From: Arenicellales bacterium
GTDB taxonomy: Bacteria; Pseudomonadota; Gammaproteobacteria; Arenicellales; JAJDZL01
NCBI GenBank assembly: GCA_963666625.1
Contig: OY762925.1
Span: 2,373,792-2,437,791, forward strand
Direction of reading: 5' to 3'
Length of the DNA: 64,000 nucleotides
Shown: positions 1 through 64,000 of the stretch, one piece after another
How positions within the stretch are numbered: position 1 is the stretch's first letter
Layout: each line of letters opens with the position of its first letter
Notes under the pieces: model-generated
What the model saw: the letters and a program-made list of their open reading frames with translations, nothing else
Databases searched by the model: none
Told to the model about the DNA's origin: nothing
Translations under genes and position numbers: made by a program

Positions 1-248
1 CAGACATTGTTGGTCCCGTATCAGATTATGGTGGCCGAATTGTCAATCCCGAAGGACTCGTAGACGCTTGGACCTATTGCGGAAACGATGAAATGGCAGG
101 CGTGACTGCCGAACGAAGGGGAGAGGATGTTCGTATGGACTACTGCTTTGTCAGCTATACATTGAGCGACCTCATCCAATCTTGCGAAATCGATTCGAAC
201 GCGATGGGTTCAGACCACAAACCGTTTTCGGTAACATTCAATATCTGA
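1..248 (+). CDS. Endonuclease/exonuclease/phosphatase (EEP) family protein, C-terminal fragment (5' end outside window)
   Basis: Reading frame from the window edge to TGA at 246-248 gives ...GEDVRMDYCFVSYTLSD...NAMGSDHKPFSVTFNI*. R-x-DY-x-x-VS and the terminal SDH-x-P are C-terminal EEP-fold motifs. Absent from the ORF track because no start lies in the window. Confidence 0.6.
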   Translation, partial: DIVGPVSDYGGRIVNPEGLVDAWTYCGNDEMAGVTAERRGEDVRMDYCFVSYTLSDLIQSCEIDSNAMGSDHKPFSVTFNI

Positions 249-284
249 GAAAGCTCGCAGCAAGAAATGAAAACCGGCACGGTT

Positions 285-3200
285 TCACGCTGTCTCACTG
301 ATTTCCTGGGTATCCCCAAGTCCAGATCTGGTTCCACGCAATCGCTCGATAATTCTTTCGGTTAAAGCAAGGACCGATGGGATGAAAAACAGTACCAGGA
401 CAGTTGAGAAAGCGAGCCCGAACACCAATGTTGCCGCCATTGGAATGAGAAATTGCGCCTGAGTTGACTTCTCGAAAAGAAGTGGCATCAGTCCCACTAT
501 GGTGGTCAAACTCGACAGAACAATTGGTCGAAGTCTTTGACATCCGGCGTCCAGCATGGCTTCCTCAAGACTCTTCCCGTTGTCATATCGATTCTGTTTA
601 TAAAAGACGATCAAGACGATCGCGTTGTTCACCACAATTCCTGATAGCCCGATCATGCCCAGTATTGTCAGAATCGTGAAATCCAGTCCGAGAAAAAGAT
701 GTCCCCACAAGGCACCGACAATACCAAACGGAATAGTCAGCATGACGACTACAGGCCAGACATACGATCCGAAAACCAGTGCCAGAGTCAGGTAGATCAG
801 CGCTATTGCCAGGATAAACCCGTTCATCATGGCTTCCTCGGTTTGCTTCTGATCTTCCTGTCGTGCACCGATGTCCCACTTGACGCCATGTTTGCCGACG
901 ATTTCGGGGCGAATCTCTTCTTCAAGATGAACCAAAACTTCGGCCAGATTGGTAATTCGGGAATCTACGCTTGCATTGACCTCGATCGTAAATTCACCGT
1001 CTGAGTGCCTCAACGTATCAAATCCCCTGCTGTTTTCTATTTCAACCACGTCAAGTAGTGGTATTGACTCTCCGGATGGCAGAATGATATGGATATTCTC
1101 AAATTCACTGAGATGGTGTTTTTCGCTGTCGGGCAGCATAAGTCTGACATCAACTTCCTGATCCTGGGTTGTGAATGACTGAAGTGTCAAACCCTCGATC
1201 GATGCCCGTAGCTGTCGACTGACTTCAGAGACAGACAGGCCTAGTGCCTCACCCAAAGATGTCAGCGACAGTATCTGCTGTTGTCTGCCGTAACTTGTGT
1301 CGTCTTCGATGGCGTACACCCCCGGTATCTCTCTTAGATATTCCGTTAATTCTAGTGCCGCATTCTTTACGATGTTCTTTTCAGAACCACTGAATCTGAC
1401 TTCGATATCTCGTCCTGGAGGTCCACCGATCGGCGTGACGACCACCAGCTTTTCAAGCCCGGGGACATACTCGAGCTTGCTTTCCCATCGGCGAATAAAT
1501 TCTGTCGTTCGCACCTCTCTATCGTCCGACTGAACCAGATCCACCATGATATTTCCATTGTTGGACCCCCTGATCAATGAGTCGTTGCTGATATTGAAAT
1601 TGGCACCGTGAAATATCAATGAGGAAACGATCAGGTTGCCTCCGAAGTCCGATTCGGTCTCAAGTAACGCATCGTGCGCATATTCCATGTACTCGTCTAC
1701 AGTCTGTTGTGGAGTGCCGGCGGAAAAGCTCACATTTGCGAAAAGCAGGTTCAGTTCCGGAGTCGGGAAAAAGTTGTAATTGATTCGCCCGGACGTAAAA
1801 AGACCAACTGTGAGAATCAGAAGAGAAATGCCTGTCGCGATCACCGTAATTGGATGCCTGATCGAGAGCTGTAGTGCTGAGCGATACCAGCGGTCTCGCA
1901 CCACACCTAGTGTCTGATCGATGATGGATGGTTTGGCTTTCCCGACTTTCTTTTGCATTTTCTCGAACGACGCCCGCAGGTGTCCTGGAAGAATCAGGAA
2001 AGCCTCGATCAGCGATGTCAGGACGACGCAGACGACAACCAGTGCAATAAACCCCAGCACGATACCTATGACACCGGTTGCCATAATTACCGGTAGAAAT
2101 GCCAGGATCGTTGTGAGTGATGCTGCCAGTACGGGAATCAACAGACGGCGGGCCGCACCGTAGGCCGCTTGGAGCGGTTTGGGATCCTCCTCGAATTGAC
2201 TCAGTGCCTCCTCACCGACGACAATGGCGTCGTCTACAAGAATGCCGATTGTCATGATGAAACCGAACATTGTTATCATGTTCAGTGTTCCACCCAGGAT
2301 CAGTAGCAAGGCGATCGCTCCAGCAAGGGCGACTGGAATACCCACCGCGACCCAGAACGCGAGTCTCGCATTGAGAAACAGATAAAGAACCACCAGCACC
2401 AAAAGCAAGCCCATCAGTCCGTTATTGATCAACGTATCCAGCCGGTCTTGAAGGGCGATGGACTGATCGGTGTAAATCGAAAGTTCCACACCGCTTGGAA
2501 GAATGGCTTCGGTTTCGCGTTTCCAATCTTGCAGAATCTTGGCACCTTTCAGCGTATCCCCCGAGCCCAAACGCTTGATGCGCAATTCAACTGCCGGTCG
2601 GTTTTTAAACGAAGCCAGCAACTGATCGGGTTTCGGTCGCTGCTCGATCGCCGCAATGTCAGAAAGTGTAATCAGGCGTCCATTCGAATCAGCAGCGATG
2701 GGAACCTGTTCAAATTCAATGTAGTCGCGGCGCTGGTCCAAAACCCGAAGCTGTCGGGCGGCATCATCCCGACCGGAAATTCCGATCGATTCGTCCTGTG
2801 ACTGCGACTGAATGATGCGTCCGATCTGATTGAGGGACAGCCCCAGATCGCGTAGAGACTCACCTGGGATCTGAATGGCAATTTCCTCTTCCGGTAATCC
2901 CAGAATTTCAACCTTGTCGATCCCTCTTCTCAGTAGTTCATCCCGAAAATCATTGGCAAGAATTCGCAGTTGTTCTCGGGATGGCGCGGAGACGATCAAT
3001 CTGGCAACATCTTCATAGCGTCGTATTGTTACAACTTCTGGACGCTCAGCGTTTTCCGGCAGTTGACCGATAAGCGGGTCGACGATATGTGACACTTCAT
3101 CCTTTGCGGCGTCCATGTCGGCATGCTGTTCAAATTCGAGCACAACCACAGAACTTCCCAAACTTGAGTAGGATGTCATTTGCTTGAGGTCATCAAGGTT

Positions 3201-3440
3201 CTTAAGGTCAAGTTCCATACGGTCTGTAATTGATCGTTCGACGTCCTCAGCCGCTGCGCCCGGCCAATGGGTGGTTACGCTGATAAAGTTGAGCTGGAAC
3301 TCCGGGAAGAACTGAACGTTAAGCCTTGATATCGAGAATGCGCCTATCGCGAGGACAACAATCATAAGCACATTGACAGCGACCGGATGTGCCGCAATCA
3401 GCTCAAGAAAGTGTCTTTGCTGGTTTGGTTGGTAGGCCAT
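285..3440 (-). CDS. RND-family efflux transporter permease (AcrB/HAE-like)
   Basis: 1051-aa ORF. Two hydrophobic TM clusters alternate with two large soluble loops, and length and layout are typical of AcrB-type pumps. Lies 21 nt downstream of the adaptor gene on the same strand. Confidence 0.9.
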   Translation of the reverse strand: MAYQPNQQRHFLELIAAHPVAVNVLMIVVLAIGAFSISRLNVQFFPEFQLNFISVTTHWPGAAAEDVERSITDRMELDLKNLDDLKQMTSYSSLGSSVVVLEFEQHADMDAAKDEVSHIVDPLIGQLPENAERPEVVTIRRYEDVARLIVSAPSREQLRILANDFRDELLRRGIDKVEILGLPEEEIAIQIPGESLRDLGLSLNQIGRIIQSQSQDESIGISGRDDAARQLRVLDQRRDYIEFEQVPIAADSNGRLITLSDIAAIEQRPKPDQLLASFKNRPAVELRIKRLGSGDTLKGAKILQDWKRETEAILPSGVELSIYTDQSIALQDRLDTLINNGLMGLLLVLVVLYLFLNARLAFWVAVGIPVALAGAIALLLILGGTLNMITMFGFIMTIGILVDDAIVVGEEALSQFEEDPKPLQAAYGAARRLLIPVLAASLTTILAFLPVIMATGVIGIVLGFIALVVVCVVLTSLIEAFLILPGHLRASFEKMQKKVGKAKPSIIDQTLGVVRDRWYRSALQLSIRHPITVIATGISLLILTVGLFTSGRINYNFFPTPELNLLFANVSFSAGTPQQTVDEYMEYAHDALLETESDFGGNLIVSSLIFHGANFNISNDSLIRGSNNGNIMVDLVQSDDREVRTTEFIRRWESKLEYVPGLEKLVVVTPIGGPPGRDIEVRFSGSEKNIVKNAALELTEYLREIPGVYAIEDDTSYGRQQQILSLTSLGEALGLSVSEVSRQLRASIEGLTLQSFTTQDQEVDVRLMLPDSEKHHLSEFENIHIILPSGESIPLLDVVEIENSRGFDTLRHSDGEFTIEVNASVDSRITNLAEVLVHLEEEIRPEIVGKHGVKWDIGARQEDQKQTEEAMMNGFILAIALIYLTLALVFGSYVWPVVVMLTIPFGIVGALWGHLFLGLDFTILTILGMIGLSGIVVNNAIVLIVFYKQNRYDNGKSLEEAMLDAGCQRLRPIVLSSLTTIVGLMPLLFEKSTQAQFLIPMAATLVFGLAFSTVLVLFFIPSVLALTERIIERLRGTRSGLGDTQEISETA

Positions 3441-3461
3441 CGGAGAACAGCTTGACGGACG

Positions 3462-4715
3462 TCACTCGCCGTTGAAGGGTTTGACTCTCAGCCCATCAAT
3501 TGCGTTTGTAAGTTGCGTTGTCACCAGTACGTCACTGTCCGCCAGTTCATCGCTTGTCGCGACGACCAGGGAATTTCCGTTGTCGAAGACTTGACCATGG
3601 CGCCTGATAGTCACTGATTTCAGCACGCCCGAGTCAATCTTGTATACCCTGTCCAGGCCAAAAATTGCCCTGTAAGGAATTGTGAAAGCATTCTCCACCG
3701 GCGACATGGTCAGCACAAGATCAATTGATCGGGTGAGTTCCGGTTGAAGCGGATTCGAAACCAAACTGAAGTAAGCATCGACACCGCCACGACCCTGATC
3801 GACAATCGATCCAAGACGGTCGAATGTCAGTTTCAGTACATGATCATCCAATTCGGCCGTGGCTTGAGGGTGGTAGCCGTCGGACACGGATTCTCGAATC
3901 TCGCCGATGTAGCGATTCGGGATCATCGAGAGCACTTCCAGATTGTTGTGATCATACATGGACAGCAATTGACTGCCGTTCTTGACCTGGTTTCCTACTC
4001 CGACGAAAACTTCAGTGACGCGCCCGGTATATGGAGCGGAAATAACCGTGTCCTCGATATCGAGTTGGATCTTATCGAGCGATGCCTGGATACGCTCAAC
4101 ATCGGCGTCGAGTACGGCGACACGACTGTCGAATTCTCGAATGGACGCCTCACGGGCGGTTACCGCAAGATGGGCCTGTTGTTCCGCACGTTCAAATGAA
4201 TCGAAATCCGCCTGGGAGATCAGATTTCGGCTCTTGAGCGTCCGGGCCCGTTCGAGAGATTCAATCGCCAGTTCCAGCAGTCTTTTCTCGTGTTCCAGAA
4301 TCTCCTGATCCGTTGTGAGTCGCTGCGACTCTCTCGCGATCGAAGCGTGAGTCCTATTGAGCTCTGCTTCAGTCTGACGCAGTTGGGTTTCAAGATTCCT
4401 CGAATCCAATCGAATCAGCACATCACCGGATTCGACCGACTGCCCGGATTTGGCATTGACCTGAATAATCTCACCGTCCACTATTGCGCTGAGTGTGGAA
4501 AAGGTTGGAGTTACCACGCGCCCGTAGAGCTTGACCGATGGACTGATCGTATGTTTCTCAACCGATTGGGTGTTGACCAGCCAAGCGCGCTCCTCCTGGA
4601 CCTCGGGCTCTTCCGGAACTTCTTCGACTTTCAGGAGACCGAATCCAATTATGCCGACACCAAGAATTGCAACCGGGATAAGAAACTTGAAGAATTTTTT
4701 AAGAAAGCGAAGCAA
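3462..4715 (-). CDS. Efflux RND transporter periplasmic adaptor subunit (HlyD/MFP family)
   Basis: 417 aa. N-terminal membrane anchor (IPVAILGVGIIGFGLL), coiled-coil hairpin segment (LETQLRQTEAELNR...LELAIESLERAR) and beta-rich C-terminus. Operonic with the RND permease. Confidence 0.85.
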   Translation of the reverse strand: MLRFLKKFFKFLIPVAILGVGIIGFGLLKVEEVPEEPEVQEERAWLVNTQSVEKHTISPSVKLYGRVVTPTFSTLSAIVDGEIIQVNAKSGQSVESGDVLIRLDSRNLETQLRQTEAELNRTHASIARESQRLTTDQEILEHEKRLLELAIESLERARTLKSRNLISQADFDSFERAEQQAHLAVTAREASIREFDSRVAVLDADVERIQASLDKIQLDIEDTVISAPYTGRVTEVFVGVGNQVKNGSQLLSMYDHNNLEVLSMIPNRYIGEIRESVSDGYHPQATAELDDHVLKLTFDRLGSIVDQGRGGVDAYFSLVSNPLQPELTRSIDLVLTMSPVENAFTIPYRAIFGLDRVYKIDSGVLKSVTIRRHGQVFDNGNSLVVATSDELADSDVLVTTQLTNAIDGLRVKPFNGE

Positions 4716-4961
4716 ATTTTTAACGCCTGAACCATTTGGTATGTGGGTATCGAAAGACTAGATTAGTACCTCATTATAGATTTACACACATAGTGTGATG
4801 TGTGAAGATACTAAATTGCAATCAGACAATATACAGTTTCAACTCGGCCGTGTGACTTGCGTAAAGTATTCCAACACGAGAATTTGCATTCACTTTGATA
4901 TCAGATATTACAATAGTTCCGGTGATTCGACTGAATTGACAAGATACGGAGAGTTCAATCC

Positions 4962-6245
4962 ATGGAGAGTAGAAAAACAATTGCCTTTTTTCCGGAAGGG
5001 GCATTCGGTCCGGCGTTGAATTCCGTCGGTATCGCCCAGGCATGCAGAGATTTGGGACATCGTTGTGTGTTTCTCACTGACCCCGGGTTTGCGGAGGTCT
5101 ATGAGGGATACGGTTTCGAATACAGAATCGTCAATCTTTCCGAACCGATGTCCGCTGAGGAGATGGCCAAATACTGGTCGACATTCATTGATGGGCATAT
5201 TCCGAACTTCAACCTCACTCCGTATGAACAGATTGACAACTATGTCAAGGAATGCTGGGAGGCAATTGTCGATACATCCAAGTGGGCCGAAAAAGACCTT
5301 CCCGGGGTTCTGGACGACTTGAAGCCGGATTTGATCTGTATAGACAATGTTGTCCTGTTCCCTGCAGCGAAGCAGTTTGGTGTACCGTGGATTCGCATCA
5401 TATCCTGCAGCGAGAATGAAATAACGGATCCTTGGATTCCACCGCATCTGTCGGGTTGCGGCGAATCCGACCGAGACGGCTTCGACGCTTACAACAGCCG
5501 ATTCAATCAAGTCATAAAACCCATTCACGATGATTTCAACAACTTTATCGAGTCATGCGGTGAAACCGCCTACCAGCTTGGTGAGTTTTTCGAGGCCTCA
5601 CCCTACATGAATCTGTTGCTCTATCCGGAACCTTTGCAGTATCAGAGGAAAAACGCTCTGGATCCGGCAAAGTTTCAATATCTCGAAGGATGCGTTCGGT
5701 CGGAAGAGGATTACACCATTCCCGACTTCGGAGATAAAAACAGGTCTCCTTTGATTTACTTGAGTTTTGGGAGTCTGGGCTCGGGTGATACTGAGTTGCT
5801 GAAACGTATGATCGAAGTTCTGGGACAGCAGGATTTTCGGGTGCTTGTCAACATCGGCGATTATTCAGATGCGTACGGCGAGGTACCCGACAATGTTCAC
5901 ATTGCTTCGTGGTATCCACAGCCGTCGGTTATCTCACAGGTTGACGCGGTCATACATCATGGCGGCAACAACAGTTTCAACGAGTGTCTTTATTTTGGCA
6001 AACCGGCTCTGATCATGCCGTATGTTTGGGATGGACATGACAATGCGACCAGAGTTCAGGAAACCGGACACGGCCTAAAGATGCACAGAGCCAACTGGTC
6101 CGATGATGAGTTTGTTTCCGCTTTGCAAACCCTGCTCACAGATGACGCCATGCATGCTCGCCTGGCAAGAACCAGTGCACACATGCGAGCGGCCGACGGC
6201 AGACGGAAAGCTGCAGGAATAATCGATCAGTTACTTGATTCGTGA
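4962..6245 (+). CDS. GT1-family UDP-glycosyltransferase (MGT-like)
   Basis: 427 aa. C-terminal nucleotide-sugar motif region ...WYPQPSVISQVDAVIHHGGNNSFNECLYFGKPALIMPYVWDGHDNATRV... is typical of GT1/UDP-glucuronosyl-glucosyltransferases. Confidence 0.8.
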   Translation: MESRKTIAFFPEGAFGPALNSVGIAQACRDLGHRCVFLTDPGFAEVYEGYGFEYRIVNLSEPMSAEEMAKYWSTFIDGHIPNFNLTPYEQIDNYVKECWEAIVDTSKWAEKDLPGVLDDLKPDLICIDNVVLFPAAKQFGVPWIRIISCSENEITDPWIPPHLSGCGESDRDGFDAYNSRFNQVIKPIHDDFNNFIESCGETAYQLGEFFEASPYMNLLLYPEPLQYQRKNALDPAKFQYLEGCVRSEEDYTIPDFGDKNRSPLIYLSFGSLGSGDTELLKRMIEVLGQQDFRVLVNIGDYSDAYGEVPDNVHIASWYPQPSVISQVDAVIHHGGNNSFNECLYFGKPALIMPYVWDGHDNATRVQETGHGLKMHRANWSDDEFVSALQTLLTDDAMHARLARTSAHMRAADGRRKAAGIIDQLLDS

Positions 6246-6267
6246 ATTTGCGGACGAGAGTTGTGCA

Positions 6268-6591
6268 TCACAACTGAACGTAAACCTTGCCATCGGTGAC
6301 AACCACCTTATACGTCTGCAGGTCAGTTTCAGCCGGCTCTTCAACTACCGCGCCGGTCCTGACTTCAAATTCAGCCAGATGAAGCGGACACACGATGCGG
6401 TCGTCTTCGATATACCCATCCGATAGGCAGGCATATTCATGGGTACAGATATTATTGATTGCAAAGATCTCTTCGTCCATCAATACAAGGGCGATTTCCT
6501 CACCCGCGATATCAACGGGATAAGGTTCCCGGTCTTCAAGATCAGAAAACTCTGCAGCGTAGTGGCAGTTTTCAAGATTGGTGTCGTTCAT
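6268..6591 (-). CDS. Rieske [2Fe-2S] ferredoxin-like protein
   Basis: 107 aa with Rieske ligand boxes C-T-H (CTHEYACL) and C-P-L-H (CPLHLAEF) at the canonical spacing. Confidence 0.85.
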   Translation of the reverse strand: MNDTNLENCHYAAEFSDLEDREPYPVDIAGEEIALVLMDEEIFAINNICTHEYACLSDGYIEDDRIVCPLHLAEFEVRTGAVVEEPAETDLQTYKVVVTDGKVYVQL

Positions 6592-6899
6592 GATTCCTTT
6601 TTTGCAGTTGGCAATCCAATAAAAGCTGTGATACTTTCGGGCGAAATGACAAATTCACGAGAATTATAGAAAACAGTCGGATTATATTGTTGGATTTGAT
6701 TGTATGAACTTAAACATCACCGAATTATGTCAAAAAATTCGGCAAATTTGATGACAAAATTAGTTAGTACTAATAGAAAGTTCCTTGGGAAGATATAGAA
6801 ATCTTCTATAGTTGGATGAATTCCGAGGTTCGTGGAAGCCTGACGTTATTCGGATATTCAAGGTGTCGCAACTTTCCAATTTCACATTCGCGGCAGCGG

Positions 6900-8732
6900 C
6901 TACTCGTTTGGCTCAATACGTATGACTCTCGGCAACGGTTCTCCACTATTAATCAACTTTTCCTGCTCATTCAGATCTCTTTGGAAATTTACTGTATTTG
7001 AATAGAGATATGTCCAGCAGGAAAACTTGTCGGATGTTGTCAAGTGATTTCGTGCCTTCGCCACCTTCAAGTATTCAATAGCTCTATCCATTTCACCCAA
7101 AATATAGAAAACCAGACTCAAGCATTGAGAATAGTTAGCATTACTTTTGTACTCTACGGTGAAGTAGTCTTTATGAGTAATCACTCGTCGAAAATCTTCT
7201 GTATTTGGCGTTTGGTTTGCTCCCCATTTCGCCATGGCGAAATTGAATAATATAGCCTGGCTGGAACTACCTTTTTCGATTTCATCTTCAACTAATCGGA
7301 TTGCATCATCGAATTGACCTTGCCCAATAAGGTTTAGTACCAGCGTATTGACATCTTCAATATCTGCATCTTCTCCAACTTTATCTAGGGCAGCCCGAAC
7401 CAATTGTTCCGCATGTTTTAGAGAGTTCTTTTCTCGACCAAAATCTTTTGCCAGTTGCAGCAAATTTTGGAACTCCAATTCTATAACGCTTGGCCACGAC
7501 GCTACTTTATCGATAGTGTCCTGAGAATTTGATCCCAACAAGCCAAGAACTTGTTGGATGTCGTTGTAGGAGAGACCGCTAAGATTGGAGGCTTTTCTGG
7601 CGTAATACTCAGCATCTTCATCCATCCCTAGACGACTAGCAACTAGTGCTTTTCGAGCCAGTATTTTTGAACTGTCAGGTGCGATATCAATTAACTGGTT
7701 CGATATTAGGTCAGCCGCTTCATAAAATCCAAGTCGAATGTAAATTTGTACAATTTTCGAGAGAATATTGACATTTTTGTCGTGGTGGGAAAGGATTTGA
7801 TCGATCCGTGATTCCATCAAGTCGAAGCGAAGCATTTCATCTTCATAGTCCAATTCAAAATCCAACATATCTAGTTCGATTTGACGCAAATACATCATTG
7901 CTCCTTTCTCATCTTGAAAATTCTCCTTTTGAATCAATTTGGTGAGCTTCCTGTATTCAGAGGCAAGACGACTTTTTGGTCGAGTCAAAACAAACAGCTC
8001 TTGATTCAACAGAGGTAGACTTGGGTAGTGATGAATCGTTTCCATCGAATTCATATTTGCAATTTCTCGACGAAAGCTCTTCATATTCTTCCATAAGATG
8101 CTGTGTTCGTCATCAATGTCAGGAACATTCGAGGCGGCGAAGTGCAAAGTAATATTTTTCGGCTCTTCTTTAATTTTCTGGACGATTGTTGCCAACCCCC
8201 TAAGATTCTGCTTGTTTGGGAAATACAAAACTACGACAGCATCCGGCAGTTGACGTGTACAAATACCACCAACATCAGTATGCCCCGTGCGCGAGTCAAT
8301 CAATACATAGTCGGGGTTCAAATGACTTTCCCACTGCGCTTTGAGATTAGCTAACAGTAAATACCCATCTCTGTGATCATATAAATTTCTCCATGAAATT
8401 GAATTCAATCGGCCGTGGTACTCAGCATCACGGTAACCCGCCGGCATCACCCACAATTCACCCGGATATTTTTCGGAGAATTTTGCTTGATATAGGAATT
8501 CATCGATTTCGGGTACAACATCGTTATCCAGATAGTGTTTAACGTAGTCAACAATTCCGTTTTTCTTACGTCTCGTTAGATTCAATTGAAAAGTATCTAA
8601 TCCTGGCGCTTCGAGATCGAAGTCCACAGTAAGAACTTTCTTGCCTTCTTTGACCAAGGCGGCAGCACAATTCATTAGTGCCAGTGTTCGCCCAACACCG
8701 CCCTTAAAAGAGTAGAACGTTACGATGTACAT
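6900..8732 (-). CDS. ParA/MinD-superfamily P-loop ATPase with variant KGGVGR Walker A, fused to C-terminal TPR-like helical repeats
   Basis: 610 aa. N-terminus MYIVTFYSFKGGVGRTLALMN... (Walker A) and ...DYVLIDSRTGHTD (Walker B-like). C-terminal ~350 aa contain TPR-like units (e.g. IRLGFYEAADLISNQLIDIAPD, ILGEMDRAIEYLKVAKA). SD GAGGGGA lies 7 nt before the ATG, 12 nt after the mqsA-like stop. Confidence 0.75.
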   Translation of the reverse strand: MYIVTFYSFKGGVGRTLALMNCAAALVKEGKKVLTVDFDLEAPGLDTFQLNLTRRKKNGIVDYVKHYLDNDVVPEIDEFLYQAKFSEKYPGELWVMPAGYRDAEYHGRLNSISWRNLYDHRDGYLLLANLKAQWESHLNPDYVLIDSRTGHTDVGGICTRQLPDAVVVLYFPNKQNLRGLATIVQKIKEEPKNITLHFAASNVPDIDDEHSILWKNMKSFRREIANMNSMETIHHYPSLPLLNQELFVLTRPKSRLASEYRKLTKLIQKENFQDEKGAMMYLRQIELDMLDFELDYEDEMLRFDLMESRIDQILSHHDKNVNILSKIVQIYIRLGFYEAADLISNQLIDIAPDSSKILARKALVASRLGMDEDAEYYARKASNLSGLSYNDIQQVLGLLGSNSQDTIDKVASWPSVIELEFQNLLQLAKDFGREKNSLKHAEQLVRAALDKVGEDADIEDVNTLVLNLIGQGQFDDAIRLVEDEIEKGSSSQAILFNFAMAKWGANQTPNTEDFRRVITHKDYFTVEYKSNANYSQCLSLVFYILGEMDRAIEYLKVAKARNHLTTSDKFSCWTYLYSNTVNFQRDLNEQEKLINSGEPLPRVIRIEPNE

Positions 8733-8744
8733 ATCGAGGTCCCC

Positions 8745-9284
8745 TCAAAGAGCGAACGCGTTGGCCTGATTCATCAGACTCAAATCATGCTCATCCAAGC
8801 ATACAAATTTTTCGGAAAACAACCGAACAAAATTCGACGACTGTTGATCTCTCGACAGCAATGCTTCCAGAGAGCTGTCCGCTGACCCAAGTAAGAAAAT
8901 GAAATTGTCCAATGCGTTGCTCTGAATTCGCTTTCCTTGTTCCCAACTATTGATGGAAGCTATTGCAATTCCAGTCAAGTCTGCGAATTGCGCCTGTGTC
9001 AAATTGAGTTTTTGGCGAATATCTCGGATTTCAGACGGAGTCATGACTCCCAAATACCTGCACACAGCTTCATGACACTTCATGTGGGCTTCCGAAGTTG
9101 TAAATTCGAATCCACAGTCGCGACATTCGTGAACTGGGATAGTAGCACAGAGTATGGGGGCAGATTCGCCCGAACCATGTCTGAAACTCTTCTCTTCAAA
9201 TCTAGTGTTAACACGGTCTGAACCGCACAGTGGGCATGTCAAATTCATAGGTTCCACTTTGGAATTGTTATTTCTACCATTCAT
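8745..9284 (-). CDS. MqsA-like antitoxin (zinc ribbon + XRE-type HTH) with C-terminal extension
   Basis: CPLCG...HECRDCGFEF zinc-ribbon pair followed by the HTH IRQKLNLTQAQFADLTGIAIASINSWEQGKR, the same layout as E. coli MqsA as I recall it. ATG at 9284 is preceded by AGGTGGAG. The ORF track starts at a GTG at 9293, and an ATG at 9248 is also possible. Confidence 0.75.
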   Translation of the reverse strand: MNGRNNNSKVEPMNLTCPLCGSDRVNTRFEEKSFRHGSGESAPILCATIPVHECRDCGFEFTTSEAHMKCHEAVCRYLGVMTPSEIRDIRQKLNLTQAQFADLTGIAIASINSWEQGKRIQSNALDNFIFLLGSADSSLEALLSRDQQSSNFVRLFSEKFVCLDEHDLSLMNQANAFAL

Positions 9285-9300
9285 AATCTCCACCTACATT

Positions 9301-9657
9301 TCAATCAACTTCGTAATGAAAACTCAAACCAGTCAGCCAATCTGATCCTAATTGAAGCTTGATATAGATACCCTGACCTGTACGATCAGGATCTACTATG
9401 AGTTCATAGGCAACGCCTTTGTTAATATTCCGCATCTTAACTTTTTGAAGTTCGTGTCCGTCCGAAAGCAAGTTTTCTATAAATGTCCAACAGGTTGATT
9501 CGGTAAATGGACTATTTGGTCGGTCGGAATCCATAATGTCTGTCACCGAATTCGGATTCCACTTGCTTGAATAAGATGTGGCGACTTGTCCTTGTTCTAT
9601 CATCTGCAACATTTTCGTTCTGACTTTCGGATAGTTATTGCTATTGGTAACCAACAC
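9301..9657 (-). CDS. MqsR-like toxin (putative mRNA interferase)
   Basis: 118 aa. By-eye match to MqsR: YPKVRTKMLQMIEQGQV vs HTRLSQVKKLVNAGQV, and GQGIYIKLQL...GLSFHYE vs GQVYLKITV...IVSFKEK. Toxin-first order upstream of the MqsA-like gene. GTG/TTG start preceded by AGAGGGG. Confidence 0.55.
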   Translation of the reverse strand: MLVTNSNNYPKVRTKMLQMIEQGQVATSYSSKWNPNSVTDIMDSDRPNSPFTESTCWTFIENLLSDGHELQKVKMRNINKGVAYELIVDPDRTGQGIYIKLQLGSDWLTGLSFHYEVD

Positions 9658-9689
9658 AACCCCTCTATTCTTAAAGTTATCTAGAAGAA

Positions 9690-9755
9690 ATTATAATATT
9701 ATATTATTTATTTGCATTATATTGATATTGATAATAAAATTATTATAATATTATA
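9690..9755. promoter_or_regulatory. Putative operator/promoter: two identical 12-bp perfect palindromes TATAATATTATA (9692-9703, 9744-9755), centres 52 bp apart
   Basis: Directly read: the 14-nt direct repeat ATTATAATATTATA at 9690-9703 and 9742-9755 has a self-complementary core. Each core contains TATAAT on both strands. Lies 35-98 nt upstream of the mqsR-like start in an extremely AT-rich spacer. Confidence 0.5.
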
Positions 9756-10406
9756 CATTATCCATGGAGAGTCTTCAAAGAAATTTAGACAGTCCGATTT
9801 TGATTTTCACCTCATCGATCAAAGTGCTGTCCCTCAACGTTTTTTCGCGAACCCAAAGTTCTCAATCTTCTAAATTTTCTCGGAGATGGCACTAAGGCTT
9901 ACTACAACCTTCTCCTTTAAAAGAATGAGGAAATTGAAGTATTCTTCGGAGAATCCTTTCAATGGACGGGGTCGTCTGATCGAAAACTATCGAAAATTGC
10001 GTTGTTCAACAACAAATGCGATTCCGGAGATAGAACCAAATGGGTTCAGTCAACATCAATGGTTATTGAGACAATTGATAATATTTTCCGAAGCAGAGTA
10101 GAAAAACTAAACGATGGAGATTGGAAATTTGAAGATGAATCAACAGTTTGAACTTATACTAGTTGATTATGGACCAACATTAAAATTGAAACTGATAACG
10201 GTTGGACTTTGGTCATTCCGTCACCAATTCGTTTCATCAGATAAAGAACTCAAAGCCATGCAATTGCTAGTCAAGCGACTAGCAATTATTTGGGTATTCG
10301 GGGTAAGTTAGATATTCACCAGTGAACACTTGAGCAAAATGTAATGAATTTCCTCACAGTCTGTAGCAATGGCCCAACCTGCTTTCATTTTTGAGTCGAA
10401 TGTGAA

Positions 10407-11273
10407 ATGATATCCAGTATGACCGGATTCGCGAAGCGAATCGTCGAGACAGAGTGGGGGGTTGTTCAGTGGGAGGCACGCTCACTCAATCATCGCGGCT
10501 TGGATCTGTCATTCCGAATGCCGGAGAAATTTGCTTCATTGGAAGCGGACTGTCGAAGAATGCTCGCGACCAGGCTCAATCGCGGCAGAATTGAAATCAC
10601 ACTGAGATTCGATGACTCAGGCGCAATTTCTGATCTGCAGGAAGTGGACACCAACGCGTTGGACAACGTACTAAAGCATGTGGATTCGATCCAGGAACTG
10701 GCCCCTGACTCAATATCCATGTCGATCCGTGATCTTCTGAAATGGCCGGGAGTTCTCAAATCAACCGAGGTGGACAAATCTGAACTCGACGTAATCGTTC
10801 TGGACGCGTTTGACAATTTGTTGATGGAACTGGAAGATGATCGATTGCGGGAGGGTGGTGAGATTGAAACACTGCTATTTGAGAAGATCGGCGAATTGGA
10901 AATCTACGCGTATAAGTTGGATGAAATGATCGAAGCGGCTGAGGAAGCGGAGCGTGACCGATTGGCGAGAAGGTTGAAGGAGTTCGAATTCGACGTTGAC
11001 CCAGATCGGGTGGCTCAAGAAATTGCCATTGCTGTAATGAAAAGTGATGTTAGCGAAGAAATCGAGCGCTTTCGCTTGCATGCCCTTGAGTTGGAGCGCG
11101 TATTGAGTGAAGAAGATATTGCTGGCAAAAGATTGGGATTTTTACTCCAGGAACTTGGCAGGGAAGCCAATACGATCTCCTCGAAGTCAGCATATTATCC
11201 GCTCAGTACGATTATTATCGATATGAAAGTTGTGCTGGAGCAGATCCGCGAACAGATTCAGAATATTGCGTAG
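10407..11273 (+). CDS. yicC: YicC/YloC-family stress-induced protein (endoribonuclease family)
   Basis: 288 aa. Hallmark N-terminus MISSMTGFA and C-terminal ...GRLGFLLQELGREANTISSKS... motif. Conserved position upstream of gmk. Confidence 0.85.
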   Translation: MISSMTGFAKRIVETEWGVVQWEARSLNHRGLDLSFRMPEKFASLEADCRRMLATRLNRGRIEITLRFDDSGAISDLQEVDTNALDNVLKHVDSIQELAPDSISMSIRDLLKWPGVLKSTEVDKSELDVIVLDAFDNLLMELEDDRLREGGEIETLLFEKIGELEIYAYKLDEMIEAAEEAERDRLARRLKEFEFDVDPDRVAQEIAIAVMKSDVSEEIERFRLHALELERVLSEEDIAGKRLGFLLQELGREANTISSKSAYYPLSTIIIDMKVVLEQIREQIQNIA

Positions 11274-11278
11274 TTCGG

Positions 11279-11920
11279 ATGTCAGAAACTGAATCCGTTC
11301 TTTTGGTGATCTCCGCCGCATCGGGTGCCGGAAAATCCAGCCTTGCCCAAGCCCTGGTCCAAAATTCCGAACGGATTGTCCTGTCGGTGTCGCACACCAC
11401 ACGCGAAATCAGCGAGAATGAGGTTGATGGGCGTGAATATCACTTTGTGACTGAACAGGAGTTCAAGCGCATGATTAAGGCAGGTGAGTTCCTGGAGTAT
11501 GCAAAGGTATATGACAACTACTACGGTACATCTCGCGAAACAGTCATGCGGGAATTGAAATCAGGTAATAGTGTCATTCTGGAGATTGACTGGCAAGGTG
11601 CAAAGCAGGTGGAGACCAGGTTTCCGTCGGTGATCAAGGTTTTCGTACTGCCACCTTCCATTGAGGCACTTAAAGAACGTCTGATGGGTCGGGGACGTGA
11701 TTCCGACACTACCGTCGAAAGGCGCCTGGCGGCCGCGATGGACGACATGCAGCACTGCGTAGATTACGACTATCTGGTGCTGAACGATGACTTCGACGAG
11801 GCTCTCTCGAATATTCGGAATCTGTTGCCCGGAGGGTCCGGAATCGTACGTCCGATCCCGGCAAATCTGAAGGAGAAATTCAATATTGCTTTCGACGGCA
11901 CACAGCACGGTGTTGAATGA
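11279..11920 (+). CDS. gmk: Guanylate kinase
   Basis: 213 aa. P-loop ISAASGAGKSSL, SVSHTTR, and YHFV..EEF...G.FLEYA..YDNYYGT motifs of guanylate kinase. Confidence 0.95.
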   Translation: MSETESVLLVISAASGAGKSSLAQALVQNSERIVLSVSHTTREISENEVDGREYHFVTEQEFKRMIKAGEFLEYAKVYDNYYGTSRETVMRELKSGNSVILEIDWQGAKQVETRFPSVIKVFVLPPSIEALKERLMGRGRDSDTTVERRLAAAMDDMQHCVDYDYLVLNDDFDEALSNIRNLLPGGSGIVRPIPANLKEKFNIAFDGTQHGVE

Positions 11921-14739
11921 TGCGATTGTCATGGAATGAGATTCGCGTTCGAGCGGCCAGTTTCGCTGAAAAGTGGAAGGATGCTGAGTATGAGAAGGGT
12001 GAGACACAGAGTTTCTACAACGAGTTTTTCAAAGTTTTTGATGTTGAGCGAAGAACTGTAGCACGATACGAGCATCATGTCTCCAAGCTCAACAACCAGT
12101 CGGGATTTATAGACTTGTTTTGGCCTGGCATGCTGATTGTCGAGCAGAAGAGCGCAGGTCGAAATCTTGAGAAAGCGTACGAGCAAGCGGGAGAGTATTT
12201 TGATGCACTTCCAGAGCGTGAACGTCCACAATATATTCTCGTCAGCGATTTACAGACTTTCGACCTCTACGATTTGGATGAGCGAGAGAGAGTTTCCTTT
12301 TCTCTTGAAAAATTACATCAGCATGTCGAATCGTTTGGTTTCATAGTTGGTGTACAGCGGCGAAAATTTCGAGATCAGGATCCGGCAAATATCAAGGCTG
12401 CGGAATTGGTCGGAAGGTTGCATGATTTGCTCCACGAAGCAGGTTACACCGGGCATGATTTGGAAACATTTCTCGTTCGCATTGTGTTTTGTCTTTTTGC
12501 CGATGACACTGGAATCTTTGAGCCGCGAGATATCTTTCTTGAACTCGTGGAAACACGTACAAATAAAGATGGTTCTGACTTGGGATCTTGGCTGTCGCAA
12601 CTATTTCAGGTTCTGAACACGATTGAGCACGAACGGCAGTTGACGCTTGATGAGGACCTTGCAAGATTTCCCTATGTCAATGGAAAATTATTTGAAGAGC
12701 CACTGCGCATACCGGCCTTCGATTCGTCCATGCGAAGAGCGTTGTTGGAAGCGTGTTATTTCGATTGGTCGGAAATATCCCCTGCTATATTCGGTGCGTT
12801 ATTTCAGTCTGTCATGGATCCGGTGGAACGTCGTGCCCATGGAGCTCATTACACGACAGAGAAAAACATTCTGAAGGTTATTGAACCTTTGTTTCTGGAT
12901 GAACTGCGAGCAGAATTTGAACGTTTGAAGTCCCGCAAAGATTCTCGTCGCATTGTTGATATTCGCCGATTTCACAACAAACTTAGAACTTTGAGCTTTT
13001 TCGACCCTGCTTGTGGCTGCGGCAATTTTTTGATTATTGCGTATAGGGAACTGCGATTGCTTGAAATTGACATCCTGAAAGAAATTCACCCTAAATTGCA
13101 GGGTCAGATACAGCTTGATATCGATGCCACATCATTGTCAAAAATCGATGTTGATCAATTTTATGGAATTGAAATCGGCGAGTTTCCAGTGCGAATTGCG
13201 GAGACAGCATTATGGATGATGGATCACATCATGAACAACAGACTGAGTCTAGAGATCGGTCAAACCTATACGAGAATTCCGTTAAAGGCATCACCAATTA
13301 TCGTGCACGGTGATGCATTGAAAATAGATTGGGAAACCATTCTTTCGCCAGAAAAATGCTCATATCTGTTTGGAAATCCGCCATTTGTCGGTGCAAAATT
13401 GCAAACACCTGATCAACGTATTCAGGTGCGCAGAATAGCGGCACTCGGCAAGAGCGGTGGCACGCTTGATTATGTCTCAGCGTGGTTCATCAAAGCAGGA
13501 GAGTATGTGAAAGTTGGTCACGCTCGAATCGGTTTCGTTGCCACCAACTCGATTACACAAGGCGAGCAGGTTGCACAGCTATGGCCGGTTTTGTTCGAAC
13601 GTTGTAAGTTGGAGATTTCGTTCGCGCACCGTACGTTCGTATGGGGTTCGGATGCGCGTGGAAAAGCACACGTGCATGTCATTATTATTGGACTTGCACG
13701 ACGGAATTCGATCCAGCCAATCAAGCGTCTGTTCAGTTATCCCGACATCAACGGGGAACCGGAGGAGACCGAGCATATCGTTCTATCACCTTATTTGTTT
13801 GATGCCAGCAAACTTACTGATTCTCAATTGGTGGTGCAGGAAGAAAGCGCACCGATCAATGGTATGCAAAGACTGATTATCGGCTCGAAACCAATTGACG
13901 GCGGCAACTACATATTCAACGCAAAACAACGCGCTAAATTGCTGGAAAAAGAGCCTGATGCCGAGCAATTTCTCCACCCGTATGTTGGCGCTCGTGAATT
14001 CCTGCAGGGTAGTGAGCGCTGGATTCTTGCTCTTCATAATGCTCCGCCCAATGTCCTAGGACGATTGCCGCGAGTTCGAGCACGAGTAAGTGCAGTCCGC
14101 ACGTACCGTGAGGTCAGCAAGAGTATCCAGACGCGGAAACTTGCTGAAACCCCGACACTGTACCATGTAAACGTTATCCCGACTGTACCATATTTGGTTA
14201 TTCCTGAAGTTAGTTCGGAACGGCGCGAGTACGCGCCCATCGGCTGGTTAGAACCGCCAGCGATTCCTAGCAACAAGCTCCGACTTCTAGAAAATGCAAA
14301 TCTATCCGATTTCGCTTTGCTGACTTCTGCCATGCACATGGCATGGACGCGCTATATCGGTGGGCGTTTGAAAAGTGATTATTCGTATTCAGTCGGTATC
14401 AACTACAACACGTTCCCATTGCCCCCAAATGCTGATCGATCCAGACTTGAACCATATGCGCAGGCGATTCTCGATGCGAGAAACAACCATCCCGATGCAA
14501 TTCTAGCTGACCTGTATGACCCTGATCTGATGCCGCCTGGCTTGCGAAAGGTACATCAAACCCTGGACAAGGCTGTCGATCAGCTTTATCGTCGTTCAGG
14601 ATTCTCCTCGGAGCGCGAACGAATTGAACACTTGTTCCTGCTTTACGAACAAATGCGAATGCCTTTGAAATTATCAACAGACCAAAATTCGAAACGAAAA
14701 CAGGGAAGAGCCCGTCGTGTTATCAAAAAGGCATCATAA
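11917..14739 (+). CDS. MmeI-family Type IIL restriction-modification enzyme (fused nuclease / N6-adenine methyltransferase / specificity domain)
   Basis: 940 aa. N-terminal D...EXK nuclease motif (GFIDLFWPGMLIVEQKS), SAM motif I FFDPACGCGNFLI, catalytic motif IV FGNPPFVGAK. Length and domain order match MmeI-type enzymes. The ATG overlaps the gmk TGA (ATGA). Confidence 0.85.
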   Translation: MMRLSWNEIRVRAASFAEKWKDAEYEKGETQSFYNEFFKVFDVERRTVARYEHHVSKLNNQSGFIDLFWPGMLIVEQKSAGRNLEKAYEQAGEYFDALPERERPQYILVSDLQTFDLYDLDERERVSFSLEKLHQHVESFGFIVGVQRRKFRDQDPANIKAAELVGRLHDLLHEAGYTGHDLETFLVRIVFCLFADDTGIFEPRDIFLELVETRTNKDGSDLGSWLSQLFQVLNTIEHERQLTLDEDLARFPYVNGKLFEEPLRIPAFDSSMRRALLEACYFDWSEISPAIFGALFQSVMDPVERRAHGAHYTTEKNILKVIEPLFLDELRAEFERLKSRKDSRRIVDIRRFHNKLRTLSFFDPACGCGNFLIIAYRELRLLEIDILKEIHPKLQGQIQLDIDATSLSKIDVDQFYGIEIGEFPVRIAETALWMMDHIMNNRLSLEIGQTYTRIPLKASPIIVHGDALKIDWETILSPEKCSYLFGNPPFVGAKLQTPDQRIQVRRIAALGKSGGTLDYVSAWFIKAGEYVKVGHARIGFVATNSITQGEQVAQLWPVLFERCKLEISFAHRTFVWGSDARGKAHVHVIIIGLARRNSIQPIKRLFSYPDINGEPEETEHIVLSPYLFDASKLTDSQLVVQEESAPINGMQRLIIGSKPIDGGNYIFNAKQRAKLLEKEPDAEQFLHPYVGAREFLQGSERWILALHNAPPNVLGRLPRVRARVSAVRTYREVSKSIQTRKLAETPTLYHVNVIPTVPYLVIPEVSSERREYAPIGWLEPPAIPSNKLRLLENANLSDFALLTSAMHMAWTRYIGGRLKSDYSYSVGINYNTFPLPPNADRSRLEPYAQAILDARNNHPDAILADLYDPDLMPPGLRKVHQTLDKAVDQLYRRSGFSSERERIEHLFLLYEQMRMPLKLSTDQNSKRKQGRARRVIKKAS

Positions 14740-15134
14740 CTCGCTCCTGATAAGGGTTGCCGAATAAACTTGTTGTTTTGGGTTGCGATTCGACGTTATC
14801 AGCGATACTGTCCGGTTCCAGTTCGATCGTGCAAGTCCAAATTTGGCATGGCATCGTCGTGCCTGCAGTTCAATGATTTTATTTGTTGGTTGCCAGTCAT
14901 GCCTTTCGGGTATTCGGTCTCCTCTATTCCGGCGGTGAAGGCGAGTCCGGGCGTGGTTGCTTGAAAAGTTGTAAAACCGTCTCCGGCAAGGCTATTGGGA
15001 GAAGGCGAAACTCCAGTCTCCGAAGTTACTTTCCAATCAATGGCCAGCAATGTTGCTGAAGAGAACAATTACGCGCTGTATGGTGGGCAGGAACACCCGC
15101 GCAAGGGTATAGGAATACGGATATAATCGATTCC

Positions 15135-15420
15135 ATGAGTGAAGCCATTGCCTTTGATACACATCGCTTAGTCAAGCGCCTGACCGAGTGCGGTTTCAGC
15201 GAGAAGCAGGCCGAGACCCTGGCGGAGGAGCATTTCGCCCCTCTTAACACTAACCTTGCGACCAAGACGGATACTTTGGAGGTCAAGGCCGAAGTTGAGG
15301 GGGCTGCGTCAGGAGACCAAGACTGAGATTGAAGGGGTGAAGGCCGATATTCTCAAGTGGATATTCGGTGCGTTGATCGCTCAGGGCGGTCTGATTGTCG
15401 CGTTGATCAAGCTGCTTTAA
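15135..15420 (+). pseudogene. DUF1640-family coiled-coil/membrane-anchored protein, interrupted by a +1 frameshift in a G5 run
   Basis: N-terminal frame: MSEAIAFDTHRLVKRLTECGFSEKQAETLAEEH... stops at 15324-15326. The C-terminal part continues in the +1 frame: LRQETKTEIEGVKADILKWIFGALIAQGGLIVALIKLL* (stop 15418-15420). The frames join if one G of GGGGG (15299-15303) is removed. Confidence 0.6.
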
Positions 15421-15549
15421 ATTCAACTTGGGCTGGCAAAATACAGATTGTCAGTTTCAATGCAACGTAAAGTCGCAATCTGCAGAAAGATAGTTTCATA
15501 GCATCACTGTAATCTACCGAACGACTGGCAAAGGTTCCGGCTGTGTTTG

Positions 15550-16746
15550 TCAAATGATGTTCTGCTCCGAGTATTTCGAGTTGCTGAGCACCCTCTCGTA
15601 ACCCAGATTGGTCAGATCAATCGACACATATCGACCGTAGATCATCAGTTCTGAAATGGCCCGTCCGACTGCCGGTGCCTGCTGCACGCCGTGACCGCTG
15701 AATCCGGTCGCGATGAAATAGTTCGAAATTTCAGGATGGCTGCCAACGATTCCGTTCTGGTCGAGTGTGTTGTAGTCGTAATGCCCGGCCCATGCCCGGT
15801 TCAGACGAATCGCTTCGAACCGGGGAATTCGATGAGCCAGCAACGGCCAGAGGATATCGTCGAATATTTCATAGTCGACCTCCAAGGAATGATCATCTGG
15901 GTCAGGGTCGCTTTTCGACGGAGTCCATCCGCAAAGATAGCCGTCACCTTCCGGTCGCACATAGAATCCTGCCGGGTCTACTAAAAGAGGGAGATTGTCA
16001 ATTGGGTTAGCAGACTTGAATGAAAAGACACATCGCTTCTTCGGAGAAACCGGCAGAGCAATGCCTGACAGCTTGGCGAATCTGCCCGATGCGGCACCGG
16101 CCGCATTGACGACCGAACCGCAAGCGACATTGGTACCGGATGCCAGTTCAACTTTGTTGACAAGATTATTCCGTTGCCGGACCGCTACCGCTTCATCTTC
16201 AATGTAAAGTACTCCCAATGAGAGACATTTGTTCTTCAGCGCGATCAGCATACTATAGGGGTCAAACCAGCCCTCATTGCCGGACCCCTGACAACCGGCG
16301 GCGATACCATGGGAATTCAGCCATGGAAACTTCCGCGAAATGGCTTCTCCATCCAGGAATTCTACAGGCGCGCGACATTCCAGTTGAACCTTGTGTGCAG
16401 ACTTCAGTTGCCCGAGTCCTTCATGGGTGGCCAGAATAAGGTATGACGATTCAATCAGGTTGACATCCGGAACTGTGTCACGAACTTGCAACTCGGTTCC
16501 GGCGTTTTGGAGAAATTCAAAACTGTACTGAGAAATTTTGATGTTTTCCGATGTGGAAAACTGCTGACGAATCGAGCCCAGTGATCGTGCGGTCGATCCA
16601 TTGCTGTAAGTCGAGTCTTTCTCGATTACGGCAATCGACTCTTCAAAGTCTGGATTTGAGGAGAGGAAGTATGCGATCGCGCTTCCAATGATTCCTCCTC
16701 CGACTATCACAACGTCGTAACTCGTAGAATGTCGGAAACCAGTCAT
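15550..16746 (-). CDS. FAD-dependent oxidoreductase (DAO / sarcosine-oxidase-beta-like family)
   Basis: 398 aa. N-terminal dinucleotide fold YDVVIVGGGIIGSAIAYFL. C-terminal ...ATGFSGHGVQQAPAVGR... is typical of the DAO family. Confidence 0.85.
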   Translation of the reverse strand: MTGFRHSTSYDVVIVGGGIIGSAIAYFLSSNPDFEESIAVIEKDSTYSNGSTARSLGSIRQQFSTSENIKISQYSFEFLQNAGTELQVRDTVPDVNLIESSYLILATHEGLGQLKSAHKVQLECRAPVEFLDGEAISRKFPWLNSHGIAAGCQGSGNEGWFDPYSMLIALKNKCLSLGVLYIEDEAVAVRQRNNLVNKVELASGTNVACGSVVNAAGAASGRFAKLSGIALPVSPKKRCVFSFKSANPIDNLPLLVDPAGFYVRPEGDGYLCGWTPSKSDPDPDDHSLEVDYEIFDDILWPLLAHRIPRFEAIRLNRAWAGHYDYNTLDQNGIVGSHPEISNYFIATGFSGHGVQQAPAVGRAISELMIYGRYVSIDLTNLGYERVLSNSKYSEQNII

Positions 16747-16870
16747 TTCGAGGCCAATCCGATTGAATTTTTAAGATATGGAAACATTAACCGATTCTTA
16801 ACTGCCCCATCTTTCCAGAGGATTATCGTATTTACCCAATTACTTGACTACTAATGGATAGGAGTCCTTT

Positions 16871-18418
16871 ATGAAATCAAAAATTATACGTTCACCAGTT
16901 TCCTGGTGGATTGTTGCAGCAGTTGTCCTGTCGATTTCGGCACTCTTGCTTACGCGGCCGATTCCCTCCGTGCTCGCGACGGACAACTCCCCGGTCAATT
17001 CAGGTCTGAGTGGCGATGTCATCCACACAGGATTCGCAAATCTGGTTGAGGCTGTCGCGCCGACTGTGGTGTCGGTTCATGTCAAGACAACCAGGTTGAC
17101 GGAAAGTTCGAACATGATGGAAGAGTACTTTTCCAACCTGCCGGAAGGTTTGCGAAACTTTCCCAACTGGAATTTCTGGGAAAATTTCGGTCCTGATCAG
17201 TTCAATCCGCACCAATATCGCGGACCTCGAAATGATAAGAGAAGGTTTGGCCAGGAAGTCGGCGGTTCGGGAGTGATTATAGATGCACAAGGGTACGTCA
17301 TCACCAATCATCATGTCGTCGAGGATGCGGAACAGATCCTGGTCACGACAATGCATGGCACCTCATATCCGGCCATGATGATCGGTGAGGACCCGGTAGC
17401 GGACATTGCTGTTCTGAAAATCGAGAGTGATGATACATTTCCATTCGTCGAGTTCGGAGATTCTCGAGAAGTGAGAGTAGGTGACTGGGTAGTCGCGATC
17501 GGTAACCCATTCGGATTGTCCGGTACTGTGACTCTGGGTGTGCTTTCCGCGAAAGCGAGATCGATGCCCAATTCAGCCCCTCAGGTACCGCTGTTTCAGG
17601 TTGACGCAGCAATAAACGAGGGAAATTCCGGTGGACCGCTGTTCAATACTAAAGGTCAGGTGATCGGTCTGAACACCCTGATTCTTTCACCTACCGGAAC
17701 CAGTGTCGGTCTCAATTTTGCCGTTCCTTCCGAAGTATTGGAGCATGTGTCTTACGAGTTGATTGAGAACGGCAGGGTTTCACGAGGACAGCTTGGAATC
17801 CTGATTCAGGATATCACACCCGACATCGCGAGTGTTCTGAGCCTGGGTACAGATTCTCAGGGAAGCTGGGGCGCCATGGTTGCAGATGTTTATCCGGACA
17901 GTCCGGCACAGCGAGCTGGAATCCAATACGGCGATATCGTCCTTGAATATGACCAGCAACAAGTTGACAAGGTTGCGACCCTGCAATCGATGGTCAGACA
18001 GACTACGCCCGGAGATGAGGTGACTGTCGTAGTATTTCGAGACGGTGAAACAGTGTCACTGGACGTAAAGGTAGGCGACATGGCAGGCAACAACGAAATC
18101 GTGGTTGCCCAAGACGACCGGGATCAGCCATCAATTGGAATAAAGATTTCCGAGTTGAATCCGGAATTGCGCTCGCAGTTGAATATCGATGAAGATGTCG
18201 ATGGGATTGTGGTGGTTGAGGTCCTGCCCGGAAGTCCGGCGGAAATGGCTGGTCTGCGACCGGGTGACATCATTCACTCACTGGACCGGCAGTCTGTCAG
18301 CTCGGTGAACCAATTTCTAGGCAACTTTGAGAAGATTGCAGAATCCGGATCAGACAAGGTTTTGTTGCACGTCGAACGCAACGGTTCCAAAAGCTTTACT
18401 GTATTGGATCTGTCTTAA
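16871..18418 (+). CDS. DegP/DegQ-family periplasmic serine endoprotease (trypsin domain + two PDZ domains)
   Basis: 515 aa. Signal peptide, catalytic His (VITNHHVV), Asp (DIAVLKI) and Ser (GNSGGPL), then two PDZ-like segments (GIQYGDIVLEY..., GLRPGDIIHSLD...). Confidence 0.9.
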   Translation: MKSKIIRSPVSWWIVAAVVLSISALLLTRPIPSVLATDNSPVNSGLSGDVIHTGFANLVEAVAPTVVSVHVKTTRLTESSNMMEEYFSNLPEGLRNFPNWNFWENFGPDQFNPHQYRGPRNDKRRFGQEVGGSGVIIDAQGYVITNHHVVEDAEQILVTTMHGTSYPAMMIGEDPVADIAVLKIESDDTFPFVEFGDSREVRVGDWVVAIGNPFGLSGTVTLGVLSAKARSMPNSAPQVPLFQVDAAINEGNSGGPLFNTKGQVIGLNTLILSPTGTSVGLNFAVPSEVLEHVSYELIENGRVSRGQLGILIQDITPDIASVLSLGTDSQGSWGAMVADVYPDSPAQRAGIQYGDIVLEYDQQQVDKVATLQSMVRQTTPGDEVTVVVFRDGETVSLDVKVGDMAGNNEIVVAQDDRDQPSIGIKISELNPELRSQLNIDEDVDGIVVVEVLPGSPAEMAGLRPGDIIHSLDRQSVSSVNQFLGNFEKIAESGSDKVLLHVERNGSKSFTVLDLS

Positions 18419-18460
18419 TGATTTTTACCTCCTAACTTCTTCTTTATTACTCCTCATTTG

Positions 18461-18500
18461 GCCCGTCGCGGATGAATGCATGTCAGCGGCGGGCTCTTTT
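18461..18500 (+). terminator. Rho-independent terminator after the degP-like gene
   Basis: Stem GCCCGTCGC (18461-18469) pairs with GCGGCGGGC (18486-18494), 9 bp including one G-U, followed by TCTTTT (18495-18500). Confidence 0.7.
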
Positions 18501-18569
18501 CTTGCCATGAGGAAAAATTTCTAATAGACTAAATTAAGTGTTGCTCGATAACTTTGGGAGACAGCATCA

Positions 18570-19337
18570 ATGGATAGGAAACGGAAGCGAAAAATTCTTT
18601 TGGTCGAAGACTTGGAAGTCATTCGGAACGATTTTACGGAAGTTTTGGCTGACGCCGGATATCACGTTGACACTGCCGGAGACGGTCAAGAGGCGTTGGA
18701 AAAAATCGAAAAGTTTGCGTATGACCTGATCATCCTGGATAGAAAGCTTAATGAGAGCAACCCTTATGGAAGGTACAACAATGGTGTCGAATTCGCTGCA
18801 TATCTTCGCGAAAAGGGCCATATCATGCCGATTCTTGCCGTGAGTGCCTACATTCCGGCTGAAGATGATGTGATCAGCATGAAGAAGGTTGGCATAAACG
18901 GATATCTCAGGAAAAAGGATCTGAATCCGACAAATATTCGCGAAATGCTTCCAAAGAAAATCGAATCCACGATTTCCAAATGGGAATCTGAAAAAGAATG
19001 CTCGGACAAACCGAGAATCTCGGTGGGAGATTTCACTCTTGATCTTCAGACATGGATATTGCACGTACGCGGTGTCGATATCAAATGCACGAAAATGCAG
19101 CGTGATATTCTTGAAGTGTTGATGAGGAAGCCGATTAGTATCGTTACCCGCGAGGAGATTCACGACGCGGTATGGAAATCTGTTGTCAGAAAGGACAAAT
19201 ACGAAAAAACCATCGCAACTCACATCTCCAACCTGAATTCGAAATATCGCGAGGAAACTTCAAATCCAGAAAAATTTGTCGAAATGGTCGGGGACGGTTA
19301 TGTTCTGCGGCCCCAGGCATTGGGACTGACCGAATAA
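18570..19337 (+). CDS. Response regulator, OmpR/PhoB-type winged-helix output
   Basis: 255 aa. Receiver domain (KILLVEDLEVIR...DLIILDRKL...PILAVSA) and C-terminal trans-regulatory wHTH (FTLDLQTWILHVRGVDIKCTKMQRDILEVLM...VGDGYVLR). Confidence 0.85.
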   Translation: MDRKRKRKILLVEDLEVIRNDFTEVLADAGYHVDTAGDGQEALEKIEKFAYDLIILDRKLNESNPYGRYNNGVEFAAYLREKGHIMPILAVSAYIPAEDDVISMKKVGINGYLRKKDLNPTNIREMLPKKIESTISKWESEKECSDKPRISVGDFTLDLQTWILHVRGVDIKCTKMQRDILEVLMRKPISIVTREEIHDAVWKSVVRKDKYEKTIATHISNLNSKYREETSNPEKFVEMVGDGYVLRPQALGLTE

Positions 19338-19406
19338 CGCGGTATCATTCCAACCGAATTCTGCCGGTTGAAAGCCTGCATTACCGAATGATCCAGAGGA
19401 CTATGC

Positions 19407-20840
19407 GTGATCGCAATTAAGGAAAGACTATTTTTCCGTTTCAGGAATTCGAGTTTCATTCTCGCGGTCGTGTTTGCCACGCTGATCGGTGTGGCTTTCA
19501 TTGTGACTTGGTCAGTCATGGGGTATTTCACTGTTCAGTATCAATACGATCTTCTGGACGATGAGATGAGGGAAATTGTCAGTACGAATTTTTCAAATGA
19601 GCGGGAACCGCCTTCAAAATCGAAATTGGTGAGGATTGTTGAGGAACGTAGCAAGACTCAGATTCCTACCGGTCCATACGTTTATTTGCTTTGGGACGCC
19701 GAAAGATTCAATTCCAACTGGCTTGCCGGAAATCTGTTGTCGAGACCGGAGTTCGACTATGACAAATATGGTCGCGGTCGTTTCAAGGTATCTTACGAAG
19801 GTGATTTGTATGAATACTATGGCAGGGCGATAAGAATTTATGATACCTATGTTCTTCTTGTCGGACGGAAGTTCACGACTAATGCGTTCCTGGACAAGCC
19901 GATTTACTGGACTTTATTCGCCTTATTCATGATCACATTGAGTATTTGGGGGTCCAGGATTTTCTCAAAGTATTTGGCTCGGCGTATGCAGGATTTCAAT
20001 ACCACCATCAGCGACGTGATGGAAGGGACCGATTTGGGCGAGCGAATTCCATTGGAGCAGCGAGAGGATCAAATCGAAAAGACTGCAAAATTGTTCAACA
20101 AGATGTTGGACAGAATTCAGACTAATACCCAGCACAGCAAGCTGGCCACTCAAGAAATCGCTCACCGGATCATGAGTGATGTCTGGAGTGTCGAGAGCCA
20201 TATTCATCAATCAAAAAGGGCGATCGAAGAGTCAAAAGATAACCAGCAAGTTGCTGACACGATTGATGCAGCCGCCGATGCCGTCGCAGATCTGAGGACG
20301 GGTATTGACGGTTTGTACGAATTGCTTTGTATCAAGAATGAGCCGGTTGTGAAAGTGGAAATCACTTTGCATGATCTGATTGAAAAATGCCAGATGAATG
20401 ATGAGGAGTCTGAGTTTCGGGAATTGACTGCAAAAAAGGGAATTATTGTCGAAATTGACGAAGAAGCGTTTGATTCAAGAAAAATACTTGCATCGGAAGT
20501 TCACCTGAAAACCGCGATCAATAATCTGATGATCAACGCAGCCAAGTACACACCTGAAAATGGCGGAATCAGAATCCACGTTGAGGCGGGTGATACCGGA
20601 ATATCTGTTGTGGTGTCAAACTCCGGACACGGAATCAAGCCCGAGGACCGGGATCGGGTGAGCAAGGCGTTTATCCGGCTGGATCAGGATCAGCCGGGAG
20701 CTGGAATGGGGTTGCATATCGTTTCAGACATCGCCAATGCGCATCGGATAGACCTGATATTCGAGGATGAGTCTCCTGGCGAATTCGAACCGGGTTTGAG
20801 AGTGAAATTGGGACCTTTCCAATTGCCGGAACATCCGTAA
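19407..20840 (+). CDS. Sensor histidine kinase
   Basis: 477 aa (GTG start). Two TM segments flank a periplasmic region, followed by a HAMP-like linker, a His-containing helix (IAHRIMSDV) and an HATPase_c domain (NLMINAAKYTP...SNSGHGI...GAGMGLHIV). Confidence 0.8.
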   Translation: MIAIKERLFFRFRNSSFILAVVFATLIGVAFIVTWSVMGYFTVQYQYDLLDDEMREIVSTNFSNEREPPSKSKLVRIVEERSKTQIPTGPYVYLLWDAERFNSNWLAGNLLSRPEFDYDKYGRGRFKVSYEGDLYEYYGRAIRIYDTYVLLVGRKFTTNAFLDKPIYWTLFALFMITLSIWGSRIFSKYLARRMQDFNTTISDVMEGTDLGERIPLEQREDQIEKTAKLFNKMLDRIQTNTQHSKLATQEIAHRIMSDVWSVESHIHQSKRAIEESKDNQQVADTIDAAADAVADLRTGIDGLYELLCIKNEPVVKVEITLHDLIEKCQMNDEESEFRELTAKKGIIVEIDEEAFDSRKILASEVHLKTAINNLMINAAKYTPENGGIRIHVEAGDTGISVVVSNSGHGIKPEDRDRVSKAFIRLDQDQPGAGMGLHIVSDIANAHRIDLIFEDESPGEFEPGLRVKLGPFQLPEHP

Positions 20841-20895
20841 AAACCCTGCCTTGACTCCCATTAAGCTCGATTCGTAGCTCCGGAGTTAGAACGAA

Positions 20896-21816
20896 ATGAT
20901 TGGGCCGCTACAACGTGAAATTCATCAATCCGCTGCCGAGCGAATTGAAAAGTGGAATAAAAAGGCGGTTCGCGAATTTGATTGTCCCGTCACCGCGATG
21001 TTCTGGAATGCCTGCGTCGGTGAGCTCACTTCGATCAAGCCTGGAAATGTCCATTGTTTCGCCGCCGGTCACGGTATGGATGTCGAACATTTTCTAAAAA
21101 GTGCCTACGCGGTGGCGGGCGTTCTGATGAATTCAGAACTGACACTTGCTCAGAAAATCTTTGAATCGGTGCAGGCAACACAGCAGGTGGTGGCAATGAA
21201 CACAAACCTGGGGATTATTTTGCTGTGTGCGCCGATTGTACAGGCATGTATCGTGCGATCGACGACAACACTTCGGCAATCCATTCAAGATGAGATTGAA
21301 GCTTTGGAAGTCGAAGACGCGAGACTGATTGTTGATGCCATTCGCGTGGCTGCTCCCTCTGGGCTCGGAAAGTCCAAACACTACGATGTATTTGAGCCTG
21401 TAAGTTCACCGATACGGGAGATCATGGCATACGCACAGGACAGAGACATGATCGCCCGACAGTATGCTTCCGGTTATTCCGACATATTTGGATTTGGGTT
21501 TCAGACAATCGAAGCGTTGCGAAAAATCAATCCAGGCGAATCAGAACTTGTAACCGGTCTATTCCTCTCTTTTCTCAGCGAGTACCCGGATTCTCATGTT
21601 TTCAGGCAGCACGGTTCAGCGGTGGCTGAAGAAGTTCAGAAAGAAGCCGTTGAACTATGTTGCAAGTTTCTGGACACCAGACCAACCAGTGAGATTATGG
21701 ATCAGTTGTTGCGTGTTGATTCAGAATGGAAACGACGGGATATCAATCCGGGTACCACTGCGGATTTGACAGTTGCAACTCTTTTTGCACACGGCATTGT
21801 AAATGGAGTAAATTAG
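20896..21816 (+). CDS. Triphosphoribosyl-dephospho-CoA synthase (CitG/MdcB) family protein, H4MPT-linked type
   Basis: 306 aa. PGNVH near the N-terminus and INPGTTADLTVATLF near the C-terminus resemble CitG-family motifs. Lies directly upstream of fae, as in methylotroph H4MPT gene clusters. Confidence 0.7.
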   Translation: MIGPLQREIHQSAAERIEKWNKKAVREFDCPVTAMFWNACVGELTSIKPGNVHCFAAGHGMDVEHFLKSAYAVAGVLMNSELTLAQKIFESVQATQQVVAMNTNLGIILLCAPIVQACIVRSTTTLRQSIQDEIEALEVEDARLIVDAIRVAAPSGLGKSKHYDVFEPVSSPIREIMAYAQDRDMIARQYASGYSDIFGFGFQTIEALRKINPGESELVTGLFLSFLSEYPDSHVFRQHGSAVAEEVQKEAVELCCKFLDTRPTSEIMDQLLRVDSEWKRRDINPGTTADLTVATLFAHGIVNGVN

Positions 21817-21896
21817 ACAACGTAGTTAGTACAAATGAAAAAAAGACTTCCGGATGGGAGTTTTCGATAATTTTCAATTGAAAAGGAGGTGACGAG

Positions 21897-22403
21897 ATGA
21901 CGATTGATAACGTGAGAGTAGGGGAATCCCTGGTAGGTGACGGCAACGAGGTTGCTCACATCGACCTGTTACTTGGTCCGCGCGGTTCTGCCGTTGAAGC
22001 GGCATTTTGCAACACGTTGTGTAATAACAAAGACGGATTTACCAGTTTGCTCGCCGTAGCATCCCCCAACGTTCCGGCAAAGCCGAACACCGTAATGTTC
22101 AATAAGGTCACCATGAAAGGTGCAAAGCAAGCGGTACAGATGTTCGGGCCGGCACAGAGAGGAGTCGCTATGGCCGTGATCGACAGCGTGGAAGATGGTA
22201 CCATCCCGGCTGATGAGGCTGATGATCTGTTCATTTGTGTCGGCGTATTCATTCACTGGGACGCCGAAGATGATGCAAAAATTCAGGACTACAATTACGA
22301 AGCGACACGGGAAGCCATCAGACGGGCTGTCACCGGCAAGCCGGACGCACAGGAAGTGATCGCCCAGAAAGGAGCGGCACATCCATTTGCGGCTCACGAA
22401 TAA
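21897..22403 (+). CDS. fae: Formaldehyde-activating enzyme (5,6,7,8-tetrahydromethanopterin hydro-lyase)
   Basis: 168 aa. Near-collinear with Fae as I recall it: [63 protein letters not shown]. Strong SD AAAGGAGGTG. Confidence 0.9.
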
Positions 22404-22427
22404 AACAAAACCCAAAATTGCTACAGA

Positions 22428-22459
22428 GTGCCGGCTGTGTCTGTCATAGCTGGCACTTT
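22428..22459. terminator. Possible bidirectional hairpin between convergent fae and ggt
   Basis: GTGCCGGCT (22428-22436) pairs with AGCTGGCAC (22448-22456), 9 bp including one G-U. Followed by only TTT on the plus strand, so the U-tract is weak. Confidence 0.4.
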
Positions 22460-22469
22460 GACGCGATTG

Positions 22470-24212
22470 CTAACGACCAGCTGCCAAGCCTTCCCGCCGT
22501 GGGTCGGAACCACCGATTAGTGTGCCGGCCGACGTAATCTGGATAATGTTCAGTCCAGAGGTCATATTTTTGACATTCACCTCGTAACCCAGTTCTTCAA
22601 GCCCTTCCAGTATACGTGCCGGTGTATTCGGTTCGACAGTGACACTACCGCTGTTGCGATGCGAGACGTGTGGCAACGCGGAAGCGCTCGCAGGGTTGAG
22701 ATCATAGACAAGCATAGCGATCAGGCTTTGTGCCACATACTCCGGTATTCGGCTTCCGCCAGGCGAACCAACAATTGCTACTGGTCTATCGTCTGAGTAG
22801 ACAATGGTTGGAGACATTGATGAGCGGGGACGCTTTTCCGGTGCTGGGGCATTGGCGATGAGCAAACCGTCGGTGCTCCAGGGACGGAAAGAGAAATCGG
22901 TCAGCTGATTGTTGAGCAAGAATCCACCCGCCATACGACCCGACCCGAACGCAGTTTCAATTGAAGCCGTCAGACTTACCGCAAGTCCATCTTCATCGAC
23001 AACTGAAACATGGGTCGTACCTGGCAAATCCTCCTGTAAGTCCGGTGCCCAGCGCGCAACCGTTCGACGTGGAGGTTCACCCGCAACCGCCTTGTCCTCC
23101 TGCGCCTTGAAACGGTCGATTAGCTGGGCGCGTGAGTTGATGTACTCGGGGTTGAGCAGACCTTCAACCGGTACCGCTATGAAATCACTATCTGCCAGAT
23201 AGTAGGCGCGGTCAGCGTAGGCCAACTGCGAAGCGCATGCAAAAATATGCCAGAGTGTCGGGTTATTGACTCCAAGCTCGTCCAGATCAAATCCCTCAAG
23301 CAACATAAGAATCTGACCAACCGTGGTTGCACCTGACGAGGGTGGTCCCATACCACAGACACGATATTTCCTGAAGGGATGGCAGATAGCTGGACGTTCG
23401 ATTACTTGGTAGTTCTTCAGGTCTTCGAGACTGAGCGTGCCCGGACGCGGGTTTCGGTTTGCAGCAGCAACAATTTCACGTGCGAGTTCGCCCGTATAGA
23501 AGAAATCCGTACCGTTTTCGGCGATGCCTTCCAAGGTTCGGGCGAGCCTTGGCTGTTTTAAAGTGCTTCCTACAGACAATGGCTTTCTGTCAGGAATGTA
23601 TAGATCCGCTGCGTCCGAATTCATCAGGCGTTCGGAATATGCGTCAAGCAGATGGGCCAGGCGCGGGCTCACTTCAAACCCATCGCGTGCCAGTCCGATT
23701 GCTGGTTGAAACAAATCCTTCCAAGGTAATTTTCCGTGGTGTTCGTGAAGTGTTTCCATCAATCGTAGCAATCCAGGAACACCGATGGAGCGGCCGGAGG
23801 AAACTGCGTCAGGAAATTGAAGCGGTCTGCCATTCTCTATAAAGAGTCCGGGAGTAGCCCCAGCCGGTGCTTTCTCTCGGGCATCCCAGCTTGTCAGTCC
23901 AGATGAACTATGGACAAGTGCGAATGCACCGCCGCCAATTCCACTTGATTGTGGCTCAACCACATTTAAAACCAGTAAAGCTGCAATTGTTGCATCGACC
24001 GCTGACCCTCCGGCCAACATGATTTCATCCCCGGTGATGGCCGCGAGTGGATTCGCCGCGACAATCATGTGTTCCTGTGTTTTGACGGAGGGATATGCTT
24101 TGATGCTTCCGGCGACTTCGGGGTCGGTTTGCGTTTGCCCTGAAACGATATGAGCGAACAGTGTGAATGCAAAAAAGACAGTCAACCGCATGAGTGGTGT
24201 TCCATCAGTCAA
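22470..24212 (-). CDS. ggt: Gamma-glutamyltransferase
   Basis: 580 aa. Signal peptide, the autoprocessing region ...PGTTHVSVVD..., and ...GSPGGSRI... are conserved GGT motifs. Confidence 0.9.
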   Translation of the reverse strand: MTDGTPLMRLTVFFAFTLFAHIVSGQTQTDPEVAGSIKAYPSVKTQEHMIVAANPLAAITGDEIMLAGGSAVDATIAALLVLNVVEPQSSGIGGGAFALVHSSSGLTSWDAREKAPAGATPGLFIENGRPLQFPDAVSSGRSIGVPGLLRLMETLHEHHGKLPWKDLFQPAIGLARDGFEVSPRLAHLLDAYSERLMNSDAADLYIPDRKPLSVGSTLKQPRLARTLEGIAENGTDFFYTGELAREIVAAANRNPRPGTLSLEDLKNYQVIERPAICHPFRKYRVCGMGPPSSGATTVGQILMLLEGFDLDELGVNNPTLWHIFACASQLAYADRAYYLADSDFIAVPVEGLLNPEYINSRAQLIDRFKAQEDKAVAGEPPRRTVARWAPDLQEDLPGTTHVSVVDEDGLAVSLTASIETAFGSGRMAGGFLLNNQLTDFSFRPWSTDGLLIANAPAPEKRPRSSMSPTIVYSDDRPVAIVGSPGGSRIPEYVAQSLIAMLVYDLNPASASALPHVSHRNSGSVTVEPNTPARILEGLEELGYEVNVKNMTSGLNIIQITSAGTLIGGSDPRREGLAAGR

Positions 24213-25056
24213 CTGTTGTTCGACCGCAGAGTGAATTCCAACGTTCAGGAGAGTAGTTTTCGTACGTTACTGGAGTTTGACAGCGCTTGCATATCAATTT
24301 ACGACGCGCGTGCCGACCGGTAAACCAACCGCAGTTGTGACATTTCATGATTAGTTTTGGTGGTGTGAAGTTCGAATCATGAGTCCGATTTCCGCTGCAA
24401 CCGATTTCTTTGGCTTTTGAGTACCAAATTTGGTCGTGTCCGTGCTCGGGACCTACGAGCGCATGAGCAATCTCGTGTAGGATCGTGTCCTTGATATCAT
24501 AGTCGCTTGCGTTGAGGCAGAACTCTTCCGACATGGTAATGGTCTTCTCGGCGTAAGAACATCGGCCGAGACGACGGTTGGCGTAGTCGAAGTTGAAGCG
24601 CCATCCATCCAACTTATGGTGTCGGATTAGTTCGTCGGCCTGACTCGCAATTGCATCCAGGCGTTTCCGGTTTTCGTAACCGACTCGACTGGAACTGATC
24701 GGGTCAAGTTGCGCATAGGGTACGTTCCACTGTTGCTTTTCGACCAGAACTCTGGCGAATTTCGGATTCGTACGAACTATCTTGCCGGAGAGTATTGTTC
24801 CACTGGAATTGGTAAATTGGACTTCGTCACCGTTTAGGAACTGTGATTTTTTCAGTTGGTTCTCCGTGTATACGCGCTTGGGTTTTATCCCCTTTCGAAG
24901 TCTCAATGCATAGATGTGTGTGCGATGCTCCGAACCATCTTCGGTGATGATTTCCGCCATACTCCCCCTTATCGACGCGATGAAACCTTCTTTCTGTTGA
25001 TTGTCCGTACCAAAATATGAAATGGGGTCGCTTACTTTGAATTTATGAAGAGTCAT
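24205..25056 (-). CDS. SprT-like zinc metalloprotease-domain protein with two N-terminal SH3/KOW-like repeats
   Basis: 283 aa. HEIAHALVGPEHGH (HExxH) plus a C-terminal zinc ribbon CHNCGW...CKRCQ. The N-terminus has two similar ~50-aa segments (FKVSDPISYF...GFIASI..., FLNGDEVQFT...GKIVRT...). The stop overlaps the ggt start by 8 nt. Confidence 0.75.
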   Translation of the reverse strand: MTLHKFKVSDPISYFGTDNQQKEGFIASIRGSMAEIITEDGSEHRTHIYALRLRKGIKPKRVYTENQLKKSQFLNGDEVQFTNSSGTILSGKIVRTNPKFARVLVEKQQWNVPYAQLDPISSSRVGYENRKRLDAIASQADELIRHHKLDGWRFNFDYANRRLGRCSYAEKTITMSEEFCLNASDYDIKDTILHEIAHALVGPEHGHDQIWYSKAKEIGCSGNRTHDSNFTPPKLIMKCHNCGWFTGRHARRKLICKRCQTPVTYENYSPERWNSLCGRTTVD

Positions 25057-25121
25057 TTGGGTAAGGGAAAGTTAGAATTTATGTAACTAGTTGAATCTGA
25101 ATGTAGAAAACGAACAAAATT

Positions 25122-25150
25122 TGGTCTCCTTGGGTGGGATTCGAACAACC
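25122..25150 (-). other. tRNA 3'-end-like fragment (T-loop/T-stem/acceptor/CCA), no complete tRNA
   Basis: The reverse complement reads GGTTGTTCGAATCCCACCCAAGGAGACCA, i.e. a TTCGAAT T-loop, a C-rich T-stem strand, an acceptor-like strand and CCA. No complementary 5' acceptor or T-stem strand lies upstream, so it is a fragment. Confidence 0.4.
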
Positions 25151-25308
25151 AGAAAATTGCATCTTATCAAAAATCAGAGTTCTCGATGATTGATAAATGA
25201 TATCACTGACAGTTCCAATTTTGAGTAGAACAAATTGGAGAGTTGTGAAATTACAATAGCATTATTCTTTTGAGTCTCTAATTCCCAATCAAATTCAAAG
25301 GTCAATTG

Positions 25309-26535
25309 ATGAATAGACAGGATCGATCTGAAGAGTTCAGAACCATCGCCCAAGCACTTTCCGCAAAGTTCGCTCCCCGAGCTGCGAAGTGGGATCAAAC
25401 ACAAACCTATTGCTGGGAGAATATCGACGATTTGGTCGATTCGGGATTGATGGGCATGACGATCCCGATCGAGCATGGTGGCCGGTCGGCTTCCTTTTAT
25501 GACACTGTTATTGTGGTGGAAGAAATTGCCAAAGCCTGCACGCTCAGCGCACGAATTGTAGTTGAGTCCAATATGGGAGGAATCAGTGCGATCATGGCTT
25601 ATGGCGATGACTTCCAGAAGAGTTACTGTGCCCCGATTGTACTGGCCGGCGATAAACCGGCAATCTGCATAACTGAACCGGAAGCTGGCAGTGCGGCCAA
25701 TGAAATGCAGACAACCGCGAGAAAAGTTGGTGACGAATACATGATCAACGGTGTCAAACACTGGATAACAGGCGGTGGGGTTTCAAAACTGCATCTCATT
25801 TTTGCTCGCGTGGTTGACGAAGCGGGAGAAAAATTGGGAATTGGTGCTTTCATTGTTCACTATGATCCCGGAAAAGGTATTGAGCCGGAAGGATTTTCCG
25901 TTGTAAGACGTGAAAATACACTTGGCCTGCGCGGCATGCCTGAAGCAGAGTTACGGTTCGACGATCTAAAGGTCGATGCTAAATTCATGTTACAGACACC
26001 TTCAGGGCTACGTCGGGGATTTGCCGAACTGATGAGTGCATATAACAGCCAGAGGGTTGGTGCTGGAACGATCGCGATGGGTGTTGCGACCGGCGCGCTG
26101 GATCACGCGAAACGCTATCTGAAAGAACGTCATCAATTTGGACGGCCTTTAGCGGAATTTCAGGGTCTGCAGTGGATGATCGCAGAGATGGATGCGTCGG
26201 TACATGCGTCTAGACTGTTGCTGTATGAAGCCGCCAAATCTCGAGGGCCCAACAGCAGCCCATTTCCCGACATACTTTCAGCGGCTCGGGCGAAACTGTT
26301 TGCGTCTGAAACTGCCATCAAAGTGGTCAGTGACTCGCTGCAGATGTTCGGCGCACGTGGATACGGTGATCAGGAGCCGTTGGAACGAATGTACCGAGAT
26401 GTAAGAATGTTTACGATCGGTGGCGGTACCGCACAGATTCTAAAGACACAAATCGGGAGTAAGTTACTCGGCATCAAGTCACCACAGACACGCGACGGTT
26501 ATCATCAGATGGCGAAATTCGGACTTCGAAAGTGA
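25309..26535 (+). CDS. Acyl-CoA dehydrogenase family protein
   Basis: ~408 aa from the ATG at 25309 (the track starts at a TTG at 25306). Typical ACAD segments: ...ICITEPEAGSAANEM..., ...KHWITGGG..., ...QMFGARGY.... Confidence 0.9.
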   Translation: MNRQDRSEEFRTIAQALSAKFAPRAAKWDQTQTYCWENIDDLVDSGLMGMTIPIEHGGRSASFYDTVIVVEEIAKACTLSARIVVESNMGGISAIMAYGDDFQKSYCAPIVLAGDKPAICITEPEAGSAANEMQTTARKVGDEYMINGVKHWITGGGVSKLHLIFARVVDEAGEKLGIGAFIVHYDPGKGIEPEGFSVVRRENTLGLRGMPEAELRFDDLKVDAKFMLQTPSGLRRGFAELMSAYNSQRVGAGTIAMGVATGALDHAKRYLKERHQFGRPLAEFQGLQWMIAEMDASVHASRLLLYEAAKSRGPNSSPFPDILSAARAKLFASETAIKVVSDSLQMFGARGYGDQEPLERMYRDVRMFTIGGGTAQILKTQIGSKLLGIKSPQTRDGYHQMAKFGLRK

Positions 26536-26687
26536 TGCTATACAAATGTCTGTTTGCAGTTTGCTGAAGGATGGATAGAAATCGCGTGGATTCCGATTTT
26601 CCTGTTGCAGAGATTGGTTGTGATTTCTGGATGAAATGGGGTGTCGTAGACAGATTTAATTATTTCTAATGCTGAACGGTCTGATGA

Positions 26688-27983
26688 CTACGTCAAGGTT
26701 GCCACAACACTTTGAAATCGTTCAGTTACCCAGTATGCAGCAATTGCGATACTTGGCAAGACAACCGCCCACCGAGTGTAAATCAGCAGTGAACTTCTGA
26801 ATCTGATGATCAAGAGCAAGACTATCCATACCGCGGTGACTATCGCAATTTGGCCAATTTCCACTCCGACATTGAAGGCAAGCAGAGACTTCCAAAGATG
26901 AGCACCATTCGGTAACAGCAGTTCGTGAAGTACAAAAGAAAAGCCCAAGCCATGAAGCAATCCGATCAGCAGCGTAATCACAAATGAACTGAGGCTGTCT
27001 GTATTTCTTTTTGCTCCACCAATCGCAGTGACCGCGACAAATATGATTGAAACTGCGATTCCTAATTCAACAGCTGGGATGAACCAGGCAACAGATGGAG
27101 CGTACCCCCAAAATCCGGCAATCAAGGTAATCGTGTGTCCGATCGTAAATCCAGTAACCCGCAAAAGCAGTCCGGTCAGCGTTACAGCACCGATTGCCAG
27201 ACAGATGACGAATAGCAGATGATCCCAACCCTTGATTATGTGAATGATGCCTTGAACTGTAAACGTTGCAAACGCAGCCATCGCAGAGTTCGTGATCTCC
27301 ACGGGCTCATTCAAAATGCCGGTAAAGCGAAAAACTCGCGTTTCACCGGGAAAATGATCCAACAATAGATTTGCGGTTTCACTTTGCAATTCCAGTCCGG
27401 GATTCCAGCTGAAAGACAAGCGATAGGAATTGACAGGGCGGTCATGATCATATCGAAGTTGCAGATCTGTGACTGTCTCTCCGACATAAACGTCTTCCAC
27501 TACACTTTCTGGGGTACTTTCTGAAATCGAGATTTTGGCCTCTTCCAAAGAGGCGAATGGTGGTTGCTGAAGGGCACTGTGCAGGCGAAAATTAACGATC
27601 TCGGGTTTCAAAAGATTCCCTTCAGTTTCGATCCGCACGCCACCCGTGGCTATCGCCGCGAATTCGATCGGGGCCTTTTGGATCTTCACCAGATCGAGAT
27701 AGTGCTTCAGGCTATCTTGTTCAACTTTGTTGTATGTAAAAGGCGCCGGGATTAGATTACCGTCCTCTAGCGAACCTGTGGCAAGTTCTGCTAGGAAATA
27801 GGGTGTTGGAATTCGCATGTAAACATCAAGCCCATGTTGGGTATGCACGACATGGATTGTCCGGATATTTAAATCAAGATTGAAATGGGTATTTCCCGAG
27901 TTGCACAAGATCAGGAATGCGCATCCTAGAACCAATGCGGCGAATGTCCTGTTACACATGGGATTTTTAACAGACGACTTCAT
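26688..27983 (-). CDS. HupE/UreJ-family membrane protein with N-terminal periplasmic domain
   Basis: 431 aa. Signal peptide, ~240-aa soluble domain, then a polytopic C-terminus with GWDHLLFVICLAIG and HGLGF motifs typical of HupE/UreJ-type proteins. Confidence 0.7.
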   Translation of the reverse strand: MKSSVKNPMCNRTFAALVLGCAFLILCNSGNTHFNLDLNIRTIHVVHTQHGLDVYMRIPTPYFLAELATGSLEDGNLIPAPFTYNKVEQDSLKHYLDLVKIQKAPIEFAAIATGGVRIETEGNLLKPEIVNFRLHSALQQPPFASLEEAKISISESTPESVVEDVYVGETVTDLQLRYDHDRPVNSYRLSFSWNPGLELQSETANLLLDHFPGETRVFRFTGILNEPVEITNSAMAAFATFTVQGIIHIIKGWDHLLFVICLAIGAVTLTGLLLRVTGFTIGHTITLIAGFWGYAPSVAWFIPAVELGIAVSIIFVAVTAIGGAKRNTDSLSSFVITLLIGLLHGLGFSFVLHELLLPNGAHLWKSLLAFNVGVEIGQIAIVTAVWIVLLLIIRFRSSLLIYTRWAVVLPSIAIAAYWVTERFQSVVATLT

Positions 27984-28110
27984 TCCAACAATTTGAATTT
28001 AATCGGACACAAATTACTCTACAAATTGTAATTATTGCTAACGAGATGAGCTATCGGTGAGAAATGTCGCGAATATGTAACCGCGTGCGAAGATACGGTT
28101 TGAACCACCA

Positions 28111-28152
28111 AGAAAAGAAAAACCGCCTGGAATACGAGCATTCCAGGCGGTT
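28111..28152 (-). terminator. Rho-independent terminator downstream of the MBL-fold gene
   Basis: Perfect 13-bp stem AACCGCCTGGAAT (28121-28133) / ATTCCAGGCGGTT (28140-28152). On the minus strand it is followed by TTTCTTTTCT (complement of 28111-28120). Confidence 0.85.
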
Positions 28153-28166
28153 TCTGAGCTTGTAAA

Positions 28167-29102
28167 TTAGCCGTCGGCTCCAGAAACGTGATTTGAGCCA
28201 AAGTACATGACATGACCTTTCATGTCACTGATGTCTGCGGCACTAAGTTCAATGGTCGAGCTGTCAAGCATTGTATGCGGGTGTCGCTGTGTCCATTCCG
28301 ATGCATCCAACAGAGTGGATGTATAGAAAGTGGTTTCAGGAACCAGATAGTGATGCGGAATCGCAACTTTGGCACCCGTCATAGCCATTACTGAATCAGC
28401 CTGCTCGTAGTCAAGGATATGGCGAGAACCGTCTACTGGAACAAAAACAATGTCAATATCACCAATTTTATCCATCACTTCCTGAGGTGGGTTTGGACGA
28501 TTGTCTCCCCACATGAGTAGGCGCATTCCACCGGTCTCAATCAGGTAAAGACTGTTGTCCATGTGCCGGAAATTGGTTGGGGGACATGGATCATCGCGAC
28601 CTTCAAACTGTTTTACAGCTTCCGTCCAAGGAACCATTCCTGGAGCGACACATTGATGCTTGTCGGCGATACCGGTAATTTTGACATCGCCCAGTTCGAA
28701 TGTTCCTCCCATCCGATCCAGCAACATATTGGCATCAATCTTGTCCAGTGCATCGTGGTCAAAATGAGCATGTGTAGACATGCCAATGTCCACGTTTACC
28801 TTCGGAAATTCAGTTCTGTACCAAAGGCCCCAAGCTCCTGATGGATCATTACGCCACGGGTCTACGATCATGGTGATCCCGCGAGGAGAAGTAACGCCGA
28901 ATGACGAATTGCTGTAGTATGAGATTTCGATTGAACCCGTCGAATCTCGAGTACCTCCCTCGTTTTGAATCTGAATGATTCGGTTGTGATTGTTACCCGA
29001 TTGCCAGGCATTCATCTGGCTGACGACGTCGTCACCAACTCCCACCAATCCGCCAACTGCAATGGCGAGACCAATGACCAGTAACTTAGTATTTTTCAGC
29101 AT
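28167..29102 (-). CDS. MBL-fold metallo-hydrolase (secreted)
   Basis: 311 aa. Signal/anchor MLKNTKLLVIGLAIAVGG and metal-binding motif STHAHFDHD. Confidence 0.8.
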   Translation of the reverse strand: MLKNTKLLVIGLAIAVGGLVGVGDDVVSQMNAWQSGNNHNRIIQIQNEGGTRDSTGSIEISYYSNSSFGVTSPRGITMIVDPWRNDPSGAWGLWYRTEFPKVNVDIGMSTHAHFDHDALDKIDANMLLDRMGGTFELGDVKITGIADKHQCVAPGMVPWTEAVKQFEGRDDPCPPTNFRHMDNSLYLIETGGMRLLMWGDNRPNPPQEVMDKIGDIDIVFVPVDGSRHILDYEQADSVMAMTGAKVAIPHHYLVPETTFYTSTLLDASEWTQRHPHTMLDSSTIELSAADISDMKGHVMYFGSNHVSGADG

Positions 29103-29334
29103 CGTGAAATCCTCCGTAAAATATATTATTGATATACAAATTGAATTGTATACAAAATCAATTAGTCAATGTTGATTCGGTTGGCTCTACAAATCAAGGA
29201 GCACACTGACGACGATCACGCTACAACCAAGTCAATTGGATGGTGATCGCGTTTCGTTGTAATCGGGTTCGGAACTATCTTGGGAACATACGTGAATTGA
29301 AATTATTTTGTGTCTGTCTGCTGACATCAATCCA

Positions 29335-29931
29335 ATGAATCTTGCTGAAGTCAGGAAACTAATGCTAGCTCATCGTCCGGTACTTGTGAACCGGGCGGGT
29401 CGAAGAACAGCGGCTGTCGCGTTGATCTTGCGCCAGAATGTTCAAGGTGCTGAAGTTTTGTTTATCGAACGGTCACGGCGAGCCAACGATCCATGGTCGG
29501 GTCAGATGGCGTTTCCAGGTGGAAAGATGGACTCGAGCGATAAAAATTCGATAGAGACCGCGCTGCGGGAAACACAAGAGGAAGTAGGTATCAGGCTCAA
29601 GCCCAATATGAATATCGGATGTCTTGATGATCTTGTAGCGCCACCGAACAGTCCGGCTCATGGGCTTGTAGTATCGTGCTATGTGTTTCAATTGGAGCAA
29701 GAAGAGCACATTCGACCGAATTCAGAAGTTCACGACACGGTCTGGATACCGATTGACTGGATGCTCGATCGCGACAACTTCATCGAGGGTTTTCGACCGC
29801 GCGACTATGAAGGTTCGTTTCCTGGAATTCGAGTTGGCCGAGACGACAATCGAGTGATTTGGGGACTGACTTTTCGGTTTGTTCAGGGGTTCTTGGGAAT
29901 TCTCCAACCTGATTTCTCATTTCGTACGTGA
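29335..29931 (+). CDS. NUDIX hydrolase, CoA pyrophosphatase type
   Basis: Nudix box GGKMDSSDKNSIETALRETQEEVGI is preceded by the CoA-pyrophosphatase-type motif LFIERSRRANDPWSGQMAFPGG. ATG at 29335 (the track starts at a TTG at 29308). Confidence 0.8.
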   Translation: MNLAEVRKLMLAHRPVLVNRAGRRTAAVALILRQNVQGAEVLFIERSRRANDPWSGQMAFPGGKMDSSDKNSIETALRETQEEVGIRLKPNMNIGCLDDLVAPPNSPAHGLVVSCYVFQLEQEEHIRPNSEVHDTVWIPIDWMLDRDNFIEGFRPRDYEGSFPGIRVGRDDNRVIWGLTFRFVQGFLGILQPDFSFRT

Positions 29932-30084
29932 GAAAGTTGTAGCCGTACCAGTAGTTGAAGTCAAAACCTGGGTCGAAACTGCCAATTAGTTTGAATTAGT
30001 CGGACGAACTACTACAATCAGTCGGAACAATATAAACAATTGGCCGTATAGTCAGTTTCAATCAGTCAAAACCATAGACGTATT

Positions 30085-30165
30085 ATGTATCCTCGACTTG
30101 TTGAACATCGAGTCCGTGAAGCATTATCCGGTACTCGGATTGTTTTGCTTTGCGATCTTCGGTGA
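30085..30165 (+). pseudogene. Remnant of an AAA_14/DUF4143-type ATPase gene (N-terminal 26 codons, then stop)
   Basis: MYPRLVEHRVREALSGTRIVLLCDLR* resembles the conserved N-terminus (MY.RL.E.R.REAL.DTPVVLL.GPRQ.GKT) of this family and breaks exactly where the Walker A should start. Recognised from memory only. Confidence 0.3.
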
Positions 30166-30349
30166 CATCGACAATCGCTCCGGGTATGAACGATAACCGC
30201 GGCTGATCGCAGAACTTGGCCACTGCTGTGAATCAGCGAATATGACAGTCTAGCGGACATCTGAGACGTTGAGTCGCCACACAATATTTGGATTGAGAGG
30301 AAGCAAACGTTCGCAAAGCCTTTTACAAAAAAACATTCGACAATACTTA

Positions 30350-31270
30350 CTATTCCGTCAAATTTAACTGTGACATCTTTGCAAATCTTGCCACATGATC
30401 CAGAAAAATACGGATGCGTTCAGTTCTCCGTAGATCAGGATGCGTGAGAATCCAAAGGTCAGTGGCCAGCGATGGAATTTGCCTCCCGACTCGAATCAAC
30501 TGCTCGTCATTCTCACCAAGATAACACGGTAGTACCGCCATTCCCAATCCAGCTTTGGCGGTAGACAGCATCCCGTATACCGAGTTCACGCGAATTCGAC
30601 ACCGGTCAACAAGACCTTCTTTCTCAAGCCAACGATCTAAAGCTGGATATGACATGCTTTCGTCCGGACCGATCCAGTCTATAGCGTCTGCCGTATCCGT
30701 TTTATCAACATTCAGGGTCAGTTTTTTCGCAATATAGGCTGCTTGTGCAATGGTTCCGACTTTTCGACCAATCAGATTCTCATCCGGATTCTCAGTTGGT
30801 CGCACAGCGATGTCAGCTTCTCGTTTGGAGAGGCTGAACACATCGTTTGAGACCACCAATTCAAGGTGAATTTCTGGATATGAAGTGCGAAATTCCTGCA
30901 GACCCGGCAACAACCAACCAAACAACAGGGTGTCAGTAGTGGTGATTCTCACTGTTCCTGACGGTCGCAAATCCTGGCCGGTAATACGGCGTTCAACTGC
31001 CAGAACATCATTCATTAACCGTTGCACAAGATTGGAAACTTCCTCCGCTGCTGCCGTCGCAGTGTAACCATCACGTGCCCGATCAAAGAACCGTACCTCC
31101 ATTTTCTTCTCAAGCCTGTTCAGTTTCCGAAACGCGGTTGGATGGCTTATATCGAGAGAACGAGCCGCCCCGGAGAGTGTTCCAACATTCGTAACGGCAT
31201 GCACCAGACACATTTCATCCCACGTAAGCATGTTGTTCATATTTGAAATGTCTCCTTTCATTTGTGACAT
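30350..31270 (-). CDS. LysR-family transcriptional regulator
   Basis: 306 aa. N-terminal wHTH (LVHAVTNVGTLSGAARSLDISHPTAFRKLNRLEKKM) and a LysR substrate-binding domain. Several in-frame Met codons leave the start uncertain (31270-31231). Divergent from the next gene. Confidence 0.9.
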   Translation of the reverse strand: MSQMKGDISNMNNMLTWDEMCLVHAVTNVGTLSGAARSLDISHPTAFRKLNRLEKKMEVRFFDRARDGYTATAAAEEVSNLVQRLMNDVLAVERRITGQDLRPSGTVRITTTDTLLFGWLLPGLQEFRTSYPEIHLELVVSNDVFSLSKREADIAVRPTENPDENLIGRKVGTIAQAAYIAKKLTLNVDKTDTADAIDWIGPDESMSYPALDRWLEKEGLVDRCRIRVNSVYGMLSTAKAGLGMAVLPCYLGENDEQLIRVGRQIPSLATDLWILTHPDLRRTERIRIFLDHVARFAKMSQLNLTE

Positions 31271-31337
31271 ATTTAATTACAAATATGGATACTATATATT
31301 GCTACGGAAATGCTGTCAAAACTGGAGAGTTTCCTGC

Positions 31338-32066
31338 GTGCGTGCGCTGATTGTCCATTGCCATCCAGAGCCAACATCGTTCAATGCGACGCTGACAGAG
31401 GTGGCGAAGACTACGTTGCGACAGCAGGGTTACTTCGTCGAAATTTCTGATCTATATCGCGAACAGTTTGATCCTTGCGAACGTGGAGAACACTATGAGA
31501 ATCGTCAGAATGGTGCGGTTTTCTCCCCCTTGGGCGAGCAGAGACACGCTTTTTCATCCAACAGGTTGCCTGATGATGTCCAAAGAGAAATCGCTCGGCT
31601 TGAACGTGCAGACCTTGTGGTTTTTCAGTTCCCGATTTGGTGGCACAATCAACCGGCTATTCTGAAGGGTTGGTTCGACAGGGTATTTGTAAGTGGAGGT
31701 CTCTACACCAGCTCGATGCGATACAGTCGCGGTTATTTCCACGGCAAGAAGGCGATATGTTCTGTTACGACAGGTGCCCCTGAAATTGTATTTGGTCTTG
31801 GTTCTCGCGGTGGAGATATTGGTCAGATACTTTGGTCAACCCACTATTCGCTTCACTACATGGGCTTCCGAGTTTTGTCGCCTTTTGTTGCCTTTGGCAT
31901 CCAAGGTCATGGATTTTCCTATACAGATGACGACAATAACAATCGGCGGCTTAGCTTGTATCAGGAGAATTGGAAAGAGCGGCTGAACAGCTTGGATCAA
32001 ATCACGCCGCTTAGGTTCCAAAGTTGGGAAGATTGGGACGATTTTGGCCGTGCAAAGCGAGCTTGA
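31338..32066 (+). CDS. NAD(P)H dehydrogenase (quinone) / flavodoxin-like-fold protein
   Basis: GTG at 31338 lies 8 nt after GGAGAG. (V)RALIVHCHPEPTSFNATL... and FQFPIWWHNQPAILKGWFDRV are typical of the NQO1/MdaB-like flavodoxin fold. The longer track ORF (31230) overlaps the LysR start. Confidence 0.8.
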   Translation: MRALIVHCHPEPTSFNATLTEVAKTTLRQQGYFVEISDLYREQFDPCERGEHYENRQNGAVFSPLGEQRHAFSSNRLPDDVQREIARLERADLVVFQFPIWWHNQPAILKGWFDRVFVSGGLYTSSMRYSRGYFHGKKAICSVTTGAPEIVFGLGSRGGDIGQILWSTHYSLHYMGFRVLSPFVAFGIQGHGFSYTDDDNNNRRLSLYQENWKERLNSLDQITPLRFQSWEDWDDFGRAKRA

Positions 32067-32148
32067 ACCTTAGCTGCAATTTGGTTGGCTTCAGTTTTGT
32101 CTCAAGTATCGAACGGAAGCCTCAGGTTTTACGGCCAGGGCGTTCGAT

Positions 32149-32841
32149 CTATTTGATTCTGGGAAACGCATACCCACCAATTTTTGAGGTTCTGCAGCCA
32201 AGTTGTACCATACACTCGCTCAGTCCGACCGCGCAGGCCACTCCATCCAGCACGGGTAATTGAAATTCGCTTTCGAGTGAAGCAGCCAGATCTGTCATTC
32301 CAGCGCAACCCAGCACAATGGCTTCGGCGTGATCGACCTTGATGGCATCGGAAATTTCATTGGCGATGCGTTGCCGCGCGTCGCCTGAGTCTGATTCCAG
32401 ATCCAGTACAGGTATATCCGACGCTCTTACACGAGCGCATTTGGCCCAAAGACCATATCGAACAAGATTGTGTTCTATCGCCGGTACCGATCTGGACAAA
32501 GTTGTGACAACCGAAAATTTGTTCGCGATTAGCGACGCGATGTGAAATGCCGCTTCGCCAATCCCGATGACCGGGGCGGATACCAGGCAGCGCAGGGCGT
32601 CAAGCCCAGTGTCGTCGAAGCAGGCCACAATCACAGCATCTGTGTCCGGATGAGATCGAATCATGTCAATTGCTCCCGGGACACTCAACGCCTCATCATA
32701 AAACCCCTCGATACTTACAGGTGTGTTGGGTGGATTGACTGAAATCAGTTCGGTGTCTGGGCGAGCAATCTGTGTAGCGGTAAATTCAATTTTCCGAGTC
32801 ATTGACTCGGTTGAGTTCGGATTGATGATCAAGATACGCAT
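32149..32841 (-). CDS. Asp/Glu/hydantoin racemase family protein
   Basis: 230 aa. MRILIINPNSTESMT N-terminus, plus ACFDDTGL and VLGCAGM cysteine motifs typical of the hydantoin racemase family. Confidence 0.8.
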   Translation of the reverse strand: MRILIINPNSTESMTRKIEFTATQIARPDTELISVNPPNTPVSIEGFYDEALSVPGAIDMIRSHPDTDAVIVACFDDTGLDALRCLVSAPVIGIGEAAFHIASLIANKFSVVTTLSRSVPAIEHNLVRYGLWAKCARVRASDIPVLDLESDSGDARQRIANEISDAIKVDHAEAIVLGCAGMTDLAASLESEFQLPVLDGVACAVGLSECMVQLGCRTSKIGGYAFPRIK

Positions 32842-32855
32842 GGCACGCTCACCGA

Positions 32856-33581
32856 TCAGATTTCACCGCCTAGATATGCGGCAATGATTCGATCATCTTC
32901 GATCAGCTCCTTGGAGTTTCCGCTTAGTACGATTGAACCTGTCGCCAGAGCATAGGTACGATGCGAAATGCTCAGAGCCATCCGGGAGTTCTGTTCCACC
33001 AACAATACTGAAACACACTCTTCTCGATTGATGGTTTCAATGGATCGGGCAATATCACGAACCAGTTTCGGGGCAATTCCCAACGAAGGTTCGTCAAGCA
33101 GCAGGAGACGGGGTTTCGCCATCAGCGCACGTCCGATTACAAGCATTTGTTGCTCGCCGCCGCTGAGTGTACCAGCCGATTGTGAGAATCTTTCTTTCAA
33201 TCTCGGAAACCGTTCCATCACGCCATCAAGCGAATTTGCGATAGCGTTCGATTTTTCCTTTCTGGAGAAAGACCCCATCAGCAGATTGTCTTTGACTGAC
33301 ATGTATGGAAACACGCGACGCCCTTCAGGTACCATCACAATTCCGCGCTTTACGATCTCCGACGCCTTGAGTCCATCGATACGCTCGTCCTGGAAATAAA
33401 TTTCACCGCTTCTTACCGGAGCGAGTCCGGTAACGGCCCGGAGAATCGAAGACTTGCCTGCTCCGTTTGCTCCGATCAGTGCAACTGTCTCCCCTTCTTC
33501 AAGATTGACCGAAATACCCTTCAGCGCATAGACATGACTGTAGTAGAGTTCAATATTCTCCACTTTCAACAATTCTGTCAT
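32856..33581 (-). CDS. livF: Branched-chain amino acid ABC transporter ATP-binding protein (LivF-like)
   Basis: 241 aa. Walker A GANGAGKSS, signature LSGGEQQML, Walker B LLLLDEPS. Confidence 0.9.
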   Translation of the reverse strand: MTELLKVENIELYYSHVYALKGISVNLEEGETVALIGANGAGKSSILRAVTGLAPVRSGEIYFQDERIDGLKASEIVKRGIVMVPEGRRVFPYMSVKDNLLMGSFSRKEKSNAIANSLDGVMERFPRLKERFSQSAGTLSGGEQQMLVIGRALMAKPRLLLLDEPSLGIAPKLVRDIARSIETINREECVSVLLVEQNSRMALSISHRTYALATGSIVLSGNSKELIEDDRIIAAYLGGEI

Positions 33582-34363
33582 ACCTGCAATTCCGCTGAAT
33601 CATGCTCGCTGCCAAGATAGGCCTCGATCACTTTAGGGTTGGCCTGTATTTCCTCTGGATTGCCCTCGGCAATCTTTTGTCCGAAATTCAGGACGACAAT
33701 TCGGTCTGAAATTCTCATAACCGCTGACATGTCATGTTCAACAAGTAATATGGTTACCCCTCTTTCCCGCACGTTTCGGACCAAATCAACGGCGTGCATT
33801 GTTTCTTCGTGATTCATTCCGGCGAACGGTTCATCCAGTAGGAGTACCCTGGGGTTCGTTGCTAGTCCGATTGCGATTCCAAGTGATCTGAGATGTCCGT
33901 GTGGCAAGTTGCTGGCCACTTCGTTCCTGATGTCATACAGTCCGAGAAACTCAAGAATTTCGTCGGACGACTCGCTGAATTTCTGTTCATCTGTGCGAGC
34001 TGGTCTGGAATGTACAAAGAAATCCAGCAGGTTTGCACGGGAACGCAGATGATGAGAGATGATGACATTGTCGCGAACTGTCATGGAAGCGAATATGGTG
34101 GTTTCCTGAAATGTGCGCACCACGCCTTTGCGAGCGACAATGTGAGGTGCCAGGTTGGTGATCCGTTCACCTTTGAAGATTACCTCGCCGGATGTGGTCC
34201 GCAAGAACGATGAAATAAGTTTGAACAGTGTCGATTTTCCGGCTCCGTTGGGACCGATGATCGACAGAATTTCCCGTTCGCTGGCTTGAAAGGAAACATC
34301 ATTGACTGCGGTGAGACCACCAAACTTTTTGGTGACGTTTTTCACGTCCAAAAGGGCGCTCAT
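33578..34363 (-). CDS. livG: Branched-chain amino acid ABC transporter ATP-binding protein (LivG-like)
   Basis: Start taken at the ATG at 34363 (MSALLDVKNVTKKFGG), which overlaps the livM stop. Walker A GPNGAGKST, Walker B LLLDEPFAG. The track's N-terminal extension to 34561 overlaps livM and was discarded. Confidence 0.9.
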   Translation of the reverse strand: MSALLDVKNVTKKFGGLTAVNDVSFQASEREILSIIGPNGAGKSTLFKLISSFLRTTSGEVIFKGERITNLAPHIVARKGVVRTFQETTIFASMTVRDNVIISHHLRSRANLLDFFVHSRPARTDEQKFSESSDEILEFLGLYDIRNEVASNLPHGHLRSLGIAIGLATNPRVLLLDEPFAGMNHEETMHAVDLVRNVRERGVTILLVEHDMSAVMRISDRIVVLNFGQKIAEGNPEEIQANPKVIEAYLGSEHDSAELQV

Positions 34364-35343
34364 CTTCCTACTTCCTTTATCCATCGGGGTAAGCGAATGC
34401 TCAGCAGGCCGTTTGGCAATATGAGCATCAGCGTGATCAGCAGACTGGAATAGATCAGGAGCTGAAAACGTCCTGTCGTGAACAGCAAATCCCACCCGAA
34501 GTACAACAGCAGTGTCCCCAGCATCGGACCGAAGACATAGCCCAAACCACCAAGAAAGCAATTGAGCATAAAGTTGATTGAGTCGGTTACCACAAAACTT
34601 GATGGGTAGATCGACTGTGAGATGGCAACAAACATTGCGCCGGCAATACCACCTAGGAAAGAGGAGATTGCATAAGCGATAATTCGCAGATATGGAACAT
34701 TCACTCCGATAGATGATGCAAGCTCTTCATTTTGTTGAAGTGATCGACACAAGTGCCCCATTCGGGAATTCACCAGACGATAAAGCGCCGCGAAAGTCAG
34801 CACCATGGCAATGGCAGCTGCATAATAGAAGGCAAGTTTAGGATTTGCCAGCGTAGAGAAATCCGGTATGATCGTCAACCCGAAGATTGAAAGCTCTTTG
34901 GGCAATGGAATTGAAACAATTCCTTTCGCACCTTTGGTGATTGGCAATGCCAGCGCGGTGAGGCGCGCCACCTCAGTTGAAACCAACGTGATCATCGCAA
35001 AGTAGACGCCCTTTAGTCGGAGGATGGGCAAACCGATCAGGACTCCGACAATCGCACAAAAAACACCGGCCAACGGCAGAGTCAGCCAGAAATTGACACC
35101 GTAGTCCATAACCAGAACAGCCGACACATAACCGCCGGTGAGCGCATATACACCTTGGCCGATATTGATTCGACCGATATAGAACGTCAGCCAGACACCG
35201 CCGGATGCGATTGAAAGCAGGGCCACCGAAGTAAGTGTGTAGTAAAACCCCCAGTTCGCAGTCGCTTCGATCCACCAGGGAATCAGTACAAAAATCGTAA
35301 GGAAGAAAACGACGACGCCCGTGAGTTTTCCCTTGCTCGGCAT
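34360..35343 (-). CDS. livM: Branched-chain amino acid ABC transporter permease (LivM-like)
   Basis: 327 aa, polytopic and hydrophobic. Lies between the livH-like and livG-like genes. Confidence 0.85.
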   Translation of the reverse strand: MPSKGKLTGVVVFFLTIFVLIPWWIEATANWGFYYTLTSVALLSIASGGVWLTFYIGRINIGQGVYALTGGYVSAVLVMDYGVNFWLTLPLAGVFCAIVGVLIGLPILRLKGVYFAMITLVSTEVARLTALALPITKGAKGIVSIPLPKELSIFGLTIIPDFSTLANPKLAFYYAAAIAMVLTFAALYRLVNSRMGHLCRSLQQNEELASSIGVNVPYLRIIAYAISSFLGGIAGAMFVAISQSIYPSSFVVTDSINFMLNCFLGGLGYVFGPMLGTLLLYFGWDLLFTTGRFQLLIYSSLLITLMLILPNGLLSIRLPRWIKEVGR

Positions 35344-35349
35344 GACTGA

Positions 35350-36219
35350 CTAGCCCCAGGGTTTCCCCATCAGGCCTTGAGGACGGATGGCCAGAAATAC
35401 CATCAGTGATGCGAATATGACCAGATAGGTGATGTCCCCATATTGTGACAGGACAGAAAGACCTACAGATTCCAGCATACCCAAAATAAAACCTCCGGCA
35501 ATGGCTCCCGAGATGACACCGGCGCCCCCAATCATGACCATCATGAATGCTTTGATTGAAGTCGGCCCACCCATACCGAGGTTGACACCTGTAATGGCTA
35601 CCAGAAGCCCACCGACGATACCTGCAAGCATCGCGCCTATGGCGAATCCGATCATGGAATACCGGTCGACGTCGACCCCCATGAGTTGAGCTGCAACCCG
35701 ATCCTGAGCCAATGCGCGCAGTGCTCGTCCAGTTCGGGAATAATGCATGAAGGCGATAAATCCAGCGATGAATACGATCGCGAGCACACAAACCAGAATC
35801 CGATCATATGGCATGATGATCCGAAAGTCCCAATTGAAAACGCCATCGATGATTTTCGGTACGCCGCGTTGCTTTTCACCGAATACCAGAAGTATGACTG
35901 CATCCAGAAAAAACGCGATACCGGCTGCGAGCAGCATGGAACTTTCTTCTCGGACGGATTTGCGAAGTACGGGACGAAACAGGAATTTTTCGATGAATCC
36001 CCCGATGATCGCAAGTACTGCCGCAGATATAAAGAGTCCCACCACGAACGGCAGTTGGAACTGGGCAACCACGGTATATGTGACGAATCCGCCAATAACA
36101 TACATCTGTCCGTGTGCGAAATTGAGTACATTCATCAGGGCAAAAATCAATGTCAGCCCAAGCGCAATCAATGCGTATTGCGCACCCAGATAAATTCCGT
36201 TGATGATGATTTGTTCCAT
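35350..36219 (-). CDS. livH: Branched-chain amino acid ABC transporter permease (LivH-like)
   Basis: 289 aa. MEQIIINGIYLGAQYALIALGLTLIF...NFAHGQMYVIG is the typical LivH N-terminus. Confidence 0.85.
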   Translation of the reverse strand: MEQIIINGIYLGAQYALIALGLTLIFALMNVLNFAHGQMYVIGGFVTYTVVAQFQLPFVVGLFISAAVLAIIGGFIEKFLFRPVLRKSVREESSMLLAAGIAFFLDAVILLVFGEKQRGVPKIIDGVFNWDFRIIMPYDRILVCVLAIVFIAGFIAFMHYSRTGRALRALAQDRVAAQLMGVDVDRYSMIGFAIGAMLAGIVGGLLVAITGVNLGMGGPTSIKAFMMVMIGGAGVISGAIAGGFILGMLESVGLSVLSQYGDITYLVIFASLMVFLAIRPQGLMGKPWG

Positions 36220-36237
36220 CGCAGAATTATTGTTCTT

Positions 36238-36267
36238 GAAAAAGACCCGCGCTCATGCGCGGGTCTT
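36238..36267 (-). terminator. Intra-operon hairpin/attenuating terminator between the binding-protein and permease genes
   Basis: Perfect 11-bp palindrome arms AAGACCCGCGC / GCGCGGGTCTT (36242-36267, 4-nt loop). On the minus strand it is followed by TTTTTC. Confidence 0.65.
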
Positions 36268-36290
36268 GAATATTTATTGTTCGTATGTTG

Positions 36291-37490
36291 TCAGTCCACT
36301 TCGGCGATGAACAAAGTTTCAAATCCGCCATCCATGTATACATTCACGACGAGTGGGACTGCGATCTGGCGTCGCTGACCGAATGAGCTCATGCCGACAT
36401 AGCGAAGCTCAGCATCTCCTTTCATGTATGGATTCGGTGCGGAAAAGGTATCCATGGTTTTCTTGAATTCCTCAACATTGTCAATTGCCGCCGGATTCGC
36501 CTTCATAGTCGCCAGAATGTACTCGAGTGCGTATACTTTGGTATTTGACTCATCGTTGTACTCACCGAACATGTCAGTGTATACCTTTACGAACTCATTC
36601 ATCCTATCTGAAGCGATTTCCGGAGTTGAAGCGCCGCCAACCGAAATAAAGCCATTTGCAAGCTCACCGGCTCCTTCTGCAAGGATGGTGGCATCCTGTG
36701 CGGTTTCTGTCGAGATCAATCCCTCAAAACCCAGCTCACGCGCGGAACGAATTAGTTGCGGGGCGTTTGCGGGCGCAACACCGGACAGTACAAGCAAGTC
36801 CGGCTGAGTCTTGACAACCGGCAGTAATACCGGTGTGAAGTCTGTGGTATCCACCTGATAGGTCACGCTTGACGAGACGACTTCCAGTCCGAGGGCTTCT
36901 GCAGCGGCTACACCACCGTCACGTTGACTGAGTGGGTCGGATTCATTGGCTGCCACAAAAGCGACGGTCTGTACGCCTTTGTCGTCTTTGAGATACTTGT
37001 AGATCGCGGGTCCCGATTGATAGTTGGCGACCATGCCCAGCACCGCATTTGATGCAGGTGGGGAGTACAACTCTTTGGGGAACGCATAAGGAATATAAAT
37101 TATCCCCTGTTGCTCCGCGACCGGACGTACTGCGGCGGCTCCGTCGTCCACGTTCGGGCCAACCACATAGCTGATGCCTTCTTGAGCCATCTTCTCCATA
37201 CCGGCGATGGCGCGTTTCGGATCTTTCTGGTCATCGAACGTTACGATTTCAATCGTGTATGTCGTTCCGCCGATTTCGTATCCGCCTTCATCATTGATCA
37301 TGGCAGCGAGCGTTTGCATGGAGCGGACATTTGAGATGCCCCAAGCAGCGGCAGGCCCACTCGTGACGCCTACGAATCCTATTTTCAGAACAGGTTGCTG
37401 TGCGGAAACTGTAGAAACCGCTCCCACAATTGCGAATACAGCCGCCATCAAGATCGTAATCATGCGACTGGTGAATTTGTTTAATTTCAT
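36291..37490 (-). CDS. ABC transporter substrate-binding protein (LivK/Peripla_BP_6-like)
   Basis: 399 aa. Signal peptide (ITILMAAVFAIVGAVSTVSA), then ...LKIGFVGVTSGPAAAWG... as in type I periplasmic binding proteins. First gene of the liv-like operon. Confidence 0.85.
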   Translation of the reverse strand: MKLNKFTSRMITILMAAVFAIVGAVSTVSAQQPVLKIGFVGVTSGPAAAWGISNVRSMQTLAAMINDEGGYEIGGTTYTIEIVTFDDQKDPKRAIAGMEKMAQEGISYVVGPNVDDGAAAVRPVAEQQGIIYIPYAFPKELYSPPASNAVLGMVANYQSGPAIYKYLKDDKGVQTVAFVAANESDPLSQRDGGVAAAEALGLEVVSSSVTYQVDTTDFTPVLLPVVKTQPDLLVLSGVAPANAPQLIRSARELGFEGLISTETAQDATILAEGAGELANGFISVGGASTPEIASDRMNEFVKVYTDMFGEYNDESNTKVYALEYILATMKANPAAIDNVEEFKKTMDTFSAPNPYMKGDAELRYVGMSSFGQRRQIAVPLVVNVYMDGGFETLFIAEVD

Positions 37491-37929
37491 GAATAGTCCC
37501 TGTGAATATTATTTTGATAAATCAACACAATCCTGTGCATGTAACCGTATAGCCTCATCCGTGAGAAAAAATTGATTATAGCCAACATTTGAAATCATCA
37601 ACGATTCTCTTTTTGGCACTTCTCAGTTTGGCTCTGGTTTCAAAATTTCAGCAATCTGGTCGCTAACGAGGTTATAACGGTGGTAAATTGCGCGATGTCC
37701 GTACACTGTAAATTTGTACCGACACCGCCGGTGCGATACCATCAATGTTGAAATGCTTAAGTTTCAAGTAGGCCGATCGTTTTCAAATGCTAAACTGTCG
37801 CGAGTCAACAAACCGGAGTGTCTTTCAGTCTGCTCACCTTTATAATTACTGAATCAAAACAATCTAATATTCTCGCCGAATTTATTTCTGCCAATTCGGT
37901 GAAACTGTCAACGGAATTGGAGGTGAACT

Positions 37930-38334
37930 ATGTCTGACGAAACTACCGATCGAAGAAAAGAGGAGACTTTCGACCAGGCGACGATAGAAAGGAGACTCGC
38001 CGACGAATTGCCTCATTGGTATTACGAAAACGGCTGGATTCGTCGAAGATACCGAACGATGGGGTGGAAGGGAACTCTGATGGTGATAAACGCAGTTGGT
38101 CATCTCGCAGAAGCGGCTTGGCATCATCCTGATATCACTGCATCCTACGCATTTGTTGTCGTGAAATTGATGAATCACGCGGCGAAAGGAGTCACCGAAA
38201 AGGACTTTGAGCTTGCCAAAAAGATCGAGGAATTCGTCCACTGGCAGCCGGGACTCGAAGACGGTTCTCTTGAGGGAACACCCACCGATCAGCGATTTCG
38301 ATATATTCGCTACGACGTCGAGAGCGACGAATAG
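37930..38334 (+). CDS. 4a-hydroxytetrahydrobiopterin dehydratase (PCD/DCoH family)
   Basis: 134 aa. ...LPHWYYENGWIRRRY...INAVGHLAEAAWHHPDI...V.V.L.NH... is the PCD signature. SD GGAGGTG. Confidence 0.8.
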   Translation: MSDETTDRRKEETFDQATIERRLADELPHWYYENGWIRRRYRTMGWKGTLMVINAVGHLAEAAWHHPDITASYAFVVVKLMNHAAKGVTEKDFELAKKIEEFVHWQPGLEDGSLEGTPTDQRFRYIRYDVESDE

Positions 38335-38361
38335 ACCTCAGGCAGGATTATCCTGTTCATC

Positions 38362-39669
38362 ATGGCAAGGACGTCTGATGTCATACTCAGCTTGGGTTCC
38401 AACAAGGGTGACCGTAGAAACTCCCTGTATAAGGGGTTAGCACGCCTGCAGGATGTCGGTTATTCGATCAGTCGGATTTCTCCGATTGTAGAGTCTCCGG
38501 CACAACTTCCTCCAAATTCCCCATCGAAGTGGAATCGTCCCTACCTCAATCTTGTAGTCCAAGGCAGCACGTCGTTGGACATCGAATCATTCTCAAATCT
38601 GACGAAGAGGATTCAGTCAGAGATGGGTGCGAAAGATTCCCATAATCGATGGGCACCTCGTGATCTGGACATTGATATTGTGCTATGGGGTAATGAGGTG
38701 GTTCAATTCAACGGCACTACGTTACCCGACACCGAAGTGTATCTGAAGCCCTATGTTCTTTCGCCAATGGTTCACATGAAACCCGATTTTCGATTTCCGG
38801 GGATAAACTCCAGAACAGTACTTGAGTTGAGCCGCTCAAATACAGAAATATTTCATATCCCACTATGGATGGGAATTCTGAACGTAACTCCGGATTCTTT
38901 CTCGGATGGAGGTGTTCACTTTGATCTGGATGAAGTGGAGAGTGCTGTCAAAGGCATGATTGAGGACGGTGTCAACATTATTGACATCGGCGCAGAATCA
39001 ACACGTCCGAACGCGACACCTTTGTCTCACGAAGAGGAATGGCACCGGCTGTCGCCTGCTTTGGAATTGGTGCGGAATGCATGTGAGCCTTGTCTGTTCC
39101 CGCCACAGATCAGTATCGATACATACCATCCTGAAACGGCGCTCAAAGCAGTAGAAAGTGGTGTCGATATCATCAACGATGTCGGTGGGCTTGGCGTCGG
39201 CGAAATGATTGAATTGGCACATTCCAGCGACTGTACCTTTGTGGCAATGCACAGTGTTACGGTTCCCGTTGATCCGTCAGTGAGCATTGATCCGGAATCG
39301 GATGCCTGCGATGTCTTTGAAACCTGGTTGGAGGAACGACAGGGAATTTGGGAGAAGGGCGGCCTCGATTTGAGCAGAATCATCATTGATCCTGGAATCG
39401 GATTCGGGAAGAGCAGTCTGCAGTCACTGCAATTGATGCGTTCCGTGAAGCGACTGCAAAACTACGGGTATAGATTGTTGATTGGTCATTCTCGCAAGAG
39501 TTTCCTCAAGACGTTTGCAAATCAGGAAAGTTCCGAATTGGATCCTGAGACGGTTGGTGCATCAATTCAGCTGTGCTCGCAGTCAGTAGATATCTTGCGG
39601 GTGCATAATGTCAACGCCCACATTCGTGCGTACCTTAGCTGGGCACACTTGTTGGACAACACCGCGTAG
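38362..39669 (+). CDS. Bifunctional HPPK (folK-like) / dihydropteroate synthase (folP-like) fusion protein
   Basis: 435 aa. N-terminal HPPK motifs (VILSLGSNKGDR, PRDLDIDIVLW). C-terminal pterin-binding domain (WMGILNVTPDSFSDGG, IIDIGAESTRP, DPGIGFGK). Confidence 0.85.
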   Translation: MARTSDVILSLGSNKGDRRNSLYKGLARLQDVGYSISRISPIVESPAQLPPNSPSKWNRPYLNLVVQGSTSLDIESFSNLTKRIQSEMGAKDSHNRWAPRDLDIDIVLWGNEVVQFNGTTLPDTEVYLKPYVLSPMVHMKPDFRFPGINSRTVLELSRSNTEIFHIPLWMGILNVTPDSFSDGGVHFDLDEVESAVKGMIEDGVNIIDIGAESTRPNATPLSHEEEWHRLSPALELVRNACEPCLFPPQISIDTYHPETALKAVESGVDIINDVGGLGVGEMIELAHSSDCTFVAMHSVTVPVDPSVSIDPESDACDVFETWLEERQGIWEKGGLDLSRIIIDPGIGFGKSSLQSLQLMRSVKRLQNYGYRLLIGHSRKSFLKTFANQESSELDPETVGASIQLCSQSVDILRVHNVNAHIRAYLSWAHLLDNTA

Positions 39670-39695
39670 ATGAAGACCGACGACAGAACTCGCGG

Positions 39696-40256
39696 TCAGT
39701 CAGATTGTTTCCGAAATTTTTCGATCGCATCCACCAGCCACTGCCAGGCTTCCCGCTCTTTCACACCCGCGGTTTTCTCGACAGCTATCGAAAGATAATC
39801 CATCTCGGAATCTATCTTATCCGTCGGAAGCATATTTAGGCGGCTGACAAGAACAGCGGCTTCGATTATCGCCGCCTGCGCGCGGTTAAAACCGCGAAAT
39901 GCACGTGTGACAGCATTGTGCACTTCGATCATGTAGATTCGCGGGCGTAGCTCATCGTCGGCTTTTTTGACAACTCTGAGTTCACTATGTGAAATAGCGG
40001 CATCAAGGACATATCCATTGACCATTGTCGCCGGGTAGACCGGCCAGTCATCTCTGCCGGTCACGCATCCTGCGAACAACCGCACATCGTCTGTAATGTT
40101 CACAACAGCCACACCGGTCGATTCGATATTGGTCAGTGTCTGCGAGGGTTTGAATGGCGCGATCACGGTGAATCCATCCTCAAACCGTATCCCCATCGGC
40201 GCAATGTGGGCTTCGTCCTGTTCATTGACGGTCGTCACGACAACTTCATAAATCAT
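39696..40256 (-). CDS. DUF447-family protein (H4MPT-biosynthesis-associated, flavin-reductase-like fold)
   Basis: 186 aa. MIYEVVVTT...EAHIAPMGI...F.VIAPFKPSQT..NI resembles DUF447 proteins found in methanopterin gene clusters. Overlaps the upstream gene by 4 nt. Confidence 0.6.
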   Translation of the reverse strand: MIYEVVVTTVNEQDEAHIAPMGIRFEDGFTVIAPFKPSQTLTNIESTGVAVVNITDDVRLFAGCVTGRDDWPVYPATMVNGYVLDAAISHSELRVVKKADDELRPRIYMIEVHNAVTRAFRGFNRAQAAIIEAAVLVSRLNMLPTDKIDSEMDYLSIAVEKTAGVKEREAWQWLVDAIEKFRKQSD

Positions 40257-41653
40257 GATGTATCCATATCCTTGTTCGATCGCAGTGTTGAGCGAGGTAA
40301 CTGGTATTCATCATCGACGTCGTCGTCAGCGACCAGACAACCCCAGTTCAATGCCCGATCCTGAATATAACGTTTCCCCAATTGCCAGGCAATTTGCGCC
40401 TTGGTGAGTTCCGCACCGAGGTAGAACGCATGTGATCCATCGTTTTCCACCTTCAGGTGGGGGAACAACTCATAAGGGTCAGTGGATTGCAAAATTCCGT
40501 CTCGGTTAAAGATGTGGATACCCTCATCGCTGACCTGAATACGAAAGCTGGGGTCCTTTATCATCTGCGACAGTTCGAGAATTTCTTCGACCGATACCGG
40601 GAAAGGCTTCTTCTCATGCAGCGCGAGCAAACCTTCGCCGTAATTCTGGGGCAGACTCGAATCCTGTCTGGCAGCGTACATGATCCGACGTGCCAAGTCG
40701 GCTTCGCTGACTGCGGTTCGGGCATGTCCGCTCACCTCGGTAGTCAGTATTGCATTTGCTTCCAATTCAGAAGCGATACCCAGCAGTACGGCAGTTATAC
40801 CGATGGTATCCGCTTCAGTCAGCTCTGTTATGTTCCCGGTTCCGATCATAATCGGAACCTCAGGATATCGCTGACGTAACTCGTAATATTGAACAATTGA
40901 TCGGGTAAAACCGAAGTGAATCGGATTCAAGATCGAATCAGCAAGAAAATCCTTTCCTTTCTCACCAAGTGCATCGATTGATCGATAAAGTGATTGAATA
41001 CCTGCCTCACCATCGGGGATCAATACAGGGATACTATCAACCTCGTCGGCAATCCACAGCGAATTTTCTGATAGACTCAGCAGGTAGTCTGCACCAGCCT
41101 TTCCACCGCGCACGAGCTCCTGATCACAAAGTGAATCGACACTGACTTTGAATCCGGCGCGCTTGAGCTCCGCTACAGTTTCCTCCAGGTGCGGAAATTC
41201 CCGCCCAGGCAGACATCCGAGATCAATTACATCCGCGCCCGAGTCTTGATATTTCTTCGCTGCTTCGACAATTTGATCGATTGTCATATTGGGTGCGTCG
41301 ACAATTTCAGCGAAAATCGAAACAGAATAATCAACGAGTTTCGCGCTGCGCGAAGGTGCTCCAAAATACTCGGGTAAATCCTTCAGGTCTTTTGGTCCCT
41401 TGATGACATTCACGCCGTAGTGATCCGATAGGCTTTCAATGTTTCCGGCACATAGACCGGGCAACATGATCGTGTCAAAAGATTCAACATCGCTCAATCG
41501 TCGCTTCAGTATGCCTTCGGAAATCAGTGCCGCTACGCTGACACCCAGGGGTCGAATCTCGTAGGAGAACGCCGGAGAGCTGATGCTGTCAATCGTGCGC
41601 TGCAGACTGGTATGCGCCAGTTTACCCGTTACGAATAGGATTCGTTCAGGCAT
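40253..41653 (-). CDS. Dihydropteroate-synthase-like (pterin-binding) protein of the H4MPT biosynthesis type
   Basis: 466 aa. N-terminal MPERILFVTGKLA... domain plus a pterin-binding-like barrel (GADVIDLGCLPG...). This architecture is seen in methanopterin clusters of methylotrophs and archaea. Confidence 0.7.
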   Translation of the reverse strand: MPERILFVTGKLAHTSLQRTIDSISSPAFSYEIRPLGVSVAALISEGILKRRLSDVESFDTIMLPGLCAGNIESLSDHYGVNVIKGPKDLKDLPEYFGAPSRSAKLVDYSVSIFAEIVDAPNMTIDQIVEAAKKYQDSGADVIDLGCLPGREFPHLEETVAELKRAGFKVSVDSLCDQELVRGGKAGADYLLSLSENSLWIADEVDSIPVLIPDGEAGIQSLYRSIDALGEKGKDFLADSILNPIHFGFTRSIVQYYELRQRYPEVPIMIGTGNITELTEADTIGITAVLLGIASELEANAILTTEVSGHARTAVSEADLARRIMYAARQDSSLPQNYGEGLLALHEKKPFPVSVEEILELSQMIKDPSFRIQVSDEGIHIFNRDGILQSTDPYELFPHLKVENDGSHAFYLGAELTKAQIAWQLGKRYIQDRALNWGCLVADDDVDDEYQLPRSTLRSNKDMDTS

Positions 41654-42204
41654 TCCACCCTATGCAACACAGCATGCTGCAACTCATTTATGTCAGTTGT
41701 CGAAGTGGTGTTTTCGAATTCACCGATTTTCCTGGCGCATTCAAGATCAATTTCACGGGGGTAGACTGTCACCATTTTTCCAGGCGCAGGTGTGATCACG
41801 ACCGGTTCAGTATCGCAAGCGTAGACGATTATCGGAATTCGGCATTTTCCGGCCTGCGCGAAAACATTTGTCACCAAAGTGTCAGAAATGCCGGCTACAC
41901 ACTTCGCCACCGTGTTGGATGTTGCAGGGGCTATAACGAGGGTATGGTAGTTTCCCTCGTAGAACTGACCCACCGGCACCGCACTGGCGGTTGAGTCATG
42001 GAACATACGGATTTGGGCACTGCGGAGTCGATCGATGTATTTGTACATCACCAGCACCTCTTCCACTGCCTTGCTCAAGAAAACATCCACATCCCTCAAC
42101 TCGATCAGAAAATCAAGGCACTCGTTAAGATCATGGCCCGAGCCGGTCAATGCCCAGGCAAATCTCGCAGTTTCGTATCGACGGGGCATTTCTGTATCTA
42201 CCAA
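41629..42204 (-). CDS. Flavoprotein (archaeoflavoprotein AfpA-like), H4MPT-cluster associated
   Basis: 191 aa. FAWALTGSGH... and ...LVIAPATSNTVAKCVAGISDTLVTN... are typical of the flavoprotein (CoaC-like fold) family. First gene of the minus-strand pterin operon. Confidence 0.6.
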   Translation of the reverse strand: MVDTEMPRRYETARFAWALTGSGHDLNECLDFLIELRDVDVFLSKAVEEVLVMYKYIDRLRSAQIRMFHDSTASAVPVGQFYEGNYHTLVIAPATSNTVAKCVAGISDTLVTNVFAQAGKCRIPIIVYACDTEPVVITPAPGKMVTVYPREIDLECARKIGEFENTTSTTDINELQHAVLHRVECLNESYS

Positions 42205-42237
42205 CCTGATTTCAGGCAGAATGCGCTGATGTGCGAT

Positions 42238-43623
42238 TCACCGCTCACGCCAACTGATTTCTCTCCCGATCATCCTGATTTTCTCCTTGATGATTTCTCT
42301 GGAATAGAAGTCGTTTACCCTTTTCTCGGCACTTTTCAAGGCACCCATTGCCGATTTCAAGTCTCCCAGACGAAAAAGGTGTTCGACTTTGGCGAGGTAA
42401 CCCGTCAGTAAGTCATCAGATTTCAATGCTGCTTCGGATTGCAATAGGTACAACTGCAGACTATCAGGATATCTTTGAATGTGCTTTCTGATGTAACGGT
42501 TCGCTTCTTGAAGATTATCCGTTCGGATCAAAGACCGCGTATACAGCTCGACGACAGCAATACCAGGTTCCGCTCCGAGTGCTGTTTCACTGAGCAGCGA
42601 CTTTGCGGTTTCAAATTCATGGGCATTCAGCTCGATTTCGGCTGCCGCTGTCAAAAACCATATATTGTCTGGCAGTCGGCTTCGGAAGGCATGAAGATGG
42701 TTGCGGGCAGATTCGACATCTCCATCCTTGGCCAGTGAGAGTACATAGCCGTATTGGGCAGCGGCTTGTTCAGTATCGCTGCCAGCCGTTAGTTTTTCCT
42801 TGAAAAATTTGTAGGTTTTATCCGGTTCCCAATGGAACAGAACCCGAACCCGAGCCCTGATGAAATGAAAATCTTCTGAAATTTGCGGCTTGGGAATATC
42901 TTTATATTGTTTGACTCTCGCCTCAAAATTTGCAATTCTTTCTGGAGTGATTGGGTGGGTGTTGTGGATATTACTTTGAATGCCGCCCTGTTCTCGAATT
43001 TCCTGCTCCAATGCAATCATGAAATCTCTTGCATCAAGCGGGCTGTATCCGGACGCGGTCAGAATTTGAAGACCCACGGCATCCGCCTCGCGTTCGTAAC
43101 TCAAGGTGTAGTCGATCATAGACTCTACTTGTGCTGCCTGCGCACCCGCAGCAACGGCAATCCCTTCCTCACCACCCGCTGCGATACCTGCCAGAATGAG
43201 CAAAACAGATGGCAAAAGGGTGGATTGGTAGTTTTCAGTCAATCTCGACAAGTGGTTCTGTTTGTGGTGCGCAAGTTCGTGTGCGATTACCGACGCCAAT
43301 TGTCCTTCGTTGCCGGCTGCCTCAATGATGCCGGTATTGATGAAAAAAGTGGCCCCCGGTCCAGCAAAAGCGTTGATCGACGGGTCGACGGCAACATGGT
43401 AGCTCAAAGGGTCGGAGTCCATGCTTGCGTTTTTTGCGAGTTTTTTCGCCAGATCAAACACATAGGTGTTGATCTGCGTGTCTTTGGATAGATCAACGGA
43501 CTCTCGGATCAGATGCAGAAAGTGCCTGCTCTCGCGTTCGAGTTGTTTGGACTTGAACAGATTCTTGGATTGCGCCTCTGTCTGTTCGACAGTACAAGGA
43601 GCGAACCAAAAAAAGACACCCAC
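42238..43623 (-). CDS. M48-family zinc metallopeptidase with TPR domain (BepA/YfgC-like)
   Basis: 461 aa. HELAHHKQNH (HExxH) and a C-terminal TPR-like region. The track start is a GTG, and the in-frame upstream codons encode the rest of a signal peptide (see findings), so the true start is uncertain. Confidence 0.8.
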   Translation of the reverse strand: MGVFFWFAPCTVEQTEAQSKNLFKSKQLERESRHFLHLIRESVDLSKDTQINTYVFDLAKKLAKNASMDSDPLSYHVAVDPSINAFAGPGATFFINTGIIEAAGNEGQLASVIAHELAHHKQNHLSRLTENYQSTLLPSVLLILAGIAAGGEEGIAVAAGAQAAQVESMIDYTLSYEREADAVGLQILTASGYSPLDARDFMIALEQEIREQGGIQSNIHNTHPITPERIANFEARVKQYKDIPKPQISEDFHFIRARVRVLFHWEPDKTYKFFKEKLTAGSDTEQAAAQYGYVLSLAKDGDVESARNHLHAFRSRLPDNIWFLTAAAEIELNAHEFETAKSLLSETALGAEPGIAVVELYTRSLIRTDNLQEANRYIRKHIQRYPDSLQLYLLQSEAALKSDDLLTGYLAKVEHLFRLGDLKSAMGALKSAEKRVNDFYSREIIKEKIRMIGREISWRER

Positions 43624-43857
43624 CAGGGAAAGCAGGATGGTCAGTTTAGTTGAATTGATCTTGATTGGAGAGTCTCCGGAATGAATTTGGGTATGCTGAT
43701 CGACGCAGGTCGCAAATTACTGAATTTGGCGGTATCAGCTAAATTTTATCAGTATCGAAATTTACAATTTTCTAATTCGGTACAATGAATCTGATCGGAT
43801 TGATCGTTACACCGCATTGGCGCAAGAAGTCTGTCTTAGTTATCCGCAATTGAAATT

Positions 43858-44250
43858 ATGAAGTTCAATATTCTTGTCAGCGAAGGGCCTTATACACATC
43901 AGGCATCCGATTCTGCGTATCAGTTTGCAAAAGCGGCGGTCAATGCAGGACACGAAGTGATACGCGTATTCTTCTACCATGATGGTGTCTACAACGCGAA
44001 TCGGTTGAGCGCACCCGCTGTCGATGACCGTGATGTTGTGAATCAATGGGTGCGTTTAGCTGACGAATACGAAATAGATCTTGCAGTATGCGTCACCGCG
44101 TCGCTTAAGCGTGGTATTTTGAGTGATCAGTCGGCACTGCGATACGGCAAGAATGTGGACAATATCGAAAAGAAATTTCAGGTTGCTGGAGTCGGTTACT
44201 TTATCGAAGGCAGCATCATTGCTGATCGCACGATCGTATTTGGTGACTGA
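43858..44250 (+). CDS. dsrE: DsrE/TusD-family sulfurtransferase subunit
   Basis: 130 aa. MKFNILVSEGPY...VFFYHDGVYNAN...LAVCVTASLKRG (active-site Cys) is collinear with DsrE/TusD. Confidence 0.85.
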   Translation: MKFNILVSEGPYTHQASDSAYQFAKAAVNAGHEVIRVFFYHDGVYNANRLSAPAVDDRDVVNQWVRLADEYEIDLAVCVTASLKRGILSDQSALRYGKNVDNIEKKFQVAGVGYFIEGSIIADRTIVFGD

Positions 44251-44268
44251 AAAGTCGGGTGATTGTTC

Positions 44269-44661
44269 ATGGATCCTTTAAAAAAACGCATCATGTACGT
44301 CAATCGCCGCGCGCCTTACGGTACTGCGTACGCGCTTGAGGCACTCGATGTCGTGTTGGCTGGTGCGGTGTTTGAGCAGGATGTCAGTGTTGTGTTTCTT
44401 GATGACGGCGTGTATCAACTAAAGCGCGGTCAGAATCCTTCAGTTTTGAATATGAAAGACTTTTCCAAGACCTTTGGTGCATTGCCAGATTTCGATGTCA
44501 TGCATCTTTATGTTGAAGAGGAGTCCCTGGTGCAGCGGGGCTTGACAGCCGAGGACCTGATTGATGTTCCTCGCGAAGATGAAATTGATGCAGTGACCTT
44601 GATTTTGTCAACCGACCTGTCCGATTTAATGGACCGGCAAGATGTAATCCTGCAGTTTTAG
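44269..44661 (+). CDS. dsrF: DsrF/TusC-family sulfurtransferase subunit
   Basis: ATG at 44269 (the track starts at a TTG at 44263). ...IMYVNRRAPYGTAYALEALDVVLAGAVFEQDVSVVFLDDGVYQL is typical DsrF/TusC. Confidence 0.8.
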   Translation: MDPLKKRIMYVNRRAPYGTAYALEALDVVLAGAVFEQDVSVVFLDDGVYQLKRGQNPSVLNMKDFSKTFGALPDFDVMHLYVEEESLVQRGLTAEDLIDVPREDEIDAVTLILSTDLSDLMDRQDVILQF

Positions 44662-44670
44662 CGACTTTCG

Positions 44671-44973
44671 ATGCTTCATACGATCAACAAATCACCATCG
44701 GAAAAATCGACTCTTATGAGTTGTCTCCGTCTCGCCACCGAAAACAGCGATATCATTCTGATTGAGGATGCGGTCTACGCAGCGATGACTGGCACTCATA
44801 CCGAGTTTTTGGTTCAAAGTGCATTGGCAAGGTACCGGATCTATGTGCTCGAACCGGATCTCGAATGTCGCGGACTGCAAAAGTCAAAGTTGATCAGTGG
44901 TATTCAGACTGTTGGTTACGATGGGTTCGTAGAACTGTCGGTGAAAAATAGCGCAGTACACTCCTGGCTCTGA
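44671..44973 (+). CDS. dsrH: DsrH/TusB-family sulfurtransferase subunit
   Basis: 100 aa. MLHTINKSP...C...ILIEDAVYAA is typical DsrH/TusB. Third gene of the E-F-H trio. Confidence 0.8.
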   Translation: MLHTINKSPSEKSTLMSCLRLATENSDIILIEDAVYAAMTGTHTEFLVQSALARYRIYVLEPDLECRGLQKSKLISGIQTVGYDGFVELSVKNSAVHSWL

Positions 44974-44986
44974 ACGGACTGTCAGC

Positions 44987-45319
44987 ATGACTTTAGAATT
45001 TAATGGCAGGATCTATCCGACAGACCCCGAAGGATTTTTACTCAGCCCCGAAGAGTGGTCTGAAGATCTGGCTCGAAAGATGGCAGAGGATGACGGATGT
45101 GAACTGGGCTCTGACCATTGGCAGGCGATCTACATATTGCGGGAATATTACTCGCAGTATGCAATCGCACCACCAATTCGTATATTGGTACGTCACATGG
45201 GAAAGAAACTGGGCAAGGAAAAAGCCAACAGCCCCTACCTTTATGAACTGTTTCCACATGGACCGGCGAAACAGGCGTGCCGCTATGCCGGATTGCCGAA
45301 ACCAACCGGTTGTATCTGA
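44987..45319 (+). CDS. dsrC: DsrC (two-cysteine type, TusE/DsrC family)
   Basis: 110 aa ending ...GPAKQACRYAGLPKPTGCI. The C-X10-C C-terminal arm is the DsrC hallmark. As I recall, E. coli TusE carries only the last Cys. Confidence 0.9.
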   Translation: MTLEFNGRIYPTDPEGFLLSPEEWSEDLARKMAEDDGCELGSDHWQAIYILREYYSQYAIAPPIRILVRHMGKKLGKEKANSPYLYELFPHGPAKQACRYAGLPKPTGCI

Positions 45320-45359
45320 TAATCTTTACAACAGACGAATCTGATGCCCTTGGCGGGGC

Positions 45360-46043
45360 ATGCAAGAAAAAATGAGTCTCTTTGTTGCCAGTGTCCTCTA
45401 TATTGCGGTGGCTGTTCTCACAATCGGTGTGATGTGGAAAGTCATCCAATACGCTCGTACCCCGGTACCGCACATGATCGCGGTGGCACCGGTTCCGAGA
45501 ACGAGATTGGGAGTATTGAACCGAATTGTACGGGAAACACTGTTTTTCGAAAGTCTGTTCCGGGCCAGCAAGTGGACCTGGTTCTTCGGCTGGATATTCC
45601 ACTACGCCCTGGTCGTTGTATTGTTGCGACATCTTTATTTTGTGACAGATCCGGTCCCAGCTTGGCTGGGAATGGTATTCGTTCCGTCGGACTACGCCGC
45701 GTGGCTTTTGGTTGCGAGCCTCGCTGGTTTGTTCGGAAGGCGGGTTGTGGTCAGTAGGGTTCGATACATATCCAGTCCATCAGATTATGCCATGCTGTTG
45801 CTGTTGCTGGTCATTGGTGCCAGCGGTCTGTTGCTTCGGTACGGAACGCATGTGAACATTGTTGCCGTTCGGGAATTCATGCTTGGATTGCTTGCACTGT
45901 CTCCTACAGATTTACCGGAAAACCTGACGCTCTATATTCATATCATCAGCGTGGTTGTGCTTGCTGTCGTCTTCCCATTCAGCAAACTCATTCATTTTCC
46001 TGGTTACTATTTCAGTCCAAGTCACAATCAACGCTACCGGTAA
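45360..46043 (+). CDS. dsrM: DsrM (NarI-like membrane dihaem cytochrome b subunit)
   Basis: 227 aa, ~5 TM helices with conserved His residues (FHYALVVVLLRH, IHFP). Positioned between dsrC and dsrK. Confidence 0.8.
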   Translation: MQEKMSLFVASVLYIAVAVLTIGVMWKVIQYARTPVPHMIAVAPVPRTRLGVLNRIVRETLFFESLFRASKWTWFFGWIFHYALVVVLLRHLYFVTDPVPAWLGMVFVPSDYAAWLLVASLAGLFGRRVVVSRVRYISSPSDYAMLLLLLVIGASGLLLRYGTHVNIVAVREFMLGLLALSPTDLPENLTLYIHIISVVVLAVVFPFSKLIHFPGYYFSPSHNQRYR

Positions 46044-46074
46044 ATGAGTAATTCAGCTGGTTCATTACCGAATC

Positions 46075-47514
46075 ATGAAAAAAATAGAATCACCCAAGAT
46101 CAAGGAAAGAGCCATGTCCCATGGCAAGCCATTTTTCGAATCAGGAAACGACCAAGGCAGCGAATTGGTTGAAGGTTGGAAAGATATTGCGATTGAGAAG
46201 CTCGGCGAAATGGCCGACTCGAACCGGGCCTTTCGCCTGTTTCTCGACAGTTGTGTCAAATGCGGTGCGTGTACAGACAAGTGCCATTATTTTCTCGGTA
46301 CCGGTGATCCGTTGAATATGCCGGTCGCGAGGCAGGATCTGATCCGAGGGGTTTATCGACGCTACCACACTTTACCCGGAAAATTGTTACCCCGTTTTGT
46401 GGGGGCGGTGGATTTGACTGAGGAGCTGATTGAGGACTGGAGTACCTATTATTATCAGTGTTCGGAGTGCCGTCGCTGCTCTGTTTTCTGTCCGTTTGGT
46501 ATTGATACGGCGGAAGTTACCATGGCTGGCCGATCAATACTCGAAGCAGTTGGTCTGAAGCAGAAATACATTCATACCATTATCAACAACGTCCACAAAA
46601 TCGGAAACAATCTGGGAATGGTCGGACCTGCGATCGCTGACACACTCGAGAGTTTGGAAGAGGAGTTGGAGGAAGACACCGGTGTCAACGTCAGATTTCC
46701 TCTGGATGAACCAAACGCTGAGGTTCTGCTGGTTGTGCCTTCCGCGGACCTGTATACCGAACCTCATGTTGACGGACTCATCGGCTGCGCAAAAATATTC
46801 CATCAGGCCGGAGTCAGGTGGACTATGGCGACCGACGCGTCAGAGGCCGCGAATTTTGGTTTATTTGTCGGCGATGACTCGCACATGCGCAATATCGCAG
46901 AGCGCATTTTGGCGACTGCTCTGAAACTAGGCGCAAGTCAGATCGTCATTGGAGAGTGTGGTCACGCATGGCGGGTCGCAAGCAGTTATTGGGGGAGTCT
47001 CTTCAAGGACGCAATGCCAGGCTACGAGCAGTTGCCTGATCCAATTCACGTATGTGAATACACACACGGTCTGATTACCGAGGGCAGGGTGCGCCTGGAC
47101 CGTTCAGTACATGACAACAAGGTCATTACCTTTCATGATTCGTGCAATGTGGCGCGAGGATCAAGGATGGGAGATCAGCCGCGCGATATCTATAGAATTC
47201 CGCGCGATCTATTGAAAGCCGCATGCACCAATTTCGTTGACATGGCTCCGGATACGATCTGCGAGAACACATTTTGTTGTGGTGGCGGCGGTGGGTTGCT
47301 GACCGATGAACTGATTGAGGTCCGGGTGAGTGGGGCATCTCCCCGAGTTCATGCGCTGGAACAGGTAATAGAGGAACACGGTGTCACTCACATGGCGGCA
47401 ATCTGCGCAATTTGTAAAAGTCAGTTCAGAGCGGTACTGCCTCACTATGGGCTGGGAACCGACATGATTGTCAGTGTTCACCAGATTCTGGGAGATGCAG
47501 TGGTTTTGAATTGA
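46075..47514 (+). CDS. dsrK: DsrK (HdrD-like Fe-S / CCG-domain subunit)
   Basis: 479 aa. Ferredoxin-type clusters CVKCGACTDKC and CSECRRCSVFCP, plus CCG-domain motifs (FHDSCN..., FCCGGGGG). Confidence 0.85.
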   Translation: MKKIESPKIKERAMSHGKPFFESGNDQGSELVEGWKDIAIEKLGEMADSNRAFRLFLDSCVKCGACTDKCHYFLGTGDPLNMPVARQDLIRGVYRRYHTLPGKLLPRFVGAVDLTEELIEDWSTYYYQCSECRRCSVFCPFGIDTAEVTMAGRSILEAVGLKQKYIHTIINNVHKIGNNLGMVGPAIADTLESLEEELEEDTGVNVRFPLDEPNAEVLLVVPSADLYTEPHVDGLIGCAKIFHQAGVRWTMATDASEAANFGLFVGDDSHMRNIAERILATALKLGASQIVIGECGHAWRVASSYWGSLFKDAMPGYEQLPDPIHVCEYTHGLITEGRVRLDRSVHDNKVITFHDSCNVARGSRMGDQPRDIYRIPRDLLKAACTNFVDMAPDTICENTFCCGGGGGLLTDELIEVRVSGASPRVHALEQVIEEHGVTHMAAICAICKSQFRAVLPHYGLGTDMIVSVHQILGDAVVLN

Positions 47515-47526
47515 ACCCTGAAACGA

Positions 47527-47895
47527 TCAGGTGTATTCCTTGCTGGAATGCCGTCTGGGATCAGTGCGCTTGACCACGCGGCCGAGAATATCCTTGTAAC
47601 CGATCACTACCGTGTCATTGCTTTCATTTGATGTAGTGGCGAACTGCAACACTCCATCAGAAATCTTCAGTTTCCCCAACTGAAGCTGGTCTGCAACCTG
47701 AGCAACCGCATAGTCGCCTTGCCGAACTGTCTGTTCCGGATCGATGACTATGATCGAACCGGCTTCAAATTCAGGTGCCATACTGTCGCCGACTACCCGG
47801 AGTACGAAGGGTTCTCTGGTTGTACACGCACTGCTCAATTGTCTATTATTAAAACCTCGGGTCGCTTCATACGTACAGTGTCGTAAGAGTTCCAT
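47527..47895 (-). CDS. S24 (LexA/UmuD-like) peptidase domain protein without a DNA-binding domain
   Basis: 122 aa. Ser nucleophile motif VVGDSMAPEF and Lys region GRVVKR. Only ~30 residues precede the catalytic domain, so there is no room for an HTH. Confidence 0.75.
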   Translation of the reverse strand: MELLRHCTYEATRGFNNRQLSSACTTREPFVLRVVGDSMAPEFEAGSIIVIDPEQTVRQGDYAVAQVADQLQLGKLKISDGVLQFATTSNESNDTVVIGYKDILGRVVKRTDPRRHSSKEYT

Positions 47896-48025
47896 ATATG
47901 CCTGTAGACTCTTTTGTACAGTCGGGCTATTTCAACGGAAAGACATGTTATCGCGCTCATACAATCGGAGCGGGAGGTGTTGACGGAGATTACCCGCAAG
48001 GAATCGTGCAAGGCACGGATGTTGG

Positions 48026-48856
48026 TCAATGCGCTTGCTGGTGTCCGCCCCCTTTATCTGTAACCAGTTGCAGATGTCGCGGCACCGCCCGTCGCACGAC
48101 ACCATTCGCTCCATGATCGCCGCAGGGACTGAACCCCATGGGCGGACGGGTCCACTCGAACACACCTTCGGACACATCAATCAGGTGAATGCCCGATTCC
48201 CACACAAGCTCACGCTGCTCCTTTTCGATCTCAACCACCGCAAGAATCGGATACACCTCCCTGGACTCGAACTTGGGCTTTTCAATGCGAAACATCCTGA
48301 CCAGTCGCCACACCTGATCCAGATGCTCGGGCTCAAACTTGCTCTTGACCTCCACCACATAGGCCGCACCGGAGCCGTTGCGGGCGACACCCCAGCCATC
48401 CAGCTGCAGACTTCTGCTCTCGTACGACTCCATGTAGTCGGCATCGAAATACTCGTCCAGTATCCGCCGGATGGAGGGTTCCGCAAGGGCTTCGGTGTGG
48501 CTTCCAAACTTGTTGTTGTGTCCGCCGATCTGCTTGCCGTGTTCCTCTGTTTTCACGGTCAGCTTCGCAATGTCTTTCCTGAGTTCTTTCCACTTCTTAT
48601 CGGACTTCTTACGCCTTTTGGCAGCACGCTTGTCGGACCGCTTTTGCCACTCTTCGAACTCCTTACGCATCTTTTCCGTTTCCGTACGCATTTCAGCGGC
48701 ACGCTGATTGATCCGCTCGGTCTCCTCACGTATCTTCTGAATCCTTTCCTCAGTCGTCATGTTTTCCGGTTCCGGCAATTTCGCCACCTCGAAATTCAGT
48801 TGATTTGCCCCTCGGCTATTTCCAGTCAAAAGCCTGATGACCGGCCCGGTCTCCAT
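48026..48856 (-). CDS. Coiled-coil protein with DUF3782-like segment and PD-(D/E)xK-like C-terminal domain
   Basis: 276 aa. Lys/Glu-rich coiled coil (EERIQKIREETERINQRAAEMRTETEKMRKEFEEWQK), then GGHNNKFGSHTEALAEPSIRRILDEYF and ...LDGWGV...AYVVEVKSK... (D...ExK). This layout resembles DUF3782-type proteins as I recall them. The segment is markedly GC-rich. Confidence 0.5.
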   Translation of the reverse strand: METGPVIRLLTGNSRGANQLNFEVAKLPEPENMTTEERIQKIREETERINQRAAEMRTETEKMRKEFEEWQKRSDKRAAKRRKKSDKKWKELRKDIAKLTVKTEEHGKQIGGHNNKFGSHTEALAEPSIRRILDEYFDADYMESYESRSLQLDGWGVARNGSGAAYVVEVKSKFEPEHLDQVWRLVRMFRIEKPKFESREVYPILAVVEIEKEQRELVWESGIHLIDVSEGVFEWTRPPMGFSPCGDHGANGVVRRAVPRHLQLVTDKGGGHQQAH

Positions 48857-49264
48857 GATACTACGATACGGCGAATTGATCCGGTAGGATTGACCACCAA
48901 CCGTCCGCCTGAACAGTGACCGGAATGCTCAATTCGATGTCCCTGTCGCCCGACAGGCAGAAGACTGCTTTGCGGACTCAGGACTGAAGCGATGAGGGAT
49001 GTCGGTCGGGATATCGCCGCCTGGCAGTCGGACCGGGATCGCCTGTCCGCAGCGACAGACCCGCGATTTACAACCGCTGGTGCGCGCTTCACGCTGTCGA
49101 ACCTTACGACACTAGTCGAATGACGATTCACTAGGAGCAAGAAAAATCTTTAGGATCAAGAGAATCAATTCCCAACAAAAAAGTTGAACTTCTAAATGGC
49201 ACTACGTCTTGCTATCAGAGCATTCGGACAAGAGAAGCGCAGTTCGATGTGAGAGTTGAGATTA

Positions 49265-50488
49265 TTACTCTGTCGCTCGATAGAGAATAGTTTTCAGGTA
49301 ATCGTCTGTCGATTCAAATACTGGTTTGCATCCGTTCTGTTTTTCCATAAGCGGAATTACTTTAGTCCGCACTCCCATACCTCTGGCATCGACATATTTA
49401 TAATCTTTCAATATATCGACAATGAGTACGTTTCGAGGGAATCTATAGCCAGCTATCATTTTCTCTACAGTCATTGAATTCTGCATGGCACCGGGACTGA
49501 TCACCTCAATACGATCGGAGTAGCAGGTTATTTCAATATCTATCGATCGTGTCCAGTCACGATGGGCGATTGCATTGACTAAGACTTCTCGAATCGCCTC
49601 AATAGGGTAGTACCACCGCTTTTCCCGCCTCATACTTTCATTTATGGTATCGCTCTCTTCCGAGATGAATGGTTTCAGCATTTTAATTGCACCCTCAATA
49701 ATGCCATCAGATGCAAATATTCGTTCATCACGAGTATCCATTTTCCATAGACCGACTAGTGGCATGTCCAGCTGTTCGTCTAATTTTGCTCGATAATCTT
49801 TGTCTTTTCCACCAAACACCATGAGTCGAATGCCTGCTTGCCTAAGGTATCTTCTCGGTCTATATCCGAACAGGAGTAAACCAGCGATAGTACACACCGG
49901 CTCATCACCAACTTCATCTGTGAGGAACCCTAAATTGAGAAGTCGAAGTGTCCAATCTTCAACAGAAGAAGGAACATCAGTATCTGCGATAACAAACTCC
50001 AAATAGTCCTCTATTCGTTGTAAATCCAAAGATTTGATAGACGTGCCAGACACTGGAAGCATTTCAGTATGAAGCATGCCACCCATTTGAAAGAGGCGGA
50101 CCTGCTGCTCTCGAGTTGCCAGTTTTGAAACACTGCCAACTCGTATGTAGATTTCCTCCCGGTCTCGGTGACGAAGCACATACGGCTTGGAAGTTCCTTG
50201 TGCAAAGGATAAAACTGCAACTCGACTATCGTCATTCACTTGTATTTCTTCATAAGATGGCAGAATGAGCGGGTGAATCTTTCGACCAACAACCGTATCC
50301 ATAACCCATTCTTGGAATCCCTTTCTTTTGATTCCTTGAATTTCGCCATCATCATCGACACCAAGGAGAATTTTTCCTCCCTGATGATTGACCATCGCGA
50401 CTATTTCTTTCGCCAACTGCTCTGGCCGTACATTGTCGCGTTTGAATTCCACTCTGGAACTCTCGTCATTGGCAATGATTTCGAGCAA
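49265..50488 (-). CDS. AlbA_2 (Schlafen-like divergent AAA) + HATPase_c_4-type domain protein (RecG-C-terminal-like putative regulator)
   Basis: 407 aa. N-terminus ESSRVEFKRDNVRPEQLAKEIVAMVNHQGGKILLGVDDDGEIQG is the AlbA_2 signature. C-terminus REVLVNAIAHRDWTRS..I.I..YSDRIEVISPG is HATPase_c_4-like. Confidence 0.75.
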   Translation of the reverse strand: MLEIIANDESSRVEFKRDNVRPEQLAKEIVAMVNHQGGKILLGVDDDGEIQGIKRKGFQEWVMDTVVGRKIHPLILPSYEEIQVNDDSRVAVLSFAQGTSKPYVLRHRDREEIYIRVGSVSKLATREQQVRLFQMGGMLHTEMLPVSGTSIKSLDLQRIEDYLEFVIADTDVPSSVEDWTLRLLNLGFLTDEVGDEPVCTIAGLLLFGYRPRRYLRQAGIRLMVFGGKDKDYRAKLDEQLDMPLVGLWKMDTRDERIFASDGIIEGAIKMLKPFISEESDTINESMRREKRWYYPIEAIREVLVNAIAHRDWTRSIDIEITCYSDRIEVISPGAMQNSMTVEKMIAGYRFPRNVLIVDILKDYKYVDARGMGVRTKVIPLMEKQNGCKPVFESTDDYLKTILYRATE

Positions 50489-50523
50489 TTCAGTCTTAAC
50501 CCGCTGAAGTTGAACGTCTGATT

Positions 50524-51672
50524 TTAATTGCGTTGCAAGTTCTCCAAACGCTCAATAAATCGCGGTTTATTTGCGTGTTTTCGCCGCATTTCATCCAGTC
50601 GTTCGAAAAAATATCCAGTCGTTCCGTGCTCATCGGCTAGTGTTTTCAAATCGAATAGCAATTGCGCCGCCGTATCGTAGCTTCTACCACTACGTATCGC
50701 GACCTCGTCATCTACCTCCTGCCATGCAAATTCACCTTTGCTCAGAACAGAATCCAGGCGTTTCCGACGCGCTTTTTCTTTCTCGATTCTTTGCTGCTCA
50801 CGCTCGACTGCCCGCTGATTCAGTTCAGCCATTTTTCGCTCTGCGCGAACTTCTTTCGTGCGGTCCCGTAAATCAGCTGCCGTTCGAAGCCGCCTGCTTG
50901 TCGATGTGGATTTTACCGATGCAAATTCACTGACGCGTCTGCGTAACTCCAAAGCAACATGAGGGTCTCCCTCGGCTAGACGGCAAAGCAACTTTGTTTT
51001 TTCAGCATTCGGTATGTCCTTGATCGCCGCTTGAGTAGTACCTTGCAAACTCTTGTCATCGAGATCGACGGCCGATTCTTCGGCGGCGGCTGTGACAAGG
51101 TCAGGATCGATTCGGAGAAAATCAGCGAGAGTCTTCAGCCCGGCATTTAACGGTCCAATGCCTGGCAGCGGTTCTTTAATTTCATTTCTGAGATCCCCTT
51201 GATCGACAGTCCAAAGCCAAGCAACGTATAAAGCCCGCAAATCCCCGGAAAGAATGTCTGACCTCAACGATGCCATACCACTGAGCCAGCCTGAACCTTC
51301 AACCCAGCCATCGTAATATTCGCTGTCTTCCGGACTGTCGTGAAAATCAAGAATCAAATTGTCACCTGCATCGACGACATCCAAAATTCCGAAGCCTCGC
51401 TGAAAGGGGGCAATCTGCGAACGATCAACCAGTCGTTTCGGTAGCCGGATCATCAGTCGCCGTGTTCCCCAGTTGGCCAGATACAGGTGCAAATCAAACC
51501 AGCGTTTCATGAATTCTTTCGGACTTCCTTTGAAGTCGCCAAAATGATACTCATTGACAAAGCTCGTACTGGTGATCTGCGCTCGACTTGACACTTTTCG
51601 AAGAGCCTTCATGTCTTGATCGCTAAGGGGTTTATCGATTGCTTGAAATTCGTAATATTGGTATTCGCTCAT
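50524..51672 (-). CDS. Hypothetical protein, conserved 'YYEFQAID' N-terminal domain + coiled coil (function unknown)
   Basis: Start taken at the ATG at 51672 (MSEYQYYEFQAIDKPLSDQDMKALRKVSSRAQITSTSFVNEYHFGDFKG...). A long charged coiled coil (RAERKMAELNQRAVEREQQRIEKEKARRKR) follows. Ends 35 nt upstream of the AlbA_2 gene on the same strand. Confidence 0.5.
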   Translation of the reverse strand: MSEYQYYEFQAIDKPLSDQDMKALRKVSSRAQITSTSFVNEYHFGDFKGSPKEFMKRWFDLHLYLANWGTRRLMIRLPKRLVDRSQIAPFQRGFGILDVVDAGDNLILDFHDSPEDSEYYDGWVEGSGWLSGMASLRSDILSGDLRALYVAWLWTVDQGDLRNEIKEPLPGIGPLNAGLKTLADFLRIDPDLVTAAAEESAVDLDDKSLQGTTQAAIKDIPNAEKTKLLCRLAEGDPHVALELRRRVSEFASVKSTSTSRRLRTAADLRDRTKEVRAERKMAELNQRAVEREQQRIEKEKARRKRLDSVLSKGEFAWQEVDDEVAIRSGRSYDTAAQLLFDLKTLADEHGTTGYFFERLDEMRRKHANKPRFIERLENLQRN

Positions 51673-52001
51673 GATTCGTTGATTCGACGAGTTTATTCGG
51701 AATTGGTGTCGGAGGTTCAGGTCACACCTGCTTTGCAACAGTCCGCATTTTAATGCCTTGTCTATGAGTAACCGTACGAATTTCAACAAAATTTCCAGCA
51801 GTCTTTGGTTCTGGCTCTGTTGGATCAGGTGTTGCTTTATCGGATTCAGTTACTTTCTGGAATCACTTATTTGCATACTCATTCTGTTCAGCAAGGGTTT
51901 TGAGAATTCGACATCATAATTTAATCCTCAGAAAAATAAAATACCTCACAATGAATTTGATATATCGTATTAACTTCAGGAATTAACCACTGGTAGATGA
52001 C

Positions 52002-53042
52002 GTGATTAGGAGCAATACAACTCATCGATCTGAGGCTGCAATTGCAGCCGTTCTCCCTCTTTCGGTTCAAATTGAGCGCGGCCGAGACCAAGGCTATGCT
52101 ATCGATCTCAAAATCAACGGACAGATGATCCGTGCCGAGTGGCTCGGTGAGGGCGGTTTGCGCCAAGCACGCGAGTTGATTGCGAAACCCACACAACATC
52201 CTGATGTCGCGGTGGCTCGCCGAATGTCGCCCGGCGCACGGGAAGCACTTTCAGTTGCAGGAGTTGGCTGGGTGGACGAAACCGGCGCGGCGGAGATAGT
52301 TCTTGAATCCTTGATCGTTTCCAAGAGCGGGCACCAAATCAAGAAACCGCAAAGACTGCCTCACTGGACACCCGCCGTGCTCGCAGTTGCAGAAGCCTTG
52401 CTCTGCGACGGACGGCCAACCGTCAGTGCTATGCAGGAGGTTACGAAGCTTTCCGCTGGAAGTGTCACAAATGCGTTGCGTACCCTCATGGATCTAGGTC
52501 TAATAAGTGCAGTAGCATATCGTGGACGTAACTCGGCACGCCGAATTGACGATAAAGACAGACTGTTGGACGCTTATGCGACCGCCGCCGCTGCAATGAT
52601 GCCAGAGCCCGCTCTTACTGTTGGCGTGACGTGGCGTGAACCAACAGAAATTTTAGCTGAAGTCGGCCAGCGGTGGGACAACGCAGGCATCACGTGGGCA
52701 GCCACCGGAATAGCGGCAGCATCTGTACTCGCTCCTTATCTCACAACAGTCAATTCCGGCGATGTTTATGTTGGCAGGAGGACAGTTGCCGAGCTTGAGG
52801 CGATTGCCGCGATCGCCGAGCTTAAACCGATCAACGACGGTCGCTTAACCTTGCGTCCGTTTCCCACTGTCACAGCACGGTTACTTTCCGTGGTGAAGAA
52901 TGGCCTGAGTTTCGCTCCATGGCCTCGTGTGTACGCCGACCTGCGTATTTCCGGCGTGCGAGGTGAAGAGGCAGCCGAACATCTTCGGGAAGTGATCAAT
53001 GATCTACCTTCCCGCTCCCGTACCGCGCGAGTGGCAGTGTAA
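52002..53042 (+). CDS. wHTH protein, possibly an AbiEi-type (type IV TA antitoxin-like) regulator
   Basis: 346 aa (GTG start in the track, true start uncertain). Central wHTH-like TVSAMQEVTKLSAGSVTNALRTLMDLGLI, followed by a ~180-aa C-terminal domain. GC-rich relative to its neighbours. The family call is tentative. Confidence 0.35.
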   Translation: MIRSNTTHRSEAAIAAVLPLSVQIERGRDQGYAIDLKINGQMIRAEWLGEGGLRQARELIAKPTQHPDVAVARRMSPGAREALSVAGVGWVDETGAAEIVLESLIVSKSGHQIKKPQRLPHWTPAVLAVAEALLCDGRPTVSAMQEVTKLSAGSVTNALRTLMDLGLISAVAYRGRNSARRIDDKDRLLDAYATAAAAMMPEPALTVGVTWREPTEILAEVGQRWDNAGITWAATGIAAASVLAPYLTTVNSGDVYVGRRTVAELEAIAAIAELKPINDGRLTLRPFPTVTARLLSVVKNGLSFAPWPRVYADLRISGVRGEEAAEHLREVINDLPSRSRTARVAV

Positions 53043-53299
53043 ACAGCACTTGAGACCTACTGGCCAATTTCACGGATGACTGAGCTTAGGGGAAATCGAG
53101 CCTATGTCATCCAGATGTAGGTCGATCACCCCGAACTCGATTCCGTGACACTTACCGAAGACGCTATAGTCGCAGTTCGAGAATTTGATCGGCAACTGCA
53201 GTCCCCGGCAAACTGATTTGGTAATGAAATTAGAATCTGTCTCTGTCTGTGGTAAACCGGATATTGATCCCCGCACTGGTTCAGGTCCAACGGTTCAGT

Positions 53300-54355
53300 T
53301 CAATGTAGCATCGCCGAGTATTGAGGAACAGGATCAATCCTGAGCCAGTCATAACGGTCCCCCGTTTCCACGGTAATCTCCTTAACCGTGCCACCGCGTA
53401 CGACGGAAATCCGCACATCAACTCCCGCCGGACCGGTCTCCCAGACGCGTCGAAAGAAACTGGCCATATCCGAAACCGGTTGACCGTTAACGGCAACTAT
53501 GATGTCATTGGGTCTGATACCCGCCACTTCAGCTGGACTGTCCACCGCAACTCGAAATACGAAAAGGTGTCCGCGGTCCACGGCGGTATAGACACCCAAC
53601 CACGGCCTGGTTTCGCCGGAAGCCCGTCCATTTTGCAACAGATCGTCGAGTATGGGTTTCAGCAAATTGATAGGCACAAACATGTTGCCGGGAACAGGTC
53701 GAGATCCCTCGACAGTTTTCGCATCATTTACGATCAATGATCCCACGCCGACAAGCCTGCCATTGGAACCGATCAGGGCAGCACCGCCGAACCCGCCGAA
53801 TGGCGGAGTCGTAAAAATTGCTTGATCCAACAGATATTCCCAGTAACCTGAAAATTCCCGTACGTCGACGACTTGTACGACCTGCATGTAGTCCGGTCCA
53901 ATATGTGAAATAATCAATGCGGTATCACCGGGAGACAGAAAAGCGGAATCACCAAGCGGGATACCCCTGATACCCAGCGAACGAGTCGATCTCACCAAAC
54001 CGAAGCCACTGTCGTAATCGTATGCAACAACTTCTGCAGGGACATAATTGCCTTGACTGTCTGTAACCTGAACATCTGAAGCCTCCAAAATGAGGTATCC
54101 AATCGTCAGCACCAGTCCGTCATCGCCAATGACGATTCCGCTGCCCTCGCGCTCGTTTCCCAGACTGTTTGCAGTTCTTGCGGTATCCGGCACCATCGCG
54201 CGAAGTCCGATCACTGCTTTAATCGTTGCCTCAACCAGTTCATCTGAATCCTGAGAAGCGACTGTCGGTGTCATCAGAAGCAGGGTGACAAAAATGCAGG
54301 CAAACAATCTTCGAATATATTGATCAGCTGTTGAAGATCGATAGGTATACATCAC
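53300..54355 (-). CDS. Trypsin-like serine peptidase with C-terminal PDZ domain (S1C family)
   Basis: 351 aa. Signal peptide, a GSGIVIGDDGLVLT (His region nearby) ... GFGGAAL Ser-region analogue, and a PDZ-like segment GIRPNDIIVAVNGQPV. Confidence 0.8.
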   Translation of the reverse strand: MMYTYRSSTADQYIRRLFACIFVTLLLMTPTVASQDSDELVEATIKAVIGLRAMVPDTARTANSLGNEREGSGIVIGDDGLVLTIGYLILEASDVQVTDSQGNYVPAEVVAYDYDSGFGLVRSTRSLGIRGIPLGDSAFLSPGDTALIISHIGPDYMQVVQVVDVREFSGYWEYLLDQAIFTTPPFGGFGGAALIGSNGRLVGVGSLIVNDAKTVEGSRPVPGNMFVPINLLKPILDDLLQNGRASGETRPWLGVYTAVDRGHLFVFRVAVDSPAEVAGIRPNDIIVAVNGQPVSDMASFFRRVWETGPAGVDVRISVVRGGTVKEITVETGDRYDWLRIDPVPQYSAMLH

Positions 54356-54609
54356 AACCTGCTTACCGAATAGATGCGCACCAAACTGCTGCGCTAGATA
54401 TTGTTATCACTTATATCAGGATTGTAAACACAAATACGTAACATGTGCAGGAAATTGATTTGAGGCTGGTTCGGAATCGTGAGAATTTCAAGCTCCACTT
54501 TCTTTGTATGGACTAGAGCAGCCTCAATTTTCTCGTTTGATTCAGTACTTGACCGAGACCGCCTGCGATAGTGTGAACCACACTCCCAATTGATCGGAAT
54601 ATATTCGAA

Positions 54610-55386
54610 TTACGAGGGTATAACGGCTCGCACGAAGAGAATTACGGAAAGAGCCATGAGTACGAACAGCGCAACTTTCTTGAAAGTCTCCTGATTGGTA
54701 TTAATGAAACCCTGATTGCCGACCCAGACACCGAAGATCAGTATTGGCAGGAATACTGCTGTACGCCAGTAGACGCTCGCGTCGATCAGACCCTGAGCCG
54801 CGAACATAGCCGTTCCGACACTATCGGTGCCGATAAAGTAGGTGATGATCGAGGCGCGTCCTGCAACCATACCGATTGGCGAGGAGAAGTAAAACAGGAT
54901 AACAGGTGGACCCACAATTCCCATGCTTCCGTTCAGAACGCCGGCCATCAGCCCAACGCCAAATGTTGCCAATGACCCGGGTTCTTTCGCGAGTGCGAAA
55001 CCGCGGAGTATCAGGACCGCAGCAATGAAAACGATGATACTGAGTGCTATGAGCACCGGTGTCGCGGGTAGAGTGGAGAGGGCATGAATTCCAAATGGCG
55101 TCCCTGCCCAGCTGCCGAACAACAGCAGTCCGATGGATCGCCAACGTACGTTCTTCCAGACCTGTGGCAGGAGCGTGAAGCTGGTCACCACCTCGAACAT
55201 CAGAACCATCGGAACAACCTGCAGGGGAGGAAGCACGAGCGAGAGACTGGTCACCCACAGCATTGACGCACCAAAGCCAGTGTAACCTTTGAGGTAAGCG
55301 CCTGCGAACACAGCGATTAGACTGAACAGGAAACTCGCAGCAGAAAGTCCTGTCAGGTTCAGAATTCCACTTGGCATCTCACCCAT
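54610..55386 (-). CDS. TauE/SafE-family (DUF81) anion/sulfite exporter
   Basis: 258 aa, ~7-8 TM helices with internal duplication and GxGG-type motifs (KGYTGFGAS..., LNGSMGIVGPP). Confidence 0.8.
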   Translation of the reverse strand: MGEMPSGILNLTGLSAASFLFSLIAVFAGAYLKGYTGFGASMLWVTSLSLVLPPLQVVPMVLMFEVVTSFTLLPQVWKNVRWRSIGLLLFGSWAGTPFGIHALSTLPATPVLIALSIIVFIAAVLILRGFALAKEPGSLATFGVGLMAGVLNGSMGIVGPPVILFYFSSPIGMVAGRASIITYFIGTDSVGTAMFAAQGLIDASVYWRTAVFLPILIFGVWVGNQGFINTNQETFKKVALFVLMALSVILFVRAVIPS

Positions 55387-55778
55387 GATCCCTTTGCTTA
55401 CTCTTGAGAATGGCCACTGCCGAAAAGTGCGCGATCAATTGTACAACTTCGAGCAAATTTGTAATATCAACGCGAAGCTAATCTGAATCCTTTCGAGTGC
55501 CGGTATGCAAACTACTCGGTATTCCAACAAAAACTTCCCGCTTCCGACGAAATACATGAATCTGGTATTGCCAGAACCGATACTCTGGCGGTCACTCCGA
55601 TAGAAAAGTCGGTATTCAGCTGTTTCACACTAATCGGTCAATTACAGAATTGAATTTGAAACTCCGTTACCATTGTCAAAGTTTCACAATTGCCGATAAA
55701 ATAGACGAATATTGCAGTTGGGACAGCTTCAGGTTGAAACGTGCGAATTTTATTACGTATGTCTGATGTCATGACGGT

Positions 55779-56594
55779 GTGCAGCAGCGGGAGCGCAGTG
55801 TGAATTTTCAGAAATTTCATGGTCATCAATTCTCGATTGATGAGACCGGTTTGGCCAGATTCAATCAGAACGGTTACCTGATTGTGAGAAATCTATGCGA
55901 CTCCTTTGATCTTCAGGAGATGATTGATGTGATCAATTCGTCGATTGATCCAGCATTGGCACCGGTTGAATATGAGGCTGACGTGCAGTATCCAGGTGCG
56001 CCGGATTCCCGACAGTCTCCCGGTGGCGACACGCCGCGAAGGTTGCTTCATGCCATTGCAAGAGATGCGGTTTTCAGGAACTGGGCGATCAACGAGCAGG
56101 TTACCGGCCATGTTATGAATCTGCTTCGGACAACCCACATTCAGGTGAGCCAGAATCATCACAACTGCATCATGACAAAATTTCCGGGATACGGGAGTGA
56201 GACCGGATGGCATCAGGATATTCGTTACTGGAGTTTTGATCGTCCGGAATTGGTGACAACTTGGTTGGCACTGGGTGATGAATCGAATGAAAACGGCAGT
56301 CTGACCGTTATTCCCGGATCACACAGAATGGACTTCGACAGGGGGCAGTTTGACGCCGCATTGTTCTTTCGGTCTGATGTTGAGCGAAATGTCTCATTGA
56401 TGGATTCAGCGCAGTCCATCGAATTGAAAGCGGGCGATGTGATTTTCTTTCATTGCAGACTACTGCATTCGGCGGGACAGAATTGCACCGATTCGGTGAA
56501 ACTGTCTGTGGTTTTCACTTATCATGCACAGTCTAACCGTCCCATAATAGGGACCAGGTCAGCTGAACACCCGGACATTGATATTCGACAATGA
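55779..56594 (+). CDS. Phytanoyl-CoA dioxygenase (PhyH) family Fe(II)/2-oxoglutarate oxygenase
   Basis: 271 aa (GTG start). FNQNGYLIVRNL..., WHQDIRYW (H-x-D) and ...FFHCRLLHSAGQN (distal His) are PhyH motifs. Confidence 0.8.
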   Translation: MQQRERSVNFQKFHGHQFSIDETGLARFNQNGYLIVRNLCDSFDLQEMIDVINSSIDPALAPVEYEADVQYPGAPDSRQSPGGDTPRRLLHAIARDAVFRNWAINEQVTGHVMNLLRTTHIQVSQNHHNCIMTKFPGYGSETGWHQDIRYWSFDRPELVTTWLALGDESNENGSLTVIPGSHRMDFDRGQFDAALFFRSDVERNVSLMDSAQSIELKAGDVIFFHCRLLHSAGQNCTDSVKLSVVFTYHAQSNRPIIGTRSAEHPDIDIRQ

Positions 56595-56797
56595 TGGAAA
56601 ATCTTGGTTATTTGCTGTATCCGATCATGGTTGCCATTCTGGTTTGGATGTGGCTCAGGGTGCGCGGTATGAATCTCGAAAAAATCGTCGCACAATCGGC
56701 TGACGAACACCATACTGTAAATGATATTTTCGAGCGCCACCCCCACGGCGGCGACTGGACGGAGTTTACCAGGTGGGTTGACGATCATCGTCGTTGA
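56591..56797 (+). CDS. Small hypothetical membrane protein
   Basis: 68 aa with one TM helix (LLYPIMVAILVWMWL). The ATG overlaps the phyH stop (ATGA). No recognisable family. Confidence 0.3.
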   Translation: MMENLGYLLYPIMVAILVWMWLRVRGMNLEKIVAQSADEHHTVNDIFERHPHGGDWTEFTRWVDDHRR

Positions 56798-56824
56798 GCC
56801 AGCTTGAAGGATGGACCTGTCTCC

Positions 56825-57616
56825 ATGAAGGCTACTGTCAATACTTTTATCCGATATAAGACGGAAGGGCGTAAATTCGCCTGCCTCACATCTTACGGAT
56901 TCTGTGAGGCGTTTGCCGCCACTGAAGCAGGCGTGGAGCTATTACTGGTCGGGGATTCCCTGGGCATGGTTGTTCAAGGCCACGATAGCAGCCTGCCTGT
57001 GACGATCGAGGAAGTCGCCTATCATGTCCGCTGTGTCCGACGCGGCAACAATGGTGCTTTGTTGATGGCAGACCTTCCATTTATGAGTTACTACACCGAA
57101 AACGCAACGCTGGAAAATGCCGCACTCTTGATGCGGGAAGGCGCTCAGATCGTCAAACTTGAGGGCGGAGCCTGGCTGGCGGAATCAACGAGACTGCTCG
57201 TCGAAAGGGGGGTGCCGGTATGCGCACACATGGGATTGACGCCACAGTCCGTCAACCATCTCGGTGGCTACCGAGTACAGGGACGTGATCCTGTCAAAGC
57301 AAAAACCATGATCGCCGAGGCCAAATTACTTGAGGATGCAGGCGCCAGTTTTGTATTGCTTGAATGTGTTCCGACATCATTGGGCAGGGCAATAACTGAA
57401 AGTCTTTCGATTCCGGTGATCGGAATCGGTGCCGGTCCACATACTGACGGACAGATTATGGTACTGCACGATCTGCTAGGTTTGTACCCCGGCAAACCCG
57501 CTAAATTCGTCAAAAACTTTCTACCCGAAAACACCGACATTCAGTCGGCAATCGGCGCGTATGTCGCCGCAGTTCGCAATCAGGAATTTCCAGCCCGAGA
57601 ACATTGTTATGAGTAA
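56825..57616 (+). CDS. panB: 3-methyl-2-oxobutanoate hydroxymethyltransferase
   Basis: ATG at 56825 (the track starts at a TTG at 56804). [26 protein letters not shown]..., [14 protein letters not shown] and KLEGG are PanB motifs. Confidence 0.9.
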
Positions 57617-58166
57617 CCAAGAGACGGTCGCATGGACTCTGGGCTATGGGGATAGGACAATCAGTGAATTTGTTGACCTTTTGGCTTCATACAATTTGGA
57701 TACTGTGGTCGACATCCGGCTTTTCCCGGCAGCTGGAGAGAATCATCATTTCAGAAAGGATGCGCTTAGGCAGGTACTGGATTCCAACGGAATTGAATTT
57801 CACTTGGCAGGACATCAATTCGGAGGACCCAGATCGGAAGTTGAGGATTCTCCGCATGTTGCCCTACACAGGAAAATGCGAGGTTATGCCGACTACATGT
57901 CAACGCAGGCATTCAAATCTGGTATCGAAAAACTAGTCGATCTCTGTCGAAACCGTCGACTCGTCATCGTCAATGAGCAAAAGGATTTTGAACAATGCCA
58001 TCGAAAACTACTTGCCGACTACCTATACCTGGTCGAGGGGGTCAGGCCGATTCACATAATCGGGCGTGAGACCTTTCAGGAACACCGCGTGACTTTTTCC
58101 GCTCAATACCAATTCGATACAATAATCTATGACAACTACCATGAACCGAGCCGTCAACTCCACTGA
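57609..58166 (+). CDS. DUF488-family protein
   Basis: Start at the ATG at 57609 (overlaps the panB stop). [31 protein letters not shown]......HF.KDAL matches the DUF488 N-terminal pattern. Confidence 0.7.
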
Positions 58167-58271
58167 ATACGGAAAAAGATCGTACGTCATTTGAACTTGC
58201 ATATGTCAGCCGGTGCATGTAGTCCAACTTGAGCAACTTGTCCGTCAAACCTCAATCGCAGGAATCTGATC

Positions 58272-58937
58272 ATGCTATTTAGTTTCAATCGAAAAATTTC
58301 GATGCCCGACCGGAATGAAGCCTTGCCTGGACGGAAAGAGACCATTCCAACATCTAAAGTTCATTTTATGAGCGGTCGATCCATGTTCGAACCTTACCCG
58401 GAAAATTCCCAGATTGCCATGTTTGGCGGGGGATGTTTTTGGGGTGTGGAACGAAAATTCTGGCAAAAGGACGGGGTTTATGTTACAGCGGCCGGATACT
58501 CAGGCGGCTACACGCCGAATCCAACCTATCGCGAAGTCTGCTCCGGATTGACGGGGCACAATGAAGTGGTTCGGGTCGTATTTTTTCCGGATCAGATTTC
58601 CTATGACAGTCTGTTACAGGTGTTTTGGGAATGTCACGATCCAACCCAGGGAATGAGACAGGGCAATGATGTGGGAACACAGTACCGCTCGGGGATCTAT
58701 ACCTATGGTTCAGAACAGAAACGACTCGCCCTTGAATCTCTCGATGCGTATTCCAGTGCAATCCGGAGAAAGGGCTATGGCGCGATAACGACTGAAATTA
58801 TCGACGCGCATGAGTTTTACTTTGCCGAAGCGGAGCACCAGCAATATCTGGGTAAGAATCCACATGGTTATTGCGGATTGGGCGGAACCGGCGTGTGTTA
58901 TGTTCCGACAGATCAGACTGTTCCCGCCCGAGTATGA
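58272..58937 (+). CDS. msrA: Peptide-methionine (S)-S-oxide reductase
   Basis: 221 aa. Catalytic motif [27 protein letters not shown] and [19 protein letters not shown] are diagnostic of MsrA. Confidence 0.9.
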
Positions 58938-59941
58938 CGATGAACGACATTACACTGAGTCTTGAAGAGGTATACCAGTTAAGTCTTGATGCCCTGACCG
59001 GTTGCGGCGCGCAAAGATCGAACGCACAACCCGTCGCGAAGTCGATTCAGGACGCTGAAGCCGACGGTATAAGAAATGTCGGACTGAATTATCTTTCCCA
59101 TTATTGCGAGCATCTTAAATGCGGAAAGGTTGATGGCAGTGCCATGCCCACATGGCAGCGAACGGCACCAGCTGTCATGGTCGCGGACGCCGCAAATGGT
59201 TTTGCTCATAGTGCTTTCGATCAGGTTCATGGCGAATTTGTGAAAATGGTGAGAAAAACCGGTATCGGCTCGCTTGCCATAAAAAATTCCTATGCGGCTG
59301 GTGTCATTGGCTGGTATGTCGAAATACTTGCTGGCCAGGGACTGGTTTCCTTGGCTTACGCCAACTCTCCGCCGGCAATCGCGCCATGGGGAGGCGCGAA
59401 GGCATTTTTTGGTACGAATCCACTGGCATTTGGAGTTCCAAGAAAGAACAATCCGCCGTTGATTGTCGATCAGTCATCCAGTGTGACGGCAAAAGTCAAT
59501 GTTGTACATGCAGCTCAATCCGGCGAACCGATTCCTGATAACTGGGCACTCGACAAGCAAGGTAACCCGACTGTGGATGCCAAAGCGGGATTGGAGGGTT
59601 CAATGGCGCCGGCCGGAGGATACAAGGGTGTCGCGACGGCGATGATTGTCGATTTGCTGGCTGGCGGTCTTGGGGGTCCGAATATGTCCCATAGCGCTGC
59701 GTCCTTCGGGGACAACAGCGGTGGTCCGCCTGGTGTCGGGCAGTTTTTCATTGGAATCGAACCGGAATTTTTTGGGTCGGAATTCAGTAAAAGATCCGAA
59801 TCAATGTTTGCCGAGATGTGCGCTGAACAAGGTGTTCGGCTTCCCGGCGACCGTCGTCATGCGTACCGCGTCAAAGCCAAGTCACAGGGCGTTAGTCTCC
59901 CCGAGAGTCTCTACCATAAACTGCTCAAGTACGCTGGTTGA
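58934..59941 (+). CDS. Ldh_2-family (malate/L-lactate/sulfolactate dehydrogenase-like) oxidoreductase
   Basis: Start at the ATG at 58934 (ATGA overlap with the msrA stop; the track extension from 58871 was discarded). ...[24 protein letters not shown]... and ...GGYKG... are typical of Ldh_2. Confidence 0.8.
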
Positions 59942-60143
59942 GAGCGTTGGCGCGAATCCAATGGGTGGCAGTTCCGCCACTCATCTGCCGACTACCGACA
60001 GCGATGGACAGTTGAATCAATCCGAAGTCGTCGAATTTCTATACCCTGGGACAGATGAAGTATTGCGTTTTGCACCCAATACTTCTAAAATCATATATTC
60101 AGAATATATTTTGTTTGGCTTCATCAATACACGAAGAATTTCC

Positions 60144-60641
60144 ATGGAAGAGTACAAGCAACAGTCCGACTATCGCCCGAACGTAGCGATCGTTCTGTGC
60201 AACAAGCACTCACAGGTACTCTGGGCGCGACGTGTGAGACACGATGGCTGGCAATTCCCGCAAGGCGGCATTGCGCCGAATGAGACCTCAGACGAAGCGG
60301 CATACCGCGAGTTAGAAGAGGAACTGGGCCTCAAACCCGACCATGTCCGACTGATCGGTTCTACCGATCAATGGTTTCGATACGACATTCCGCAAAGATA
60401 TCTTCGAAACCGTTATCAGAGCACACTTCGCGGACAGACTCAGAAGTGGTTCCTATTTGAGTTTATCGGCGACGAGTCTGATTTCTGTCTTGACTGCTCC
60501 GCACATCCGGAGTTCGATGACTGGAAATGGGTTGACTATCGGACTGCTGCGGATCGTGTAGTGAGTTTCAAGCAAGATGTGTACCGAGACGCCCTTGCGG
60601 AACTTGAACCGTATTTCGGACGTATCAGCGAACGCGAATAA
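60144..60641 (+). CDS. rppH: RNA pyrophosphohydrolase
   Basis: Start at the ATG at 60144 (MEEYKQQSDYRPNVAIVLCN...). Collinear with E. coli RppH: YRPNV.IV.CN, WQFPQGGI, Nudix box, QKQKWFL, PEFD.W.WV.Y, VVSFK.DVYR. Confidence 0.9.
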   Translation: MEEYKQQSDYRPNVAIVLCNKHSQVLWARRVRHDGWQFPQGGIAPNETSDEAAYRELEEELGLKPDHVRLIGSTDQWFRYDIPQRYLRNRYQSTLRGQTQKWFLFEFIGDESDFCLDCSAHPEFDDWKWVDYRTAADRVVSFKQDVYRDALAELEPYFGRISERE

Positions 60642-60681
60642 TACATGCCCGGCGCCAACTTGTTCGATAATCTAAGTTCGA

Positions 60682-60755
60682 GCGGGCGTAGTTCAATGGC
60701 AGAACTTCAGCTTCCCAAGCTGACTACGTGGGTTCGATTCCCATCGTCCGCTCCA
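60682..60755 (+). tRNA. tRNA-Gly (anticodon CCC)
   Basis: GCGGGCGTAGTTCAATGGCAGAACTTCAGCTTCCCAAGCTGACTACGTGGGTTCGATTCCCATCGTCCGCTCCA. 74 nt with a 7-bp acceptor (GCGGGCG/CGTCCGC with one G-U), anticodon loop CTTCCCAAG, T-loop GGTTCGATTCC and an encoded CCA. Confidence 0.9.
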
Positions 60756-60793
60756 ATAACCCAATTCGTTCAGAGTGAACTTTGGAATTGGCT

Positions 60794-61393
60794 TCAGGTC
60801 TGAGATTCCTCGTCAGTCTTCAGTTCGAATACCGTAATCACGCGTTCTGAGCGTCTGGTATTCTGAGCGATTTTCGCGGCCTGTTGGGCTACCTCTTCCG
60901 AGACAATCCCCATCAGATATACGGTCTTTCGGTATACCACCACATGCACTGTAGGCGATGTCTCTTTCAGTGCCCTGGAGAGTCGGTGCTTTACAGACAT
61001 TTGCAGTATTTTGTCTCTACCCAGCACCAGAGGACTGCGGGACTTTTCCACCCTGATTTCGTTGACGACTTTTCGAACATACTGGTGTTCGTTCGCCAGG
61101 TCCTCCACCCATTGCTTGGCTTCTGCGTTTTCCACCGAACCGGTCAGAAGCACGACTCCGTTAACCGTTGTCACATTGACCTGTGTATCTGAACCCAATT
61201 CGGGTGTGTTCTTTGCGATCATATTGCTCAGTCGGAATGTGATTGAGCTGTCTTCGATCTTTTTGGTGACACTTCTGGGTTCGACAGGTTTCTCAGTCTG
61301 CGCAAAACCTGCGATGGCAAATAACATCAGAATTCCGAACGTGAACGGACGGAAAATTTTCATACTTAGTGGAATTGAAGATGATGTAAACAT
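60794..61393 (-). CDS. BON-domain protein (DolP/YraP/OsmY-like)
   Basis: 199 aa. Signal peptide and two BON-like repeats (...VNVTTVNGVVLLTGSVEN..., ...VHVVVYRKTVYLMGIVSEE...). Start alternative at 61363. Position next to lpoA as for dolP in enterics. Confidence 0.75.
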   Translation of the reverse strand: MFTSSSIPLSMKIFRPFTFGILMLFAIAGFAQTEKPVEPRSVTKKIEDSSITFRLSNMIAKNTPELGSDTQVNVTTVNGVVLLTGSVENAEAKQWVEDLANEHQYVRKVVNEIRVEKSRSPLVLGRDKILQMSVKHRLSRALKETSPTVHVVVYRKTVYLMGIVSEEVAQQAAKIAQNTRRSERVITVFELKTDEESQT

Positions 61394-61490
61394 GGAATTC
61401 GTATCCGGGGAAGGTTAGGAACTGGAAAAACATCCAAATCTGGGTGTTTACACTCATTAATATTGTACATTATCTGATAGATAGACGCGC

Positions 61491-63503
61491 TCATCTTTGA
61501 AGGTCCATCAGTGTAGCATCCGGTTCTCTGTTGACAGGACGGATCATTCTTTCTGGATCAGGCAAATGCAGGATCGGTTCGGGAGTGCCATCTGCAAACT
61601 TCGCCCACATCGGATGTCTCACCACTCGACCCATCTCGTCGACCGTCATTGTCGATGTAATGCCGTGATATTTTGCTGTGGAATTCTCGCGCAGTGTGTC
61701 GAGGCGGGAAACCAGGTTGTAGGTATCGATCCCCATCGCGTAGATGCGGTTGAGGCCAACTGGCAATTGGCGTTCAGACTTCAATTTCCGTCGCAGGTTG
61801 TTTGTCGTGTCACCTTGATCGACCAACCAGCTCATATCGGCAAAACGTATACCGTCGAGGTCCTGATCGGAAATTTTGTCAATTTCACCGCTGTATATTC
61901 GACTCGTTGCATAGACCGGTATGTCATGTGCTTTAAGAAAATCGATATGTGGTTTGATCAGCCTTCCATGCAAAGGATCGGAACTGAGAAAAATGCAGTC
62001 CATATCCTGCCGCCTTCGTGGTATGAATTTCAACGAGCGTCCCAGTTCGTCGCGCAATGTGCGATAACGTTGGACGCTCTCGGCAATATTGAACACCTCT
62101 TTGACGGTGTCTGAATAGTCGTTGCGTCCGGTTTCGAATATCTTGCTCTGTATAACGGCACCGCCGAGCCTTTCCCACTCCAATCTGAAAGCATCAGTTG
62201 CTCGCTTCGACCAGTTTGAGGGTGATTCGAGAATCAGAGCGGTTTTGTGTCCATCCTGTCTCGCGCGTTGTGCAGCGATCACTCCATCGTGTTCCGGTGC
62301 AAGCGCGAACTGGTAGACCGGTTCTGACTGAGGAATATCGTCAGCGACTCCCAGCAATAAAGTGGGTACGACAAAGGTCCCGGAGCGCACCATTTCCTCA
62401 ACATAACTGACACCGAGTGGTCCAACCACAAACTCTGCTCCATCGAATAGAGCCTGAAAATAGTGCTGGGTAATCTGACTGGGGTCGTTTCCGATGTCAA
62501 CGAATTCCAGTATGGGTTTGTTTGGGCTGGTATCAGCGAAATATTGAGCATTGATCCCATCCATGAAAGTCCGAACGGCCAGATTGCTATGCGATGACAA
62601 CGGAAGAAGCACCGCGATATTGGAGTAGGTGAGGTTGTCAGATGCAATCCCCGACTCGATCAGTTGCACCGCTTGATGGTCTGGGTTACTGGCGATCCAG
62701 TTATCCAGCGCGTTACGCATCAAATGAGGATCATGCCGCACCAAATTTATGTTCAAAGCCAGCAGAATCCACGGATGTGCGTTCGCTAAATCTGAATCCG
62801 ATAATGCCATAGCAAGTTCATCCGATGGTACCATGCTGAGAACTTGCCACAGTTGATGTCCGGTGGTCAGACGCTCGTCTCCGGCCGGAAGCATTGCGTA
62901 GAGTCGAACCAGCTCGTTGACCAACAGCAATTTGTCATCCAAATGGGACGCGGAATGAACTCTAAGCCGTGCAATCCGCAATGTCTGCTCGGGACTTAGA
63001 ATCGGTCGCTTCGAGATTCTGCCCAATTGTCGGTATGCGACATTGTGCCGGGCATTGAATTGATGAACACGCGCTCTGAAAACATCGTAATCCACCCGCT
63101 CTGAATCACTCAGCTCATCGACCACAAGTAAGCCTGCGACCGACAAAGCCTGTGAGATGTTGTGCTCCCTCAAAAGAACATTTGCTGCGTCGATGAGTTT
63201 CAAGTTGCGACTCGGTTCCGAGCTTTCCGCCTGGTTTACCAAATTCCAGGCCGAGTATTCGGTTTCGGGTACGACTACCTCAACAAATGAATCCTCCGAT
63301 GGAAATTCGATAATCGCGGGAATCTCGTCAGCGGAAGGTGTTGTCGGTGGAGCATCCGCAATGATCGTGCCTGAATCGGAGGGTAGTGATGAATCAACCT
63401 GTACAGTTGTGCCTTCCTGAACACAGCCGGTCAGAAACACAGACACAACGAAAAGAGAAGCCGTCGGGAGCTTTCCTGTTGACAACGAGAATTTGAAATT
63501 CAT
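61491..63503 (-). CDS. lpoA: Penicillin-binding protein activator LpoA-like lipoprotein
   Basis: Start taken at the ATG at 63503 (MNFKFSLSTGKLPTASLFVVSVFLTGC, lipobox LTGC). N-terminal helical-repeat domain and C-terminal periplasmic-binding-like domain (FVVGPLGVSYVEEM). Divergent from rsmI as in E. coli. Confidence 0.75.
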   Translation of the reverse strand: MNFKFSLSTGKLPTASLFVVSVFLTGCVQEGTTVQVDSSLPSDSGTIIADAPPTTPSADEIPAIIEFPSEDSFVEVVVPETEYSAWNLVNQAESSEPSRNLKLIDAANVLLREHNISQALSVAGLLVVDELSDSERVDYDVFRARVHQFNARHNVAYRQLGRISKRPILSPEQTLRIARLRVHSASHLDDKLLLVNELVRLYAMLPAGDERLTTGHQLWQVLSMVPSDELAMALSDSDLANAHPWILLALNINLVRHDPHLMRNALDNWIASNPDHQAVQLIESGIASDNLTYSNIAVLLPLSSHSNLAVRTFMDGINAQYFADTSPNKPILEFVDIGNDPSQITQHYFQALFDGAEFVVGPLGVSYVEEMVRSGTFVVPTLLLGVADDIPQSEPVYQFALAPEHDGVIAAQRARQDGHKTALILESPSNWSKRATDAFRLEWERLGGAVIQSKIFETGRNDYSDTVKEVFNIAESVQRYRTLRDELGRSLKFIPRRRQDMDCIFLSSDPLHGRLIKPHIDFLKAHDIPVYATSRIYSGEIDKISDQDLDGIRFADMSWLVDQGDTTNNLRRKLKSERQLPVGLNRIYAMGIDTYNLVSRLDTLRENSTAKYHGITSTMTVDEMGRVVRHPMWAKFADGTPEPILHLPDPERMIRPVNREPDATLMDLQR

Positions 63504-63591
63504 GCGATTGGGCTGATAAATTCGGATGGAATTACCATAATAAACGAGGAGCAGCACATCTGGTTGTGAGATTATAACTTTATCCAAATCT

Positions 63592-64000
63592 ATGAATACT
63601 GCAGGAACACTCTTTGTAGTTGCTACCCCAATCGGCAACCTGGAAGATATCACTTTAAGGGCAATCAGGATTCTCAAAGAAGTGGACATGATTGCGGCCG
63701 AAGATACGCGGCATAGTCTAAAGCTTCTGCAAAGGTATGGGATATCAACCAAAATGGTTCCGTTTCATCAGCACAATCAGAAACATCAGACTCATCGGCT
63801 GGTCAAACTACTTCAAAGAGGCGAGAGCATCGCCCTGATCAGTGATGCGGGTACCCCTCTGATTTCAGACCCGGGTCAGGCGTTGGTTGCGGCCTCGCAA
63901 GAAGGGGGAATTTCAGTGGTTCCAATCCCCGGAGCAAGTGCACTGACCTGCGCACTGTCTGCATTCGGGATACCTGTGGAAAATACGATCTTTGCTGGTT
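63592..64000 (+). CDS. rsmI: 16S rRNA (cytidine1402-2'-O)-methyltransferase, N-terminal part (3' end outside window)
   Basis: MNTAGTLFVVATPIGNLEDITLRAIRILKEVDMIAAEDTRHS..LL..YGI... and ISDAGTPLISDPG are diagnostic RsmI motifs. The reading frame is open to the window edge. Confidence 0.9.
   Translation, partial: MNTAGTLFVVATPIGNLEDITLRAIRILKEVDMIAAEDTRHSLKLLQRYGISTKMVPFHQHNQKHQTHRLVKLLQRGESIALISDAGTPLISDPGQALVAASQEGGISVVPIPGASALTCALSAFGIPVENTIFAG

Follow-up and report, generated by a model that had tools for sequence, protein, structure and literature searches.

A widespread three-gene cassette with an MqsA-family protein and a ParA/MinD-like NTPase-TPR protein: a candidate toxin-antitoxin-like conflict system

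What is the role of an operon in which an MqsA-like gene stands between a small reading frame and a long gene for a ParA/MinD-like NTPase with helical repeats? Such an operon is present in a stretch of 64,000 nucleotides from an Arenicellales bacterium (contig OY762925.1), analysed here at its full length and called the window. The first-pass annotation of this DNA proposed an MqsR-like toxin, an MqsA-like antitoxin and a sensor-like third protein. The genes and the segment containing them are as follows:

9301-9657, minus strand: ORF1, putative toxin in slot 1, 118 aa (open reading frame call; unannotated family)
8745-9293, minus strand: ORF2, candidate MqsA-family antitoxin and transcriptional repressor, 182 aa, with an alternative ATG at 9284 (HMM matches)
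6900-8732, minus strand: ORF3, KGGVGR-variant ParA/MinD-like NTPase fused to a TPR superhelix, 610 aa (NF047398, AAA_31 and CbiA matches)
6592-10406, no strand: low-GC segment from a Rieske gene to yicC, with the cassette and an AT-rich spacer of 750 nt (GC content and identification of flanking genes)

The three co-directional ORFs are tightly packed, with 7 nt between ORF1 and ORF2 (16 nt with the ATG start of the latter) and 12 nt between ORF2 and ORF3. Direct reading of the sequence confirmed the packing, the spacing and the purine-rich Shine-Dalgarno motifs described earlier, namely AGAGGGG before 9657, AGGTGGAG before 9284 and GAGGGGA before 8732, the last overlapping the stop of ORF2. 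The GC content of the cassette segment is 0.38-0.43 versus 0.48-0.52 in the flanks, and neither tRNA nor flanking direct repeats were found for this segment. An MmeI-type gene is located at 11917-14739, 2.26 kb from the cassette. The low-GC insert and the neighbouring restriction-modification gene of the first-pass annotation are thus both real, but the defence-island argument is weak in the window, because the housekeeping genes yicC and gmk separate the MmeI-type gene from the cassette. Housekeeping genes are the immediate neighbours of the cassette here, which counts against reading it as a conflict system.

The same arrangement recurs far beyond this genome. In 75 of 79 reference-genome loci, the gene immediately upstream of the ATPase gene is MqsA-like, and slot 1 is occupied by a gene of the ORF1 family in 53 of the 79; the surveyed loci belong to Acidobacteriota, Planctomycetota, Pseudomonadota, Gemmatimonadota, Verrucomicrobiota, Spirochaetota, Bacillota and other phyla. 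Since these loci are independent, the recurrence shows that the arrangement is more than a product of chance. The reverse look-up gave the same picture, with four of four ORF1-family proteins (six places) followed by an MqsA-like gene and then by the ATPase. Mirror-tree correlations between the three proteins are 0.75-0.86, and none of 500 permutations gave values as high. Within the cassette, conservation is highest in the ATPase domain (mean distance 0.43, compared with 0.58-0.71 for the other parts). The three genes are one conserved, co-evolving unit; the neighbourhood survey, the reverse test and co-evolution agree on a true tripartite module, and the proposed gene order, with the toxin slot first and an MqsA-family gene second, was borne out.

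Occurrence is patchy, with at least 591 loci in a set of 185,579 species genomes and similar identity across distant phyla. Some lineages have kept genes 2 and 3 and exchanged the slot-1 gene for one encoding an unrelated protein of similar size, and in Planctomycetota the antitoxin tail and the TPR domain are retained after such a swap. The flanks are variable, no flanking family being found in more than 2 of 90 neighbours. Some of the flanking genes are defence genes. Many chromosomal copies stand among housekeeping genes. Plasmid-borne copies exist and one copy is disrupted by an IS element; a Massilia plasmid carrying the triad also has its own canonical parA and partitioning determinant. 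Low GC content, unconserved flanks with some defence neighbours, the plasmid copies and the IS-disrupted copy together argue for mobility of a conflict cassette. Its rarity on viral contigs (4 triads) and its absence from 50,697 phage records are counted against that reading.

ORF2 is an MqsA-family protein with a zinc ribbon and a helix-turn-helix domain, divided as follows:

9069-9236, minus strand: N-terminal zinc ribbon, aa 20-75, with CPLC at 20-23 and CRDC at 57-60 (direct reading)
8862-9038, minus strand: XRE-type helix-turn-helix, aa 86-144 (HTH_3, HTH_31 and HTH_19 matches; HigA2 and P22 C2 repressor in the PDB)
8748-8861, minus strand: C-terminal extension, aa 145-182, made up of a linker that varies and a tail that is conserved (family alignment)

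The MqsA layout recognised earlier by eye, a CPLC/CRDC ribbon followed by an XRE domain, is supported by both MqsA models, each above its curated cut-off, with 71.7 bits for TIGR03830 (cut-off 61.8) and 34.3 bits for PF15731 (cut-off 30; residues 19-135), and scores 35.5 bits with PF01381 (HTH_3). The cysteine pairs C20/C23 and C57/C60 are conserved across 79 members of the ORF2 family; the counterpart of this ribbon in MqsA, MqsA-N, is the toxin-binding domain (PMC2791442). The tail reads ...KFVCL...AFAL here and RF[RQ]xL-(about 12 aa)-FxLR in the family consensus. Its type co-varies with the type of the ATPase C-domain and not with that of slot 1, in a comparison of only three classes of loci.

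Upstream of the operon, a conserved palindrome is present that may serve as its operator. The consensus ATCAWWTGAT was found in 38 of 56 loci, with 47 sites in 10 kb of upstream sequence versus 1 site in 735 kb, an enrichment of about 2,300-fold. In the clade of the window it is replaced by TATAATATTATA, a 12-mer that also stands upstream of the homologous operon in L001. The following sites were located:

9744-9755, no strand: candidate operator 1, a TATAATATTATA palindrome that overlaps the -10 box of the candidate promoter
9692-9703, no strand: candidate operator 2, a further copy of the TATAATATTATA palindrome, located 35-46 nt before ORF1 begins
9750-9778, minus strand: sigma-70-like promoter candidate, TTGAAG, 17 nt, TATAAT, 10 of 12 matches (consensus match only, of a kind not enriched over shuffled sequences)

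The slot-1 protein proved to be the part for which the earlier reading has to be revised. ORF1 (117 aa from the NCBI start, one codon downstream) was said to match MqsR by eye at both ends. Searches of Pfam, NCBIfam and PADLOC with ORF1 gave no match to MqsR or any other toxin at E<=1, a sequence search of the PDB lent no support to MqsR either, MqsR_toxin (PF15723) was matched by none of 66 family members, the family profile had no match in the PDB (3HI2 included), and hhalign of the family with E. coli MqsR covered 14 columns at 1% probability. The family (104 representatives, 1,809 proteins, every one named 'hypothetical') gave zero Pfam matches. Because all HMM tests fail, ORF1 represents a new family and cannot be filed as MqsR.

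What is left of the likeness to MqsR is a weak resemblance of fold and of a C-terminal motif. In the AF2 model of ORF1 (pLDDT 90), MqsR (3hi2_B) is the best PDB match in Foldseek by probability and TM-score (0.87 and 0.47/0.55), with a weak E-value of 0.15 by which de novo NTF2-like folds outrank it; RelK, YoeB and RelE are also among the fold matches. The family motif YIKLQLG..GRSFHYS contains the invariant residues K100, S112, F113 and H114 and the near-invariant Y98. The residues important for MqsR toxicity are K56, Q68, Y81 and K96 (PMC2791442). By motif, Y98/K100 correspond to Y81-L-K83, and S112-F113-H114 to S94-F95-K96 with His replacing K96, so plausible counterparts are available for two of the four toxicity residues only, K56 and Q68 having no clear ones. 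The invariant C-terminal residues also resemble ...RYHY of YoeB. At best, then, the model suggests a RelE/MqsR-superfamily-like fold, and the resemblance is weak.

The third protein has two domains, as follows:

7923-8732, minus strand: NTPase domain, aa 1-270 (Foldseek, residue alignment with MinD, invariant columns)
6945-7910, minus strand: all-helical TPR-like C-terminal domain, aa 275-596 (helical repeats in the model)

ORF3 scores 177.9 bits with NF047398 (cut-off 90), in an alignment of residues 2-187 with model positions 3-189 of 190, and its full-length family comprises more than 6,000 proteins. In its AF2 model (pLDDT 89), a domain of ParA/Soj/MinD fold precedes a TPR superhelix. With probability 1.00 and TM-scores normalised to the target, in the range 0.67-0.75 for ParA/Soj/MinD, the NTPase domain matches ParA (3ea0, 0.75), Soj (8jml, 0.70; also 6iub) and MinD (4v03, 0.71; also 4v02); NifH and BcsQ were also matched with this probability. 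The TPR-like domain, with the conserved polar and aromatic positions N497, W503, N533, Q536 and W573, matches consensus TPR and OGT TPR structures in Foldseek, and its Pfam TPR matches are weak. The P-loop (FKGGVGRT), the VLIDSRTG motif and the repeats read earlier from the sequence were confirmed. There is no match to SecB in Pfam or NCBIfam, in accordance with the earlier view that the third gene does not encode a SecB-like chaperone. STAND membership was considered and rejected, nSTAND_NTPase5 giving 12.4 bits against a cut-off of 34 and all structural neighbours being SIMIBI proteins; of the STAND/Avs comparison drawn earlier, the generic NTPase-repeat layout stands and the kinship of the NTPase does not.

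The P-loop of this NTPase is a variant one. Its Walker A motif, FKGGVGRT, retains the signature Lys10 and has Arg15 in place of the P-loop lysine, the second lysine of the deviant Walker A motif xKGGxxK[ST]; KGGVGKT of MinD aligns with KGGVGRT of ORF3, and Arg15 hardly varies among family members. VDFDLEAPG (D37, D39) forms Switch I, and VLIDSRTG (D146) forms Walker B. The replacement of Lys by Arg may render the enzyme catalytically inert. The nucleotide-binding Asp and the signature Lys are strictly conserved, which suggests a working switch and not a decayed domain. The same type of ATPase domain is fused to TIR or NACHT in other proteins, and related MinD/ParA-like domains were called 'inactive' by Kaur et al. 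2020 and regarded as effector modules of vWA-MoxR conflict systems.

Summarizing these data, we read the locus as an autoregulated, horizontally mobile, three-component toxin-antitoxin-like conflict cassette, with a probability of about one half; its function is probably that of a toxin-antitoxin or defence module, the third component being of a new kind. ORF1 would be a small endoribonuclease toxin, RelE/MqsR-superfamily-like, with a predicted active site of Tyr98-x-Lys100 and Ser-Phe-His114 on the last two strands, and ORF2 would neutralise it through the zinc ribbon and, as a dimer, repress the operon at the promoter-overlapping palindromes. ORF3 could act as a nucleotide-dependent dimerising switch, the TPR domain of which would hold the conserved tail of ORF2, by analogy with the SecB-like chaperone and the antitoxin extension in toxin-antitoxin-chaperone (TAC) systems; this binding is suggested by the tail/C-domain co-variation among only three classes of loci. 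A trigger would break the hold, so that the antitoxin fails and the toxin is freed; candidates for this trigger are a protein of phage or plasmid origin that competes for the TPR groove and a shift in nucleotide state. HigBAC provides a precedent, as its third component holds the antitoxin and a phage protein displaces it, activating the toxin (PMC11980606).

A bolder formulation is tentative and, in our opinion, possible rather than probable. It makes the cassette an unnamed, widespread immune or addiction system, in which a ParA/MinD-type switch with a Lys-to-Arg P-loop and a TPR sensor guards an MqsA-type antitoxin through its tail, and a phage or plasmid trigger releases new RNase toxins of RelE/MqsR fold or, in some lineages, the unrelated small proteins swapped in for them. 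Partition-type ATPases would then provide a second route, beside STAND NTPases, to sensor-gated abortive infection, a hypothetical role of the kind that the first-pass annotation had suggested for an RNase toxin.

Other explanations were weighed against the same data. The ATPase-TPR protein could itself be the effector, for example, through an inactive MinD/ParA-like domain that disturbs division or chromosome partition once released, with ORF2 as its transcriptional or direct regulator and ORF1 as an adaptor, sensor or co-regulator. The classification of predicted-inactive domains of this kind as effector modules by Kaur et al. 2020, the effector-typical N-terminal position of the same domain before NACHT or its place beside TIR, the strong conservation of the ATPase domain and the lack of toxin HMM matches for ORF1 all fit this idea. 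It is nevertheless unlikely: a slot-1 gene exchanged for unrelated small proteins behaves as effectors and toxins usually do, ORF1 precedes an MqsA-type antitoxin in the toxin-first order of mqsRA and places conserved Tyr, Lys, Ser and His on what may be a RelE-like sheet, and the nucleotide-binding Asp and signature Lys of ORF3 are strictly kept.

Somewhat less probable still is a module outside any conflict. It could be an operon with a regulatory or housekeeping task, or a system resembling partition modules, in which the HTH protein would serve the ParA-type ATPase as its DNA-binding adaptor at the palindromes. The fold of ORF3, its RefSeq name 'ParA family protein', a DNA-binding partner with a conserved upstream palindrome and the housekeeping surroundings of many chromosomal copies would suit such a role, but the patchy distribution with similar identity across distant phyla, the low-GC insert and the unconserved flanks do not; besides, the Massilia plasmid already has a partitioning system, one or two operator copies only are present and no centromere-like array, the partner passes an MqsA antitoxin model, and slot 1 does not always carry the same gene. 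An ordinary two-gene mqsRA pair adjoined by chance by an unrelated ParA-family gene would agree with public annotation, which keeps 'MqsA family antitoxin' and 'ParA family protein' separate. This reading is extremely improbable and effectively refuted by the neighbourhood survey; the reverse look-ups, the co-evolution of three proteins, junctions of no more than 12 nt and the failure of every HMM to recognise ORF1 as MqsR also oppose it.

The three-component toxin-antitoxin-like cassette is real, widespread and apparently without an earlier description; neither PADLOC v2, Pfam and NCBIfam nor the literature open to searching yielded one for the triad, and the first-pass annotation had likewise not recognised a described system. 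To our knowledge, the extra part of three-component toxin-antitoxin systems has so far been a SecB-like chaperone, a separate regulator or a split toxin; here, its place would be taken by a ParA/MinD-class nucleotide switch joined to a repeat domain that binds peptides. The cassette is common: species-representative genomes contain at least 591 loci, and the homologues number more than 6,000 for the ATPase and about 1,800 for ORF1. Current annotation splits it into a 'hypothetical protein', an 'MqsA family antitoxin' and a 'ParA family protein'; the last, when it stands beside an MqsA-like gene, should not be taken for a partition gene. It also offers a new family of small putative toxins with a clear mutational target (Y98, K100 and H114), the candidate operator ATCAWWTGAT, a natural Lys-to-Arg P-loop whose influence on ATP turnover is accessible to measurement and a testable tail-TPR interface.

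Compared with known systems, ORF3 shares with STAND/Avs and NLR-like sensors an NTPase followed by C-terminal repeats that are potentially ligand-sensing, but it is not related to STAND or AAA+ proteins and has no fused effector, the candidate effector being a separate small protein checked by an antitoxin. PADLOC PDC-M28 also contains a variant ParA-like NTPase, and PDC-M28B gives 117.8 bits over the ATPase domain of ORF3 only; its models are 327-438 aa long without a TPR match, PDC-M28A was never matched by proteins of the triad or of variant loci, and no MqsA-like or ORF1-like component is described for PDC-M28 or for vWA-MoxR systems (Kaur et al. 2020). With ParA, Soj and MinD (SIMIBI), ORF3 has in common the fold, the N-terminal signature Lys of the deviant Walker A, the DxD of Switch I and the Asp of Walker B; it differs in the Lys-to-Arg change (KGGVGR[ST]) that defines NCBIfam NF047398, in the fusion to a TPR domain of about 330 aa and in belonging to a mobile TA-like cassette without ParB, MinE or centromere context.

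MqsR/MqsA of E. coli (ygiUT) is similar in having the toxin slot first, an antitoxin with an N-terminal zinc ribbon of two CxxC motifs and a C-terminal XRE domain, a palindromic operator upstream (a candidate here) and a slot-1 protein of about 100-120 aa that begins with a helix and a strand and ends in an antiparallel sheet (in ORF1 according to the model). Unlike MqsR, ORF1 fails all MqsR sequence and profile tests and has SFH where MqsR has SFK96; the candidate operator of the cassette, ATCAWWTGAT or TATAATATTATA, differs in sequence from that of E. coli, the third gene is obligatory, and the antitoxin is extended by a conserved C-terminal tail of about 40 aa, for which E. coli MqsA (131 aa) has no equivalent. 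The TAC systems HigBAC and MqsRAC share with the cassette a three-gene operon, a C-terminal extension of the antitoxin beyond the core fold and a dedicated third protein. That protein is a SecB-like chaperone of about 150 aa in TAC systems and a ParA/MinD-like NTPase-TPR protein of 610 aa here, for which a dependence on nucleotide is implied and binding of the antitoxin tail appears plausible.

The cassette consists of three closely packed genes, read in the order ORF1, ORF2 and ORF3, and lies in the window among the following features.

6900-8732, minus strand: ORF3, 610 aa (ORF read from the sequence)
8745-9293, minus strand: ORF2, 182 aa (ORF read from the sequence)
9301-9657, minus strand: ORF1, 118 aa (ORF read from the sequence)
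9658-10406: AT-rich spacer of 750 nt, GC about 0.38, from the cassette promoter region to yicC
10407-11273: yicC
11279-11920: gmk, the housekeeping guanylate kinase gene
11917-14739, plus strand: MmeI-type (type IIG) restriction-modification gene

The three co-directional ORFs described in the first-pass annotation were found where it had placed them, and the purine-rich motifs that it quoted are all present in the sequence; GAGGGGA overlaps the stop codon of ORF2. The junctions are short, 7 nt between ORF1 and ORF2 (16 nt with the ORF2 start at ATG 9284) and 12 nt between ORF2 and ORF3. The low-GC insert proposed earlier is measurable as a drop to 0.38–0.43 over 6.5–10.5 kb compared with 0.48–0.52 on either side. 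A Rieske protein gene adjoins the cassette on one side, and yicC, gmk and the MmeI-type gene lie on the other. The latter, also noticed before, is complete and encodes all five MmeI Pfam domains; because its start sits 4 nt ahead of the gmk stop codon, it may share a transcript with yicC and gmk. Within the spacer, two short reading frames on the plus strand (9886-10101 and 10114-10311) have no Pfam match, and the spacer may be a leftover of the vehicle that delivered the cassette. No tRNA, flanking direct repeats or terminator after ORF3 were found at the cassette edges in the window.

Both MqsA models place ORF2 over their curated cut-offs (TIGR03830, 71.7 against 61.8; PF15731, 34.3 against 30), and with its XRE HTH and two pairs of CxxC it bears out the MqsA layout recognized by eye. 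The MqsA-like proteins of the triads carry about 40 additional C-terminal residues, namely a variable linker and then a conserved tail with the consensus RF[RQ]xL, about 12 residues and FxLR, which is absent from E. coli MqsA.

The situation with ORF1 is different. The first-pass annotation had matched it to MqsR at both ends, and profile HMMs, which supported the MqsA-like and ParA-like assignments (both MqsA models and NF047398 were passed), gave no match to MqsR. Neither an MqsR nor any other toxin model was matched by ORF1 in Pfam, NCBIfam, PADLOC or the PDB (phmmer). A word-seeded homologue search returned only ORF1 itself; exhaustive phmmer gave 104 cluster representatives, and the profile built from them collected 1,809 proteins of 110–135 aa, none with a Pfam domain and every named one designated as 'hypothetical protein' across sources. 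Residues K100, S112, F113 and H114 are invariant in this family, and W33, P35, F51, W57, Y98 and G110 are nearly so. The family profile found nothing in the PDB, the MqsR_toxin model was matched by no family member tested, and hhalign of the family against E. coli MqsR aligned the YIK/YLK strand alone, with 1% probability. Since all these sequence and profile searches were negative, we do not file ORF1 as MqsR.

The structure model of ORF1 (pLDDT 90, pTM 0.84) had no Foldseek match under E = 1e-3, and MqsR (3hi2_B) tops all its matches both by probability (0.87) and by TM-score (0.47/0.55); RelK, YoeB, HP0894 and RelE are also among them. Comparison with viral structures by Foldseek gave nothing informative. 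By motif, Y98-I-K100 of ORF1 corresponds to Y81-L-K83 of MqsR, and S112-F113-H114 to S94-F95-K96, Y81 and K96 being two of the four residues needed for MqsR toxicity (PMC2791442). The C-terminal RSFHY resembles CRYHY in the catalytic C-terminus of YoeB (the YoeB sequence was verified), where H83 plays a role (PMC2791442). We read ORF1 as a member of a new family, the fold of which is plausibly that of the RelE/MqsR superfamily, and not as a demonstrable MqsR.

Residues 2–187 of ORF3 match NCBIfam NF047398, 'KGGVGR-motif variant AAA ATPase', with 177.9 bits (cut-off 90). In its AlphaFold model (pLDDT 89, alignment of 62 sequences), the N-terminal domain superposes on ParA, Soj and MinD with target-normalised TM-scores of 0.67–0.75, NifH and BcsQ being also listed, and the C-terminal half finds TPR superhelices as structural matches, in agreement with the ParA/MinD-type P-loop and TPR repeats noticed earlier. 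Across the family, the signature Lys10 is conserved without or almost without exception, as are Asp37/Asp39 and Asp146. The sole STAND-type match reached 12 bits, below its cut-off of 34. ORF3 is thus not a STAND NTPase, although the first-pass annotation had likened its architecture to STAND/Avs-like sensors: the NF047398 match, the fold and the conserved Lys and Asp residues identify it as a SIMIBI-class ParA/MinD relative. In the residue alignment, KGGVGRT of ORF3 stands opposite KGGVGKT of MinD. The Lys-to-Arg P-loop mutants P1 ParA K122R and F SopA K120R bind ATP and hydrolyse it poorly; by analogy, a natural KGGVGR protein may act as a slow, long-lived ATP-bound switch.

The variant ParA-like NTPase domain of ORF3 also occurs in other architectures, such as a 734 aa TIR fusion beside another TIR protein on the Sinorhizobium chiapasense plasmid pSchITTGS70c (locus L097, 3989-6193), a 1,096 aa NACHT fusion on an IMG/VR contig (L087, 4998-8288) and, on a second IMG/VR contig, a 769 aa protein with the ATPase domain after an N-terminal extension of about 120 aa (L086, 4632-6941). 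None of these three has MqsA-like or ORF1-like neighbours.

An alignment-based scan with one genome per species gave at least 600 candidate stretches, at least 591 of them confirmed, and the best 80 were analysed. An ATPase gene was recognisable in 79 loci, and in 75 of these the neighbourhood survey of ORF3 homologues, suggested at first pass, showed an MqsA-like ORF immediately upstream of it in the same orientation; of the other four loci, three hold copies that are frameshifted or interrupted by an IS and still have the MqsA-like ORF nearby. Further upstream lies an ORF1-family ORF in 53/79 loci and another small ORF of about 110–130 aa in 19/79. When four ORF1-family proteins on long contigs were taken as the starting point, the next genes were in every case an MqsA-like one and the ATPase, at six places in total. 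The best 80 loci come from Acidobacteriota, Planctomycetota, Alpha-, Beta- and Gammaproteobacteria, Thermodesulfobacteriota, Gemmatimonadota, Spirochaetota, Verrucomicrobiota, Bacillota and others, with identities to the window alike across phyla (32–44%). The components have co-evolved: across 51 loci, the matrices of pairwise distances for ORF1, ORF2 and the two domains of ORF3 (ATPase and TPR) correlate with r = 0.75–0.86, and none of 500 permutations was as high. In one disrupted cassette (L053, 1707-7413), the MqsA-like and ATPase genes are separated by a tandem pair of transposase genes of the ISL3 family (416 and 410 aa). No description of the triad was found in the searchable literature, in keeping with the initial impression of a new system.

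The first gene position is variable, and the loci fall into three classes. In the main class, an ORF1-family protein is combined with a TPR domain of the window type and the FxLR tail. The Planctomycetota loci (L013, L030, L044 and L047) have an unrelated slot-1 family with invariant GG.I, Y.H.D and Y.ET..D and a C-terminus resembling IYLETVLD...VVTVVSAKYK; as the TPR type and the tail of the main class are kept, they look like a toxin swap. In L064–L078, mostly from Verrucomicrobiota, other unrelated slot-1 proteins of 111–142 aa, many ending in ...H.HNTG..PLP, accompany ATPases that are shorter (complete ones measure 551–615 aa) and whose TPR-like C-domain is divergent, scoring no more than 32 bits with the window-type model; the antitoxin tail is of the type FPxL...NPAR, with the NPAR-type motif at its end. 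Searches of the Planctomycetota and Verrucomicrobiota slot-1 proteins against Pfam, PADLOC, the PDB, MqsR and the ORF1 profile revealed no significant link. This pattern, drawn from only three locus classes, suggests that the tail tracks the ATPase C-domain and that slot-1 is exchanged independently; within those three classes it fits a tail–TPR contact and a swappable slot-1 effector.

In 38/56 loci, the palindrome ATCAWWTGAT occurs no more than 180 nt ahead of the slot-1 gene, with 47 sites in 10,080 bp of upstream DNA against one in the other 734,555 bp of the same loci (about 2,300-fold enrichment). It is the count of this specific motif that is informative and not generic palindrome length, which, ahead of slot-1, is barely higher than in shuffles (5.96 against 5.32). 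The window and locus L001, its closest relative with flanking sequence (ATPase 51% identical), share TATAATATTATA instead, and the window has two copies.

9692-9703: TATAATATTATA, copy one
9744-9755: TATAATATTATA, copy two, overlapping the -10 hexamer of a promoter-like site (TTGAAG-17-TATAAT)

By analogy with type II TA systems, these palindromes are the apparent signature of an operon autoregulated by its own HTH protein.

No flanking family recurs in more than two of the 90 nearest neighbours, and the flanks comprise housekeeping genes and defence genes, the latter including AriA, ZacA, a CBASS cyclase, Cas7, methyltransferases and JetC/JetD. In two contigs from the same ENA sample (L089 and L090), the triad is directly downstream of Wadjet-like genes (SbcC-type JetC, JetD_C), and one of them has an additional DDE transposase gene right after the ATPase gene. 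Full triads are present on plasmids, for example on megaplasmids of Rhizobium and on a Massilia plasmid of 23 kb; on a Massilia and a Rhizobium plasmid, the ORF1-family gene is found in the DNA (L095, 4045-4407; L096, 4112-4471) but not listed in the gene table of PLSDB, a table that is by design incomplete. Directly downstream in Rhizobium phaseoli pRphaN831c (L096, 6908-11827), three genes form a block on the opposite strand that may represent a further system of the defence type; they encode a large DUF3320 protein, a DNA repair exonuclease and an AAA ATPase resembling SbcC. A phage origin of the cassette was rejected: 50,697 phage records yielded no triad, and 2.9 million viral contigs (IMG/VR) yielded only four.

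In our opinion, with a probability of about 50%, the cassette is an autoregulated three-component TA-like module. ORF1 would be the toxin, probably an RNase working through Y98, K100 and H114; ORF2 would neutralise it via the Zn-ribbon domain and repress the promoter via the HTH; and ORF3 would be a nucleotide-dependent dimerising switch, whose TPR domain would hold the antitoxin tail, much like the SecB-like chaperone of TAC systems. The toxin would be freed once this hold is lost, owing to a competing foreign protein or a changed nucleotide state. What the computation shows is the gene anatomy, its conservation and co-evolution, the operator and the folds; the inferred part comprises neutralisation, toxicity, the binding of the tail to the TPR domain and the trigger. 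The precedent for such a release is HigBAC, in which a lambda tail protein disrupts the antitoxin–chaperone contact (PMC11980606).

Other explanations should be weighed against this one. The ATPase-TPR protein might itself be the effector and ORF1 an adaptor, as one could expect from the 'inactive MinD/ParA-like' domains in vWA-MoxR conflict systems (Kaur et al. 2020) and from the N-terminal position of the ParA-like domain in the NACHT and TIR fusions; with slot-1 being the swappable gene and the nucleotide-binding residues strictly conserved, we regard this arrangement as unlikely. Slightly less probable still is a regulatory or partition-like module unrelated to conflict. The ParA/MinD fold and the upstream palindromes would suit it, but the distribution is patchy, the insert low in GC, the flanks variable and ORF2 a member of the MqsA family, all of which speaks against it, and its partition-like form is weakened by the Massilia plasmid, which has a separate parA and partitioning determinant. 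That an mqsRA pair merely came to lie beside a ParA gene by chance is refuted by the neighbourhood survey in both directions (75/79 and 4/4), and we give it practically no weight.

The cassette is widespread, not annotated as a unit and directly testable. Comparison with known systems places it beside several of them and within none. ORF1 fails HMM membership of MqsR, ORF3 fails the defining test of STAND proteins and does not have the second Walker A lysine of canonical ParA/MinD, and PADLOC PDC-M28 shares with ORF3 only the variant ParA-like domain (PDC-M28B), its partner PDC-M28A never being matched by triad or variant-locus proteins. In its probable working, the cassette resembles a TAC-type tripartite TA built on an MqsA-type antitoxin, but it does not have the SecB-like chaperone that defines TAC systems. 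It may be concluded that we are probably dealing with a tripartite TA or defence module, the functional steps of which we infer, and that its toxin family and its class of third component are both new.

Follow-up and report, generated by a model that had tools for sequence, protein, structure and literature searches.

The window, by which we mean the whole analysed stretch of 64,000 nucleotides, contains at 6900-9657 three tightly packed, co-directional open reading frames on the minus strand, separated by gaps of 7 nt and 12 nt. The genes and their features are:

9301-9657, minus strand: ORF1, 118 aa, putative toxin upstream of the antitoxin, with the C-terminal end ...IYIKLQLGSDWLTGLSFHYEVD (list of open reading frames).
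8745-9293, minus strand: ORF2, 182 aa from a GTG start, MqsA-family antitoxin with a C-terminal tail (TIGR03830, PF15731, PF01381, Foldseek match to 3GN5).
9114-9236, minus strand: zinc-ribbon domain of ORF2, residues 20-60, with C20-x2-C23 and C57-x2-C60 (59-sequence alignment, two models).
8853-9044, minus strand: XRE-type helix-turn-helix (HTH) of ORF2, residues 84-147, at the end of which the MqsA family profile stops (PF01381, 3gn5 alignment).
8817-8852, minus strand: variable tail linker, residues 148-159, RDQQSSNFVRLF; R148 is conserved, the remainder is not, and the length varies (entropy 3.25, tail alignment, pLDDT 52).
8748-8816, minus strand: conserved C-terminal tail module, residues 160-182, SEKFVCLDEHDLSLMNQANAFAL, with the anchors F163, L166, A177, F180 and L182 (alignments, motif HMM, fusion model).
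8733-8747, minus strand: ORF2-ORF3 junction, consisting of the TGA stop (8745-8747) and a 12-nt spacer (GGGGACCTCGAT) with a purine-rich, ribosome-binding-like stretch (sequence).
6900-8732, minus strand: ORF3, 610 aa, ParA-like ATPase-TPR.
7908-8732, minus strand: ATPase core of ORF3, residues 1-275, a ParA/MinD-like core of the KGGVGR variant (NF047398, Foldseek).
6903-7835, minus strand: TPR-like domain of ORF3, residues 300-610, all-helical, presumed sensor (weak TPR_14, TPR_19, TPR_8 and TPR_2 matches, pLDDT, Foldseek).

The ORF2 product on record (P0001) has 179 aa, the length expected if translation begins at the ATG of residue 4. ORF2 and ORF3 share one frame, with the TGA and four codons between them; read-through translation reads ...AFAL-G-GDLD-MYIVTF and would give a 797-aa fusion. 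The two genes were in frame in 27 of about 82 loci, which equals the chance expectation, so there is no sign of selection for read-through.

The core of ORF2 places it in the MqsA family. The family profile TIGR03830 matched with 71.7 bits (cut-off 61.8), residues 20-144 covering profile positions 1-125 of 127, and PF15731 matched residues 19-135 with 34.3 bits (cut-off 30). C20, C23, C57 and C60 were invariant in an alignment of 59 sequences, and the zinc ribbon was modelled as two long strands with pLDDT >84 in both AF2 models. The HTH was recognised by PF01381 (residues 89-124, E=1e-8). When ORF2 was combined with three relatives in a profile, residues 4-129 (of 133) of E. coli MqsA (3gn5) aligned to positions 16-142; the same structure, 3GN5, was the top Foldseek PDB match of the ORF2 AF2 model, over 134 columns. 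The family profile finishes near residue 147, as does the structure of E. coli MqsA, so that residues 148-182 of ORF2 lie beyond all that defines MqsA. The tail of about 35-40 aa behind the HTH that the sequence-only reading had described is therefore an addition to the family fold by both the profile and the 3gn5 alignment. The locus resembles E. coli MqsR-MqsA in its toxin-first order and in an antitoxin with zinc ribbon and XRE-type HTH of the 3GN5 fold; it differs in that E. coli MqsA (131 aa) ends at the HTH and lacks a third gene, and in that ORF1 does not match the MqsR Pfam model.

After ...LEALLS the tail reads RDQQSSNFVRLFSEKFVCLDEHDLSLMNQANAFAL (residues 148-182, 35 residues, nt 8748-8852); the interval 8745-8865, initially taken for it, comprises residues 144-182 and the stop codon. 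Since 35 open codons could by themselves occur by chance, we regard the tail as real because it is conserved. A word-based homologue search with ORF2 returned only two relatives, while 5772 were recovered when 1.84 billion representatives were searched with a profile, and 390 of these scored at E<=1e-30; the family is large but fast-diverging, and exhaustive profile search was needed to see it. The best 150 of these 390 strong representatives were mostly 175-200 aa long, with a median of 47 residues after the HTH.

Across about 190 relatives the module follows the consensus [RK]-F-[RP]-x-[LI] ... [EQ]-A-x-x-F-x-L-[R], preceded by R148 and the variable linker, and the window carries it as K-F163-V-C-L166 ... 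A177-N-A-F180-A-L182 (KFVCL...ANAFAL). Among 114 representative tails the four anchors were F in 83%, L/I in 86%, F/W in 98% and L in 89%; in alignment A8 they were kept in 62-89% of the sequences. The pattern F..Phi-x(8-20)-F.Phi occurred in 76 of the 114 tails; shuffled tails averaged 2.8 occurrences, with 9 as the maximum. When an HMM was built from the module, it marked antitoxin C-termini in separately fetched loci and gave no other significant match there. In most close pairs the dN/dS of the tail was 0.14-0.59 (1.09 in one pair) and that of the core 0.09-0.30; being higher in the tail and yet mostly below 1, these values indicate a faster-evolving but constrained segment. The suspicion that the tail might be low-complexity or poorly conserved sequence was thus dispelled by a motif shared among the 114 tails and about 190 relatives. 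The canonical MqsA proteins compared here have no such tail. In L115 and L116, where related ATPases have non-MqsA partners encoded upstream, these partners were considered as carriers of a portable copy of the motif; the resemblance was by eye, the motif HMM gave E>10, and the idea was abandoned.

The end of the tail is hydrophobic (FxL). In 189 tails, between 0 and 8 variable residues came after the F-x-L, R or A being frequent among them. The 189 tails share no conserved acidic, EEVD-like terminus. A C-terminal -AA was present in 29 of them; the window tail ends in -AL (-AFAL).

ORF1 has the position and size of an upstream MqsR toxin gene. Its family conserves W33, F51, W57, H68, Y98-x-K100 and R111-S-F-H114 (23 homologues). 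ORF1 gave no match in Pfam, NCBIfam, PADLOC or PDB sequences, and the MqsR model PF15723 matched none of the 23 homologues. Canonical MqsR proteins beside canonical MqsA in related genomes do match PF15723, and they end with the same LYIKL...SFH signature. When the ORF1 family was compared with canonical MqsR by hhalign, E=0.001 and a probability of 22% were obtained over only 23 C-terminal columns (YIKL...SFH); against E. coli MqsR alone E was 0.085-0.29. That ORF1 is an MqsR-like toxin is plausible.

ORF3 was assigned by NF047398 (E=2.6e-52, 177.9 bits, cut-off 90), and the model of its core gave Foldseek matches to Soj, ParA, MinD, BcsQ and FlhG. With a mean column entropy of 1.23 the ATPase core is the most conserved part of the operon; the helical part reaches 2.2-2.6. 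The latter consists of helices throughout, with pLDDT >90 and Foldseek matches to consensus TPR superhelices. The Walker A motif is FKGGVGRT (residues 9-16, nt 8685-8708): the canonical P-loop lysine is arginine family-wide, and the deviant 'signature' lysine (K10) is retained. This variant points to a dimer switch that depends on the nucleotide and in which hydrolysis is altered or slow. A literature search with the terms 'KGGVGR' or 'PDC-M28' found no paper.

The link between tail and ATPase gene was followed across loci. The 201 related genomes contained 19 close homologues of the ATPase, and every one of these had an ORF1-like gene and a tailed ORF2-like gene of 177-196 aa directly upstream; six distant KGGVGR ATPases had neither an ORF1-like nor an ORF2-like gene. 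A metagenome scan with alignment A7 added 80 loci, and a contig scan with alignment A1 gave one locus. Scoring was done on 105 loci with a complete antitoxin and visible downstream DNA, 30 aa or more being counted as a tail: 82 had tail and ATPase, 17 had neither, five had a tail only and one an ATPase only. A toxin-antitoxin-ATPase triad of the window type was present in more than 80 loci. Comparing MqsA homologues with and without a downstream ATPase-TPR gene, a check put forward along with the sequence-only reading, thus showed that the tail co-varies with that gene (82/17/6). The same reading had allowed that such tails might be common in stand-alone pairs; in the 105 loci the tail was found almost only together with the ATPase gene.

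The six discordant loci could be described individually. L090-L092 encode double-HTH proteins, the second HTH of which had been counted as a "tail"; L177 has 30 residues without the motif; in L199 the ATPase gene is split. L083 is the only locus with a motif-bearing tail and no ATPase, and its toxin ends in GRSFYT, the near-invariant histidine being missing. A tree of antitoxin cores implied 10 or more losses of the ATPase, of which no fewer than six are required by well-supported branches. The tail changed in the same way as the ATPase in 5.4 of 6 independent contrasts and never in the opposite way. Once the ATPase is gone, the tail does not persist. A two-gene clade without tail comprises L159, L162, L166, L171, L181 and L186, and there are further tail-less lineages besides. 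A toxin with intact YxK and SFH signatures was found in 10 of the 17 loci lacking tail and ATPase; the antitoxins of L159 and L162 lie at contig ends, and their toxin ORFs fell outside the scoring. From these natural tail-less two-gene relatives with intact toxins we infer that the tail is dispensable for toxin neutralisation.

Several loci at the margins of this comparison are of interest by themselves. L082, L083, L093 and L094 form a decay series in related genomes: in L082:2239-2929 a 64-aa ORF still encodes the tail motif, now out of frame, L093:2464-2931 is a solo truncated antitoxin at the site of a short-ATPase locus, and in L083:2133-3073 the tail is kept and a cysteine-desulfurase-like gene occupies the position of the ATPase. 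The double-HTH proteins of L090:2344-3204(-), L091:2481-3323(+) and L092:2419-3279(+) have one zinc ribbon and two HTH in 280-286 aa, beside an intact ORF1-like toxin and no ATPase.

We also modelled the read-through ORF2-ORF3 fusion with AF2, using alignment A8 with 16 naturally in-frame pairs plus unpaired rows. The model reached a mean pLDDT of 88.5 and a pTM of 0.74. The linker remained at pLDDT 52 (residues 151-160, with 154-157 below 50), and the module reached 85 (161-170) and 80 (171-180), with a helix at 171-179. ORF2 modelled alone had pLDDT 36, 37 and 41 in the blocks 151-160, 161-170 and 171-180, a comparison confounded by alignment depth (112 versus 4 aligned sequences) and by the 5-residue tether to the ATPase N-terminus in the fusion. 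The fusion model fits a tail module that packs against something.

Taken as a whole, the data make it probable that the tail links the toxin-antitoxin pair to the ParA-like ATPase. In the mechanism that we propose, it would consist of a flexible linker and a conserved short linear motif of about 23 residues at the C-terminus, the role of which depends on the third gene. If the antitoxin is a dimer, as assumed by analogy with E. coli MqsA, there would be two tails per dimer. The tail would dock the MqsA-like antitoxin onto the KGGVGR ParA-like ATPase-TPR, so that the three products form one complex, and the nucleotide or sensor state of the ATPase would decide whether the antitoxin keeps hold of the MqsR-like toxin. 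That the tail docks the antitoxin on ORF3, more likely on the ATPase side, and that the sensor or nucleotide state of ORF3 is then passed to the pair, is a reading we consider reasonably probable; the physical docking itself we infer.

The sequence-only reading had placed the contact elsewhere, in the TPR domain of the downstream ATPase. The coupling to ORF3 that it proposed is borne out by co-occurrence, while conservation, the short ATPases and the hydrophobic end of the tail argue against the TPR domain as the reader. TPR domains commonly bind short terminal peptides, and that of ORF3 might hold the tail peptide in its groove in the fashion of TPR co-chaperones, reading or hiding a degron. 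The tail co-occurs with the whole of ORF3, and the data do not cleanly separate its ATPase and TPR domains. All MqsA-linked ATPases examined share a homologous helical domain, which every full-length form has and of which the short forms keep about two repeats, so the TPR domain could still be the reader. The tail anchors F163, L166, F180 and L182, however, show roughly the conservation of the ATPase core, a level that the TPR part falls well short of. In addition, the ATPases of L035 and L041 (383-396 aa) lack about 230 helical residues and retain about 75, and the antitoxins adjoining them keep an intact module (RFPDI...SFHL, RFPDI...IFRI). The same truncation was seen in the ATPases P0052 and P0044 (367-371 aa). 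In favour of the TPR domain it can be said that the short ATPases, to judge by their high sequence similarity, are apparently a narrow lineage. Against it, a conserved acidic terminus is absent from the tail, the end of which is hydrophobic or basic, and the published model has the TPR domain sensing an invader signal and not the antitoxin (bioRxiv 10.64898/2026.10.19.760177). We therefore consider binding of the tail in the TPR groove unlikely, and think that the tail docks on the conserved ATPase core or the adjoining first helical repeats rather than on the distal TPR array. No MqsA-linked ATPase with a non-TPR sensor was found. Among the candidates inspected for this, P0006 and P0021 proved homologous throughout to the helical domain of the window, P0053 is interrupted by an IS110 element and P0120 is frameshifted.

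The tail might also have nothing to do with ORF3 and be an extra oligomerisation, operator-binding or toxin-contacting element, its co-loss with the ATPase reflecting DNA adjacency. The tail-coding DNA abuts the ATPase gene and one deletion can remove both, so that the co-loss is partly a matter of adjacency; in L094 (2111-3418) a deletion that starts in the tail and stops within the TPR region has left behind a remnant ORF of the C-terminal TPR. A tail-like motif after each HTH of the double-HTH proteins P0131 and P0133 hints at an HTH-plus-tail unit, and the PADLOC capH profile aligns to residues 87-175 (E=1.9e-5). capH is an HTH regulator with a C-terminal oligomerisation part. On such grounds, however, survival of the tail after ATPase loss should be frequent, and it was seen only in L083, where the toxin is damaged. 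Moreover, canonical MqsA proteins do without a tail, and so do the two-gene clade and the other tail-less lineages with intact toxins (those of L159 and L162 unscored). An ORF3-independent tail thus seems quite improbable to us. Still more improbable is a plain C-terminal degron for a housekeeping protease (ClpXP or Lon) without docking on ORF3. Type II antitoxins are typically protease-labile, and the -AA end in 29 of 189 tails, together with small non-polar ends in many others, would suit a degron; the conserved part, however, is an internal F...L...F-x-L module lying 0-8 residues from a variable end, the window tail ends in -AFAL, and the strict link to the ATPase gene would be left unexplained.

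Within the docking mechanism, the ChAD of TAC systems suggests by analogy that the tail may also leave the antitoxin reliant on the ATPase. In that case it would act as an 'ATPase-addiction' element: a ChAD-like module of conditional instability, or degron, hidden for as long as it is docked on the ParA-like protein. Triggering of the TPR sensor would change the nucleotide or dimer state of the ATPase and release the tail, after which the antitoxin would be degraded or inactivated and the MqsR-like RNase freed. If true, this would account both for the ATPase being dispensable only where the tail or the toxin has gone too (L083) and for the ssrA-like -AA ends in a subset of tails. The support from L083, a single locus, and from the 29 of 189 -AA tails is thin, and we hold this extension only tentatively, as possible rather than probable. 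The exposure of a degron upon release and the docking surface on ORF3 are both speculative.

Three-gene systems of this kind have been described as TA-ParA ternary systems, in which a type II TA pair (MqsR-MqsA being listed) is accompanied by a ParA fused to a C-terminal sensor, most often TPR (bioRxiv 10.64898/2026.10.19.760177). The preprint, dated October 2026 and computational, posits ParA as a switch that reorganises the interaction of toxin and antitoxin. The window triad has this architecture, combining a TA pair with a ParA-like ATPase that carries a presumed TPR-like sensor domain. The system as such is thus already described; the tail motif does not appear in the main text of the preprint, nor does any antitoxin element in contact with ParA, be it a tail or another C-terminal extension. 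With respect to the model as given there, the conserved tail module would be the missing contact for the ParA switch. TA-ParA was proposed recently from genome context, and the module of about 23 residues offers a concrete handle on the communication between the ParA sensor and the TA pair.

TAC systems already provide examples of antitoxin extensions that a third component reads; here the reader is apparently a different one, and the extension has a family-wide motif. The comparison with chaperone-addiction extensions made in the sequence-only reading was well chosen, as there is a tested precedent within the MqsA family: V. cholerae MqsA has a ChAD (residues 136-176) recognised by a SecB-like chaperone; this extension is transferable, and neutralisation does not require it (PMC5105189). 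TAC systems, V. cholerae MqsRA-SecB among them, share with the window an MqsA-family antitoxin with a C-terminal extension (about 40 residues in Vcho-MqsA, 35 in the window). In contrast, the third gene of the window encodes a KGGVGR ParA-like ATPase-TPR and not a SecB-like chaperone, and the window-type tail has its motif throughout the family, whereas ChAD sequences were reported to be without similarity to one another (PMC5105189). If the tail works like a ChAD, it would represent a second, unrelated way of making antitoxins depend on a third protein, and could serve as a portable tag placing proteins under a ParA-type switch.

Docking on the ATPase side would also have parallels. ParA/MinD-type ATPases are bound by peptides of ParB, MinE and BcsR, and the structural matches of the ORF3 ATPase fold include Soj-Spo0J, MinD and BcsQ-BcsR. 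The N-terminal peptide of ParB/Spo0J, MinE and BcsR would have in common with the tail, if it docks as we suppose, that a short disordered peptide of a dimeric DNA-binding partner meets a deviant-Walker-A ATPase dimer. The window peptide differs from these partners in being C-terminal and in having hydrophobic anchors (F, L, F, L), and from EEVD-type TPR peptides in having no conserved acidic C-terminus. Since arginine replaces the P-loop lysine (KGGVGRT), stimulation of hydrolysis may not be the point of the contact.

KGGVGR ATPases with other partners were observed as well, in L096-L114 (other classes of the same phylum), L049:1896-2543 and L050:1922-2563. In one group a protein of about 145 aa with a HEPN-like R-x4-6-H signature lies directly upstream, and the ATPase has an N-terminal extension of about 125 aa. 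In another, TIR-like proteins are found upstream of ATPases of 508-883 aa, which fits the TIR-ParA class of the preprint (bioRxiv 10.64898/2026.10.19.760177).

In the window the next gene (6268-6591, minus strand) follows ORF3 after about 300 bp of non-coding DNA. A fourth gene of 370-379 aa, absent from the window, overlaps the ATPase stop in 5 of the 36 loci with enough downstream DNA (L003:7364-8491, L040:4327-5451, L196:2954-4072, L129:6194-7306 and L163:7406-8545); it had no Pfam match in L003, L040 and L196.

The genome of the window harbours a second, diverged triad, L009 (G000:C1:2661000-2673000; locus 4719-7461, minus strand). It encodes a toxin of 117 aa, an antitoxin of 185 aa with the tail ...DQFRAIVITSQLWERRKEFQLRRAA and an ATPase-TPR of 605 aa; the anchors of its tail are the same as in the window tail, and the other residues differ. 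Two triads about 8 kb apart were likewise present in L035 (G005:C1:1068000-1087500), at 5999-8694 and 14656-17002, with ATPases of 589 aa and 383 aa.

Follow-up and report, generated by a model that had tools for sequence, protein, structure and literature searches.

Background

One of the closest described relatives of the locus analysed here is the dsrABEFHCMKLJOPNRS gene set of Allochromatium vinosum and A. palmeri (the rDsr pathway). The locus carries six of these genes, dsrE, F, H, C, M and K, in the same order, with products 44-58% identical to those of Allochromatium (tblastn), and it retains Cys78 of DsrE, the DsrH cysteine, CysA and CysB of DsrC, the haem histidines of DsrM and the cluster cysteines of DsrK. 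In contrast to Allochromatium, the genome lacks dsrAB, dsrL, dsrJOP, dsrN, dsrR and dsrS (tblastn of the genome with DsrL and DsrO gave only generic matches, at 28% and 30-36% identity), DsrMK stands without JOP, and the host is predicted to oxidise sulfane sulfur by sHdr.

A second relative is TusBCD-TusE of Escherichia coli, which serves the MnmA-dependent formation of tRNA 2-thiouridine. The proteins are homologous, and in Tus terms the order here is D-C-B followed by E. Like the E. coli system, the locus has the TusD-Cys78 equivalent and is the sole set of its kind in a genome that also encodes MnmA and TusA. The cluster here continues into dsrMK, whereas tusE of E. coli is unlinked to tusBCD; DsrC here has CysB and ends in PTGC, whereas TusE carries Thr instead and ends in VKC.

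Two-subunit DsrMK complexes without DsrJOP are found in archaeal and Gram-positive sulfite and sulfate reducers, where menaquinol reduces the DsrC trisulfide (PMC10504309, PMC10861901). As in our cassette, a minimal M and K lie next to dsrC. The complexes of the reducers, however, work with DsrAB and belong to a basal, reductive-type DsrK clade, whereas DsrK here is of the oxidative type, in a genome that has UbiA without MenD.

Homologues of DsrC/TusE with two cysteines were mentioned in one sentence for DsrAB-less Methylococcaceae, Marinobacter and Lawsonia (Stockdreher et al. 2012, PMC3397948), and DsrEFH and DsrMKJOP-like genes without DsrAB were noted in Halomonas titanicae SOB56 (PMC9237845). 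Like our host, these are cases of DsrAB-less Gammaproteobacteria with a both-Cys DsrC and Dsr-type accessory genes; they were reported as passing remarks, without analysis of distribution, selection or context. To our knowledge, no link between such cases and sHdr has been described. The type I sHdr-LbpA system with DsrE3C and TusA, known from Hyphomicrobium denitrificans (PMC11094781), uses TusA and DsrE-family sulfur transferases and is present in the host genome in its canonical gene order; DsrEFH, DsrC and DsrMK are absent from the sHdr components as listed in that paper.

Results and discussion

The dsrEFHCMK cassette

The window, a stretch of 64,000 nucleotides, contains at 43858-47514 six co-directional, closely packed genes separated by 12, 9, 13, 40 and 31 nt (E/F, F/H, H/C, C/M and M/K). 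Genes, strand and flanks are as an earlier, sequence-only reading had described them:

42238-43623, - strand: M48 peptidase with TPR repeats, divergent upstream neighbour
43624..43857, no strand: M48-dsrE divergent intergenic region, 234 nt, presumed cassette promoter (from position only)
43858..44250, + strand: dsrE (TusD-type), 130 aa; PF02635; TIGR03012, 147 bits against a cut-off of 89
44263..44661, + strand: dsrF (TusC-type), 132 aa; TIGR03010, 117 bits against a cut-off of 94
44671..44973, + strand: dsrH (TusB-type), 100 aa; PF04077, 92 bits; TIGR03011, 95 bits against a cut-off of 49
44987..45319, + strand: dsrC, 110 aa, two-cysteine arm; PF04358, 138 bits
45360..46043, + strand: dsrM, 227 aa, NarI-type membrane dihaem cytochrome b; NF038037, PF02665 (Nitrate_red_gam)
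46075..47514, + strand: dsrK, 479 aa, catalytic Fe-S subunit; NF045796, 513 bits against a cut-off of 400
47527-47895, - strand: S24 peptidase, convergent downstream neighbour, 12 nt past the dsrK stop

A sigma-70 consensus scan of 43624..43857 gave no match. The dsrK product has two CX2CX2CX3C motifs and a CCG domain. DsrM scored 137 bits against NF038037, under that NCBIfam model's cut-off of 300, which counts against the explanation that we prefer below.

The C-terminal end of DsrC, AKQACRYAGLPKPTGCI, carries both CysB and CysA, the two-cysteine arm already recognised in the first reading. That reading was also correct in giving E. coli TusE only the terminal Cys: the NC_000913 sequence ends in AKQATKIAGLPKPVKCI, with Thr at the CysB position. 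Both cysteines are kept in 90/90 Dsr-type homologues, and CysB does not vary even in the absence of all three of DsrK, DsrAB and sHdr, so redox cycling by DsrK is not the sole reason for keeping it.

Sulfur metabolism of the host

The earlier impression of a methylotroph- or heterotroph-looking context does not hold for the genome, which encodes soxXAYZB, aprM-aprB-aprA and a complete, canonical-order cluster dsrE3-shdrC1B1AHC2B2-lbpA-tusA, the last ~2.16 Mb from the cassette. Judged by these genes, the host is a sulfur oxidiser with sHdr in place of rDsr: it has lost DsrAB, and sulfur is oxidised by another route (Sox, sHdr, Apr).

The genome also encodes MnmA (52% identity to that of E. coli) and two TusA homologues. 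No second copy of E, F, H, C, M or K was found by tblastn and profile HMMs over all six-frame ORFs, and dsrC is the only DsrC/TusE-family gene. The search for a second tusBCDE set, proposed with the first reading, thus leaves EFHC as the genome's only relay of this type, a point which that reading had overlooked. UbiA was found in the genome and MenD was not, so that electrons in DsrMK probably flow from thiol or persulfide to ubiquinone.

Distribution and reduction of the cassette

We sampled 27 genomes of the window's family and 124 from the rest of the order. In the family, dsrA is found in 0/27 genomes, DsrK in 21/27 and sHdrB1 in 27/27; in the rest of the order, dsrA is found in 73/124 and sHdrB1 in 0/124. 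In the 12 family genomes checked for both, sHdr and a two-Cys DsrC occur together (12/12). The cassette and its upstream synteny are kept across three genera, with DsrK identity falling to ~66%. In six congeners without dsrMK, EFHC still occupies the same site, flanked by the M48 gene and PhyH-PanB; in the nearest of them the breakpoint falls in the dsrC-dsrM spacer. On the EFHC tree, dsrMK must have been lost independently three times or more.

A DsrC/TusE search of 37 genomes across the order gave at least one match in 36/37, the exception being an 88%-complete draft (G018). There was exactly one match in 33/37 and two to six in the full-dsr genomes G001, G005, G013 and G114; two further full-dsr genomes (G037, G049) have a single copy as well. 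Matches whose flank was read belong either to an EFHC cluster of Dsr type or to a tusD-C-B-E one, except at four loci: L086 (in G501) has C-M-K without E, F and H, L085 has a cluster without H, and L113 and L114 have no EFH within the 3.3-kb locus. In relatives from families f4, f5, f12 and f14 of the order, the corresponding position is taken by a one-Cys tusE, which for f4, f5 and f12 was seen to be part of a tus(A)DCBE cluster.

At least five further lineages went through the same reduction independently. Outside the window's family, DsrAB-less genomes retain EFHCMK (G030, G111, G125), EF-C-MK (G214) or C-M-K (G501). In the tree, the first four branch beside or within full-dsr relatives; the branch of G501 is long and its placement poor. 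SoxB is missing in 4/5 of these lineages.

A proposed sulfur relay with an accessory redox module

The explanation that we favour, with moderate confidence, is that the locus represents a trimmed oxidative-type dsr core in two layers, a Tus-type relay (EFHC) and an accessory redox module (DsrMK). An ancestral dsrABEFHCMKLJOPN cluster would have been shortened from both ends, by loss of dsrAB on one side and dsrLJOPN on the opposite side, and the host would oxidise sulfur with a Sox system that is truncated, together with sHdr-LbpA and AprBA-AprM, DsrAB being uninvolved.

In the first layer, DsrEFH and DsrC would act as the cell's only TusBCD/TusE-type persulfide relay, in keeping with the presence of an EFHC or tusDCBE cluster, mostly just one, in nearly all of the order genomes checked. 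Sulfur from a cysteine desulfurase would pass by way of TusA and DsrE-Cys78 to the penultimate Cys of DsrC, and from there most likely to MnmA for tRNA 2-thiouridine, perhaps also to other acceptors. A two-Cys DsrC is not known to act in tRNA thiolation, and TusE of E. coli carries Thr in place of CysB; both points count against this role. In the second layer, DsrMK would be useful yet dispensable: the CCG-domain cluster of DsrK would work on the CysA/CysB arm of DsrC (as disulfide, persulfide or trisulfide), and the two haems b of DsrM would exchange those electrons with the quinone pool. A quinone-linked accessory module that redox-cycles the arm is the most likely role for DsrMK.

The unequal dispensability of the two sub-modules follows from the congeners that keep EFHC after losing dsrMK, which the first reading had also overlooked. 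Layer 1 is present in every sampled family member and almost every order genome checked; layer 2 is kept, within the family, in the 21 of 27 sampled genomes with DsrK. The original proposal of a stand-alone DsrC-cycling module stands insofar as the genome has neither dsrAB nor dsrLJOPN; it fails in that the cassette is not indivisible. Having lost DsrAB while keeping the six genes under selection, the host offers a view of the roles of the DsrC carrier and its DsrMK membrane partner without DsrAB. Two further points fit the relay-plus-accessory explanation poorly. Electron flow toward ubiquinone would leave DsrC oxidised rather than regenerated, at odds with a pure maintenance role; and C-M-K without EFH in G501, together with the SoxB-less lineages, suggests that C-MK has a self-sufficient function, for which the Tus idea gives no account.

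Alternative explanations

That last function is the core of the strongest alternative, which we consider possible although clearly less probable: an autonomous respiratory or homeostatic DsrC-DsrMK module without sulfite reductase, with tRNA thiolation a side job or none at all. TusA and DsrEFH would place sulfane sulfur on DsrC, and DsrMK would oxidise the persulfide to a trisulfide or disulfide (or reduce it), with two electrons passed to or from the quinone pool; in this family, DsrC might also link the cytoplasmic sHdr complex to the membrane as a carrier of reducing equivalents. The independent retention of C-MK in at least five other DsrAB-less lineages, four of them without SoxB, the two-Cys arm common to all Dsr-type clusters and its co-occurrence with sHdr in all 12 family genomes checked for both argue for such a module, as does purifying selection on DsrMK through saturating synonymous divergence. 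Ubiquinone is apparently the only quinone, which makes thiol-to-quinone electron flow feasible. Against it, the clean loss of dsrMK from six sHdr-bearing congeners indicates that MK is required neither for sHdr nor for the role of EFHC, and, with DsrAB gone, no enzyme is evident for resolving a DsrC trisulfide. Coupling to sHdr cannot be general, since G111 and G125 have EFHCMK without sHdrB1, and a comparison of the neighbours of the independent cassettes revealed no conserved gene in common.

It is very unlikely that what is left of the lost rDsr pathway no longer functions and is on its way to deletion. In favour of such decay, branches are longer (faster) in every DsrAB-less lineage, MK was lost repeatedly within the genus, and the order contains intermediate states of decay (truncated dsrB and dsrN in G047, dsrA in four pieces in G071). 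The cassette genes are nonetheless still under purifying selection: dN ranges from 0.06 to 0.41 across the six, and is 0.19-0.36 for dsrM and 0.14-0.21 for dsrK, with synonymous sites saturated. None of the six reading frames is broken, and no catalytic Cys or His has been lost. The DsrE active-site Cys78 is kept in 100% of 82 homologues, the Cys matching DsrH-Cys20 in 95% of 84 and the four haem His of DsrM in 100% of 88, and 14/14 cluster Cys of DsrK are invariant across 89. Persistence of the cassette with its upstream synteny over three genera likewise argues against decay.

An ordinary TusBCDE set beside an unrelated Hdr-like enzyme is more doubtful still. The TusD and TusC equivalog models are passed, and the set is the only one in a genome with MnmA and TusA, but the TusE (118 bits against a cut-off of 191) and TusB equivalog cut-offs are failed. 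Every subunit is nearer Dsr than E. coli Tus: identity to Allochromatium is 55% for DsrE, 48% for DsrF, 47% for DsrH, 56% for DsrC, 44% for DsrM and 58% for DsrK, versus 41-49% to TusD, TusC and TusE (TusD 41%, TusE 49%), and tblastn with E. coli TusB gave no match to the dsrH product. A tree of concatenated EFHC places the cassette within the two-Cys Dsr clade, apart from the one-Cys Tus clusters of the order, and 77 full dsr operons contain an EFHCMK segment with the identical gene order. DsrK clears its curated cut-off and shares 57-64% identity with DsrK of gammaproteobacterial sulfur oxidisers, and DsrM has its four haem His. By these comparisons the proteins are Dsr-type, neither Tus nor generic Hdr, and DsrK is of the proteobacterial oxidative type.

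Split dsr clusters do occur in other organisms (dsr genes are spread out at L010 and L018), but service to a normal rDsrAB, with dsrLJOPN, elsewhere in the genome, which the first reading had allowed for, is extremely improbable here: neither the window, as that reading had noted, nor the one-contig genome (3.82 Mb, 98.5% complete) contains dsrAB, tblastn of the whole genome with A. palmeri DsrA, B, P, N and S gave no match, nor did DsrJ (a weak result, as the reading frame of the query is uncertain), and no sampled family genome has dsrA. The best TIGR02064 score in the genome, only 16.8 bits, belongs to a 561-aa open frame taken to be an assimilatory sulfite reductase.

Organization of the cassette

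The sequence-only reading had placed six co-directional genes at 43858-47514, and their coordinates and families were verified.

Genes of the dsrEFHCMK cassette (window coordinates, strand, gene and basis of the assignment)
43858-44250, + strand, dsrE: open reading frame read; DsrE/TusD family (Pfam, NCBIfam)
44263-44661, + strand, dsrF: open reading frame read; DsrF/TusC family (Pfam, NCBIfam)
44671-44973, + strand, dsrH: open reading frame read; DsrH/TusB family (Pfam, NCBIfam)
44987-45319, + strand, dsrC: DsrC family; TusE equivalog below its cut-off
45360-46043, + strand, dsrM: NarI-type Pfam match; DsrM model below its cut-off
46075-47514, + strand, dsrK: DsrK model NF045796 passed (513 bits; curated cut-off 400)

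The spacers within the cassette are only 12, 9, 13, 40 and 31 nt, suggesting a single operon; a consensus scan upstream of dsrE gave no promoter. The neighbors named in the same reading were also found in place. An M48-TPR peptidase gene adjoins the cassette upstream in divergent orientation, and a convergent S24 gene lies 12 nt past the dsrK stop.

DsrE-Cys78, which is expected of rDsr and Tus proteins alike, and the DsrH cysteine expected of rDsr are present. The window proteins pass the TusD and TusC equivalog cut-offs, and the TusB homologue passes TIGR03011 and fails NF010035. The C-terminus of DsrC reads AKQACRYAGLPKPTGCI and has both cysteines of the CX10C arm (CysB and the penultimate CysA) rather than the single cysteine of TusE; it scores 118 bits against the TusE equivalog NF008562 (cut-off 191). 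The C-terminus of E. coli TusE, read from NC_000913, is AKQATKIAGLPKPVKCI, and its first cysteine is therefore absent. The two ends thus bear out the sequence-only reading, in which the two-cysteine arm of DsrC was set against the single terminal Cys of E. coli TusE. The CysB position is occupied by T, S or F in TusE of E. coli and of four other families of the order (f4, f5, f12 and f14).

DsrK carries two [4Fe-4S] motifs and a CCG-domain catalytic cluster, and an alignment of homologues shows that all 14 cluster cysteines are invariant. DsrM matches PF02665 (NarI-type cytochrome b) and is 44% identical to Allochromatium DsrM, with 137 bits against NF038037, under the cut-off of 300; its four putative haem-ligand histidines are 100% conserved in the alignment. 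The partnership of DsrC with DsrMK is known: DsrK works on the two-cysteine arm, and DsrM links to quinones (PMC10861901, PMC10504309).

Absence of DsrAB from the genome

The genome that contains the window is a single contig of 3.82 Mb. Across this genome the best match to the dsrA model TIGR02064 scored just 16.8 bits and lies within a 561-aa open frame, which we take to be an assimilatory sulfite reductase. Further queries were the proteins encoded by the complete dsr operon that was read from locus L031 of Allochromatium palmeri. In tblastn searches of the contig there was no match to DsrA, B, J, P, N or S, the DsrJ negative being weak because its query was taken from an uncertain frame; DsrL found only a 28% GltD-like match, and DsrO only generic ferredoxin matches. 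The A. palmeri DsrE, F, H, C, M and K matched only the window cassette, with identities of 55, 48, 47, 56, 44 and 58%. Neither tblastn with the window proteins nor profile HMMs applied to all six-frame ORFs revealed a second E, F, H, C, M or K, or a second tusBCDE set, in the genome.

The lack of dsrAB first noted for the 64 kb thus holds for the whole genome, and the split-cluster explanation is refuted because the one contig has neither dsrAB nor second copies of the cassette genes. The suggestion that the cassette serves a dsrAB located elsewhere falls with the missing DsrA and DsrB matches and with the lack of dsrA throughout the family (0 of 27 genomes).

Sulfur oxidation genes

The genome does not bear out the impression of an otherwise methylotroph- or heterotroph-looking context, since it encodes Sox, sHdr-LbpA-TusA-DsrE3 and AprBA-AprM; of the genes that the sequence-only reading proposed to search for, sox, apr, sHdr and tusA were found and dsrAB was not. 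A soxXAYZB cluster lies outside the window at C1:241594-247821 (C1 being the genome's contig), with SoxB scoring 798 bits, above its cut-off, and soxX, A, Z and Y also encoded. SoxCD was considered for the two genes after soxB and rejected; their sequences, judged by eye, are thioredoxin-like and TolC-like. At C1:255941-263247 there is a complete, type-I-like sHdr cluster, dsrE3-shdrC1-B1-A-H-C2-B2-(hypothetical)-lbpA-tusA, with canonical domains and order. sHdr has taken over from rDsr as the route from sulfane sulfur to sulfite in this lineage.

At C1:2625784-2628965, aprA (979 bits) and aprB lie together with an AprM-like gene for a multi-span membrane protein. Because this AprM-like gene lies upstream of aprB, DsrMK was rejected as a membrane anchor for AprBA. 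A paralogue of the window gene at 48026-48856 (coiled coil and PD-(D/E)xK-like domain) lies beside the apr genes, and a transposase-like ORF flanks aprA on the other side. The window itself has a TauE sulfite-exporter gene at 54610-55386.

Ancestry of the cassette

Among 80 loci fetched by DsrK alignment, 77 have the usual dsrABEFHCMKLJOPN operon, whole or in part, and contig ends break many of these. EFHCMK stands alone in the other three (two Arenicellales MAG chromosomes and one unclassified gammaproteobacterial MAG), and their DsrK proteins are 72-76% identical to that of the window. Two further relatives (DsrK 80% and 71% identical) carry EFHCMK with the upstream neighbors of the window (pterin/H4MPT genes, a flavoprotein gene and the M48 gene), and in both the cassette is followed by PhyH-PanB-DUF488-MsrA.

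The trees are quick IQ-TREE runs in which reduced lineages sit on long branches, and their placements are tentative for these reasons. The window's family is monophyletic in the DsrK tree (SH-aLRT 99), with a long stem. In the tree of concatenated EFHC (dsrEFH plus dsrC), rooted on E. coli TusDCBE, the one-cysteine Tus clusters of the order diverge first, the two-cysteine clusters form a single group (support 85), and the window's family is nested within that group (support 100). By the DsrK tree and this nesting, the window genes are Dsr-type rather than Tus-type, and M and K are genuine DsrMK. The phylogenies called for earlier could have assigned E, F, H and C to Tus proteins and M and K to unrelated Hdr-like enzymes; they point instead to a two-cysteine Dsr group apart from Tus and to a true DsrK.

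Distribution across the order and class

We sampled 151 genomes of the order, 27 from the window's family (three genera) and 124 from other families.

Occurrence of marker proteins in the order
Window's family (27 genomes): dsrA 0/27; DsrK 21/27; sHdrB1 27/27, 85-100% identical
Other families (124 genomes): dsrA 73/124; DsrK 76/124; sHdrB1 0/124

DsrK without dsrA is rare in a sample of 400 genomes of the class, where the only good-quality genomes with this combination are the window's, G214 and G501. The six congeners without DsrK all retain E-F-H-C, with the M48 gene alongside in four loci and PhyH-PanB downstream in four. The closest of them (locus L093, approximately 80% nucleotide identity) is collinear with the window through 45362, in the dsrC-dsrM spacer. 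By the EFHC tree, MK must have been lost on at least three separate occasions. Conversion of DsrC to the one-cysteine form after the loss of MK was rejected; the arm is identical in species without MK.

Outside the family, EFHCMK without DsrAB was found in G030, G111 and G125. Genome G214 has a DsrAB-less dsrE-dsrF-dsrC-dsrM-dsrK without dsrH (locus L085, 7358-10746), and its DsrK is sister to DsrK from the Gamma 3 symbiont of Olavius algarvensis. Genome G501, of another family, has dsrC-dsrM-dsrK alone (locus L086, 6395-12499), and its DsrK, with 455 bits and a branch length of 2, is highly divergent and poorly placed. In the DsrK tree G214, G030, G125 and G111 fall beside or within relatives with full dsr operons, each on a lengthened branch.

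A dsr operon in decay was found in genome G047 (locus L090). Its dsrA is lost, dsrB is reduced to residues 232-356 (6195-6569, directly upstream of dsrE), and dsrN to residues 33-83 (14786-14938); EFHCMKLOP look intact. This is not an artefact of a contig end, since the operon lies inside a 211-kb contig. In genome G071 dsrA is broken into four, perhaps by true frameshifts and perhaps by errors in the assembly of long reads.

A comparison of flanks gave no neighbor genes common to the independent DsrAB-less cassettes. These flanks include a glycosyltransferase-3 family gene, a Xer-type integrase (after the cassette in G214), gamma-glutamyltranspeptidase, prolyl oligopeptidase, homocysteine S-methyltransferase and QueG. 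In G501 the gamma-glutamyltranspeptidase gene stops 8 nt ahead of dsrC, and the prolyl-oligopeptidase gene overlaps the dsrK stop.

Selection on the cassette

Synonymous sites are saturated between members of the family (pS at least 0.72, except in the closest pair), with dN of 0.14-0.21 in dsrK and 0.19-0.36 in dsrM. In that closest pair, E, F, H and C have dN/dS values of 0.05-0.07. DsrE-Cys78, the DsrH cysteine, CysA and CysB of DsrC, the four DsrM histidines and the 14 DsrK cluster cysteines are conserved. Saturated synonymous sites, low dN and the retention of active-site residues argue that the cassette is maintained rather than decaying. It evolves faster than sHdrB1 of the same genomes.

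A probable Tus-type relay

At least one DsrC/TusE match was found in 36 of 37 genomes searched, the exception being an 88%-complete draft (G018). There is exactly one match in 33 of the 37, and two to six in G001, G005, G013 and G114, which have full dsr operons. Wherever flanks were read, the gene belongs to a D-C-B-E (E-F-H-C) cluster, except in four loci: L086 has C-M-K without E, F and H, L085 is without H, and in L113 and L114 EFH was not seen within the 3.3-kb locus. Families f4, f5, f12 and f14 have a one-cysteine TusE (terminus PKPAHCI in f4), with adjoining tusDCB seen in f4, f5 and f12; in four f4 loci (L104, L105, L108 and L109) tusA lies directly upstream, forming a five-gene tusADCBE cluster. 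In the dsr-bearing families the DsrC/TusE is the dsr-operon copy, and G037 and G049 are without a separate tusE. Genomes G008, G021 and G019 have two-cysteine EFHC and no other dsr genes.

The simplest reading is that EFHC would double as a Tus relay supplying tRNA 2-thiouridine, a role that would explain why EFHC always survives. The window's genome encodes two TusA homologues and an MnmA that shares 52% identity with its E. coli counterpart. For E. coli IscS, the best match in this genome reaches only 32% identity, and the cysteine desulfurase that would feed TusA is therefore not an IscS orthologue.

The probable role of DsrMK

DsrC and DsrMK are usually studied only as servants of DsrAB. 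We lean, by a little, towards a model of two layers, in which EFHC is a housekeeping relay of the Tus type and DsrMK an accessory membrane module that cycles DsrC. MK must be useful, because it was long kept in most of the family, and it is not essential, because it was cleanly lost at least three times.

A rival reading, which we consider rather unlikely, makes DsrC and DsrMK an autonomous sulfane-sulfur:quinone module that may, in the window's family, be tied to sHdr. UbiA is present and MenD has no match in the genome, and if ubiquinone is the sole quinone, the feasible direction is from DsrC thiol or persulfide to quinone, which fits an autonomous oxidizing role better than a role in keeping DsrC reduced. 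The idea of such maintenance is also resisted by two observations: CysB is invariant even where DsrK, DsrAB and sHdr are all absent, and C-MK is kept without SoxB in G111, G125, G214 and G501 (in G111 and G125 sHdrB1 is absent as well). A fuller version, and in our judgment a doubtful one, is that DsrC plus DsrMK would work without any sulfite reductase, as a self-sufficient protein-persulfide/dithiol oxidoreductase coupled to quinone, with a job of its own that would explain its repeated survival after the loss of DsrAB. DsrC may then carry thiol/disulfide (or trisulfide) between cytoplasmic sulfur handling, possibly sHdr, and the ubiquinone pool. To our knowledge, the route from the sHdr complex to the respiratory chain is unsettled.

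DsrAB has been given up by a whole family and by at least five more lineages, yet DsrC, and often DsrMK, is kept under purifying selection; in the family the DsrEFH loaders are kept alongside DsrC. With these natural DsrAB knock-outs, what DsrMK of sulfur oxidizers acts on, and in which direction, can be tested directly. A series from the dsr operon to a tusBCDE-like cluster is visible (full operon, EFHCMK, two-cysteine EFHC, one-cysteine tusDCBE of other families), which bears on the relation between the Tus and Dsr relays. The order also offers a clean case in which cytoplasmic sulfur oxidation by rDsr was swapped for sHdr, and it warns annotators that matches to dsrEFH, dsrC and dsrMK do not indicate a Dsr pathway.

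In the literature we found neither the reduction series nor a dsrEFHCMK remnant conserved among sHdr organisms described, and only passing remarks on two-cysteine DsrC without DsrAB. One sentence in Stockdreher et al. 2012 (PMC3397948) mentions two-cysteine DsrC/TusE in DsrAB-less Methylococcaceae, Marinobacter and Lawsonia, and a Halomonas genome paper reports DsrEFH and DsrMKJOP-like genes without DsrAB (PMC9237845). One large Dsr survey was limited to genomes with DsrABCMK (PMC10504309), another scored DsrEFH matches in DsrAB-less genomes as false positives (PMC8477390), and DsrEFH, DsrC and DsrMK are not among the components in a study of sHdr sulfur transferases (PMC11094781).

Differences from the closest MK-less congener

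Relative to L093, two stretches are confined to the window. The first, 45363-53290, contains dsrM, dsrK, the S24 gene, a DUF3782-like gene, an AlbA_2 pair and a 346-aa ORF; the second, 54298-55668, holds the TauE sulfite-exporter gene. In the MK-keeping relatives L082 and L084, PhyH lies approximately 0.1-0.9 kb after dsrK, and the region at 47.5-55.7 kb of the window is therefore largely an insertion.
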